64,000 bases of DNA from Macrostomum lignano (lineage: Eukaryota), in the NCBI GenBank assembly GCA_002269645.1, contig NIVC01002371.1, forward strand, positions 62,001 through 126,000, read 5' to 3'. The notes under the pieces are model-generated. The model was not told where the DNA came from, did not search any database, and was given only the letters and a program-made list of their open reading frames with translations. This document shows, piece after piece, positions 1-64,000 of the stretch. A program made the translations under genes and the position numbers. Position 1 is the stretch's first letter, and every line of letters starts with the position of its first letter.

Positions 1-411
1 GGGGCACTGTGGGGGCATTGTGTTGTATTAATGGGGGGCACTGTGAGGGCACTGTGTTGTGTTAATGGAGGGCACTGTGGGGGCACTGTGTTGTATTAAT
101 GGGGGCACTGTGGAGGCACTGTGTTGGTATTATGGGGGGCACTGTGGGGGCACTGTGTTGGTATTATGGGGGGCACTGTGGGGGCACTGTGTTGGTATTA
201 ATGGGGGGCACTGTGGGGGCACTGTGGTGGCACGGGGGCACTGAGGGGGCACTGTGGGGGCACTGTTGGGACACTGAGGGGGCACTGTGGGGGGGCACTG
301 TTGGGACACTGAGGGGGCACTGTGGGGGCACTGTTGGGACACTGAGGGGGCACTGTGGGGGGGCACTGTTGGGACACTGAGGGGGCACTGTGGGACACTG
401 AGGGGGCACTG
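1..411. repeat. G-rich minisatellite of GGGGCACTGT(G)-type units, running off the window start
   Basis: GGGGCACTG recurs throughout 1-411 with variable spacers; the overlapping low-complexity ORFs are artefacts. Confidence 0.9.
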
Positions 412-3201
412 TGTGGTTTTGAACGCCTTGTATCCCATCACTGGTTTCAGTTAACAAACTTGAGCCACTAACCATTGCTAACAGACTTTTTATGCTGGAT
501 TGCACAGCACAACTAATTCCAATGCAGTATGAAGGGCATTCTGGGGACAAGAAAGAGCCGTCAGTCCGTCACCTTCAAATATCTACTTCTGTTGTGACTC
601 ATACCAAAAAAGCAAAAATCTAAATTAGGAAGTTCTTGCGCTTGATATGAGTAGTCAAAATTTGTATCAGTGAACTAATAGTATGATAACAACCCCCTAA
701 ACCCCCTACATAAAGTCTGATAACAGCTCTGCCAATTATCTATGATCCGAGCCAAGCCTTGTTCAAAAAGTTTTTTGTTATTTTTTAGACTGCGGTAGTT
801 ACGTTGTTGCACTGCCAGATTATTTGCTCTTATCAGCATGCTCTTATCAGGAATTTTCCGACCAAACTGCCACCTTCCTGACTATGGTAACCCCGTTTGC
901 TTGCCTTATGAGTTTTTGGTTATATAAGTGGTTAGGTAACCCCCCGTTCGGTTCGTGACCGGGTCACGCCGGGACAGTTGGGGTTGAAAATTGAGGGCCA
1001 GGGGGACGGGGGCGCGGTTTAACCAAAGAAAGAGAAGGAGAGCGAGGAGAGGGAGGAATGGACAGAACGCGCCATGGGGGGTTCCCCGATTCACTATTGG
1101 GCCACGCACTGACCCCACAACCCACCCTCCAAATAGCTGGGCCTTTTGCAAAGATTCCCTCCCCCCGCGGGAGGAGGGGGAGGCTGAACGGCGCCGGCTG
1201 CTCGTGCGCGTGTATCAGCGGGGGTGGAGGTGCTGGGTGTACATTACAACAACCCCCAATTCGTCCGACCCCTCACCAGCTGTGCCTATAATATATATTG
1301 TGAATTCTTTATAACTGTCCGACCTCTAACGTCCTTCAGTTCACCTCTGGTGCCCCCTTATTCTGGGGACGCCGGATAGCCTGAAAGAAAGGCCCTACCT
1401 AAATATCCCAAATAAAAATTGATCAAAGCGGACAATTAATAAAATTATGGTAAGTTCACGTTTAAATTGCTTTGAAAGAGAGAAGTTAGCTATTAATGAT
1501 TCCCTTTTAAAGATGACTCTGGCTTGCAAGAGGATTCGCCTGATACTGAAATCCTTTTAAGCTTAATTGGCGGATTAATGTTCGCCCGGTGTCACTGACG
1601 ATTCTGAAGAAAAAACAATAACTGAATGAAACTTTCTTTGTCACCGGGTGGTCATTCATCCGCCGAAGCCAGATTGTACAACTAACGGCCTTTTAGACCT
1701 TAAGGCCCCCCCGTTGCATACCGAAATTATATTGTTTCAATACTTGAAGCTTTCTGCCGCTTTTAATGACAAGCGACTCTTCAAATTCTATTTCAGTAAC
1801 CTCTGCACAGTAAATCTACAAGCGACGGTGGCTGATAACTTATATTATCTTGAAAATGCTTGTGGTGTTGGTTTTAGTGCGTGCGTAATTAGTAAATACT
1901 TTTGATTTTAATCAGTATTTCTTGACTTTTCTAGTGCGTTTTATTATTTTTTTCTGCGTTATACTACTGTTAAGGTTTTTGTCAGTAGTTTAGTTAGTCA
2001 GATAGATATAATGTTTGCTTTATAATTCTTTAAGAGCCGCTCTGTGATTTAAATTTTCACCCACCATTAGTCAGTTCAAATGTTGAGTTGTTTTAAGCAT
2101 CAATCACCATATAACTTAGAGATTAAGGAATTACCGATGCCAGTTTTATTTCCAAAAGGTTTGATAAAAAAATTAATCAGACATTGTTTCTGGAGTTCAT
2201 TTTTTGTAACTTTTATTGCATGTCCTCTCTTGTTGGAATTTAACTGCATTGGATAGTCTGTCAAATTGTTTCCGTTTTGTTTTTTTTAGCCATGAAATCA
2301 TAACTTGTGTTTTGTTTTAATTCTAGACAAAACTTGCACACGGGGCCAGAGATGTACACAACTGCTGTACATATTGATTTCTATGAATATAAATATTGAA
2401 TGTGTTTTTGATCTTGATTATTATCTATTGAAACATACTGTTTATCATTAATTAAATAGAAAGTCATCAACTTCATATAATTTAATTATAAAATGATTAA
2501 AAGCCACTCTGTTTGTTAGAAAAATGCAGTACCAAAAATATTTCAGTTCCACAAAGCATTCACGAATGCTGCTTCATCACTCAGCAAGAACTGAAACTCA
2601 TCATTAAAATAACAACGAACTTTAGGGTGTCAAATACAATTTGTATGTTTAGCTGGGGAATTGCTGACTGGGGAATTACTGGCTCCTAAATTCATTTCTA
2701 TATTTACATGCGGGGTTACATCGGTGAGCTACTAATTCATGCATATGCCCATGCTGCTTTGTTCCCTAAATCTCTTTATTAAACCAGTGAGACGAAGTCA
2801 AGGCAGTTGGCACGAGAGGCGCAGGTTCGAGCCTGACCCTATTGTACGAGTATTCGAGCGTATTTATTAACTTTAATTTACCGGACTTAAAAGCCAAATA
2901 AAAACCTTGGAGACTTAAAAGCGAGAAAAAAAAATCAATACGCGCTTGGCGGGTCAGCGACAGCCCGCACCGTATTAAATAAACGCCACCCAGGCCGCGG
3001 GCACGTGACCAAGGCCCGGCCCACCACCCCCCCCCCGCACCAACGCACAAGAGCCACGCCCCACTGGTTTAACACCCAACCAAGCTACGCCCGGTCGGAC
3101 CATTAAACCAGTGAGACGAAGTCAAGGCAGTTGGCACGAGAGGCGCAGGTTCGAGCCTGGCCCAACCCAAACCAGAAAGTTCGACAGAGAGAGAGAGAGA
3201 G

Positions 3202-4201
3202 TTAGAGCGCGCCAACCCGACGAGCCAAGCCATGCACAGCCGCCCTGGCATCCGAGTCCCGAACAGATAGATAGCGAAACACTGAGTTGCCCTTCCAGTC
3301 GCACAGCTTCTTGATCATCGGCAGTGGAACACCGAGCTGCATGGCTGCCGTAGCGCCGCCCCGCCGCAGCCCGTGGCCAGTGAACTCGCGTGGCGACAAA
3401 CCCGCCGATGTGCAGAGCGAACGAAGCCGGCTATCAAACCTGCTAGCCGTCAGAGGCAACCATCCGCGGACGACCACGTGGAGAACAGGTGAACCGGACG
3501 CGGCGCCTGGCCGATTCGGTTTGTCCGTAGCTGCCGCTCGAGCGCACGGAACGGGCACAGGACACCCAAGCTTCCATCAGGCAGTTTCGGAAGAAACACT
3601 CGCTGAACTCGATCGCCAAACTGGTTGGTCTTCGAATGCCGCACAGTGAGCTCACAGTCGTACTCTGAGAAGACGATGCTCGATGCTGCCAGGTCGCACC
3701 ACAGATCGAGCTGCCCCGATTGCGTCGTCACATTCGCTTTTCGCAGCATACCCCACCAGGCTGCCAGAACTGCTGCCCAGAACGCGATGTCACTCTTCAG
3801 ACGTTGGTCCAGGTGGGCGTGTAGCTTGATGAGATCCGCGACTCTGAATGGCTCCCTTGAGCGCTGCTGCCGACTGAGACACCGGCGAAGACCACGAAGC
3901 ACCAGCTTAACCATCGGCGACTCGCACGGGTCCGACCGGCCGAGAGCTCTGAAGTACAGCGAGACCGCGTTAGCATACGCCTGGCAACTCCGAAAGGCTG
4001 ACAGCCGGGTGGACAGCTCGGCCAGGTATTCAGCCACGTGCACAGGCTCTGCCCGCAGCGGCGTCAGGTGCCGGGAACTGCAAAATCGCAGCCAAGACGC
4101 GAGCTGCGACCGGTAACTCCGCTTCGTGCGGGGCGCGTAGGCATTGCCCAGGATAAACGCGCAACGCTTGCTGAGGCGGTCGGGAGTCTGGCGCGGAGGG
4201 C
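3202..4201 (-). pseudogene. Tyrosine recombinase of the Ngaro element, frameshifted near 3460
   Basis: The YR frame opens at ~4201 (AYAPRTKRSY..W..FC), continues through LRKAN and HSKTNQFG, then shifts frame at ~3455-3465 to GHGLRRGGAT...DWKG...FRYL (catalytic R-K-HxxR-W-Y). There is no in-frame ATG. Confidence 0.85.
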
Positions 4202-7003
4202 CTGTAAAATGAGAAAAACGGAGGCAGCAGGGCAGAAAGCATGGCTAGCGATCTCGTTAAAACAGCAGTCAACAGAGCCATACACCCGAAATAAAAAATC
4301 GCGCATTTTGTCCACGGCGTGCAGCCTAGAGCACGGGTCCGCAAAGACATGGTACCAGCCAGGCACATGAAAAGCGCGCACCTCAACCCCACGCCTAACA
4401 GCAATGAGCATGGCAGTCTGGAACTGCGGCTGCAACTCAGGCTGCCGACAGCAACCTCTGTTAATCATGCCAACAGCCGCATTAGAGTCGGAGTAGACCA
4501 CGACCGAACTGTCATTTAAAAAGGCACCCCAGCGAACCATAGCCAGCAGCGGAACAATAGCTTCTTTGTACGTGATATGCTTGTCTTTAAACTTTCCTCC
4601 AGCATCCAGATCCCAATTGACGCACAGCCAATCCACCATACCGCTACCATTGCGCAAAATGGCTCCGCCACCAGCACTGCTCGCATCGGTTTCGATGATC
4701 CAGCCGTTAGTGCAACTTCTCCAAAGCTGAAAATCAGGCAGCTTCAGAAGGGCACCTCGCCACCAGAGTAAAATACGCACAGTGTCAGCGGACACACGCA
4801 CTTTGTGATGTGGCTTTTCCAGGGCATTAAGCAGGTCGAACAGGGGTCTTAGGAAGCAACTCCCAGCGTGCACCACCTGGACGACCCAGCTGAGCTTGCC
4901 ACAAAGCGACGAAAGCTGTCGTTTCGAGAGACGCCTGCGCTGCGAAAAGTTAAGCAGTGTGGTGCGCATTTCCTCACACTTTTCCGCCGGCACACTAAGA
5001 ACTCCACGGACAGTATCAATCTTCACACCGAGATACACCAAGCATTGCGTAGGTTCAACCACTTTGTTCCAATTGACTCCAAAACCTAACTGGCGAACCA
5101 GCTTAATCAGCTCTTTCAGAGCATCCATACACTCTTTCTCGCTCTCGGCCGCAACCAGAAAATCATCCAGGTAAACCGAAATATTGGCCACGCCGCGTCG
5201 CACCATCATCCTCTTGACCGCTTGAGTAAGCCGGTAGAAAATCTCAACCGAGGCGCAGCTACCAAAGGGTAGCCGGGTGTCGACAAGCCATGTCAGATCA
5301 CGGTTGCCTTTAAAGCGCCAACCAATGCCGGTCGCCTGGTAATCATCCGGATGGATCGCCACGCTTCTGTAAGCTTGCGACAAATCAAGCTTTGCCATGA
5401 ACCAGCCCTTGCCGATAGAGGCTGCAACCTTCTTGACGGACTCAAACCTGGGGCTCAGCTTCTTCGTATAGTTGTCATTTACCGAGTAGCCCGGAGGCGT
5501 GCTGCAGTCATGAATAAGTCGAACCTTCCCGTTATCCTTGGGAATTGCTCCCAGAGGGCTGACCATCGTAGGCTTCTTAGGCACAATCAAATACCTGCCA
5601 TTCTCAATCTCTTCTTTAATTTGCAGCTCAACAGCGCGATGAAAAGTAGAAGTAGACATGTAATTGGCATTAAAAGTCTCACAAAGCCTTTTGCCATCAG
5701 TAATGCGAAAACCATTTGCGATGCCGTCTAGGATAAAATTCCGATCAGGGTCATTCTCAAGCTCAGAATCCCACGAACAAAAACGCAGGCGACCCCCTGC
5801 ACTGCCAACGACAGGATTGTTAAAATTTAAAGCAGGCTGAGCATTAGGCAAAATTTTAGGATTAAAACAGAGCATCGCAGACTTCAGTTTTTTTGTCGAA
5901 TGGTTGGCCTCAGGGTGGGCCTCGAAACAGATGCGGCATACGTGCCGGAATTTGCAGCTCGACCGGAAGCACCCCCGGCGATTAAAGTGCAAGCAGATCT
6001 CTTCCCCGTCTGGCGTTCTGACGCTCTTGGGGTCTATTGGTTTTTGAAAACGCTGCTGCCGTGGCTGGGGCAATGACTTGCTGACTCCATGGTTTGCTGG
6101 AGTTCCAGTTCTGATTAAGTGCTTAGCAACGAGTTGGAAAGACTCCTTGCCCCATCGCATGCCAGTTTCAGCTTGCCTAGTGCGGTAGTCCTCGTCAAAA
6201 CGATTCACCTGCGCAAGGCCGAAGCCCGCGTCGAACAGCTCGCCAATCTGTATTGAGTAGCGTAAGTAATTCATCAAATCAGTCGTGTCGGCAGTTCCAT
6301 TTCTACTAGTCACCAGGGCACCATCCTTGATCATCTGCATCATTAGCCTGCAATTGCCTACCAAATACTGCGCTGCCGTGATGCTATCTGGATTAGGTTT
6401 TCTGCTCTTGTAAGTGATTCGGCCACCAGAACCATTAGCCAGCACCTCTTCCTGCTCAAAGCCGTCGAGGAAATCACGAACCAGGAGAGCCTTACGTCTA
6501 CCAGAACACTCCATCCGTTCATTGGCCCTGTTCTGTGACAACAATCTGTCAAGCAGCTCATTGCCATTATCTGCTTGGTCTAATTCAGCATCATCACACC
6601 CATCAGGAAAGTAACTGGGGCCAGCAGGCTTGGCACACTCACCGCGATTCATAGGACGCGTGGATGGACACTCGCGCTGCAGATCTCCGATCTCCCTCTT
6701 GAGTTGAGCGGCTTCCTTGCGTAGCTGCAACAGTCTGATCTCCTTCTCCGCCTTCGCGATGTCCTCGTCCAGGCCCGCCGCCGACTCCCGAGCCGCCTCC
6801 GTACTGATGTTGTCGTCTGCTTCGGCTTCTTGCTCAGATTGCTCCATGTTCTGCAACAGCGAATCTGTCCACGACTGGTCTGGGGCTGCGAGCAGGGCGC
6901 TGACAAGGTCGGCCTTGTTGCCCCGACTGCTTATGTTAGCGTGGGCACACAAGGCTTGCAGAGCCACCTTGCTCAGGTGCATAAGTTTGTCGCGGTCAGC
7001 CAT
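4064..7003 (-). CDS. Ngaro Gag + reverse transcriptase + RNase H, in one frame in this copy
   Basis: ATG at 7003 (MADRDK), SAP-like N-terminus, coiled coil, Cys/His finger (CLHFNRRGCFRSSCKFRHVCRICFEAH), RT motifs (KLDLSQAY, LPFG, YLDD, YLGV) and DIRS-type RNase H (ETDAS, KEA, SDS, ADPCSR). Confidence 0.9.
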   Translation of the reverse strand: MADRDKLMHLSKVALQALCAHANISSRGNKADLVSALLAAPDQSWTDSLLQNMEQSEQEAEADDNISTEAARESAAGLDEDIAKAEKEIRLLQLRKEAAQLKREIGDLQRECPSTRPMNRGECAKPAGPSYFPDGCDDAELDQADNGNELLDRLLSQNRANERMECSGRRKALLVRDFLDGFEQEEVLANGSGGRITYKSRKPNPDSITAAQYLVGNCRLMMQMIKDGALVTSRNGTADTTDLMNYLRYSIQIGELFDAGFGLAQVNRFDEDYRTRQAETGMRWGKESFQLVAKHLIRTGTPANHGVSKSLPQPRQQRFQKPIDPKSVRTPDGEEICLHFNRRGCFRSSCKFRHVCRICFEAHPEANHSTKKLKSAMLCFNPKILPNAQPALNFNNPVVGSAGGRLRFCSWDSELENDPDRNFILDGIANGFRITDGKRLCETFNANYMSTSTFHRAVELQIKEEIENGRYLIVPKKPTMVSPLGAIPKDNGKVRLIHDCSTPPGYSVNDNYTKKLSPRFESVKKVAASIGKGWFMAKLDLSQAYRSVAIHPDDYQATGIGWRFKGNRDLTWLVDTRLPFGSCASVEIFYRLTQAVKRMMVRRGVANISVYLDDFLVAAESEKECMDALKELIKLVRQLGFGVNWNKVVEPTQCLVYLGVKIDTVRGVLSVPAEKCEEMRTTLLNFSQRRRLSKRQLSSLCGKLSWVVQVVHAGSCFLRPLFDLLNALEKPHHKVRVSADTVRILLWWRGALLKLPDFQLWRSCTNGWIIETDASSAGGGAILRNGSGMVDWLCVNWDLDAGGKFKDKHITYKEAIVPLLAMVRWGAFLNDSSVVVYSDSNAAVGMINRGCCRQPELQPQFQTAMLIAVRRGVEVRAFHVPGWYHVFADPCSRLHAVDKMRDFLFRVYGSVDCCFNEIASHAFCPAASVFLILQALRARLPTASASVARLSWAMPTRPARSGVTGRSSRLGCDFAVPGT

Positions 7004-8499
7004 TGCAACAATTGAGAAAAAAAAATCAATACGCGCTTGGCGGGTCAGCGACAGCCCGCACCGTATTAAATAAACGCCACCCAGGCCGCGGGCACGTGAC
7101 CAAGGCCCGGCCCACCACCCCCCCCCGCACCAACGCACAAGAGCCACGCCCCACTGGTTTAACACCCAACCAAGCTACGCCCGGTCGGACCATTAAAACT
7201 TACATGTACATGTACTAAGCATTGGGGGCAATGCGGACAAATCTGCCGCGTGACGGTGACGTAACTAAATGCGCTGCAGGAATAAAGCATTGCGGGCAAA
7301 CTTCGGCGGGCAAATCTCATGGACCAGTATAACCCCACAGAATAAACACAGAATGTTCAATCACGCATTTTTCATGAAACCGAATTAAAAATCGTCCACA
7401 CTACTTTTGTTGTGAAGTCTGTGGCCAGTAGTATCAACTAGTGTAAAATAATTAAGCAAAAAGTATCAAAGGCAGTAAAAGATCCCATTTGCAACGATCA
7501 AATGTAAAATCAGTCAGTCAGTTCATTTAGGAAGTTAAAACTTGAATCTTTAAAACTCCACTTAAACAGCATTCATTCGCATCAGCTTCTTCTCTTCAGT
7601 TCTCTTCATTCCTGTCGTGCGCCCTCGCCTTCTCTGCTGAGCCAGCTCCCTCTGACTTGCATCAGTGATGCAGCGAATTCTTGAAAACATCACTTTGGCC
7701 ACCAAAATAGAAGTTGTTAAATAGTAGTCTGTTCGATCTATGACGCTTTGCTAAAAGTACAGTGTACAACGTAGTAAGTGCATTGTCTGAATGAAGGGAT
7801 GGTTATATGAAGCTGGAATTCAACCCTAGGGACCCAAAATGGACAAATAATGCATTTTCAGAATCTAATGACAAAATAGTGCATTCTTGGTGCATTATAT
7901 GTACGTGCATTTTTAATGCATTTTTAGTAAAAGTTCTATCTACACTATTTAACAAAATAAGCATGAATTTAGTTCAAGATTGGCTTTATTGCGCATCTGT
8001 GTATTTATAAATTATACTTCCGTTGCTAACTTTGAAGAACAAATAATAAAACGTGGTGCGATAAAAATGCATTATTTTCTGTAACAATTATCAAATTACA
8101 AATGCATTTTTTATATCCAGCCGTAGCGAATTAGACCATCACAAATTGAAATTAAAATGGCGGTCTAATTGCGTGCTGGATTATTTTGTTGCTCGAAGCG
8201 AAATTCGTAATTAAATTTCTATTTCAGGTTCTTATCTAGCAAACAAACTTACATTCGTACGCAAAAATTGGGTCGCTTTTGTTATTTCTCTATAACATAG
8301 CTTGTTCAATCGATTTTGATTGTCGAAATAAAAGCTTTGTTTTCTTCACTATTTTATGACATCCTCTCAACAATTTAATTGCATTAATCAATCTGGTGTG
8401 ACAATTATTCCAATTTCTAATTATTCCAATTCAGTTAATATATTATTATTATAGGTTTGAATTTATTGACTTCAGACACTAAGAGTTGGTGGATCTTGA

Positions 8500-11400
8500 A
8501 TGGATCTTGCGGCTGGTTCAAGTAGGCGCTCTTCGAATAGAGTAGTGAAACCAGTGCAACGATTGGCAAATTCTGCTGCGTCATTTTATGATTCGAAGTA
8601 CCTACTATTCTTCATTCGAAAGACAAGAACTTATCATAACTTTTCCCGTGGCAGTCTTGCACTTAGCCATAATGAGCCTGATGTGAAATTCATTTTTGTA
8701 AGTAATTTTTTGCTTACTTACTAGGCCCAGGCCTAATCCTAGTAATTGTTACAAATGCTATTGCATATTGTATACAAAATTCTGCAGGATTTGAAAAAAT
8801 AAATAAATTGCTTGAGTGCATATGGCTTAAAATGAATGTAGTTTTGTGTGCCTAACTATCAAATATCTATTAACTCCTACAAATATATTTATTAGGGCCT
8901 AAAGTTAAATGAAGCTAAATAGTTTTTTATATTGTTTTACTAGTAGGCTGGGCTTCTATAGCCATATGCCTAGTTTAGGCCATGTAGGGAGTAGGCCCTG
9001 ATGCCCAACTATAGAACTAGTTAGGTATTTTTTAGTGAATTAGGCTTATTCTAAGATTTCATCTTTTTATAGTTTTAGTAATACTAGGCCAAGGCTGTTT
9101 AATTTGCAAAAGACTACTTTTTAGTGCTTGAAATAGGCTGTTTAGTTGCTATCAATGTTAGAGTATGATTAGCTAACTCATGCATAAAGAACTATGGTTG
9201 GTTTGGCTAGCTTTCCTTTCTTTTCTATATGTTCTCTATTCTAAGTATAGAGAGAATATATTGGGCTGTTAGGAAAATTCTGTCCGTTTTGACTAAAATA
9301 TGTTGGAGCGAGTTTTTATAGGAATGCAGCAGTGTTACTCAGTAAAATAATTGCCATCGCAATCGATGACCCTCTGCCAACGAGAGGGCAGACTTTGGAT
9401 GCCAGCTCTGTAGAAATCCTTGGGCTGTGATTCAAAAAAGTTAGTAATGCAGTCCTTGACCCCTTTGTCATCTTCAAACGTTTTCTCTTTCAGATGATGG
9501 TGCAGCGCTCGAAAAAGATGGTAGTCTGTAGGGGCCAGATCGGGGCTGTACGGTGGGTGGGGCAGCACTTCCCAGCCCAGATCCAGCAGCTTTTGTCGGG
9601 TCAAATTGGCGGTGTGCGGCCGAGCGTTGTCATGAAGGAAGCGAACATGCTGACGCCCTGGACGCTGTGTGTGGAGGCAGTCGGCCACATTCTGCAGCTG
9701 GTTACAGTAGAGCTCGGCGGTGATGCTGGTGTTGGGCGGCAGCAGCTCGAAGTATACAACTCCTTCACTGTCCTACCAACAGCAGAGCATCACCTTCTTA
9801 GGGTGCAGTGGGGCCTTTGGCTCTGGCTGTGGCGGTTTGCCGGCATCAACCCACTGGCGCTTGCAGTGTATATTAACGTACATCACCCACTTCTCATCGC
9901 CAGTGAGTATTGAGGCCAGCCAGTCTGTTGTTCTCTTGTAGGAGAGCAGTGAGGTGCAAATGTCTGCTCGGCTTTGACGGTCCCTGTCAGTCAGGTCATG
10001 GGGGGTCCACTGTCCGAGCTTGCTTTTCTTGCCCATGGCAGCCAGGTGTTCAGCGACTTGCACATGGGAGCACCCAAGAGTGGCTGCCAGCTCTCGTGTA
10101 GTCTGGTGCGGATTGGCCTCCACAAGTGTCCGCAGCAGCTCAGTGTCTATCTCAGATGGGCGTCCAGGGCGAGGTTCGTCAGCAAGGCTGTAGTCGCCGC
10201 TGCGAAAGCGATCAAACCAACGACGGGCTGTGCGGTCAGAGACAGCATCCTGGCCAAATGCACTGCACAGGCGTCGAGTCGATTCGGCTGCTGTAATACC
10301 TGCTAGAAAATCATATAGCATGCACTGCCTTAGAGCGATGCTGTTTAATTCAAAATTTCTGGCCATAATTGGGCGCTGAAAAGCAAATGACTTGGTTAGA
10401 ATGACCACAACTCTGGCTGTATATGCATACACAAGTATTGGATCCAACACAGCTTCATGATCCTCTGCATAGAAAAATAAAAAACGGACAGAACTTTCCT
10501 AACAACCCAATAGAATTTTGGCCATTTTTAAATGTCTTATTGTCTATTTTTTTAATATATATTTTGTATAATGTATTCATTTTCAAACTTGACTGCCTTC
10601 ATTGATTTTTATAACATTTTATATAGTGGTCTCAGTATGTTTATATATCTATTTATCTATGAGCTATTTTATTCCTATGCTAAGCCTAAGGTGTTCAATT
10701 CATAGGAAGGTCTATTTGCTGATAAGGTAGGCCCTATATTCTATCCAATAGCAAGTTTACTATTTGAACTATTGTCCAGTGCTTTAGTTTTCTATTTTAA
10801 TATTTCTTATACTTTTAGTTTTCCTAGTATTTTAATAGGCTATATTTGCCAACTCTATTAAGCTATCTAAAGTTTTATTTTAGTTAAGTTTGTCTATTTT
10901 TCCAATGGATTTATTCTCTTTAGCTTGTCTATCTTTCTAAAGGACTCTTTTGTTTAGTTTGTCTAACTTTCTAATAGGCTATATCTATTTTGTTAACTAT
11001 TCTAAAAAGAATTTTCTATTTAGTTTGTTTATAATTCTTAATTAAAAAATTAATTTGGTCTAATATTAGCTCAAAATCTAATAATGAATCACATTTTTAT
11101 TTTAGGGTGAGGACTACCCACTTGCTCTCAAGGATGGCATTTTCAATGGCATGTTCATTGCAGCTGAACCATGGTCAAAAATGATCTACCTTGAGAAGGA
11201 GCTTGATGCATTCATAACTGAAAACAAGGAGAACTCCGAGCTCTCTGATCATGTCCAGTCTCATATGAAAGTCTTCATGAGACAACAAGAAGACTCAAGT
11301 GATGAAGATGCAGGTGATATTGACGATTCGGATGATGATGAGACCTGGCAGCCTACTCCGCCTCCTACTCAGGTTTCTTTTGTAAGCCCAAGTCCAGTTT

Positions 11401-12649
11401 CGACACCTACAGCTGCTCATTCTCGTGCTAGGAAGCAATCTCAAGGCAGTCTAGCAAACAAGCGGCCAAGGACAGCTGGTACTCATGTTGAAGACAGACA
11501 CCAAAATTCTGAGGCATCATTGGCTTTAATTGCAAGTGAGGAACAGCGTGCCTTACCACCGGAACTACTTCCTCAAGTTCTTCAGGCTCATGAATCAGCA
11601 AAGGCAGCAAGTGCAAACGATCCCACAAATTCCAAGCCTCTCACACTGGCTGAATTTCAGGAAGGAATGGGTAAGGTTTAATTATTTCTTTCTTGTGCTT
11701 TTGTTTTTATGCTTTATTCTCATTATCTCAGTGTAATACAACTTTTTTACTCACAAATCCTGCATTTCGTGCTGCTTATGTAATCACTATCAGTATAGTA
11801 CAAATGTGAAACACCAAATGTTTCAGACAGTTTGAAGCGGTTCATCGCTCACAAACTGAGGAAGATTCGCACTTCATCATCCAGCTTGCATCAAATGGTA
11901 TCAGCTGATTTCCTTAAGGAGGTAGGTTTCTCAGTTTCTGTGCAAATTAATTTACTTTCTTTACTAACCATTTACTATAAAATTATTATATGCTTTACTT
12001 TGCCATTTTACTTTACTGTTTTTCTTATTTTTCGCTCTTCTTCATGTGGCTTGACGTTTTCACATTTCACTGACATTTATCATGACATAATCCAAACAAT
12101 CGGTCCTGAGTACCAATTTTCTTTGTACTTTTTCGTAGGAATTTGAAGGCCACGATGGGCGAGTTTGCAATTTCTCAGATCTGCCTCGTACAACGACGTC
12201 GAAGTTCATCAGGGCATATGCTTCTGCGAGGTATGGCGTCGAGTATGTGCAATCGCATGTTTTCGGAGAGTACAAAGGCACGACACAAAGGCCAAAGGCT
12301 CCAGGAGAAGTGCAAGACCATCTTAAGAGTAAGCGATACAATTTCTTTGCAACTGAATGTTTTTTGGCAACTGACTTAGTATTGTGGGCATTAGATGGAT
12401 GCAGGTCATTCTATATAGTCTTTTAAAGCTAAAAATTCAAACTGGCTCACTGTAGCCATTCCATTGTTGGAAAATGTTTGTGTGAATTTGCTGCTACTAT
12501 AAAATCTTTCTTAAAAAAAACTAGGCATTCTGAACAAGGCCTTCAATATCCCGAGGGATCAAACGGTTTCTGCGTGGACAGCCGTCAAAGACTCTCTGAA
12601 TCGACTTGGTCCAGAGTCAACCTTCCGCAAGCGAAAGGCCGGTGATTAG
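8500..12649 (+). CDS. Second EnSpm gene: 5 exons, ~390 aa, C-terminal BEN-like domain
   Basis: Exons 8500-8697, 11106-11670, 11827-11921, 12139-12328 and 12525-12649 are all GT-AG and phase-compatible, 1173 nt without an internal stop. The C-terminus TTTSKFIRAYASARYGVEYVQSHVFGEYKGTTQRPKAPGEVQDHLKSILNKAF...AWTAVKDSLNRLG...RKRK resembles the BEN consensus by eye. Confidence 0.7.
9261..10510 (-). mobile_element. Mariner element (1250 bp) nested in intron 1 of the EnSpm second gene
   Basis: ~30-bp TIRs (TTGGGCTGTTAGGAAAATTCTGTCCGTTTT versus the right end, 2 mismatches) and TA TSDs at 9259-9260 and 10511-10512. Confidence 0.95.
9335..10366 (-). pseudogene. Mariner D,D34D transposase with one premature stop
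   Basis: MARNFELN start, HTH, WTPHDL, TGDEKW, HDNARPH and YSPDLAPTDYHLF. A TAG at 9773-9775 replaces the expected TGG in CW(W)D; the 343-codon frame is otherwise continuous. Confidence 0.93.
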
Positions 12650-13109
12650 ACTGACGGCTAAACGTGTGTCGCAATATTTTAACTGAAGATGCAATCACCC
12701 AACTGCCATTCGACATGTAACAAACTATAACGTTTTTGAACTGAATCGATCCCTATTTTACGTTATCTGCGCTAAAGTCAAACTCTTACTCTGTAGTGTT
12801 TTTTTAATATAAAATGAAGCGACTACCTTAATTATTTTTTTAGAATAATAACTGTTGCGTTTGAAAAGTGTTGGCACTCTTTGTATGGGTAGTTAGGATA
12901 CCCTTAATGATTTCCGTAGTCGTTCAAAATGTATATATGTGGAAGAATCTAAACTCCTTCAACTTTAACGCCACCGAGCTAATTTATTCCACTTCATTTC
13001 ATATTTATCGATAGATGATGGTGCACATTCTTATTTCGATGGCACGGGTACGTAATTTTCTCCAAACTTTTCAGTCTATCCTAACACTCGTAGAACTGAA
13101 GTTGAAATT

Positions 13110-15506
13110 ATGAGTTCGTCGTCGGAAAGTCTGTCCTCTGGGTCGTCGGAAAGTCTGTCCTCTGGGTCGTCGGAAAGTCTGTCCTCTGGGTCGTCATATG
13201 TCTCGATGTCGGTTGATTCAAGTACACATTCGATTGACACATCCATGGGTGAATACAGCGATTCGAGCTCTTCCGCTGCAATTCAAGCAAACGTCGGCGA
13301 GCAACCGACTATTGCAATTCCTGCTGATGACGAGAATGAAGTGCAGGCAGCTGGTCCATCTGATATCGAGCACCCTGAAATATTTTCTGCGGATGAGGAT
13401 AGTAACCTTCTTTCTGTCTTTTGTATCCAAGGTATCTCTATGGAGGTCAAATGTGCCCTTCTAATGTTGTGGATGATCTTGTCGAACGTTTCCAAGAAAG
13501 CTGTTAAAAACATGCTTCGCCTCATTTCCATTCTGTCTCCTCGCGCTGCTTTACCTACATCTTACAAAGCAATGGAAGCGGTTCTGCTTCGTTCATTCAT
13601 TTTAAAACCGGACTTCGTTGTGAAAGTTTGTTTAGCGTGTCTACTTATAAACTGTAGTGAACATCCAGTCGACTCTTTCGAGGGACTATGGCTCTTAAAT
13701 GTAAACCATCAGGTGGAGCTTACAGTTGAAAGGCATTTAAATGATATTTTATCTTACCAGCGTGAGCTAAGGCGAGGATTTCAAACTGACATTCTGAACT
13801 CTGCTGTTAGCAATGAACTAGAAACCGGCTCATCTCCTGACATTTTTCACTTGTATTTTCTTCTTTCGGCTGACGGAGCAAACTTCTTTAAAGTTTCTGA
13901 AATGTCTGTGTGGCCTTTCTGTGCACTGTGCCTCAATTTGCCTGTTAGATTACGCCAGAAGTTTGTCAACATTATCACAATCGCTTTGTTTACCAATCGA
14001 GGAAAGCCGAATTTTGAAAAGTTTTTGCCTACTATTTTAAATCGCTTGCCTTCGTGTGTAAAAGTAAGGAATGTGACGTTTTTTCTTCACTTCTCGTTTT
14101 TTACCTGCGATTTGCCCGCTTTATCTCACCTTTTTGGAATCAAGCAATTCAACGGACAATTTGCTTGTCCCAGATGCATCCTACCTGGCAAGTCTCTAAA
14201 GGTGTCAGAAAAAGGCCAAGTTCGTGTCTTCCCCGCTGTCCATGGAATTCCGCTTCGAACTAATGCCATGCATGCGCAGCATCTCACAGTTCTCAAGGCT
14301 CAAGGGCTTAAGGATTATTTTGGAATCAAACGCGAAACTGCTCTTCTCAAAATCATTCGTTTTCCAGAAAATTTCATTGTTGATTCTATGCATTGTCTCT
14401 GGGAAGGTCAAGTAAAACACATTCTAGCCTTCTTGACTGATTCTAAGACTAAAAGCTGCAATCCCAATCATTACCGTGTGCTAGGCTCAGCATCTGTCAA
14501 TGTAATCGACTCTCAGATTATGCAACTGAAACTTCCCCAAGGTATTAGCAATGTTCCTCCAATTAGTCAGCTCTCACTTTGGAAAGCGAAAACATACAAG
14601 ATTTTTGCTCTGTATCTGTTTCCATCAATTCTGCTTCCACGAATCGAAAATCCCGAACTTAGGGGCCTGCTCCTTCTTCTTAATTCTATTTATAACTTGC
14701 TGTACTCGCAAAATTCTTGTGTTTCAACTTTAAAACGTCTGTGCAATATGTTTCTTAACCTGTGTCCTGAGTTTTTTGGCGAACGTGTTATGCTTCTTAA
14801 TTTTCATCTTCTCTATCATCTACCCGACCAGTATGAACGATTTGGTCCTCTGTATTGTGCATCAATGTTTCCCTTTGAGTCAGCTATGCATGGCTTTAAT
14901 ATGCTTCATTTTGGCAGTCGATTTCATGGAAAGCAAATTTCCGAAAAGTTTTTCTGGCTAAAAGTGCTATTGTATTCACTGCAACCTGCTGCAGGCTCCA
15001 ATCCCTCAATTTCTGATGCACTCCTTGTCATCGCTAAGCACTACTGCAATCCTCCTGAGCGCGAAAATCGAACTCTAGGCGCTTCTGGGGGTAAAATTTT
15101 AACAACCACTTCTGCGGATTGCACTTTAAAAACATGTAGTTCGTATGTCCTGGATGTATCAAATTCATATTTTGCTATTAATCATTTTGCCGATAGCAAA
15201 ATCTTTGGCTCTTTTCTGACTCCACAATGTCGTTTAATCGACTTACTGTTCAATGCTGTTCCGGATTTTACCAATATTGGTGCTAGTGCATCTGAACAAG
15301 CAATCTTTCTTGCTTTTTTTACATCTGATGTTCCACTCCGAAATATGCTTATCTTTACGAGTCAGGAACCCACTCGGGAAAATTACAATTGCATACGTCT
15401 CACTGATGTGGCTGCGAGGTGCATTCGAGTCGATGTCAACTTTCCGAACTTGCCATCAGGCAGTTTTTGTCTGGTACCCCTGTTGGAAGAGTGTGAGCAC
15501 GATTAG
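13110..15506 (+). CDS. EnSpm/CMC transposase, 798 aa, uninterrupted
   Basis: Motifs LSADGA...VWP, LNLP..R, CDLPA, FNGQFACPRC, VDSMH...EG and NFHLLYHLPDQYERFGPL...SMFPFES are typical of Tnp2-type CACTA transposases; the ORF lies within the TIRs. Confidence 0.9.
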   Translation: MSSSSESLSSGSSESLSSGSSESLSSGSSYVSMSVDSSTHSIDTSMGEYSDSSSSAAIQANVGEQPTIAIPADDENEVQAAGPSDIEHPEIFSADEDSNLLSVFCIQGISMEVKCALLMLWMILSNVSKKAVKNMLRLISILSPRAALPTSYKAMEAVLLRSFILKPDFVVKVCLACLLINCSEHPVDSFEGLWLLNVNHQVELTVERHLNDILSYQRELRRGFQTDILNSAVSNELETGSSPDIFHLYFLLSADGANFFKVSEMSVWPFCALCLNLPVRLRQKFVNIITIALFTNRGKPNFEKFLPTILNRLPSCVKVRNVTFFLHFSFFTCDLPALSHLFGIKQFNGQFACPRCILPGKSLKVSEKGQVRVFPAVHGIPLRTNAMHAQHLTVLKAQGLKDYFGIKRETALLKIIRFPENFIVDSMHCLWEGQVKHILAFLTDSKTKSCNPNHYRVLGSASVNVIDSQIMQLKLPQGISNVPPISQLSLWKAKTYKIFALYLFPSILLPRIENPELRGLLLLLNSIYNLLYSQNSCVSTLKRLCNMFLNLCPEFFGERVMLLNFHLLYHLPDQYERFGPLYCASMFPFESAMHGFNMLHFGSRFHGKQISEKFFWLKVLLYSLQPAAGSNPSISDALLVIAKHYCNPPERENRTLGASGGKILTTTSADCTLKTCSSYVLDVSNSYFAINHFADSKIFGSFLTPQCRLIDLLFNAVPDFTNIGASASEQAIFLAFFTSDVPLRNMLIFTSQEPTRENYNCIRLTDVAARCIRVDVNFPNLPSGSFCLVPLLEECEHD

Positions 15507-16612
15507 CTCAGATAACTTCAAACGCGCGTCAGTTTTTCAGGGTCATTGTCTTGTCTCGTTTTCTATTCTGTAAGTAGTCCTGGTTGTCAATGTAATCATT
15601 GCATGAAATTTTTTCTGGTACGTATTCCTGATTTATCTGCTGGGTAGCTATTGTTGTGTAGCTTTTGTCGATGTTAGCCAGCCGATGTGTGTGTGCTAGG
15701 CTTATTCTAAAAGCTCTATTGCTAGGACACAGGAAGAAAATATGACTGGGGAATTAGACGGGACCAAGAAAGAGACACTAACTGGCAAACTTTCGGCTAG
15801 CAAACGCCGGCTGGCTAACATCGTAGACCCAGTACCATCTAGTACTTGTACTTAAGCAAGCTTTGTTTCTTGTTAGTTTTTCTAAACTAAAAAGCCCTTT
15901 TTCACAAAACATGCGCGCCTAATGCTCAGCTATATTTATCCTACATGTTATGTTTTACGTTTTCTCTCATATGCCGTGCGCTTTGTTTAGATACACCTAA
16001 TTCTTTGTCACATTTTTGCAGTTTTTTATGTTTAATTGCTTTTACGTAAAACTCCGGGGACACAAATTTTTTTTTTACATTTGGCTTCTTTGTTTGGTAA
16101 TAAATATTACATTTTCGGCTCACTCACTTAGTTGAGACCTGTCTTATACATAAAACTAACCAATTGTGTTATTTTGAGTGTGTCTTATTGTGTGTACATC
16201 GCCCATGGTTTGGTAAGACAAACCAGAATAGAACTAAGTACGGTTTTAATGAGCCGATTTAAACGAAGGTACGAAGTGCAATGTATTCATATATATACGA
16301 GTATATATGGCTCGCAAGATGACTAAAAATGCATTATTTCTAATTAATTGCAACCACATTATAAATGCATTTTATATATATAGAATTTGCATTATAATGG
16401 CAATTATAATGCCATTAAGTGGCAATTATAATGCCATTAAGTGGCATTCAATGTCATTATAATGGCCAGTAAAAATGCATTATTTACCCATTATGGGTCC
16501 CTAGGGAAGTTAATGGCCCAGTTCACTAGCGCGCGTACATGTAAATATCTGCTGCATTGATTCGCTTGTCTATGGCAGAAACAGGACTTCACCACTGCCA
16601 ATGTAGCATAGA

Positions 16613-17487
16613 TAGTAATATTGCTTTTGTCACGCTATGTGTAACAGTGGGCATGCAAAACGGAACGGCCCATTAGAATTCTATGGCCAAGGGTTTGAAT
16701 TAACTTGAGAAAGTAAGCCATGGACAAGTCAATTTGTCATGCTATGTGGAACAATGAGCTAGAATAGATGGAACGGTTTGGGTTTTTTTGCAGAAAGAAT
16801 AAAAACCGACACAATAAAGCATATTTTGTCACAAATTAAAAGCATCAAAATTTCCAAAAGGTCAACTCTTAAAACAGATGTCGCTGCAAACAAAATTCAA
16901 ACAATATGTCCCAGCTTCCAGCCAGAGCACTTGTCAGCAGTGATTGCTTGGCCAACGGCTTCAGCCACCTCTCGCTTGAGTAACATGAATCTCCACTGTT
17001 CAAGTGTCTCCCTCAGGATTCGTATTAAAATTCTTTTCAGTGGAAATTTGGGCCATCCAAAAAAATTATCCAGTTTCCGTTAGGCCCAGTTGATGGCAGC
17101 GGTCTGCTAAGGGGTGTCAACTAAGTGGCTGGCAGCTTCCAACCTGCCGGCTTGTTCGAATTTTGACTGAATGCGGGGATCAGAAGAATTGGATACTCTT
17201 ATCAACACTAACACATCCTTCATCGACAGTCCACCGTGCAAGGCGGCGACGATACGCTGTCGATCGCGTTCAGAAATTTGCGGACAAATTTGCATCTTGT
17301 TGTCTCTGTGAAAAAAACTAAAACCGTTCCATCTATTCTGGCTCATCGTTCCACATAGCATGACAAATTGACTTGTCTATGCCTTACTTTCTCAAGTTAA
17401 TTCAAACGCTTGGCCATAGAATTCTAATGGGCCGTTCCGTTTTGCATGCCCACTGTTACACATAGCGCGGCAAAAGCAATACTATTA
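16613..17487 (-). mobile_element. Internally deleted Tc1/IS630-like transposon remnant with long inverted repeats
   Basis: ~160-bp inverted repeat (16613-16775 versus 17322-17487) containing CAGTGGG...CCCACTG. The minus-strand interior encodes a paired-type HTH start (QISERDRQRIVAALHGGLSMKDV) and a decayed C-terminal fragment (DNFFGWPK). Confidence 0.65.
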
Positions 17488-18205
17488 GCTCCTAGTAGCC
17501 AATTTGTTCAAATTTTAGTTAAAATTTAAACACGAATATAAAATACGATTGCTTATTTAATCGTTAAAAAATTGTACTATTCTGAGCCGGGAATGTGTTG
17601 TCTGTGGTAATTTTTAACAAAAACTAGGATATTATATCATATAATCTCCTCGAAATCAGGAGCAATCGAATTTAATATATGATAAACGCCGTTTAATTCA
17701 TCATAGTCTATGGTTAGAATATCCTCGGCTACAATCAGACAAACGCAGCCTCAGACATTCTAACCACAGAATGTGAATTAAACGGCGTTTATTATTTACA
17801 TAACTGCATGCAATCGATAAAGACATGATTATTTTGGTTCCGACTTGTAGATTGATTTTTTTGTAAAATCTTCATATATAGAGCAACTTTACCCATAAAC
17901 AAAAGGCAAATCGACAGCAAACTGCAAACTGTCAGTCGTGTCAAGTGTCAAAAGCCAAGGCTGCTCAGATAGGCTCAGATAGCAAACCATAAGTTGTCAA
18001 GAAAAATCATAAAAAGTGTTTCGCGGTTCTTCTCTCATTCTCAAAGTAGGTGCGCCCTGTGCCCCTAATTCCTGTAAAGGGAAATGAATATTCGGACAGC
18101 AGTTTTGGAAAGCGAGTTACTGACAGACTCGCTCTGGCATACACCAGAAGCATTAAACCAGTGTTTTCCCCAGTTTTTTTGCTGATTCTGATTTTTGCTG
18201 ATTTT

Positions 18206-18782
18206 TTTGCTGAGATGAGGGAAGGGAGATGAGGGAAGGGAGATAAGGGAAGGGAGATAAGGGAAGGGAGATAAGGGAAAGGAGATAAGGGAAAGGAGAT
18301 AAGGGAAAGGAGATAAGGGAAGGGAGATAAGGGAAAGGAGATAAGGGAAGGGAGATAATGGAAGGGAGATAAGGGAAAGCAGATAAGGGAAGGGAGATAA
18401 GGGAAGGGAGATAAGGGAAAGGAGATAAGGGAAAGGAGATAAGGGAAAGCAGATAAGGGAAGGGAGATAAGGGAAGGGAGATAAGGGAAAGCAGATAAGG
18501 GAAGGGAGATAAGGGAAGGGAGATAAGGGAAGGGAGATAAGGGAAAGCAGATAAGGGAAAGCAGATAAGGGAAGGGAGATAAGGGAAAGGAGATAAGGAA
18601 AGGAGATAAGGGAAGAGAGATAAGGGAAGGGAGATAAGGGAAGGGAGATACATGTAAGGGAAGGGAGATAAGGGAAAGGAGATAAGGAAAGGAGATAAGG
18701 GAAGGGAGATAAGGGAAGGGAGATAAGGGAAGGGAGATGCATGTAAGGGAAGGGAGATAAGGGAAGGGAGATAAGGGAAGGG
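18206..18782. repeat. Purine-rich 14-bp minisatellite (GGGAAGGGAGATAA)n
   Basis: Tandem units read directly; explains the SLISLPLSPFPY ORFs. Confidence 0.95.
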
Positions 18783-19264
18783 ACTTTTAACCTCAATCAC
18801 CTCAATCGTACGCTGATACCAGACAACAAAGTAAACAAAGTAGTTACTCGTAATTAGTGTCTTTTTGTGATGGGCTACTAGCTATATAACATTTGTGTCA
18901 AATTTACGGTGTAACAATTGCTGTATAAGTCTTTCAAGTGGTTTTAAAATCTAGCGGAAATATTCATCAACTACAGTGTATGTACATGTACTTCGCACGC
19001 TCATAGCTTGATACGATTTTTATTACTGCTAGCTACAGCTGCAGGTTAATTGTCATCTTTACTGCTACGTGTGCCGTGTATACTCAGGCTTGCTAAGAAA
19101 AAAGGAAATTGAAGATCATTAAGTTTCAATTTAGTCAACTAACATTTTAATTAGTTTGCAACAATTTGACAATACAAAAACTTGCGACACAAAAGTACCT
19201 TGCAGCAATCGTGCAACATTTTACGAAATATGATAAATTCTTAAGTCGGTATATTGATAGTTTG

Positions 19265-19564
19265 TTAATCATAGTACTCTTGAGTACCAGGCGGGTTACC
19301 ACCAGGTGCGCAGTTGCCCATCTTCGATAGTATCGGGTTGCATTTTTTCGAACAACAGTCATTGTCGGACTGGCAGAGACGGCCGGTCTTTGTGCAGAAC
19401 TTGGGCGGACAGGCGCGCGATCCGAGACCTGCTTTGACGGGTGAGTAGTATATGAGAAACATGTGCGCAATATTTTTTTGAATTAAAAACACATCTATCT
19501 AAGCTTTCTAACTGAGCTTACCGAAGAACATGACAATGGCTAACAGCATTATGAAGTACTTCAT
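19265..19564 (-). CDS. Secreted knottin/ICK (conotoxin-like) peptide, paralog A, 68 aa
   Basis: Exon 1 19564-19522 (MKYFIMLLAIVMFF, GTAAG donor); exon 2 from 19428 (CAG acceptor, phase 1) to TAA at 19265. Product: MKYFIMLLAIVMFFGLGSRACPPKFCTKTGRLCQSDNDCCSKKCNPILSKMGNCAPGGNPPGTQEYYD. Confidence 0.85.
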
Positions 19565-19662
19565 CGCAAAGAAGTAGGTCTGCTTGCTTGTTGCTTTAGA
19601 TCGCAAAATCTAGTATAGCTAGGGTTGTGTATGCAGAGAATTGTTTCAGTATAAATACCAAA

Positions 19663-19669
19663 CTTATAT
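19663..19669 (-). promoter_or_regulatory. TATA-like box ~100 nt upstream of knottin A
   Basis: TATAAG on the minus strand; the same motif sits at the same distance upstream of paralog B (24454-24461). Confidence 0.55.
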
Positions 19670-21940
19670 CGGCTCTGTCTAGTGTGGAAAGAGTTTGCTG
19701 TTGATTGTCTATGGCCAAAATACAGTTCGATTGGATTAATCTTCATTCTGCAAGCTGTGTTATCTATGCTCGGGTTATCAGTTCAGGATTATATGATAGA
19801 AATGTAATTATATAATGAATTATAATATTTCTGTTTGTGTTTTGAACCTAGACATTTCAACTGGCTTCATTACGGCTGATCAAGTCTTTCATTATAAAGT
19901 CAACAAGGAGCTGGTCACACTGTTTGCTAAACATTATTCTATGGCCTACCCGAGCCCTAATGAACGTCCAAGGAACGCCATTATTCCAGGCTTCCAATGC
20001 GCATTTCAACCATATGATGAGGACGCACTTTTTCCCAAATCCCGCGCTAGCACATGGGCTCTAAACTTACTTGCCTACTAACAGTGGGCAGTGGGCATTT
20101 TTATCCTTTTTCTGCGAATTTTCATAGAATCTATACTAGATATAATGTCTGGTCATACTAGTAGTCATAATAACATAGGCGCAGCTTTTTGGGTCATAAA
20201 TCATCGCTTTCAAAGTTGGTCTGACAGCCACCTGCGCCTCACTCAGTGTTGAAGCGGGCGCCAGATGGTCTGAGAGGATGCGGGCGGTAGCTTTTTTCTC
20301 ATCATTTTGACAGGCCATCAAGATTTATGAGGTCAGAGCCTATTGTTTGTGTTCACTCAAGCGTGTGACAGCTTTGACAGCTATGCGTTTTACCCCTAAA
20401 AGTACTTTGGGATTAGCGATTAGCGATTTCTCTTCATTATCTTCACTTTCTATTTAATAAGAGCTTTCTAATGTATATTTTTTCATTAATTTCTGTCAAT
20501 CCTACGCGAAAAGTCATAAATCATTTTGTTGCGATTTTGAGTGATTTATGGCCGCACCTGTCATCTTTTTACGACCCTGTGGGAACTGATAGGATCTCTC
20601 GGTCACGTGATTCTGGGTGGCAACAAGCTTAGCCAATCAGAAAATTCGGCGCTCATTTTAACAAAACGGCTCAGCCAATCAGAATCGACGTGTTCCATTA
20701 TAACAAACTGCGGTCCAGTTGGCGGCTATTTAAACCGGTGTTTTTGGCCCGCTCGGACTCAACTTTGGCTCGGGCCCAGCGCGCAACTTCTGGTTCCCGG
20801 AGCACGACCGTCGTTTCTTGATCCCCGGATTGCGACTTCCCCCATCATCATCAAGGACGAGTCCCCCGGTCGACAGCAGCGAACATCCAGTTAAGAGCAT
20901 CACCTGCTAGCTAACAGCGAAGATTGTGACAGCATCATCCCGAGTCTACAGCTGCAGAGCATCGAGCCGATTCGGTCACTGTGGATTACCTGGTCTCCGG
21001 CTGTTGAGTTTCTGATTGGTTGGGTGAGAGGCTACCTAGACTTGCTTGATTGGGTGATCCCTTATCTGTCCCCTGTTGCAGTAGCTGAATTAGGCGCACA
21101 CTTTTGCTCATTTTGTTCAATAGTGCTGTTGCTGAGGCAGAAATCATTCAATAATACTGCTAGTAGTCTAAGACTCCAATTCAATCTGAAGTGTGAAGTG
21201 AACTAAGGAGAAGGTTAAATCTAACAGTTATTTTTATCGGTTTTATTTCTTTGTTCGCCGATGGCTCAGATGAGTAGCTAAGCTAGTAGGCGCCGGTCAC
21301 AGTGGACCAATGGCAAGGCAGTTCTCAGTCGACCAATCTATCAAATCAGTGAGCAAAACTGCCAGAAGTGCAGAATCGGCGCCAGAGATGTACTTTGTGC
21401 ATTCTAGGGTAGCCAAGCGGCTCGGGTAAATGAATCATGCGGTCTCTGAAGTTCGAGTTAGTCTATCATCAGCGCTATGAGAGGCTAGTTGGCGCGTTGA
21501 AGGCCAAAAGTACATATCTTCTGTAAAGTGTGCCTCTCCTTCTCGGGTTCTCGAAGAAAATTCGAGAAAATAAAAAAGTTCCTAGAAAATAAAACCCGCT
21601 GCTCCTGAAGAAGCTAGATAGCATCGGAGTACTACCTATCGATTTGCCTGAAAATGAACCTAAAACGTTGCCGTGACTTGGTAGGGTTGCTGCCACCTTG
21701 GTGTGCGGACTCGACGCGTCGGCAGAGTTGTCTATCCGTCACCTGAAAGAAAAATAACAAAGTCGCTCGGAGCAAAGGCAAATCTGAAAAATGTCTCGAC
21801 AGTCGATCGTCTTAGTAGAATGCTGCTCGAACCTGAAAACCTGTAAAACCTGAAATGAGAGAGCTCGGAGGCAGAGGCAGCTCCGGTCGAGCCCAGGCAG
21901 GACGACGCGATCTGGAGAAAAATGGCTCGCAGATGCTTCG

Positions 21941-22096
21941 TATTTATAGCCGAGCGGACCCCTAAAAGTCACGTGAGTTTCATGCGGTGAGCGCGTGAAA
22001 CTTCCTTATTTGGGCATTGGAATCATGCGGGCGACGCGTGATCCAAGGCCAACTTCCAAATAAGGCAACCCTGTCACGCAGCAGTGGCGTGACTCA
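21941..22096 (-). promoter_or_regulatory. Candidate immediate-early-type promoter: TATA, E-box, two CArG/ETS sites, AP-1
   Basis: TATAAATA 21941-21948 (minus strand), CACGTG 21970-21975, CCTTATTTGG 22004-22013, CCAAATAAGG 22056-22065 (each overlapping a GGAAG ETS core on the minus strand) and TGACTCA 22090-22096. Confidence 0.55.
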
Positions 22097-24079
22097 AGGT
22101 CAGTGGCCACGCACAGAGTGCGTGCACAGTCACGTGCTTAGTCTGTGCTAAAAATAGAATCGCGATCTAGTCCCAGCAGTGTCCCTTATCATCGGCTATG
22201 ACTTCGAGATTGACAGCAAAAAGACACTAGTTGGCAGGTAAGTGCAAAGCCCCTTCTAGTCGGAAGCCCGTTTCGAGAGTCCCGGTGTGGTGAGCCAGGG
22301 CGCACGGGCTGGTGGCAGCAAGTTAGTTGATCTGCGGATTAGCTAATTTCTACTTTCAAAATTCTCCCTGCTCGTCTCTCGCTGTCCCTCTCCTAGCTAT
22401 AGGACCTAGACTGCTCGCCACACGATCAAGCTACCATGGGGCTGACCATCTGACAGGAGTGGGGGGGCCAGGTCTCTAATTGATTTATTTCTGAGCCTAA
22501 GGCCCGAAGGCTTCCCTAACAAGGAGCCCGAAGGTCGAAACCCATCACATAGACAAAACAGTTTATTTAACAGAAGTGACGATAAATTATATAAATACAC
22601 TAGGCAATTGAGAATATGCTCGTACATACATGTAAATATAAAATATGCCTATAACCTGGCCCTGCCTTAGAAAACTGACCCTTTAAAGAGTCAATTTAGT
22701 CTAGGAAAATCATAGTCTACGGTCGACCGTATAGCCTCTAACTCTTCCCTTTAGTCTTTCATTCAAAATGTGAATAATGATCGTCGAATTGCTAAACAAT
22801 GAAAACAACTATGCGGTACGGAATGATCGGTACGCTGTACGCAATGATCGCGGGACTTGTTTAGGCCATAGAATAATGAACGGGTCGCGGAAGGGGATCA
22901 GACCTCACCCTCCCAGGGGCACGTCGGTCCGCCCTAGATGGAGAATTCGTGGTCCGATAGCAAGGTCCCACTGTTCTAATCCCAACTACGGCCAATGAGT
23001 TTTGAAGGTAGGGACTGCTTAAAGTATAGATCTACAAATTATTACACCCTAAATACCCTTACGACCTTCTAGCAGCTTCTGTTTTGTATCCCTGCTGCCC
23101 TACATGTATTAACATTCTACTCACTAGCCTGCGCATGCTTAAAATATTAAGAAATCAAAGTAGGACAACTGGGTTATGATTTTCACCTGACAAGTAGCTC
23201 AGCTGCAGATACAACTACTATTCGGGAATGAATGATTGAATTATTGCAAGGCGGGATCGGGATCCCGATGGTCAATCCCAGGATTTTCGAATTGTAATTT
23301 AGAATTTAGGGTTGGAAGGGAACTGGGGTAGTGGGGGGAACAAAATCCCGGGATTGTATTCCCTAGTTGAGACTCTAAAAATTAGGGTTCTGTAGAATTC
23401 TCATCTATTAGCGTTGCGACTTGCTTAGTTTAGTCATCTGCATTCACTTGTCTCTGTTTACGATCTGTTTCCTCTCCTCTGTCTAGCCCAGTCTTGTTAT
23501 TCTTTATCTCTCTCCCTCGATGCCTTCTGATTGGCTCTTTAACTCGCCTCTTTCGTTCGTCGCGCACCTCCACCCCCTCCTTTTCTTATCTTCCCTGACC
23601 CCCCCTAATTGAGTTATATATTGGGCGTTTCACACACCGGAAATTTCACAAACCCGAAGTTTAAAAAAGCCATAAACCCGAGGTACAGCTCTGCCACATA
23701 TAGTCTATGGTAAAATTATAGTACTGAATGTGCTGCCCATATAGCAGGGGTAAATAAAATACTGTTAGCTCTTAGTTAGCTCGTAGTTTTTTAAAATTTG
23801 ATTAAAAAAACACGAATATTATAACTGCATGCAATCGATTAATACATGTACATTATTATTTTGGTTCCGACCATAGACAAGTAGAAGCAGCAACATCCAG
23901 ACTTTCGTAAATTATTCATACATGTATATAGAACAACTTTACCCACAAACAAAAGGCAAATCGACAGTAAACCCTGTAAACTGTCAGTCATGTCAAGTCA
24001 AGAACAATGATAAATTCTTAAGTCGGTATTAATGGTTTAGTCATAGCTATAGTACTCATGACCATGCAGGCGGGCTGCC

Positions 24080-24352
24080 TCAAGGTACGCATTTGCCCTT
24101 CCTCGATGACGGTCTCGACCGTTTGCACTTCTCCGAGCAACAGCTGTAGTCGGTATCGCACATACGGCCATTATAGATGCAGTAATGCCGACAAGCGCGC
24201 GATCCAAAACCTGCTTTGGCGGGTGAGTAGTAGGGGATATCAGTGAGAAAAATTTGCGCAATAGTTTATATAAATTACAAACACATCTAAGATTTCTAAC
24301 TAAACTTACCAAAGACCATGACAATGGCTAACAGCATTATGAAGTACTTCAT
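24080..24352 (-). CDS. Secreted knottin/ICK (conotoxin-like) peptide, paralog B, 57 aa
   Basis: Exon 1 24352-24310; exon 2 24210-24080; intron position and phase match paralog A. Product: MKYFIMLLAIVMVFGFGSRACRHYCIYNGRMCDTDYSCCSEKCKRSRPSSRKGKCVP. Confidence 0.85.
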
Positions 24353-25708
24353 CGCGAAGAAGAATGGCTGCTTGCTGATTTATTGCTCTGTTATAGATAG
24401 CGAAATCTGTCCAAAGTAGCGCTGAGCAGAGAAATGTTTCAGTAAATTCCAAACTTATATAGCCTCCGTGTAGCGAAAACCCAGATCAGAACTTGGTGTT
24501 GATTTGTCTATGGCCCCCGCCTAAAATGCGACTGCCGCTTCCTTAGTTAAATCACCCTACACGTACTTCTTTCAAGTTAGCAGCCAATCGGGAAGTCGGA
24601 TTAATCTTTATTTTGCAAGCTGCGTCGTCTATGGCCGGGTTAAGTCAGTTCAGGATTAAATACATGTGTGTACATACGATTAGTTCAACTACTCTATAGT
24701 TTTAGTCTATGGGTGAAATAGCGAATTTTTATCAGATAGATACCGCGTACATTCATGCTGTCCCAATTATTGAATTTAAAATTATTTAGAATAAAAAACT
24801 CTAATCAAAGTTACAAGCCCCGTGCAGCTTTAATATTCCCTAATGTATATTTCTCCAACTTGTTTTACTGCAAATATTCAACGCCATTTACAGTACACTG
24901 ATGAATGTCGATCTTAGGATTGTCATGTCAGTCCTAATTTGTCATATAGTTTGTCATCTACTGTTTGTCTGCATTTAAAAAAATTACATTGACATTCATT
25001 GCCAATAACACTGACAATACAAAAATCATACATACAGTGACTTTTTATTTTGTTCTTCTTTGAATCAATTGTATTCAAAATGCAAAATACAGTGTACTCG
25101 ATCTAACAGACAAATTTGTGTAGGTACATGTATTAATTCCATTTCGATGCATAAAGTTCCTACACACGTTCCTAAGTTCCTATATATATATTCATAGTTA
25201 CTGCATATAACTTTATGGTCTCCAAAAAATGACACGACTTTTTGCGTTTTACGTCCTACTTGTGGTCCTTTATGCAGTATACATGTACAAGAAATTCGAA
25301 CTTATATTATTAGTACATGCATATAATTACATTAGGGCCAAGAATCCCGTAGGATAAACCACTAATGCTTACAAGCTTTATGTAACATTTTCAAGACAAT
25401 TGAAAAAATGAAGTCATGGCTTAAACTCATAGCTTAAATAAAAGAGAAAAGATTGCGGACTATAATTGTAAATTTTTTATACAGTATAACAAAACGTTTG
25501 TCACAGTTTGAAAACTATGATTGAAAACATGAAGAAACTTAATGCTCATGGTGATTTTTTAAAGTTTAGTTTAAAGTTAATCAAAAAATTCTTATTATTA
25601 CGTTTGTATTCCATAACAATGTTTGCAAATTTGAATACGTCAGAACTCTTTTTTCTTTTATACTTAAAAGGCAAATTGGATTACCACTGAACGAAGAAAC
25701 GCTTAAAC

Positions 25709-26589
25709 ATGGACGCTAAATCAAGTGAGTATTGCGCTTTGCGATATATTATCGTTTAGACTATTATCCGAAAGAGTTTGTTTAACGTTGATACTACTCT
25801 ATGTGAATGTACTGGCACTGGGCTTGGTCGCTGGAACTGTGCTCTCGAAATGAGCCATTTTTGAAACCTTATTTTGCAATGAATGTAAGAATGAAACCAA
25901 TCTGTGATTTTTATAGTCCTAACACCAAGCTCGTATTGCTGTGGCGTGGACGAATAACAAGTGCCTTGAATTTACTTGTTGATCTTAAATGTAGGCCAAA
26001 AATTTTCTGAAAAAAAATCAAAAGTTTTTCTTATTTTTTTCATATTTTCTTAACATTTTATTTAATGTTTTTAAGAAAAAGTACTGGAGTTTAAGGTAGC
26101 AATATTCAAGCTGTAAATATTTTATAGCTTTGTTATTTTCAATTTTAGCTTACAACATTTTTAGTATATGGATATTATTCTGAAGCTGATGAATGATGTA
26201 ACAAAATAAAAATTACTAACTTTTTAGACACAGATTCAACAGCGGAACCTGCTGCTGCCCCCGCACCAGCCGTCACTGGAGACCCAGCCGATGCCAGTCA
26301 AGATCAGCCCATGCCAGCAGCTGAGCAACAGCAGCAGCCACCCACAGTGCCTGAAGGCCTAGCTCGAATGTCAGATGCTGAACATGCTGATGCTGCTGCA
26401 AGTGCTTCAGCCAAGAAGCCTAGAGTTGCAGTTCAAGCCCTGCCAACCCGAGCCTACCTGGACCAGACAGTGGTCCCTGTGCTGCTGCAGGGCCTGGCAG
26501 TGCTATCCAAGGAGCGACCACCAAATCCAATTGAATATTTGGCTGCTTTTTTGCTCAAGAATAAGGATCAGTACTCCGCAGACAAGTGA
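25709..26589 (+). CDS. DPY30: Protein dpy-30 homolog (COMPASS subunit)
   Basis: C-terminal [42 protein letters not shown] is the DPY-30 motif. Exons 25709-25724 (MDAKS, GTGAGT donor) and 26228-26589 are phase-compatible. Confidence 0.93.
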
Positions 26590-27473
26590 ACTCAGCTGGA
26601 TTTTGCTGAATTCTTTGTTACATTGATGGGCATCACTCTGGTTGACTGGTGGGGAATAGGTCTTGAATGATAATTAAATAAAACCAATTAAAATCTCTGC
26701 CTTTAATTGCATGGCTAAACATTCTAATAAGTTGCTTTTTAAAAGTAAATAACTGACTGACGGACTATTTTTCTAATTCAAAACTTACATACATGCAGTT
26801 TATTTTGTACCACAATAAAAAAAATTAACTGTTTCTTTTTGAAAAGTAATTTGTCAAATTAAATAAATTTACTTGTTTCTTAGTTATTAATTAATTTAAA
26901 ACTATAAATTTAATGAACCACTATTAAATCTTATAAAGTTAGTTCTACTAAATTTTTATGTTTGTGTAAGAAAAACGAAAAAATTATTTATACCTCCAAT
27001 CAGATTATTTTTTAATATTCTAACAACTTGAGAACAACCTATAATTTGCATACTGTACTCATTTTAAGTGCAAAAATATAACAGAAGCTTACTAAAGTGC
27101 AGCAGTCTATATTATTTTTAAAGAAATGCGAAGCTTGAGTTTGGAATTAAAACGACTAGGTCTGCAAAATTTAACTAGATTTATAAAATTTAAAGATAAT
27201 AAATCGATGTATAAAATAAAGTTCTGTTTTTAGAATGATTTTAAAGAAATTAGAAATTCTTCAAATCTCGGTACATATTGCGTTGCCTACAACTGTTTAA
27301 ACTAAGCAAAACAATAAAAGCATAAAGCTTAGAAGAGATTTAACATTGCAAGAATGAATTCAGCATTGATTGCATAATTTGGATGAAAAATATAAAAAGT
27401 GATGAACTACTTGAACAGCTTTCATTAAAAAGCATTAGAGGGTATAAATTGAAATTGTGCCACTAAAGTCACT

Positions 27474-27627
27474 CACCCCTGCTGAAATCACTCAGCCTCT
27501 GAGGTCACTCAGCCCCTGAAGTTACTCAGCCCCTGAAGTCACTCGATCAGCCCCTTAAGTCACTCGATCAGCCCCTGAACCTGAAATCCCTCAGCCCTTG
27601 CTGAAGTCACTCAGCCTCTGAAGTCAC

Positions 27628-27640
<13 letters not shown>
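27474..27640. repeat. Short tandem repeat, ~17-bp GTCACTCAGCCCCTGAA units
   Basis: About 8 degenerate units immediately downstream of the LRRC73-like stop codon. Confidence 0.8.
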
Positions 27641-33998
<6,358 letters not shown>

Positions 33999-36499
33999 CT
34001 GAAATAACAAATTGTTTTCATTTTGTACATTTGCTTGCTCTTAGTAGGGGGTTAATAAGAATTTGTAGACTAAGTACCTCGAGAAAATATATTTCTTACA
34101 ATGTAATAGCCTAAAGTGCACAAATATGGTGCAAGGTACTACAAAATAAGTATTCAAATCTAGACTTTCAAACTATTATGATAAAATATAAAGTATTATT
34201 CTTTGCATTTAAGTTGCTAAAATATGGATATAGTAAAAATTTTTACACCTTCAGCACCTTTTTAAGCAAGAAATTTTAGATTTTTATATATTCATAAAAT
34301 TTATATCTAATATACTGGTATATATTTTTTTAAACAATAAAGCTACAGTTACTTAGGCACACTATACCTCAAAGAAGTATCTTAATTGATTTTTATTAGC
34401 ACCCTAAATAAGCTTAATGAGATTATCATTGCAAATTTATTCTTTTAAAAACATTTTAGTTTCTTTGTAATTTTTGTGGCTCTGTATACATACTTTTATA
34501 TAAATGACATACATACAAATACTAACATATGAAACTATTTAAAATGCTGAAGAATAATATTCTATCGTGTATATAGTTGTAAAATATTTGGTACGTTAGG
34601 AACTATTATACATCAAGGTTAAGGTTAGTAAACGTAGAGTTAAAAAACGAATGTGAATGTCTAATAACAGTGGTGGGAGCCGGAGGAAGACGAAATGACT
34701 AATAGAAATATAGCTTTTAATATAAGGAGAAATGTTTAACAAGGGTAGATAAAACTATACACGAAACATTGAATGGTGACAGTTTCTTCTTTTATGGCAT
34801 AGAATTTAGTTAATAGACGAATACTACGTTTATAGACATTCTGATTTCTAACCTGGTTAATAATAATCAAGCAGGTTAGATCAAGTTGTTTTCTTATGAA
34901 AACATTCATTTAAAAATGTAACATTGCAAAAGGTATAACAAATGTTTTTTGCATTTTTAATTTTAAAATTTACTAAAGCAGAACATTTACCTTCTTAATC
35001 TACTTCCATTTTTTGCTTTAAATTTTTTCACTATTTATTGAGTTCTTGACACCTGTTGGCGTGTTGCCACTTGCCTCCTGTTTGTGAAAGACAACTTAGC
35101 AAGATAGTATAAAATAGAATCTGGAAAACGGCCTTAGACTCTAGAGCTAGAGCAAAAGTCCTTTTGCTAATAACGACCTAGTTTCAGCGAAGTGGGTTTC
35201 GGTGAAGCATTTTTTGGCAAAACAACCTGTTAGTTTTTAATATATTTTTTGGTAATATAGCCTCTATTATATTATAGGCCCAAGGCCCTATTTGTGTAGA
35301 TAACTTGCAATTTCAAAATGAGAAAAAATGTAGGCAGGCACCCTATATTATTCTATTATAATAATTTAACAGTATTGCTCTGTTTTTTTAATAAGTATAA
35401 TACAACTATGGAAAATAAGTTTCTAATCTATCAAATCAAACAGTAAGTAACATGATTCTAACTTAAGAAGATTCCTAGGGGCCTATTGCTTTAAAATTTA
35501 ACCTTATATTATAATAAAGATTCAAGATGTATGCTAACCAGGTATAAACTTATTTAAAATATAATAATGTTTTTAAAATTTAGGATTTTTGTTTGGCAAG
35601 AATTAATCTTTGGCTAGCTAACTAGCTTGCCATATATAGAATAGTAGGCAATATTTGTCTATAACATGGTGATATGAATCATGATAGAGAACTTTAGCTT
35701 TTGGCATTTGCTTAGGCCTATTTATATCCTTTGGGTTCTTTAACTCCTTTAAAAATCATTTGCACACACTTTCTATTTTTTTATTGCTTTATTTCCTCAC
35801 CTTTATTTTCTTATCTTAGGCCTATTTATCTATCAGTATTGGCCTATTATCTCATTTTCTTTTCTTTTTTTCTTTGACTTTAGTTTTTACTTCCATTTTC
35901 TCTCTTATCTTTTCTTATATCTTTTTTTCTTCTCTTTTCTCTTCTTTTTTCTCTTTGCTCTTTCCCTTTTCATCTCTTTTTTCTTAGAGTTTTTGACCAA
36001 AAGTGCTACTTAGGCCTATCTAAAAAGTAAACCAAAGCAAAAATTAATGTAATTTTAATTTTGGGTAAATAAAGGTAATATTTATGACTATACAAGCTGT
36101 TGAAACCTGTAGATTTTGAATTAGGGGAATTCCAATCCCCAGAAATGTTTTTGCACATATTCTTAAATCTGAGGCAAACAAAAACTTGTTAATAGTTATA
36201 ATAAGATAGAGGTCAATATAAAATGGAGTACATCTGTGTATAATTAAGATTTGAACCAAACATTTGATATTGTTAGCTAGGGTGTTGCGTAGAATATCAG
36301 GTAATGTCTGTCTGACTCTAAAAATATATTTTGGCAAACTCTGGCCTCTGTGCTCTGATTGTCCCTACATTCCTTGGATCCTTTGAAACTTATATCTTCT
36401 CTCATACATGCCCAACCTCAAAATTTCACCTGTCCAATGTGACTTAGTTCCTCTTGATTGCAACTTAGTTCCCCTGATTGCAACTTAATATTCCATTTG

Positions 36500-37082
36500 T
36501 ATATGAATTTTTTTGCCCTTTTCTCTTTTCTTTTCTTTTTCTTTCTCTCTCCTCTTTCCCTCTCTCTTCTCCCTCCTTTCTTTTTCTTTTTCTTCTCCTT
36601 TCTTTCTTACAATTTTTCCTTTTTTGCATTTTTAATTTTGCGACTTACCTTGGCTGGCGGCTATTTTACCTGTCCAGTTCAAATGGGTCAGATGGGTATT
36701 GGGCATATATGTATTCTCTTCTGTTTCCTCTCTTCTCTCATCCCTTGTTTCTCCTTTCTTTTCTTTCTTCTCTCATCTTTTCTTTTTTTCTTCTTTCCTA
36801 TTTTCTCTTGTATCTTCCCTCATCTCTCTTCTCTTTTATCTCTCTTATCTTATCTCTTCTCTTCTTTTTCTCTCCTCTTCTCTCTACTCTTTTCTCTCTT
36901 CTGTCTTTCCCTCTTCTCTCATTTCTTCTTTCTCCTCTCTATTCTTTTCTCTCTCTCCTCTCTCTCATCTACTCTCTCATCTCTCCTTTCTCCTCTATTA
37001 TGTCTTCTAATTTCTCTCTGCTCTCTACTCTCTTCTCTCCCCTTTTTCTCATTCCTCACTCTCCTCTTTCTCAACATTTCCC

Positions 37083-37180
<98 letters not shown>

Positions 37181-37800
37181 TTTCTCTCTTCTCCATTCTC
37201 CTCTTTCCTCTCTTCTCTCCTCACTAACTTCTCTCTCCCTTTGTCTCACCTCTCATCTCTTATTTCTTATCTCTCCTCTTTTCTCTCCACTCCCATCTCT
37301 CATCTGTTCACTCTCGTTTCTGTTCTCTCATCTCACCTCTCTCATCTGTCATCTTTACTCTCTTATACTTGTATGTTCTCTCTCTCTACCTCATCTCTAT
37401 CTTCTCTTTTCTTTCTAAACTCTCTCTCTTATCTCTATCTCCTCTTTTCTTTCTCAACTCTCTCTCATCTCCATCTCCTCTCTTCTCACTCCTCTCTCTC
37501 CCCACTCTCCCCCCCCTCTTATCTCCTCTCTTCTCTATCCTTTCTAATCTCCTCTCAATCCTCATTTATCTCCTCTCTGCTCTCTCATCTCTATTCTCTT
37601 CTCACTTTTATCTACTCTTATCTCTCATTGATCCTCTGTCTCATCTCTCCCCTCTTCTCTCTCCCTCTTCTCACCCCTACTCTTTTCTCTCTCTCCTCTC
37701 GCTTCTTCCTCTCCCATTATCTGCTCTTTCCTCACCCCCTCATCTCTCCTTTTATCTTCTATCTTTTCTCTTATCCTGCTCTCACCTCTCCTCTCTTCTA
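36500..37800. repeat. Polypyrimidine (CT-rich) low-complexity tract including (CT)n
   Basis: Read directly; the long Leu/Ser/Phe ORFs here are artefacts. Confidence 0.95.
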
Positions 37801-37809
37801 ACAGTTCAT

Positions 37810-38110
37810 ATATCTTCTAGGTTGCGCCCAAGCATGCTATTCCTTCTTTTCCACTCTGATCTGGCCCACAGCCATGAGCTGGATTCTTTATCTGGCCTTT
37901 GAGGTTAAAGTCTACCAATCCCTGCTTCAAAAGCCAGTTTGTGAGATGTAGTACTCTTATGGTTGTTATCATTTCTCATGCTTTAATCACGTCATCTTTC
38001 TGGCCAATTAGTAGCCCTAAGAGGAGTTTGTGTATCTCCAGCTCTACCACAGTTTGCAGCAGTCTAACAACCAAGGAAATACAGTTTGCATTTCTTAAGG
38101 AGGCCATTTA
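37810..38110. mobile_element. Degenerate interspersed repeat, second copy at ~40200-40430 (possibly LINE-derived)
   Basis: Shared blocks CAGCCATGAGCTGGATTCTTTA, AAAGCCAGTTTGTG and CATCTTTCTGGCCAATT occur at both sites; the family is not identified. Confidence 0.5.
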
Positions 38111-38229
38111 AATTTTGAGGTACCTTTATGTAAAACTTAATGTTAAAATTTTCATGGTATAACTAATCTAGTAGGATTGCATTGCAATCAGTTATTCATT
38201 TAGTCTTCACTATTATTTTTACAAACCAT

Positions 38230-39025
38230 CCCGCATTGCCTTAGTTTGCCATCCATTGTTAAACTGCTGTAGGCTTTTCTATACAGAGGACAGTGATTTG
38301 AATCTCTTGCTTAACTGTCATGGCTAAACGTAGCCTTTCCACGCGTGGGGGTGCAGAGAAGGCTATTAAGCCTCTCTTAATACATCAAACAATGCACAAA
38401 CAATAGAAAAAGCAGACAAACTTCACATGCTTACAGTTTCTGTTCCAGTTGAGTTACAGAGTTAAAACTTTACATTTAGACAGAGAATGAGTCAATGAAT
38501 AATTGTATCAAGTTTGAAGTCAATTGCTTCATGTGGAACAAACTTATGGCAGCCAAAAAATTAGTTAATTTTGAAACCCCTTTTACATATCTGGGTCCAG
38601 ATCGGGAAAGAGAGGCAGGTGGGCGAAGGTTGGGGTGACTGTCTCACTGACAAAGAACAGCCTAAATTTAAAAGTGCACAGTGCCATTCAGGATTAACTT
38701 TGAAACTCGAAATTTTACACAATTGTGTCAAAATAATTGAAGATTGTCTGTGTCAAATTTGAAAAGAATCAGTAGAAGTGAAGCGGCGCTATGGAGGATT
38801 AAGTGAAAAATGGTGCATTTTGAGCAGTTTGTTGCACTTTTCGGTAGGAAGACTTGGATTTAAGAAATTTAAAGGTAGCCTAAGACATTCTCCATAGTGA
38901 GTTTAGGGTGCGTGTAAAAATTGGTGTCATTTGGTTGAGTGGTTTGGGAGTCCATAGCAATCAAAATTGTACACAGACAGACAGATTCATACACAGACAG
39001 AGTTTACATTTTTATAGGTAGAGAT
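38230..39025. mobile_element. Possible non-autonomous Helitron/DINE-like element
   Basis: An internal (CAGA)n microsatellite followed by TTTTATAGGTAGAGAT resembles DINE-type ends; support is weak. Confidence 0.3.
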
Positions 39026-40586
39026 TATTATTAGTAAGCCTACTATTAATTAGTACTACATCTATATATTTTTGGATAGGCCTAGGCATTATTGCAATTT
39101 ATTTTAGCTAGACCCTTTGCTAGCTAGCCAGATTTGCTAGATATGTATGTTTTTAGTATTTATTCACCTCTTTTCTCTTTTCTAATCTCTTTCCACTCTT
39201 TTTTCTCTTTTCCTTATTCTTTTCTTTGCCGTTATTTCTCTCTTTTCTCTCTGCTTTTTTATCTTTGTTCTCTTTTATTTACTTTCTACTATCTCTTCTC
39301 TCTTCTCTCCTTTCCTATGCTTAGACACAACCTAGGGATTCACCTGGCCATTTCTTTTGGTAACACACACACACATGTAAGTCTTAGCTGCAGGGCTGTC
39401 CCAGAGGGGACACAGCGGGAAGGCGCGGGCGCCCATTCCGCTACACATGTAAGTCACTATTGGACAGAATAGTCACCTGACTATTCTCAGCTAATAGCAA
39501 CTTACACATTTATGATATTCTTTCCTTCTTTCCTCTCTTCTTTCCCCTCTCCTCATTCCCCTCTTCTATCCCCTTGTATCTCCTCTCCTTTCTCCCCTCT
39601 TTTCTTTCTCTCTCCTCATTACCTCTTGCCTCTACTCTACTGGCGGTACAGTATCTCTGGCTAGGGGGGGGGGGCAGTAGTTAGGTGGTAACCCCCTTCC
39701 CTATCAATCATAACTAAACAAATAAAAACATTTGAATTAGAACACAAATTTTCTAAGAAAGTAAAAAATTACAAACAAATTATGACTAACTTTTTACAAA
39801 ACAAAAGTACAACATAAAAATTCTTATAAAAGTGCATTTTTAATCATTGATGCAAGTTGCATAGCAATGGTGACCATCTGCCCTCCCTTCTTAAATATAC
39901 TTTCTGAAATACACCCTTTAAAATGTTGATAAAAATAAAACCCCCAAAATAAAAAATAAATAACAAAAATTTTAATATTTAGGAAAAATTGATTTAATTT
40001 ATTTTCAAAAAATCATGATGCAAAAGGAAAAATTTTTTATAGGGTCTTTTCAAGGGCCGTGGGAATGGTGGAGTGGTCACCCCCTTGAGGCAGTGACCTG
40101 TGGTCACCCAGGGCAGCTGCCCCCCTGCTCCCCCCCCCTTGCGCTGCCACTGCTCTACTCTCTTTTCTAATTGTCTACTTCTTCTCCTTTGACCTTTCCC
40201 CACTCTTATTTGACCTACAGCCATGAGCTGGATTCTTTACCTGGACCTTGAGGTAAAAATCGACCAACTCCTGCTTTGAAAGCCAGTTTGTGGGGCAGTA
40301 CTCTCATGTTTTTTTTATTTTATTGGCTGTTTGCTAACTACTTGGTTAACATCATCTTTCTGGCCAATTTGCAGCCCTAATAGGAAATTTTGTATCTCAC
40401 AGCTCCATTGGAGCAGTCTAACAATCTGCAAACAACCAGCAAAACATAACATCTTATTACATGTATGTATATTGCTTTAAAAACAATTTTTTGTGGTTCA
40501 GCTTGAGACAGACTTGCATGTATAACAATGCTCATTGTCACATTGAACACATTGAAACAATTGAATGCATGATCTCAAAGCAAACA

Positions 40587-43500
40587 ATGTTTAAAAAAAT
40601 GAATGAAGTAATCACAGGCCTATGGCTTGGTGGAGTCTATGCAGCCCTGAATGACACCGAACTCAAAGCCAAAGGTGTTAAAAGAATTGTCACAGTTTGC
40701 GACTACAATCCGTTGCAATATGACAAGCACAGATCGGAACAGTTTCCTCTAGAAGAGTTTCAGCAGCACTATGTTAAAGTTCTTGATGATGCTGATGAAG
40801 ATTTGTTAAGCCATTTTAATGACTGTTTCACCTTTATCCGAGAGGGTTTGGAGACTGGAGTGGGCGTGTTAGTTCACTGGTGAGTTTGTATTTAAACTGT
40901 GTTAGCTTCTGAAAATTGTCAGGATTAATCAACCCTTTAGTTATCCATCGAATGAATTGAAGACTTAGGATCATACAGGGTATACAGCGGCCCCTTGATT
41001 GACTTTCTGATTGACCCAAGGGTCGCTATGTATATAGCTAATATATTGTCATTCCTCATCAACCTGCAGTCAGGTGGGTGTGTCTCGCAGTGCAAGCGTA
41101 GTGATTGCCTACTTGATGCACACCGATGGACTATCGCTACAGATGGCTTGCCGGAAAGTTAGCAACGCCAGGCCCATAATATCGTGAGTGTGTATTTTTT
41201 GCTGTCATGACATCGTGTGTTTTACTTGGATATTGCATTCTACTTTCAAGTTAAGTAGTGGCTTTTTGCATAAATTCAGATAAATAAAAAGTTGACGGAA
41301 AAGTTGACGAAAAAGTTAACGGAAAAGTTGACGGCCAAAGTTATACTCGTACAGGATAAGATCTCCTATTTCCATACATAAAGTACAAAATAAAATCCCT
41401 TTATCCACACACTGACAATGGGATAAAATCCCTTTATCCACACACTGACAATGGGATAAAATCCCTTTATCCACACACTGACAATGGAATAAAATCCCTT
41501 TATCCACACACTGACAATGGGATAAAATCCCTTTATCCACACACACAATTGGATAAAATCCCTTTATCCACACACTGACAATGGGATAAAATCCCTTTAT
41601 CAACACACTGACAATGGGATAAAATCCCTTTATCCACAGACTGACAGTGGGATAAAATCCCTTTATCCACAGACTGACAGTGGGATAAAATCCCTTTATC
41701 CACACACTGACAATGGGATAAAATCCCTTTATCCACACACTGACAATGGGATAAAATCCCTTTATCCACACACTGACAATGGGATAAATCCCTTTATCCA
41801 CACACACACAATTAGATAAAATCCCTTTATCCACACACTGACAATGAGATAAAATCCATTTATTAACACACTGAGAAGAGGATAGAATCCACACACACTG
41901 AGAAGGGGATAGAATCCACACACACTGAGAAGAGGATAGAATCCACACACACTGAGAAGGGGATAGAATCCACACACACGGAGAAGGGGATAGAATCCAC
42001 ATACACTGAGAAAGGGATAGAATCCACACACACTGAGAAAGGGATAGAATCCACACACACTGAGAAGGGGATAGAATCCACACACACGGAGAAGGGGATA
42101 GAATCCACACACACTGAGAAAGGGATAGAATCCACACACACTGAGAAAGGGATAGAATCCACACACACACTGAGAAGGGGATAGAATCCACACACACGGA
42201 GAAGGGGATAGAATCCACATACACTGAGAAAGGGATAGAATCCACACACACTGAGAAGGGGATAGAATCCACACACACTGAGAAAGGGATAGAATCCACA
42301 CACACTGAGAAAGGGATAGAATCCACACACACTGAGAAAGGGATAGAATCCACACACACTGAGAAGGGGATAGAATCCACACACACTGAGAAAGGGATAG
42401 AATCCACACACACTGAGAAAGGAATAGAATTCACACACACACTGAGAAGGGGATAGAATCCACACACACACTGAGAAGGGGATAGAATCCACACACACTG
42501 AGAAAGGGATAGAATCCACACACACACTGAGAAGGGGATAGAATCCACACACACTGAGAAAGGGATAGAATCCACACAGACTGAGAAAGGGATAGAATCC
42601 ACACACACTGAGAAAGGGATAGAATCCACACACACACTGAGAAAGGGATAGAATCCACACACACTGAGAAAGGAATAGAATCCACACACACTGAGAAGGG
42701 GATAGAATCCACACACACTGAGAAAGGGATAGAATCCACACACACTGAGAAAGGGATAGAATCCACACACACTGAGAAAGGGATAGAATCCACACACACT
42801 GAGAAAGGGATAGAATCCACACACACTGAGAAAGGGATAGAATCCACATACACTGAGAAAGGGATAGAATCCACACACACACTGAGAAAGGGATAGAATC
42901 CACACACACTGAGAAAGGGATAGAATCCACATACACTGAGAAAGGGATAGAATCCACATACACTGAGAAAGGGATAGAATCCACACACACTGAGAAAGGG
43001 ATAGAATCCACACACACACTGAGAAGGGGATAGAATCCACACACACACTGAGAAGGGGATAGAATCCACACACACTGAGAAGGGGATAGAATCCACACAC
43101 ACTGAGAAAGGGATAGAATCCACACACACTGAGAAAGGGATAGAATCCACACACACACTGAGAAGGGGATAGAATCCACACACACACTGAGAAAGGGATA
43201 GAATCCACACACACTGAGAAAGGGATAGAATCCACACACACACTGAGAAGGGGATAGAATCCACACACACACTGAGAAGGGGATAGAATCCACACACACT
43301 GAGAAAGGGATAGAATCCACACACACTGAGAAAGGGATAGAATCCACACACACTGAGAAGGGGATAGAATCCACACACACTGAGAAAGGGATAGAATCCA
43401 CACACACTGAGAAAGGGATAGAATCCACACACACACTGAGAAGGGGATAGAATCCACACACACACTGAGAAGGGGATAGAATCCACACACACTGAGAAAG

Positions 43501-44995
43501 GGATAGAATCCACACACACACTGAGAAGGGGATAGAATCCACACACACTGAGAAAGGGATAGAATCCACACAGACTGAGAAAGGGATAGAATCCACACAC
43601 ACTGAGAAAGGGATAGAATCCACACACACTGAGAAAGGGATAGAATCCACACACACTGAGAAAGGGATAGAATCCACACACACTGAGAAGGGGATAGAAT
43701 CCACACACACTGAGAAAGGGATAGAATCCACACACACTGAGAAAGGGATAGAATCCACACACACTGAGAAAGGGATAGAATCCACACACACTGAGAAAGG
43801 GATAGAATCCACACACACTGAGAAAGGGATAGAATCCACATACACTGAGAAAGGGATAGAATCCACACACACACTGAGAAAGGGATAGAATCCACACACA
43901 CTGAGAAAGGGATAGAATCCACATACACTGAGAAAGGGATAGAATCCACATACACTGAGAAAGGGATAGAATCCACACAGACTGAGAAAGGGATAGAATC
44001 CACACACACACTGAGAAGGGGATAGAATCCACACACACACTGAGAAGGGGATAGAATCCACACACACTGAGAAGGGGATAGAATCCACACACACTGAGAA
44101 AGGGATAGAATCCACACACACTGAGAAAGGGATAGAATCCACACACACACTGAGAAGGGGATAGAATCCACACACACTGAGAAGGGGATAGAATCCACAC
44201 ACACTGAGAAAGGGATAGAATCCACACACACTGAGAAAGGGATAGAATCCACACATTAAGTACGGGATCATTTTTTATATCGTTAGTTTTGAAATTTCGA
44301 TAAAGCGCTCATTAATTAATTGGACTTCATTCAACATCGACTCAAACAAAAAACCAACCTCACTTTGCAGCCCCAACCCCGGCTTCATGTCCCAATTATC
44401 CCTATTCGAGTCCATGGGCAACCGCGTGGACCCCAGCCACCCGAAGTTCCGGCAGTTCCAGCTGTACCGGTTCGCCCAAGATCAGCGGCGCGGCCAGATT
44501 GAAACCGACAAGATCCCCTGTGCCGCCGACCCGCCCGTCAATGCCGCTGACGGCGAGGCTGCCGTGTACCGCTGCCGGCGTTGCCGCCGCCCGCTGTTCC
44601 GCAGCTCCGGCCTGATGACTCATGCCACGTACCAGCCGAGGGGCAGCCCATCGGAGCAGCGGCTTCGTTGCTTGGCGGCGGCTTTCGACGATGCTGAAGC
44701 TGACGGTGACGACTACTGGATGGCAGAGGCACCGGCCGAAGCAGCCGATGTCGACTGTGGCCGAGAGCTGTTCGTTGAGCCGGTGGAATGGATGCGCGAG
44801 GACGCTGGCGCCGCAGTGTCCGGCAAGCTGGCGTGTCCGAAATGTTCGGCCAAGATTGGCTCGTTCAACTGGGCTGGCGAGCGGTGCAGCTGTGGCCAGT
44901 TTGTCTGTCCGGCATTTCACATCCGCTCGCAAGCGGTAGACGAGCCGGCTGGAGCGGCCGTGGCCTCGGTGGCCATGGCTGAGCCGCCTAAATGA
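40587..44995 (+). CDS. DUSP12: Dual-specificity phosphatase 12 / YVH1 homolog
   Basis: Exons 40587-40879, 41070-41183 and 44371-44995 join in frame, giving catalytic HCQVGVSRS, PNPGFMSQL and the C-terminal Zn domain (CRRCRRPLF, FVEPVEWM, GKLACPKCSAKIGSFNWAGERCSCG). Confidence 0.93.
41390..41870. repeat. 33-bp minisatellite (GGGATAAAATCCCTTTATCCACACACTGACAAT)n
   Basis: The 11-aa periodicity in the ORF track matches a 33-bp unit; lies in DUSP12 intron 2. Confidence 0.92.
41871..44254. repeat. 27/29-bp minisatellite (CTGAGAAAGGGATAGAATCCACACACA)n
   Basis: 9-aa periodicity; ~2.4 kb within DUSP12 intron 2. Confidence 0.97.
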
Positions 44996-45092
44996 TCCCG
45001 GCTTCTGAGACTGCTCATGCTGTATGCGGGTGTATGAGACTTAGTTCTTCAGGGACTTTCCGTCTTCCTGTTGCTAGCTTAATGTGAATCCT

Positions 45093-45114
45093 AGATAGAT
45101 AGATAGAATAGATG

Positions 45115-45177
<63 letters not shown>

Positions 45178-45206
45178 TAGATAGAAGATAGATAGATAGA
45201 TAGATG

Positions 45207-45248
<42 letters not shown>

Positions 45249-45255
45249 ATAGATG

Positions 45256-45297
<42 letters not shown>

Positions 45298-45304
45298 ATA
45301 GATG

Positions 45305-45351
<47 letters not shown>

Positions 45352-45369
45352 TAGATAGAAGATAGATAT

Positions 45370-45411
<42 letters not shown>

Positions 45412-45412
45412 G

Positions 45413-45450
<38 letters not shown>

Positions 45451-45465
45451 CGATAGACAGGTAGG
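45093..45465. repeat. (GATA)n microsatellite
   Basis: Read directly. Confidence 0.95.
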
Positions 45466-46958
45466 CAGGTATTTCAGTCCCTACTGGGCAGAGTATGTAC
45501 TTGTGTTGACCTCATTAAACGGTAATAGTCGCAGCAGGTGGCACAATGCTCTTTTCGGCTAATTTACCTAATTATTTTCTCAATCCGGTCAGTTGAAAAA
45601 TATCCAGCTTGCGTATCCCTTCCAATATGCGTCTTAACCGTATTTCTATGAAAATTTATTTTTATTTATACAGTGTCTTAATCAGACAGTACATCATGAA
45701 CTGGAGCCAACAGTCCCGTGCGGAGTTAACTACAATTCCCATTGCAGTTTTAATCGGTGTTTTATTATTCAGCAGAAGTTTCCTATTTTTTTATCCAACG
45801 GTTCAATTCTGCAAATAAATATACTTCTTATACTACAGTATCCAGCACACACGCGCTGTATATGGTCAGAGTTGCAATTATTAAATATTAAGATTGACAG
45901 TTGTTATTTTGGTGGTACTTTATTGATTTATCAACATTAGTTCCAAATATTACTTGAGCAATGGTAACTAGACCATGGTTAACGCGCCTGAAGTGTTTAT
46001 AAGAATCAAAGATGATGTAGGAACTTCCTGGGATTGCTAGTCTATTGAGACAAAAGGTTTTAACCGCGCAAAGTACAAGATAACAAACTAAAAAATCTGC
46101 ATCTTTGAATATATTAATCAGTGCTCGACTCTAGTCACCAGGTTGGGCAGTTATAGTTAAGTAGGACCATAGACATAATTTCTGCTTACTGTGGGGACGG
46201 AATGCGGACTTATTCAAGTCAAGGAGTTCTATAAGTAGCAATCTGGAGTGGAAGCGTTATTGTAAAGATAAGGAGCCAACACTGAATGTCTATGGCTCTG
46301 TTTGACTCTGTCTATGCTAGTCTGGCCTCATGAGATAAAACTGAAAAACTCGCTTTCACTCCAGGTTGCTAATTATAGAACTCCTTGCTTCAAGTTTACG
46401 TTGATACTCATAGATTTAGTTTCCGTTTTGATAGGAACATCCTTTAAGCCTCCTTTACGTTACCTCCAACCCAACTATATGTAGCGTAAAGCCAACCACC
46501 GGGGCACGGGTAATGGGGCGGGGGTTCGGTGGAAACGGAAACTAACTGTACCGAGTTCTCAATGACAATATAGCGGATTAAGGGGGTTGAGGTCGCATCA
46601 CCACTGAAGGTATATCTGCTTTTTGTAGTCAGAGGATAAGTGAAAGTTTCAGAAAAAATCTATTTACGAGTATCGGAAAAATTTTAACCAACTAAACTTG
46701 AAGAAGTCCCGAGACTATTCAAATTTACCCAATAACAGCTAGCAGTATAGGGAGGGTCGTTCGCTTAGACATTTTCGTCCCCAGACTAGCAATTGTTATC
46801 ACTGTTGGCCATAGACTAAATATTTCCTCCGAGCATTTCGCATCACTTATTGACAGGTTCATTAATTTATATTTGGTCTTCTAGCTCAGAGAGAAGCAGT
46901 TTTGTCCCGGCAATAGTTGGTTTTGCGTACCCCCTCCTCAATTCCGCCAAGCGCTCGA

Positions 46959-48599
46959 ATGATTTTAGACATCATGGATTCGTCGGAGTCTTCAGAGGAT
47001 AACACGACCTCACTGACGCCTCTGTCGGAGTCGGACCCGTCGTCCTCTAGCGGAGACCCCTTGCAGAGACTCGAGGACCTGGGCCGCACCGTCTGGAGTC
47101 AGATCTCACAGTCCGACCAGTTCACTGAAAAGTACGGCCGTGACCTTGAAAACCCTGGCACCGTTCATTGTTACCTATTCACCAGACTGCCTCGAGACGA
47201 TACGCTTGCATTCGAAGCTTTTGCTAACGTTCAAACTGCGAGCATTATGAAGGAGGAGCTGGTATATCATTCAATTTTTGAGCGCTTGATTGAGCGGTAC
47301 ACGAAGAGTCGGGCAAAACCCAACCCGGTGTTGATGGAGACCAGGTCCACTGAGTTCTGCTACCGGCTGACTGTCCTGGTTGAGGCCGTGCCGCAACATC
47401 GCTGGGTTCTTCGTCCCGAGCTGCGTCTGTTACGCGAATACGCCATTCTGCGCCACATCTGGGAGACGTTCCGACTCGAGCTCGTGGCCAACGCCAGTCC
47501 CGCCGACCTTTTAGTCGGAATTCCCATGCCGTTTGAGTTTGTGAACGTGTCCGGCTTCCCCGAGTACGAATTCGTCAATCACAATAGCGTTTGGCACCGG
47601 GGCATTCACGGAGAGGAGATCAACATGACCAAACTGGAGGTTCCTGGCACCACTGAGCGAGTCAGCTCGTCTCTCAGCTACCTTTCCTTGGAGAAGCTCG
47701 GGCCGAATCTGCAATACCTGCTGGAGTTGCTTCGTTCCCAGCGGAGCATCATGAGCCTTTCTTCGGCATTGAAAATCCTCGATCAGCTGCTCTGCCGTCT
47801 GATGGTGCTGCACAAGTACGGCGTCATTCTCGGTAATTTGGACGTCAAGTTTCTTCACTTCGGCGTTCGGGAGGCTTCCAAGGTGCTGTACATCAGCCGT
47901 TATGACTGCGCGATGGTTGCGCCAACGCAGCACCGTTCAGCCGGGCCCTACAGCGACCGTTGCGCCTGTCTGTCTGCTATTCGACGTCGCGAAGTACATT
48001 TTGTTCACGACATCGAGTCGGCATTCTACGTTTTCTTGTCGCTGATTTTTCCTATTTTACCCTGGGACGACGCTCGAACTACATTGGACTCGTCTTCTTC
48101 CAACAGCCGGACAACTGGCACGACTCCCGGATCCAGTCGAGCTACCTGGATGGACGAGAAAGCCAACTTTTGGTCCAGCAATTCCTGGTTCCAGAGAATG
48201 CTCAGACATGTCAACTCTGAATACACAGACAATGTGTATCGCGGCTTCACAGCCGATCTGCTCTCAATGCTGTACGCAAAGACTCAGGAGATTTTGGTCC
48301 AGGGCGAGTCGATACCGCAAGCTGACTACATGAGCAGCCTGATGACGCCAGCTTCCCCAGCCAACAATGCCTACAGCAACTTGCGCAGGATCATCGCTCT
48401 GTACTTCCAATTCGAGAGCGTGTCGACCATCAGCAGAGACCCGGTCTGCTCAAAGAAGCTCGAGCTGCTACTCGCCGAGGATCACCAGGACCGCCGGGTT
48501 CTGTGGAACCTCAACGACTGGTGCTGGAATCCGTTCTACCCGGCCTATGTGAGCAAGACCCGAACAAAGACCGTATCGATGAAGATCACCAGCCACTGA
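46959..48599 (+). CDS. Intronless casein kinase 1-family pseudokinase, 546 aa
   Basis: YLSLEKLGPNL, ALKILDQLLCRLMVLH, HDIESAFYVFL and LPWDD align by eye to CK1 subdomains V-IX; the HRD and DFG motifs are replaced by LGN and RYD. Confidence 0.7.
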   Translation: MILDIMDSSESSEDNTTSLTPLSESDPSSSSGDPLQRLEDLGRTVWSQISQSDQFTEKYGRDLENPGTVHCYLFTRLPRDDTLAFEAFANVQTASIMKEELVYHSIFERLIERYTKSRAKPNPVLMETRSTEFCYRLTVLVEAVPQHRWVLRPELRLLREYAILRHIWETFRLELVANASPADLLVGIPMPFEFVNVSGFPEYEFVNHNSVWHRGIHGEEINMTKLEVPGTTERVSSSLSYLSLEKLGPNLQYLLELLRSQRSIMSLSSALKILDQLLCRLMVLHKYGVILGNLDVKFLHFGVREASKVLYISRYDCAMVAPTQHRSAGPYSDRCACLSAIRRREVHFVHDIESAFYVFLSLIFPILPWDDARTTLDSSSSNSRTTGTTPGSSRATWMDEKANFWSSNSWFQRMLRHVNSEYTDNVYRGFTADLLSMLYAKTQEILVQGESIPQADYMSSLMTPASPANNAYSNLRRIIALYFQFESVSTISRDPVCSKKLELLLAEDHQDRRVLWNLNDWCWNPFYPAYVSKTRTKTVSMKITSH

Positions 48600-49229
48600 G
48601 AAAATTACCCCCCCCCCCTCGAGCTTCTGCTGTCTTCATTTATTTGTATTCCATACTGAATTTTTTAGCACATTCTCGAAGTATCCACTGCATTATTGCC
48701 TTATTCTCTGGCTTACTTTATCTTCGAAAATGTTACGTTATTATTAACTCTGTCTAATTATTATTCGTATGCCGTATTTCTTTACTAAATTGTTTTGCTG
48801 CAACTATCGATGCCGGCTGCTTTCAATTGACAAAATAAACTATTAAACTCTTGGGCTTTTCCATCGGTTATCTTCAAACATTTGAGATGGCAGAATTTTT
48901 AAAATTTTTGCTAAAAAGCTTCATATCAGGATTGATTAATTACTTTATTAGAATGATGATTGAAGAGAATATTAAGTATTGTATATTTCAACTCGAGATG
49001 TAAGGTACGATAAAAGTAACGTGTGTGCTCGCGAGTGTTACAGTTAGGCTTAGCTATTTCAATTGACATCGCTCGTATCGCTCAAAGCTGAATTTCTCGT
49101 ATCGCAAGTTTCCTAATTGAAAAATATCTATGATACATGAAAATGAAACAAAGATTATTAAGTCTCTCTGAATCAATAGGAGTACATGTCTTGAAAAAGT
49201 TGCTCAATTTAACAAGCCTCGGTCACTGT

Positions 49230-50753
49230 TCAGTCGCTGGACTCGCTCGATCGTGGCACTACCTTCAACTTTATGGGGCTCTTTACCGTCAAGAATCCGC
49301 TAGGCTTGAACTCGAGCTTCTCGAACGGCAAAGTCTCCGGCAGAGTTTGGAACTCCACCTTGAGCAGCATCTCGGCCATGGCTTTCCGCACCTCCATCTG
49401 GGCCAGTCGCATGCCGATGCAGTTCCTCGGCCCCAGGCCAAACGGGATCAGGTAGGTCGGGTCGCGGCTCTCCGCGGAGTCCTCGTCGAACCGGTCCGGA
49501 TTGAATCGCTCCGGCTCCTCCCAGACCTCCGGATCGTGCGCCAGGCAGTAGATCGGGATGCGCACGTTGATGCCCTTCTCGATCTCGTAGCCGTTCACCG
49601 TGGTGGTCTCGGTGCAGACTCTGTCTGTGAGCAAGGCCGGTGGACACAGCCGCATGGACTCCTCAAAGCAGTTGTTCAAGTAGCGGAGACTCTTCAGACA
49701 CTCGTAGTTGACTTGGCCGCCATGGTTGGCTTTGGCCTCCAACACCTCTCGGTAGGCTCGGTCCTGGCAGTCCTTGTTCCAGGCCAGAAAGTACGCCAGG
49801 TACTGCATTGCGTTGGCTGTGGTCTCAAAGCCGGCAAGGAAGAAGGTGAGCGATTGGGCCATGACTTCGTGCTCTGTCAAGCCCTTGGCCCCCTCTTTCT
49901 CGGCTTCCCGACGTGCGACGACCATCGAGGCGAGAAAGTCGTGGTACTTGTCGGAATCGGCCGAGGCCTCGCGCTCAACAAGGGCGTCGTGGATGACCTT
50001 CTGGAAGAAGTCGAAGCTCTCCTTTGGAAACAGAGTGATTTCGAACCTTTTGAACAGTGGGATTGCTATTTTAGGAAAAAGCATGAGGGACAGGAATTTC
50101 CAGCTGAACAGCTTGATGTTAAACAACTCGGAACCGTGTCGCTTGAAGTCGTTGTTCGGATCATCCTGGGTGTTGATCTGGAGACCAAACAGCGTGCTCG
50201 CCACCACATCCATAGTGAAGTTGGTGAAGAAAGTCTTGATGTCGACACTTTCGTTGGAGGACTTTACAAGAGCGGTGCAAAGCTGATCTGAGCACTGCTC
50301 AACTAGGGGGAACATCGCTTTGATCTTGCCCGAGCTGAAAGTTGGCGACAAGATACTTCGAATGCGCTTCCACTCGTGGCCCTTGAGCACCGCGATTCCT
50401 TTGTCCAGCGGTTTCGTCTCGTTGCCTAGAGAGCCTCGGTCCGTGAAGTTCTCGGCTCGCTTGATGCACACCTGTTTGATCATCTCGGTGTCGCCGATAA
50501 CTAGCACCGGACTTCTCAGCGTGTAGGTGCCGTGCACTTTGCCGTACAGCTTTAAGTCCTCGACCATTTTTCCGTGGAAGCCCAGTCGCATAAATGAAGG
50601 CAGGTCGCCAATCAGTGGCAGCATTCTCGGGCCATTGATGCCGCGCTTCTTCCAGTAGCTGTAGGGCCACATGCCGTAGATGTAGAAGGCTACGGTGCCC
50701 AGAGTGGTGTACACCAGCCAGTTTGGCACTTCAATCAGGCCTAGAATTTGCAT
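49230..50753 (-). CDS. Cytochrome P450, CYP3 clan, intronless, 507 aa
   Basis: N-terminal membrane anchor, AGFETT (I-helix), EESMR (ExxR), PERF and the heme motif PFGLGPRNCIG; ATG at 50753. Confidence 0.95.
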   Translation of the reverse strand: MQILGLIEVPNWLVYTTLGTVAFYIYGMWPYSYWKKRGINGPRMLPLIGDLPSFMRLGFHGKMVEDLKLYGKVHGTYTLRSPVLVIGDTEMIKQVCIKRAENFTDRGSLGNETKPLDKGIAVLKGHEWKRIRSILSPTFSSGKIKAMFPLVEQCSDQLCTALVKSSNESVDIKTFFTNFTMDVVASTLFGLQINTQDDPNNDFKRHGSELFNIKLFSWKFLSLMLFPKIAIPLFKRFEITLFPKESFDFFQKVIHDALVEREASADSDKYHDFLASMVVARREAEKEGAKGLTEHEVMAQSLTFFLAGFETTANAMQYLAYFLAWNKDCQDRAYREVLEAKANHGGQVNYECLKSLRYLNNCFEESMRLCPPALLTDRVCTETTTVNGYEIEKGINVRIPIYCLAHDPEVWEEPERFNPDRFDEDSAESRDPTYLIPFGLGPRNCIGMRLAQMEVRKAMAEMLLKVEFQTLPETLPFEKLEFKPSGFLTVKSPIKLKVVPRSSESSD

Positions 50754-52470
50754 GGTAGCTCTTCTTCTGCTAAAAATTATTTTATAAAATTTTATACCGA
50801 TGCAGAGTCCGCCAAATTGACAAAATTTTACCACAGAGTTTCTTGTATTTATAGTTTTTGCGTCGAGCAAAACGGATTGCACAACGCTTAGTCAGACCGT
50901 GAAAAACGATTTCAAAACACCTTTAGACCATGTCAGCTCGCTATTAGTCAGTGTCAGCTGCGTTCTTTGGGGCCTTGTCTGCAAACTCTTTACCCCCTGC
51001 GCCCTCTAGAGTTGTGGTGTGGACGGGTCAAGAAGGTGAACGAAGTGCATGTTCGTCCTATTTTGTTAGAACTGTACACTAAAGAGTACACCCAGTAGCT
51101 TTAGCTTGCTACCTGCCACCTTCTTGTCGATTAAAGCGATAACGATGCCTTATTGAATGTCTGCGCATGTACTAAAGATCCGAACTGGTAGACAACGGGG
51201 TTCCATAAATGGCAACGATTCTCATATAAAAAATGTAGCTAATTTGATTAAATGTTTTGGAGGTATTATAGTTTTTGAAAAATACATGCAGCCAGTACCC
51301 CTTCTCCCAAATAGCAAGTACCCCCCCCCCCTCAAGAGAAAAATCTTAGTAAAAATTGTCAAAATCTATTTCAAAAAATTTCTTAGTCAAAATTGATTGT
51401 TAACTGTTCAATATTGATTCGGAGTTGTCAAAAATGAAGCGGACTTTTTGGGTACACAAACCATAGAGTGTCAGTTTTGAAGCAACTCTGTCAAAATAGA
51501 ATCAGACTTTGCAGCCCAACCAGTCAGGCTATTTTAGTCTGTGTGTCTAAAGGATGGAGAAAAATAAATTTTATCAATACTTGTAGATCCAAAAAGCAAA
51601 GTCAGAATAAGCTGATTTTGCACAGCTCACTTCAGCCCCGTTCAGGCTTTCATTGGATTACTTTGTTACCGAATTCTCCCAGGAGAAGTTGACTAAATGT
51701 GCATTGTCAAAATTGAACCAGAGTTTGTCAAAATTGAAGCTTGATCTGTCAATATTGATTGTAGATTTTGAGTGCCCGACCATAGAGTGTCAATATTGAA
51801 GAGGAGTTTGTCAGTTTCGAAGTTCTCCTTGTTCAAAATCGAGGGTAAAATGGTGTAAACACTTTAAATATTTCTCAGCTGAAAGTTGATACGACCTGAT
51901 ACGAAATTCAAACCTGAAGGTTTCGGCCACAGACAAAAGCACAGAGCCAATTCGAAAACTTCTGCATTCATTGACTACACAGTACATAATTTCTTGTAAA
52001 GTAAACTCGAAAAAACAGACAAAGTACTTAAGTAGCGTCATTAGCATTGGCAGCGGCTAATACCTTGATACTCCGCCTCAAAAAAGCTTTTTAAAAGCAT
52101 ACGCTACTACTTACTACAAGTAGCTTTCTAGAATTTTCATTTAGCACATTTTCTTCAGGACGCATTTTTTCGGCTGTACAGTTAGTTCGGTAGAGCATTC
52201 GTGGTCTGTTCTGAGTCCATTGTGCTTGCTTTATTAGATGCCAGAGTTTGCACAAGCCATACTATACCTGAACGGCGCACAATGCTACGCTTTTTCCTCC
52301 TAAATTTCATTTCATTTTCGTCTTTTCATGCTCGAGACTTGGAGTTGCAGTGCGTGCTAAGCATATATGGGCTTTTTCAAGTTTGGCAAAGAAGAAGCAT
52401 CACGCGACGCTAAGACCTTGAGCACTCAACTTAGATCATCCAAAGCCGGCGGTGACAGCAAAATTCGGTC

Positions 52471-54612
52471 ATGAACGAGAACGCCATTAACCAGCTGTCA
52501 CTCATTGCCGATTCGCACGGCGTCTATGCCGAAGATTTCGCCGACCAGCTCATGTCGAAGTACACGTCGCTCGGTCTGATGCTCACGGCCACCGTGCTGG
52601 CGATGCGGCAGTACATATTCAAGCCCATCCAGTGCTGGGTGCCGGCCGAGTGGCCCCGACCGTGGGAGGAGTACGCGGAGAACTACTGCTGGATTCAAAA
52701 CACTTACAATCTGGCATTTAGGGAGCCCGGATTTCCCGGACTGCAGGCTAGAGAGGAGGCGGAGATCAGTGAGTCATCCTGGATGTGTTTTGGATCTGAA
52801 TAGTCATATATTTCACAGACAGCTCATAGTCCACACCCTGTTACTTGCGAGAGGAGGCTACATGCGTTTGCTTTCACCTGATTTGAACCATAGACTATGC
52901 GTTTTAATCTTCTGAGCGAGTAGGTTTTACTTCTAGGTAGAGAGGGGTTGCTATTTTGTTCTCAAGAACTTTCCAGAAACCTAACTTTTGACAGATATCC
53001 AATAACCATAGCCCTCGTTGTGGATATATAAGCAATGAAATATTTGGAAGAACAACTCGACACTAAATTCTTGCATAGCCATTATTTTATTTGTGTTGCT
53101 ACTTAAATCAGACAACTCATTGCCCACAGTAGTATCAAGCTCTCTGGAAAAATATATACCAGCATTGCCACTTGGTTGTCTAGTTTTCCGGCCCGAGGGG
53201 CCACATGAGGCCCGCAAAAACTCTCTATCCGGCCCTTGGGTCCTTTAAAACTTCACAATAGCAACCCGGCCCGCTCAATGTTTAAATCTCTTCTCAGCGC
53301 TCTTCTCTCTAATCTCTCCTCTCTTCTTCTCTCTTCTCTCCTCTCTTCTCTTCTCTCCTCACTTCTCTCCTCTCTTCTCTCCTCTCTTCTCTCCTCTCTT
53401 CTCTCCTCTCTTCTTTCCTCTCTTCTCTTCTCTCCTCTCTTCTCTCCTCTCTTCTCTTCTCTCCTCTCTTCTCCTCTCCTTTCGTCTCCTTTCTTTTTCC
53501 TTTATCCCCTCGCCTCTCCTAGTTCTCCTATCTCCCTTCTTCCTTCTCTATTCCCTCTCCTCTCTCCCCTCCTCCCGCCCGCAGTCAGAAGCAAAAAAGA
53601 AGCGTTCTATTATAATTCCACTCTCCACTTTCCCAACCAAACCACATCTCCAGGCTACTTCCAGTGGGTTCCATTTCTGCTGTCGATTCAAGCACTCCTG
53701 GTGTTCCTGCCGCACCTGCTCTGGCGGGTGACCTCGGCGCGCAGCGGCGGAGAGCCGCATCGCATTGTGAAGCTGGCCAGCGAGCTGGCGAGCACCGGGA
53801 AACCGAAGAGGAAGCGGCGGAAAATGGCCGAATACCTGGCCAAGCAGCTGCGGAAGAGCATAGCGATTGCTGGCACAGTGACTGGTTCCCGATTGCCTTG
53901 CTGCGGAAGCAACCGTTGCGCCTGCTGGTTGTTCGTCTCCTACATTGTGAACAAATTTGTCTACGTGCTGAATGGCCTGGGCCAACTGTACCTGATGAAG
54001 ACTTACCTGGGCTACCAGGACTTACATTTCGGCTGGTCGTCAGTCAGCCACTTGTTGAACGAACGATATTGGCAGCAGACGGGCATTTTCCCTCGGGTGA
54101 CCTTCTGCGACATTCCAATCAAGCAGGTCGGGCAGTGGAACACCCGGTCGGTGCAGTGCGTCCTGCCCATGAACATGCTGAATGAGAAGATCTACATATT
54201 CCTGTGGTTCTGGATCGTGCTGTGCATGGCTCTGCAGGTTGTGTACTGCGTCTTTTGGATCGCCAGCATTGCGCCGCCAGCTCAGAGACTGAAATTTATG
54301 CGCTCTCTGGTCAGACTGGAGAGTCCTCACTCCGGCCTTGGACCGGCAGTTGACACCCCCAGCAAGCGGACTTTTATGCGCGACCATCTGCGACTCGACG
54401 GTGTCTTCATCCTGCAGATGGTGGCTGAGAAGTGCGGCAACCTGTGCGCGGCCAGAATCCTGGGGCCGATGATGCGCCATTATGAAGAGGGTGACAGCGG
54501 CCTGTCCGAGTGCGACATCACCGAGATTACGGACTATAGGGAACGGAGCAGCAGATGCACGCTGCCGATTCGAGAGAACGGCCGGATCGACAACGGATTT
54601 CATCATCAGTAG
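52471..54612 (+). CDS. Innexin (gap-junction protein), gene 1, 418 aa
   Basis: Exons 52471-52768 and 53654-54612 (phase 1). Motifs: PIQCW, YAENYCW, YFQWVP, FPRVTFCD, QCVLPMNMLNEKIYIFLWFW. Confidence 0.95.
53285..53580. repeat. CT-rich low-complexity repeat in the innexin 1 intron
   Basis: Repeated CTCTTCTCTC motifs. Confidence 0.85.
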
Positions 54613-55149
54613 AGTCGTTGGGGCAGCAAAGTTTAGAAATCTTTAGTTATTGTTTCATATAATGCACAGTCTTGCACAGAATCTGTACTGTATTAAGCAA
54701 ACAATAAATGCGTGGACATTACAGTGCCTGTACAGTTTGTTAGAGAACGAATACTGAAGTCTTTTTCAGCTAATTTGAGTCTTTTCCAGTTTTTTGCGCA
54801 GTTTTTCCCACTTTTTTGTTCCATACTGGCGCTGAATACTTTTTGAAAGTACATGGATATTTGAGCCGCAGGTGTTTTGTCATTTCTAATCTTTGGAGGT
54901 GCTTAAGTTGCACCCAAAGAAGTGCTTGGATTTAGTTGAAGCTCACGAACAGCAGCTGCTTCTCGGAGTTTCAGGTACTCAGGAACTGTAACAGAGCATC
55001 AAAAGTAGCAGGTGAGCAGGTTTAGGTGTTATTCCGATTGCGAATGCTGCAGGAATACTGTTTATTCAGATCATTATCCCTGCATCTGTTTTATATTTGT
55101 TGTAGAATTAGCTGCTCAAAAATAAAATAATAATTGGTTACACCTGCAA

Positions 55150-55381
55150 CGATTGGGCCAGATGTGCAACCGACAGCTCAGCCGCAGCTATTGCGCGGCG
55201 CATCTGAAGGCTGCGTACGGCTGTTCAGTCCAAGGACTGGGGGGTCGCCACACACCCTAAATTACCCCAGCTAATGCTGGCACCCATTTTACGGCTGAGT
55301 GAACTCAAGCAATGCAGAGTCTTGCTCAAGGACACAGATTGTTCAGAGTCGAAGTCCGACGCTCTAACCATTAGGCTACAA
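55150..55381 (-). mobile_element. tRNA-derived SINE with a CORE-like central domain
   Basis: The minus strand starts TGTAGCCTAATGGTTAGAGCG (A box), then GTGTCCTTGAGCAAG...GTAAAATGGG, resembling the SINE CORE/Meta domain. Confidence 0.55.
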
Positions 55382-55783
55382 CCCCTTCAAAAAGAAAGCA
55401 AATTCTATAAAAAGTCGAATAATAACAAAATGATATAATTATCGTGCAGATCATACAGTTGAATATTTATGATTTATACAGAAAATTTGAGCAAAAACTA
55501 CCAAATACACATCGCAGCAGCTGCACACACATGCAATGCTAAGGAAATTAAACATTTTGCAACGAGTAAGTTGGCTGCTGTTTCGAATTATGGTCTCACA
55601 ATCAATACTGAATCGCGTAGTAGTAACGGCAGAATTTTCAATCCTTTGAACAGCTGATCCAAAAAAACAAACAATTGGCAAAAATAGTTGAATAATCTTT
55701 TATGAAATTAGAACTATACCCGAGGGGTAAATAGCTGCTGCAGATTAAAATATAGAATTTTTAATTGAACTCCCGCTCGCACT

Positions 55784-58700
55784 TCAATAGTCATGCTTTG
55801 CTCGTCTTTGCGTTAAGCCGTCATGCCGATCAACTGCCGACGGTCCGTCAGACCCGTCGTTCAAGTCGTGACGCTCCCCCCTGCGGTCCTCTCGCCTCTG
55901 CTCTTTGTAGCGACTGTACAGATTGAAGATGATCTCTGTGACGCACATATTCCCGGCATTGTGCTCCATCAGGTTGAGCAGGAACAGGCCGTCCAAGGAC
56001 AGAAACACCCGGACAAAATCTTTCCTGAGCTGGTGCTCCTCCTCGTCCTTGGCCTTGTCAACTAGCAGGGCCAGTTTGTGCAGGTATTTCTTCACGAACT
56101 GCTGCCTAATTTTCGGCGTGAAAACCCGAACCAGCCACACAATGGTTGATATCACTGTCAGGCTGATGCAGAACACGGTCCAGAACCACAGGAAAATGTA
56201 CAGCTTCTCGTTGAGAATGTTCAGCGGCAGAACGCATTGGATAGACCGGGTGTTCCACTGGCCCAGGTGTTTGATTGGAATGTCGCAGAAGGTGACTCGC
56301 GGAAAGACCCGAGTCTGACGCCATTCCCGGCCGCGCACCAGGTCGACTGCGCAGGTCCAGCCGAAGTGCAGATCTTCAAAGCCGAGGAAACTTCGCATCA
56401 TGAACAGGTGGCCCAGGGCAGCGCACAGGTGTACCAGCTTGTTGATGAGGTACAGAAAGAAAAGTGCAAAGCCGGACTTTCTGCCGTACCAGAAGCACGG
56501 AAGCATGCCGTACAGGCATTCCAGCAAGTTCTTCGCTGCCTTGGACTTGTTCTGCCAGTTTTGCCTGGCCTCGTGCAGTCCCATGGCCTCCTCAATCTCC
56601 GTCACTAGATGCAACACCAGCCGGTGGCGGCGCCGCTCGTCCAGATCCACGGATTGTTTGGCCAGTCGCACCAGGCCGTTCGGGTCGAAGCCGCTGCGCT
56701 TCGATAGGAAATTCCAGATCACGTGAGGAATGTACACCAGCAGGCACTCCAGGGCCAGCACGAACGGCACCCATTGGTAGTAGTCTGGGGGTATGGCGGT
56801 TTGCTCTGGGTTACCAACTGATACCTGCCAGTCTAATCTTCCTATTGCTTCTTCACTCGATAAAAGTAACTAGAACTCCTTTTGCAGCTGTCATATCATA
56901 TTTTCATAGCAATCTGAAAAAAGCAAACTCGCCCAGTCGCTAACCGTCGCCTATTGAAACTAAACACTCTTTTTTTTCGAGTGCCCAGGGCGCGTGATCG
57001 ACCAACCACCCCTACCAGTCTCGTTTTTAGCAACCAAAATAATTTGGCGGGTGCGTTTTATCTGACTGTCTTACTCCAGAGCGCTATTTATGACTATATT
57101 CTTTTTTTCTGTCTCGCAGCTTCCAAACTCGGCACACTGGCCGCTCCAAGCTATCTAAGGTATCTAAGGTTCGACCCATACGATGAAAAATTTCATAGTC
57201 AGAGACTGCTCAAATAGGGTTCTGAGAGCACAGTCTCAACACACTGCCAGTGCTGCTACTGCTGTCGTATTTATTTGTCTTGAGACGGGGCGACCCCCAA
57301 CGGCTGCTGCCTCCACCTGCTTGGCAATTGTCTGTTGAGTCTCCCGCAGCGTCCTTGCCACGCGCGTGCAAAGAGAAATGAGCAGTCTCTATGCAGCACC
57401 CATTGCTGTCTATCCTCCGCTGCGGCTAAAGGTCTTGCCTATAGTTTGGCATAGTTGTAATTCCTTCTGTCTGTTGCGCCATACTTCTGGGGGCTGGCTG
57501 GGTGTAGCTGTCTTTTTTATACTAATCCTTTTGGACGCAGTGTACCGTTTTAACGCAATAATAAAACTAACGCAAACTAATCTCCAACTTCGATGACACT
57601 TCATGGTCAGTATATCGCATAGACACTCTATCAGGCAGATAGACAGGCAGATAGACAGGCAGATAGACAGGCAGATGGACAGGTAGATATACAGGCAGAT
57701 AGACAGGCAGATAGACAGGCAGATAGACAGGCAGATAGACAGGTAGATAGACAGGCAGATAGACAGGTAGATAGACAGGTAGATAGACAGGCAGATAGAC
57801 AGGCAGATAGACAGGCAGATAGACAGGCAGATAGACAGGCAGATAAACAGACAGATAGACAGGCAGATAGACAGGCAGATAGACAGGCAGATAGACAGGC
57901 AGATAGACAGACAGATAGACAGGCAGATAGACAGGCAGATAGACAGGTAGATAGACAGGCAGATAGACAGGCAGATAGACAGGTAGATAGACAGGCAGAT
58001 AGACAGGTAGATAGACAGGCAGATAGACAGGTAGATATACAGGCAGATAGACAGGCAGATAGACAGGCAGATAGACAGGCAGATAGACAGGCAGATAGAC
58101 AGGCAGATAGACAGGTAGATAGACAGGCAGATAGACAGGCAGATAGACAGGCAGATAGACAGGCAGATAGACAGGCAGATAGACAGGCAGATAGACAGGC
58201 AGATAGACAGGCAGATAGACAGGCAGATAGACATGTAGATAGACAGGCAGATAGACAGGCAGATAGACAGGCAGATAGACAGGCAGATAGACAGGCAGAT
58301 AGACAGGCAGATAGACAGGCAGATAGACAGGCAGATAGACAGGCAGATAGACAGGCAGATAGACTCACTGAGCTCCAGGCTGCTCCTCTCAGTAGGCGTG
58401 GGGAAGCTGGTGTTCAGGTAGGACACGTGGTAGTTGTTCTGCACCCAGCAGTAGTTCTCAGCGTACTCTTCCCAAGGATGAGGCCACTCGGGCGGGGTGT
58501 AACACTGAATCGGCTTGAACGCAAAGTCCCGCATCACTATGATGAAGGTGGCCGTGAGCAGCAGCGAGCTGCTCCACTTGTAGTTGACTTTGTCGGCGAG
58601 GTCTTCAGCAGCAACCAAGGAGCCGATGCGAAAGCCGGCGACGTTGTTGAGTATGGTGAACACGGACTCGTTCACCCCGGCCTCTTCGGCTGCAGGATGA

Positions 58701-59656
58701 GTACAGAAGTGCGGGAGTGCTATTGCGTTTGACAGTACTGTAACAGTCTCCTGACAGTACTCTAACAGCCTCGTGACAGTACTCTAACAGCCTCCTGACA
58801 GTACTCCAACAGCCTCCTGACAGTACTCTAACAGCCTCCTGACAGTATTCTAACAGCCTCCTGACAGTACTCTAACAGCCTCCTGACAGTACTCTAACAG
58901 CCTCGTGACAGTACTCTAACAGCCTCCTGACAGTACCCTAACAGCCTCCTGACAGTATTCTAACAGCCTCCTGACAGTACTCTAACAGCCTCCTGACAGT
59001 ACTCTAACAGCCTCGTGACAGTACTCTAACAGCCTCCTGACAGTACCCTAACAGCCTCCTGACAGTACTCCAACAGCCTCCTGACAGTACCCTAACAGCC
59101 TCCTGACAGTACTCTAACAGCCTCCTGACAGTACTCTAACAGCCTCCTGACAGTACTCTAACAGCCTCCTGACAGTACCCTAACAGCCTCCTGACAGTAC
59201 TCCAACAGCCTCCTGACAGTACCCTAACAGCCTCGTGACAGTACTCTAACAGCCTCCTGACAGTACTCTAACAGCCTCCTGACAGTACTCTAACAGCCTC
59301 GTGACAGTACTCTAACAGCCTCCTGACAGTACCCTAACAGCCTCCTGACAGTACTCTAACAGCCTCCTGACAGTACTCTAACAGCCTCCTGACAGTACTC
59401 TAACAGCCTCCTGACAGTACTCTAACAGCCTCGTGACAGTACTCTAACAGCCTCCTGACAGTACTCTAACAGCCTCCTGACAGTACTCTAACAGCCTCCT
59501 GACAGTACTCTAACAGCCTCCTGACAGTACTCTAACAGCCTCCTGACAGTACTCTAACAGCCTCCTGACAGTACTCTAACAGCCTCCTGACAGTACTCTA
59601 ACAGCCTCCAGACAGAATGAAATTCCTGATGCAATAGACTCACAGTCGTGGCCCAT
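55784..59656 (-). CDS. Innexin, gene 2, 444 aa, convergent with gene 1
   Basis: Exons 59656-59644 (ATG GGC CAC GAC T|GTGAGT), 58689-58369 and 56784-55784 total 1335 nt in frame. Motifs: PIQCY, YAENYCW, YYQWVP, FPRVTFCD, QCVLPLNILNEKLYIFLWFW. Confidence 0.9.
57632..58362. repeat. 12-bp minisatellite (AGACAGGCAGAT)n in an innexin 2 intron
   Basis: Read directly; begins right at the splice donor. Confidence 0.97.
58731..59612. repeat. 22-bp minisatellite (CCTCCTGACAGTACTCTAACAG)n, array 1
   Basis: Read directly; fills innexin 2 intron 1. Confidence 0.97.
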
Positions 59657-62600
59657 AGGTTTTTGGAGAAGATTAATTCAATATATATCACAAAGCAATT
59701 GTTAAATGGTGCAAATATTCTGTTTTACTTTGGGTTTTTATGCTACGGTTGATGCATTAAACTATAACTGTAATAGCTATATACACGAAATTTATACGAC
59801 TGCGAATGCATGTACATGACCTGTATATTTGCACAATATATGCACAGAGAGAGAAAGAGGGTTGGCAGATGAGAAAAGAAGAAAAAATTCTAACTTAGAG
59901 AAGAGAAAAACCCTAAAAGGTAAGAAAAAGCAATCGACCAAAGAAAAGCACACAATGAGCCACGCGCCACGAGTAGGTGGAGCATAAAACATCATTGTGT
60001 AGTTGGCTCATATTAATTTATATAATAGTAAACTCAGCTTCCAATAAGTATGCGCGAATAGAAGGATCATGAAGCATAAGCTGGGGAGGGAGTTGTACAA
60101 ATCGCGTACTCGAGATGAGCTGCGTACAGCACTGGCATGAGGGGCAGAACGGGAGACAGCCTCCTGACAGTACTCTAACAGCCTCCTGACAGTACTCTAA
60201 CAGCCTCGTGACAGTACTCTAACAGCCTCCTGACAGTACTCTAACAGCCTCCTGACAGTACCCTAACAGCCTCCTGACAGTACTACAACAGCCTCCTGAC
60301 AGTACTCTAACAGCCTCCAGACAGTACTCCAACAGCCTCGTGACAGTACTCTAAAAGCCTCCTGACAGTACTCTAACAGCCTCCAGACAGTACTCCAACA
60401 GCCTCGTGACAGTACTCTAACAGCCTCCTGACAGTACTCCAACAGCCTCCTGACAGTACCCTAACAGCCTCCTGACAGTACTACAACAGCCTCCTGACAG
60501 TACTCTAACAGCCTCCAGACAGTACTCCAACAGCCTCGTGACAGTACTCTAAAAGCCTCCTGACAGTACTCTAACAGCCTCCAGACAGTACTCCAACAGC
60601 CTCGTGACAGTATTCTAACAGCCTCCTGACAGTACTCCAACAGCCTCCTGACAGTACTCTAACAGCCTCCAGACAGTACTCCAACAGCCTCGTGACAGTA
60701 CTCTAACAGCCTCCTGACAGTACTCTAACAGCCTCCAGACAGTACTCCAACAGCCTCGTGACAGTACTCTAACAGCCTCCTGACAGTACTCCAACAGCCT
60801 CCTGACAGTACTCTAACAGCCTCCAGACAGTACTCCAACAGCCTCGTGACAGTACTCTAAAAGCCTCCTGACAGTACTCTAACAGCCTCCAGACAGTACT
60901 CCAACAGCCTCGTGACAGTACTCTAACAGCCTCCTGACAGTACTCCAACAGCCTCCTGACAGTACCCTAACAGCCTCGTGACAGTACTCTAACAGCCTCC
61001 TGACAGTACTCTAACAGCCTCGTGACAGTACTCTAACAGCCTCGTGACAGTACTCTAACAGCCTCCTGACAGTACCCTAACAGCCTCGTGACAGTACTCT
61101 AACAGCCTCCTGACAGTACTCTAAAAGCCTCCAGACAGTACTCCAACAGCCTCGTGACAGTACTCTAACAGCCTCCTGACAGTACTCCAACAGCCTCCTG
61201 ACAGTACCCTAACAGCCTCCTGACAGTACTACAACAGCCTCCTGACAGTACTCTAACAGCCTCCAGACAGTACTCCAACAGCCTCGTGACAGTACTCTAA
61301 AAGCCTCCTGACAGTACTCTAACAGCCTCCAGACAGTACTCCAACAGCCTCGTGACAGTATTCTAACAGCCTCCTGACAGTACTCCAACAGCCTCCTGAC
61401 AGTACTCTAACAGCCTCCAGACAGTACTCCAACAGCCTCGTGACAGTACTCTAACAGCCTCCTGACAGTACTCTAACAGCCTCCAGACAGTACTCCAACA
61501 GCCTCGTGACAGTACTCTAACAGCCTCCTGACAGTACTCCAACAGCCTCCTGACAGTACTCTAACAGCCTCCAGACAGTACTCCAACAGCCTCGTGACAG
61601 TACTCTAAAAGCCTCCTGACAGTACTCTAACAGCCTCCAGACAGTACTCCAACAGCCTCGTGACAGTACTCTAACAGCCTCCTGACAGTACTCCAACAGC
61701 CTCCTGACAGTACCCTAACAGCCTCGTGACAGTACTCTAACAGCCTCCTGACAGTACTCTAACAGCCTCGTGACAGTACTCTAACAGCCTCGTGACAGTA
61801 CTCTAACAGCCTCCTGACAGTACCCTAACAGCCTCGTGACAGTACTCTAACAGCCTCCTGACAGTACTCTAACAGCCTCGTGACAGTACTCTAACAGCCT
61901 CGTGACAGTACTCTAACAGCCTCGTGACAGTACTCTAACAGCCTCCTGACAGTACCCTAACAGCCTCGTGACAGTACTCTAACAGCCTCCTGACAGTACC
62001 CTAACAGCCTCGTGACAGTACTCTAACAGCCTCCTGACAGTACTCTAACAGCCTCCTGACAGTACTCTAACAGCCTCCAGACAGAATGAAATTCCTGATG
62101 CAATAGACTCACAGTCGTGACCCATAGGTTTTTGGAGAAGATTAATTCAATATATATCACAAAGCAATTGTTAATGGTGCAAATTTTCTGTTTCACTTTG
62201 GGTTTTTTTGCTACGGTTGATGCATAAAACTATAACTGTAATAGCTATATACACGAAATTTATACGGCTGCGAATGCATGTACATGACCTGTATATTTGC
62301 ACAATGTATGCACAGAGAGAAAGAGAGATGGCAGATGAGAAAAGAAGAAAAATTCTTAACTTAGAGAAGAGAAAAACCCTAAAAGGTAAGAAAAAGCAAG
62401 CGACCAAAGAAAAGCACACAATGAGCCACGCGCCACGAGTAGATGGAGCATAAAACACCATTGTGTAGCTGGCTCAGAAAATGCCTCTAGTTTGTATTTA
62501 TGAGCATTATAAACATATTAATTTATATAATAGTAAACTCAGCTTCCAATAAGTATGCGCGAATAGAAGGATCATGAAGCATAAGCTGGGGAGGAGGTTG

Positions 62601-62658
62601 TACAAATCGCGTACTCGAGATGAGCTGCGTACAGCACTGGCAGGGGCAGAACGGGAGA
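59600..62658 (-). other. Tandem duplication of the innexin 2 first exon and upstream region
   Basis: 59600-60157 closely matches 62070-62658 with scattered substitutions and a short indel; the second copy of the exon is ATGGGTCACGACT|GTGAGT at 62125-62113. Confidence 0.9.
60157..62082. repeat. 22-bp minisatellite, array 2, with higher-order variant patterns
   Basis: Same unit with recurring CCAG/CGTG/CCAA variants. Confidence 0.97.
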
Positions 62659-62793
62659 CACAAGCGGGGACGAAATGGGGGATATTTAAGCGAGTGCCCG
62701 CCCACAACGAGGAGTTGGCGAGAACGCTGCGCTGCTAGGGGAGTTACAAAAGTGCACGGACTGAATCCGAAAACAACAACACGGCGACCCCGC

Positions 62794-63192
62794 ATGGAGA
62801 GCCGATCTCATTACATTGCCACGCAGAGGCGTTTAAAATTTATTGTAAGAGCTTTTAATATTGCTGATCGAGATGATTGCGTCATGGTCTCAGCCGATGA
62901 AGACGAACTGTTTAAGCAGCATTGCCACACTGTAGACAGAATAGTGACAGCTCTGTGTCAGGCTGTAGACAGCAAACTGGATTTTGACTGTCCCTGCGGC
63001 AGTTTGACGTCCGCATTGCTCAGCATCTGCAGTCACCACATAGGCTTCCGCTGCTGTCAGAATGCTGTGGCAAAGTACGCGGCCACGAGTGACTTTTTTA
63101 GTTCGCTAGCGCAGCTCGACTGTGCCGCTGGAACGACTAAAAATTCGCCAGATTATAAAGACCTGGTAACTGGAACTGTCTTTCTTGTGTAA
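62794..63192 (+). CDS. Cys-rich 132-aa ORF of unknown function
   Basis: ATG at 62794 in a 190-codon open frame of non-repetitive sequence; no recognised domain. Confidence 0.35.
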   Translation: MESRSHYIATQRRLKFIVRAFNIADRDDCVMVSADEDELFKQHCHTVDRIVTALCQAVDSKLDFDCPCGSLTSALLSICSHHIGFRCCQNAVAKYAATSDFFSSLAQLDCAAGTTKNSPDYKDLVTGTVFLV

Positions 63193-63196
63193 TATA

Positions 63197-64000
63197 CTCA
63201 CTCACTCACTCACTCCCTCATGAACTCACTCATGAACTCACTCATAAACTCACTCATAAACTCACTTACTCACTCACTCACTCATGAACTCACTCATGAA
63301 CTCACTCATGAACTCACTCATGAACTCACTCATGAACTCACTCATGAACTCACTCATGAACTCACTCATGAACTCACTTACTCACTCACTCACTCATGAA
63401 CTCACTCATGAACTCACTCATGAACTCACTCATGAACTCACTTATGAACTCACTCATGAACTCACTCATGAACTCACTCATGAACTCACTCATGAACTCA
63501 CTCACTCATGAACTCACTCATGAACTCACTCATGAACTCACTCATGAACTCAATCATGAAATCACACATGAAATCACTCATGAACTCACTCATGAACTCA
63601 CTCATGAACTCACTCATGAAATCACTCATGAACTCACTCATGAACTCACTCATGAACTCACTCATGAACTCACTCATGAACTCACTCATGAACTCACTCA
63701 CTCATGAACTCACTCATGAAATCACTCATGAACTCACTCATGAACTCAATCATGAACTCACTTACTCACTCACTGATGAACTCACTCATGAACTCACTTA
63801 TTAACTCACTCATTAACTCACTCGTGAACTCACTTATGAGCTCACTCATTAACTCACTCATGAACTCACTTATGAGCTCACTCATTAACTCACTCATGAA
63901 CTCACTCATGATCTCACTCATGAACTCACTCATGAACTCACTCATGAACACACTCATGAACTCACTCATGAACTCACTCATGAACACACTCATGAACTCA
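63197..64000. repeat. 12-bp minisatellite (CTCATGAACTCA)n running off the window end
   Basis: Read directly. Confidence 0.97.

Follow-up and report, generated by a model that had tools for sequence, protein, structure and literature searches.

The gene pair and its copies

The window is the whole 64,000-nt stretch of contig NIVC01002371.1 (positions 62,001–126,000) from Macrostomum lignano, a free-living flatworm and, as the initial annotation stated, an animal not usually considered venomous. The minus strand carries a pair of protein-coding genes of this species, A and B, both intact and related by tandem duplication. Each has two exons, and the ATG-to-ATG distance is 4,788 bp, in agreement with the ~4.8 kb given earlier. 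The span 19265–24352 claimed for the pair corresponds exactly to the region from the stop of gene A to the start of gene B. The features are as follows, in window positions.

19564–19265, minus: gene A, ATG at 19564, stop TAA, 2 exons
19658..19669, minus: gene A TATA-box motif ATATAAGTTTGG, ~100 nt upstream of the ATG; the 12-mer is identical above gene B
19522..19564, minus: gene A exon 1, coding part, MKYFIMLLAIVMFF and the first base of the split codon
19432..19521, minus: gene A intron, 90 nt, phase 1, GTAAGC...CAAAG
19265..19431, minus: gene A exon 2, (A)GLGSRA, then CPPKFCTKTGRLCQSDNDCCSKKCNPILSKMGNCAPGGNPPGTQEYYD, stop TAA
19310..19396, minus: gene A six-Cys ICK core, C-x6-C-x5-CC-x3-C-x9-C
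19230..19252, minus: gene A 3'UTR 23-mer ATACCGACTTAAGAATTTATCAT, identical in gene B
20016..22548: ~2.5 kb insertion between the genes and outside both, absent from the homeologous block
24352–24080, minus: gene B, ATG at 24352, stop TGA, 2 exons
24449..24460, minus: gene B TATA-box motif ATATAAGTTTGG, the same 12-mer as above gene A
24310..24352, minus: gene B exon 1, coding part, MKYFIMLLAIVMVF and the first base of the split codon
24214..24309, minus: gene B intron, 96 nt, phase 1, GTAAGT...CAAAG(CAG)
24080..24213, minus: gene B exon 2, (A)GFGSRA, then CRHYCIYNGRMCDTDYSCCSEKCKRSRPSSRKGKCVP, stop TGA
24089..24181, minus: gene B six-Cys ICK core, C-x6-C-x5-CC-x3-C-x11-C
24007..24029, minus: gene B conserved 3'UTR 23-mer, identical to that of gene A

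The conserved signal exon described before is present. Exon 1 differs between A and B at 2 of 43 nt (one F13V and one synonymous change), whereas the Cys domain is far less conserved. The first 36 nt are identical, and the window contains this sequence just at these two sites, with 0 occurrences expected. In gene A, exon 1 corresponds to the n- and h-regions of a signal peptide, and the h-region YFIMLLAIVMFF has a Kyte–Doolittle GRAVY of 2.79, so that the N-terminus is strongly hydrophobic and signal-like, as claimed. The gene A intron contains stop codons on read-through, GT/AG boundaries and a conserved TACTACTCACCCG motif, and a second possible acceptor follows 3 nt downstream. In both genes the acceptor is a tandem NAGNAG (CAAAG/CAG/GT), and isoforms with or without one Ala are therefore possible; the second acceptor is the one used by the UniProt models.

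The duplicated block is ~570–650 bp long. It starts ~230 (A) or ~310 (B) bp upstream of the ATG and ends ~35 (A) or ~75 (B) bp beyond the stop codon. The shared TATA-box 12-mer probably serves as a promoter element. A block 96–99% identical is located on NIVC01000702.1 with the same pair intact, resulting in four intact gene copies. The protein of the copy A' is identical to that of A (one synonymous change), and B' carries R47T relative to B. In the homeologous block the sequences ...caaccata and gacaaaac... are joined directly at the site of the 2.5 kb insertion, and no other copy of the insertion was found in the window.

The genes were thought to be unannotated, which is not the case: the gene B product exactly matches UniProt A0A1I8HBK8 "Toxin" (second acceptor), its homeologous copy is A0A1I8H5G0, likewise named "Toxin", and the chimeric model A0A1I8H9W7 has gene A as its N-terminal part. 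The exact spliced precursors had no match in a 15-billion-protein collection other than the UniProt gene models. Nor is there a larger peptide family as proposed: we found only the paralogs A and B, both of which recur once, nearly unchanged, on another contig. The window has no further copy in the 19 kb on the left or the 40 kb on the right of the pair, and no other M. lignano cluster was detected among 1.84 billion protein representatives.

Cysteine array, predicted fold and relatives

The mature sequences and spacing quoted in the initial annotation are correct (C-x6-C-x5-CC-x3-C-x9-C in A, ending -x11-C in B). According to a relaxed regular expression, the array occurs in the window (six frames) only at the A and B sites, and in 0 of 30 shuffles. 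A seventh conserved Cys precedes the array by 4 residues in A (SRA-C-PPKF-C) and by 3 in B (SRA-C-RHY-C). The number of Cys is odd; thus one may be free or intermolecular, or the cleavage site or the pairing may depart from the canonical knot. This residue (ACPPKFC and ACRHYC) had been overlooked.

All 7 Cys are kept between A and B, whereas identity at the other aligned positions of the Cys domain is only 8 of 28. If the Cys drifted like these positions, retention of 7/7 Cys would have a derived probability of 0.29^7 (~2e-4), which suggests that the scaffold is under selection. The mature regions share little, as noted before, but somewhat more than Cys, G-R and S-x-K: the common residues are six Cys and G, R, D, S, K, S, G. 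In both precursors the signal peptide is directly followed by one ICK domain without a propeptide, and the products are likely secreted mini-proteins of ~4.3–5.2 kDa. With a net charge of +6, peptide B is strongly basic; it also contains Tyr. In peptide A the core is mildly basic, and the tail is acidic and rich in Tyr. The last inter-cysteine loop is neutral with 9 residues in A and highly basic with 11 in B. The C-terminal tail was lost from gene B through a stop codon, and positions 24030–24079 past this stop are still alignable to the sequence coding the tail of gene A.

The array is that of the inhibitor cystine knot, as proposed, and the predicted fold is a knottin, a type of peptide that serves other animals as toxin, antimicrobial or enzyme inhibitor. 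An AlphaFold (AF2) model on a 38-domain alignment gave a pLDDT of 90.8, a confidence that depends on the choice of the alignment members by cysteine pattern; the model from the two flatworm sequences alone gave a pLDDT of 60 and no fold matches. The PDB fold neighbours of the AF2 model are nearly all knottins, among them the trypsin inhibitor SOTI-III, and the other three are colipase chains. The Foldseek E-values are weak (0.2–5), as expected from only 33 residues. Near-threshold Pfam matches are solely to ICK toxin families, all under the gathering cut-offs (Toxin_18, 23.4 bits on A against 24.3). A profile search of 1.84 billion proteins returned mostly ICK-domain proteins. Likeness among such Cys-rich mini-domains can be convergent.

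The best non-flatworm matches in this search are insect multi-ICK proteins (the mosquito "putative phenoloxidase inhibitor protein" U5EN92 and LOC proteins of Uranotaenia, Microplitis and Cotesia), with E-values of 7e-10 to 3e-4 among 1.84 billion proteins. They share with A and B the domain signature C-x3-G-x2-C-x4-[DE]-CCS-x2-C-xn-C-[VA], and hhalign of A and B against an insect-only domain profile gave a probability of 97.5%. The insect proteins carry 3–7 domains on linkers, whereas each flatworm gene encodes one, with the upstream seventh Cys added. The relationship may reflect either homology or convergence.

By extension from these proteins, A and B may be linked to the phenoloxidase inhibitor knottin family of Musca domestica. 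The peptides could be endogenous enzyme regulators that inhibit phenoloxidase/tyrosinase or a protease, in the manner of POI, the housefly knottin active against phenoloxidase. Phenoloxidase/tyrosinase is used in flatworm eggshell tanning. The nearest relatives include a Corethrella protein that bears the name "Putative phenoloxidase inhibitor protein", along with multi-ICK proteins of mosquitoes and parasitoid wasps; peptide B is basic with Tyr, and SOTI-III is a fold neighbour. The KNOTTIN database holds a "Phenoloxidase inhibitor" family built on Musca POI (PMC2238874). However, the insect name is an unverified annotation, the domain numbers differ as above, and no oxidase gene is co-located with A and B. 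We regard such regulation as improbable.

The claimed likeness to conotoxins, spider toxins and baculoviral peptides is retained for the baculoviral peptides at the fold level; the nearest sequences, however, are arthropod ICK domains and not cone-snail ones, and the Pfam conotoxin models were missed. Baculoviral Ctl-1 and Ctl-2 resemble A and B in having a single six-Cys ICK domain directly after the signal peptide. They are the closest viral-library structures to the AF2 model (TM 0.77–0.80, rmsd 1.2 Å), with 35–38% identity over 31–32 residues, Foldseek E-values of only 0.7–1.6 and no sequence-level family test passed. The Ctl genes are viral and intronless, whereas the flatworm genes are cellular two-exon genes in two homeologous blocks.

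Among solved structures, the best profile matches are arthropod venom knottins: 6px7 "Venom polypeptide", presumably an assassin-fly asilidin, the scorpion calcins maurocalcin and imperatoxin A, and omega-atracotoxin-Hv1a, with E-values of 3.8e-7 (6px7), 7.5e-5 (maurocalcin) and 3e-4. They share with A and B the six-Cys framework and the DCCSKKC core, with fold-level TM values of 0.5–0.65. The flatworm peptides stay under the cut-offs of the Pfam calcin, PhTx and omega-toxin models and have no venom-gland context. The cone-snail O-superfamily (framework VI/VII) shares the C-C-CC-C-C arrangement with x6 / x5-6 / x3 spacing and the contrast of conserved signal and variable mature peptide. Of its Pfam models, Toxin_18 falls just short on A as above, B is unmatched, and PF02950 had no match. 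The two families differ in that A and B lack a propeptide, are two genes and not dozens, and show no omega >1; the cone-snail signal sequence is presumably unrelated.

These matches bear on whether A and B are ion-channel neurotoxins in the strict conotoxin or spider sense, directed against prey or predators. The framework VI/VII array, the best Pfam and PDB matches to venom peptides (conotoxin O, PhTx, calcins, omega-atracotoxin, nemertide alpha-1) and the UniProt name "Toxin" are in favour of it. However, the name is automatic, the Pfam scores are all below the gathering cut-offs, two paralogs do not form a toxin arsenal, and the propeptide is missing. M. lignano is not known to have a venom apparatus. 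It grazes on diatoms, and thus a prey-capture role is unlikely. A neurotoxin role as a whole is quite unlikely.

The platyhelminth UPF0506 proteins (PF11703; the KNOTTIN "Trematoda" family, PMC2238874) are, like A and B, predicted flatworm knottins. In Schistocephalus solidus they are secreted, and their motif is partly C-x6-C-x5-CC-x3-C-x4-C (PMC8400842). They come from parasitic Neodermata and often have a double array, whereas A and B have a single one. PF11703 had no match to A or B even at E<=10; the insect multi-ICK relatives do match it.

Divergence between A and B

The signal region shows a dN of 0.04, a dS of 0.25 and an omega of 0.17. In the Cys domain dN is 0.41 and dS 0.60, with a pairwise omega of 0.68 (0.97 at non-Cys codons). 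Non-coding divergence (intron, 5'UTR and 3') is 0.13–0.22, with 0.13 for the intron, and the Cys-domain dN is 2–3 times the non-coding level (Fisher p about 0.0025–0.004). The divergence of the loops, above all the last one, is near-neutral or faster, and the scaffold, signal, splice, promoter and 3'UTR motifs are constant.

The diversifying selection proposed for the mature region is suggested by the excess of dN over the intron and UTR divergence, but omega does not exceed 1. As only two sequences are available, positive selection and relaxed constraint are not separable. Instead, ordinary purifying selection (or 5' gene conversion) may have kept the signal peptide and splice signals alike, while the non-Cys residues of the loops drifted near-neutrally under relaxed constraint, an explanation that we consider quite possible, though somewhat short of an even chance. 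It is consistent with the omega values, with a Cys-domain dS as high as dN, with the loss of the tail of B, and with parts of the promoter/5'UTR (58–62% identity) being as diverged as the Cys domain (62–73%). The dN excess argues against it, as does the better-conserved sequence on both sides of the Cys domain, which simple 5' conversion does not explain. Conversion is also not needed, because the signal-region dS matches the non-coding divergence.

It is very improbable indeed that A and B are chance ORFs, pseudogenes or gene-prediction artefacts, even if gene A is contained in a chimeric UniProt model. Against non-functional sequences stand the four intact copies, their canonical splice sites and conserved TATA motif, the retained Cys, the low signal-region omega, the array count of 0 in shuffles and the specific likeness to a recognized domain family.

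Possible role of the peptides

Seminal-fluid or prostate-gland peptides evolving fast by sexual selection or conflict would be small, secreted-looking and lineage-restricted, as A and B are: no match in other flatworm proteomes was found at E<1e-3 in the 1.84-billion-protein profile search. The paralogs are diverging fast, and the prostate glands of M. lignano are a site of expression of many short secreted proteins that evolve rapidly. On the other hand, no link of A or B to a published prostate transcript was found, and A–A' and B–B' differ by <=1 residue. A reproductive role is considered unlikely.

The best explanation, in which we place about even confidence, is that A and B are tandem-duplicated, secreted single-knottin genes with a role in host defence. 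The small exon 1 would encode most of the signal peptide, and exon 2 its end followed by one knottin domain. Like other single-domain knottins, the peptides would act outside the cell, where their variable loops, presented on a protease-resistant scaffold, would bind a protein or membrane target. As a best guess, with a prior taken from other invertebrates, they may be antimicrobial, anti-parasite or predator-deterrent effectors released from epidermal, gut or gland secretions, and the paralogs may be sub- or neo-functionalized. The present evidence may fit defence, reproduction and enzyme regulation alike.

Precedents for such peptides exist. Secreted knottins are known from flatworms (PMC8400842; PMC2238874), and in Mytilus, a non-venomous lophotrochozoan, CRP-I shows a conserved signal, a hypervariable knottin mature peptide and clustered paralogs (PMC10138031). 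No sequence relationship between CRP-I and A or B was detected. CRP-I comprises ~50 genes with presence/absence variation, a dibasic-site propeptide and three coding exons, and its function is still unclear after assays (PMC10138031); in its conserved signal, variable knottin and clustered paralogs it resembles the flatworm pair.

Gene structure and cysteine array

Genes A and B, the two neighbouring knottin-type (ICK) peptide genes, have the following structures.

19564–19265, minus strand: gene A, with the ATG at 19564, coding exon 1 at 19564–19522, a 90-nt GTAAGC...AG intron, and exon 2 at 19431–19265 ending in TAA
24352–24080, minus strand: gene B, with the ATG at 24352, coding exon 1 at 24352–24310, a 96-nt intron, and exon 2 at 24213–24080 ending in TGA

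Both introns are in phase 1, and splicing is needed because read-through of the intron meets stop codons. The acceptor is the tandem CAAAG/CAG/GT in the A/B pair, so that the product may either contain or lack one Ala; the UniProt models use the second site. The predicted precursor of A is MKYFIMLLAIVMFF(A)GLGSRACPPKFCTKTGRLCQSDNDCCSKKCNPILSKMGNCAPGGNPPGTQEYYD, and that of B is MKYFIMLLAIVMVF(A)GFGSRACRHYCIYNGRMCDTDYSCCSEKCKRSRPSSRKGKCVP. A TATA motif is kept approximately 100 nt upstream of both genes, and a 23-nt motif in the 3'UTR is likewise kept. Each gene encodes a single domain, and the stop codon is located right after the last Cys or 14 codons after it. The stop codon of B is 12 codons earlier than that of A, and the sequence following it can still be aligned to the tail-coding sequence of A. 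Thus, the tail was lost by B or gained by A.

The N-terminus resembles a signal peptide, with MK as the n-region, followed by a 12-residue h-region of GRAVY 2.79. GLGSRA would be the c-region, in which small residues occupy positions -3/-1 (G-L-G or S-R-A). The products of A and B would be secreted co-translationally, and the signal would be cleaved after GLG or SRA. Counted from Cys22, the A and B peptides have 48 and 37 residues, respectively. The pI is 8.2 for A, and 9.2 with a net charge of +6 for B.

The peptides and the spacing C-x6-C-x5-CC-x3-C-x9/11-C quoted in the initial annotation are correct. The last loop is x9 in A and x11 in B, and the loop lengths are within the knottin range. 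A seventh Cys, common to A and B and located 3–4 residues ahead of the array, had been overlooked; with it, the number of cysteines per peptide is odd. The six-Cys array is kept in two paralogs and two homeologs. When the 64 kb were searched in six frames with a relaxed ICK regular expression, only two sites, namely A and B, were detected, and none was found in 30 shuffles. Over its first 36 nt, the CDS of A is the same as that of B, and this sequence occurs only twice in the window (0 expected).

The two exon-2 peptides alone gave an AlphaFold2 pLDDT of 60 and meaningless Foldseek matches. The core of A was modelled with a 38-domain alignment at a pLDDT of 90.8. The PDB neighbours of this model are nearly all knottins (TM 0.5–0.75), the remaining three being colipase chains; their Foldseek E-values of 0.2–5 are weak, as expected because the core has only 33 residues. 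Against the solved knottins, the 38-domain profile matched 6px7 ("Venom polypeptide", 3.8e-7), maurocalcin (7.5e-5) and imperatoxin A (3e-4), with omega-atracotoxin, Alo-3, kappa-conotoxin PVIIA and nemertide alpha-1 at lower ranks. As a prediction, the placement of A and B in the knottin class is well supported. The peptides would fold into a cystine knot, a class in which the disulfide bonds are I-IV, II-V and III-VI and the third passes through the ring; the seventh Cys makes this pairing less certain for A and B.

Duplication and divergence of the gene pair

Two features flank the gene pair closely.

18212–18783: satellite located about 0.5 kb downstream of A and made up of approximately 40 copies of the 14-bp unit GAGATAAGGGAAGG, with 90% matches
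26311–26589, plus strand: single-exon gene located 2 kb upstream of B, encoding a DPY-30 homologue of 92 aa (Pfam Dpy-30)

An exact match of the protein of the neighbouring single-exon P450 gene places the window at 62001–126000 of NIVC01002371.1 (assembly GCA_002269645.1). Using the DPY-30 gene as the anchor, a second block was found on NIVC01000702.1. This block is 96–99% identical to that of the window and carries the same gene pair, designated A' and B'. Between A and A' there is a single synonymous change, and between B and B' the difference is R47T. The four copies (A, B, A' and B') are intact genes with canonical splice sites. No more copies were found in the window, over 19 kb on the left side of the pair and 40 kb on the right, or in the 5 kb downstream of A'. 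The DPY-30 protein is identical on both homeologous contigs.

The ATG-to-ATG distance in the second block is 2,520 bp. A segment of about 2.5 kb between A and B (20016–22548), which is single-copy in the window, is absent from the NIVC01000702.1 block, whose sequence is otherwise 94–99% identical. It contains two AGCCAATCAGAA boxes followed by the TATTTAAA motif, and several CACGTG sites. This segment is possibly a mobile element or a promoter-carrying insertion.

The duplicated block around each gene is only about 570–650 bp. A simple tandem repeat unit of 4.8 kb was rejected, because the shared sequence amounts to about 0.6 kb per gene and about 150–180 bp further downstream, and also because an insertion that only this contig has makes up about 2.5 kb of the spacer. 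The region 17800–17958, located downstream of A past the satellite, is 73% identical to 23821–23998 just downstream of B over about 150–180 bp. Thus, the original duplication unit was longer, and the 3' flank of A was interrupted later.

The divergence between A and B is summarized below; dN, dS and omega were calculated by the Nei–Gojobori method for this single paralog pair.

Divergence between genes A and B
Exon 1: JC K 0.05 (2/43 nt differ)
Intron: JC K 0.13
TATA-to-ATG region: JC K 0.19
3' flank: JC K 0.22
Cys-domain nucleotides: JC K 0.36
Signal region: dN 0.04, dS 0.25, omega 0.17
Cys domain: dN 0.41, dS 0.60, omega 0.68
Cys domain, non-Cys codons only: dN 0.58, dS 0.60, omega 0.97

The near-identity of exon 1 claimed at first was confirmed. 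Gene conversion is superfluous as its explanation, since the synonymous divergence of the signal region (0.25) is at the level of the non-coding sequence. All seven Cys are kept between A and B, whereas only 8 of the 28 other aligned residues are identical; these results indicate strong constraint on the scaffold. The replacement divergence of the Cys domain is higher than the divergence of the intron (Fisher p = 0.0025) and of the pooled non-coding sequence (p = 0.004). Such an excess of dN is the type of signal known from toxin genes. Three points weaken it: omega itself does not exceed 1, the promoter and 5'UTR contain patches as diverged as the Cys domain, and only one pair is compared.

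The initial annotation had proposed that the peptide family is under diversifying selection. The signal omega is 0.17. The mature dN of 0.41 exceeds the intron K of 0.13, but the mature omega (0.68, or 0.97 for non-Cys codons) does not exceed 1. As a dN/dS of 0.68–0.97 is not well below 1, the idea survives, although diversifying selection is not demonstrated. The combination of a conserved signal and fast loops would fit diversifying selection and relaxed constraint alike.

Database entries, relatives and possible roles

An exhaustive HMMER search with the A/B exon-2 profile against 1.84 billion representative proteins gave 15 matches, and the best two of the 15 are M. lignano proteins. The first (P0001) is UniProt A0A1I8H9W7, a "C2 domain-containing protein" of 511 aa, of which residues 1–64 correspond to the gene A precursor. 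The second (P0002) is A0A1I8H5G0, "Toxin", 57 aa, which is equal to B'. P0016, from the same cluster as P0002, is A0A1I8HBK8, also "Toxin", the exact product of gene B via the second acceptor. The species in these UniProt entries is Macrostomum lignano (taxid 282301), and the names are automatic. Thus, the pair is not unannotated as first supposed: B and B' are both recorded as "Toxin", and A lies inside A0A1I8H9W7.

Beyond the A part, only 19 C-terminal residues of A0A1I8H9W7 match the window, on the opposite strand and 19 kb away (526–582). Since the remainder has no match in the window, the model is chimeric. The fusion point is a cryptic GT donor just ahead of the last four codons of A. 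The reading that gene A forms the opening exons of a long gene with a C2 domain was rejected, as A has its own in-frame stop and the remainder is unmatched. The A0A1I8H9W7 model should be split.

The exact A68, A69, B58 and B'58 precursors are absent from the protein collection, and the exon-2 ORF, the UniProt B' protein and a neighbouring 798-aa ORF have no record in the gene collection. Word-index searches are too insensitive for peptides of 30–60 aa: the spliced A precursor gave no match, the A/B alignment retrieved the B cluster only, and a 27-sequence domain alignment retrieved one metagenomic protein only. The literature search gave no paper on A/B, and nothing relevant on Macrostomum knottin, conotoxin or cysteine-rich peptides.

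In Pfam, A and B gave sub-threshold matches only, and every toxin-family match is an ICK family. For peptide A, the conotoxin O-superfamily (PF08087, Toxin_18) ranks at the top, followed by PhTx and the calcins. The Toxin_18 score of A (23.4 bits) is below the gathering cut-off of 24.3, and B has no match; neither peptide matches PF02950 (Conotoxin). The O-superfamily precursor consists of a signal, a conserved pro-region and a mature toxin, whereas A and B have no room for a pro-region, because GLGSRA after the hydrophobic core directly adjoins the first Cys. For the scorpion calcins (PF08099, Toxin_27), A and B score 14.9 and 12.9 bits, short of the cut-off of 25. A role of the peptides as channel toxins is a live alternative. 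Among viral models, the neighbours of the A core model include those of baculoviral conotoxin-like (Ctl) peptides with TM 0.77–0.80, an r.m.s. difference of 1.2 Å and 35–38% identity, but Foldseek E is only 0.7–1.6; in layout, and in the fold predicted for them, A and B appear similar to the Ctl peptides.

Most of the other HMMER matches are proteins of repeated domains with the signature C-x3-G-x2-C-x4-[DE]-CCS-x2-C-xn-C, as in A and B. They come from mosquitoes (one is a "putative phenoloxidase inhibitor protein"), parasitoid wasps, and Logan and ENA sources. The domain-level similarity of A/B to these insect POI-like multi-ICK proteins is significant (hmmsearch E 7e-10 to 3e-4), but A and B are single-domain and lack the tandem multi-domain architecture. 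According to hhalign, the flatworm pair matches the insect-only domain profile at 97.5% and E 8e-12, with an insect set chosen by the same similarity. In sequence, A and B are closest to arthropod ICK domains. Inhibition of an enzyme (phenoloxidase, tyrosinase or protease) is likewise a live reading of their role. The insect relatives match the platyhelminth UPF0506 knottin model (PF11703) at 1e-6 to 1e-8, and neither A nor B matches it at E<=10. Predicted flatworm knottins were already known: a 'Trematoda' family was present in the KNOTTIN database in 2007 (PMC2238874), and Schistocephalus solidus secretes a UPF0506 knottin (PMC8400842). We file A and B as computationally annotated, uncharacterised single-domain ICK peptides of a free-living flatworm.

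By analogy with single-domain knottins, the A/B peptides would bind an extracellular target. The last loop shows the largest difference between A and B, in length and charge, and is likely to be the determinant of specificity. Host defence is the role we would prefer, because of the priors from non-venomous invertebrates, for which Mytilus CRP-I is one precedent (PMC10138031), and the cationic character of B. A seminal-fluid role is also live beside host defence.

The unpaired Cys may mediate dimerization of A/B. We consider it improbable that both parts of a wider proposal hold, in which the unpaired seventh Cys, at or near the mature N-terminus, forms disulfide-linked homo- or heterodimers, and the domain is an ancient protostome ICK domain of the same origin as the POI, asilidin and calcin-type knottins of arthropods. 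If this is true, the dimer would be a bivalent knottin made from two single-domain genes, equivalent in function to double-knot toxins and to the insect proteins with several domains. M. lignano, with RNAi and transgenesis, would then be a tractable non-venomous model for the ancestral role preceding the recruitment of knottins into venom.

The knottin is a major scaffold, found in enzyme inhibitors, antimicrobial peptides and venom toxins, and supplies drug and insecticide leads. It is debated whether the animal ICK families have one origin, and what roles knottins have in non-venomous animals. For testing non-venom function, a minimal locus of two knottin genes in a laboratory flatworm amenable to RNAi and transgenesis would be convenient, and the many Macrostomum species that have been sequenced would permit codon models of 'conserved signal, fast loops'. 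In practical terms the value is modest: A and B are already in UniProt (A mis-modelled, both auto-named) and the family is small.

Other features of the window

Scanning of the window for Rfam families and tRNA genes gave no match. The following features were located.

3450–7165, minus strand: retroelement sequence comprising a second ORF and a long ORF, the latter encoding a reverse-transcriptase domain (RVT_1, E 1e-16)
9773–10450, minus strand: Mariner/Mos1-type transposase fragment with HTH_48 and a partial DDE domain
13110–15506, plus strand: uninterrupted 798-aa ORF, Ser-rich and repetitive at the N-terminus, that includes a DUF1258 domain
28065–28466, about 29900–32600, 36400–37900 and 41300–44300: large simple or tandem repeat tracts
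49233–50753 (minus), 53236–54612 (plus), 55784–56770 (minus) and 57410–58675 (minus): P450 and innexin genes

A second ORF after the RVT_1 ORF (3450–4043) has no Pfam match. The DUF1258 ORF may be transposon-related. The repeat tracts comprise a 32-bp unit repeated 12.6 times, a (TAGA)n-type tract translating as IYLS repeats, a CT-rich tract with a GC skew of -0.6, and a satellite of about 3 kb with an AT skew of 0.59. The copy number of the 32-bp array is unequal between the two homeologous contigs. The first of the P450 and innexin genes is a cytochrome P450 gene that has no intron; after it come innexin genes, at least two of which are confirmed by Pfam. A possible third innexin is located at 57410–58675 on the minus strand, with its ORF broken by a (CLSI)n microsatellite-like tract.
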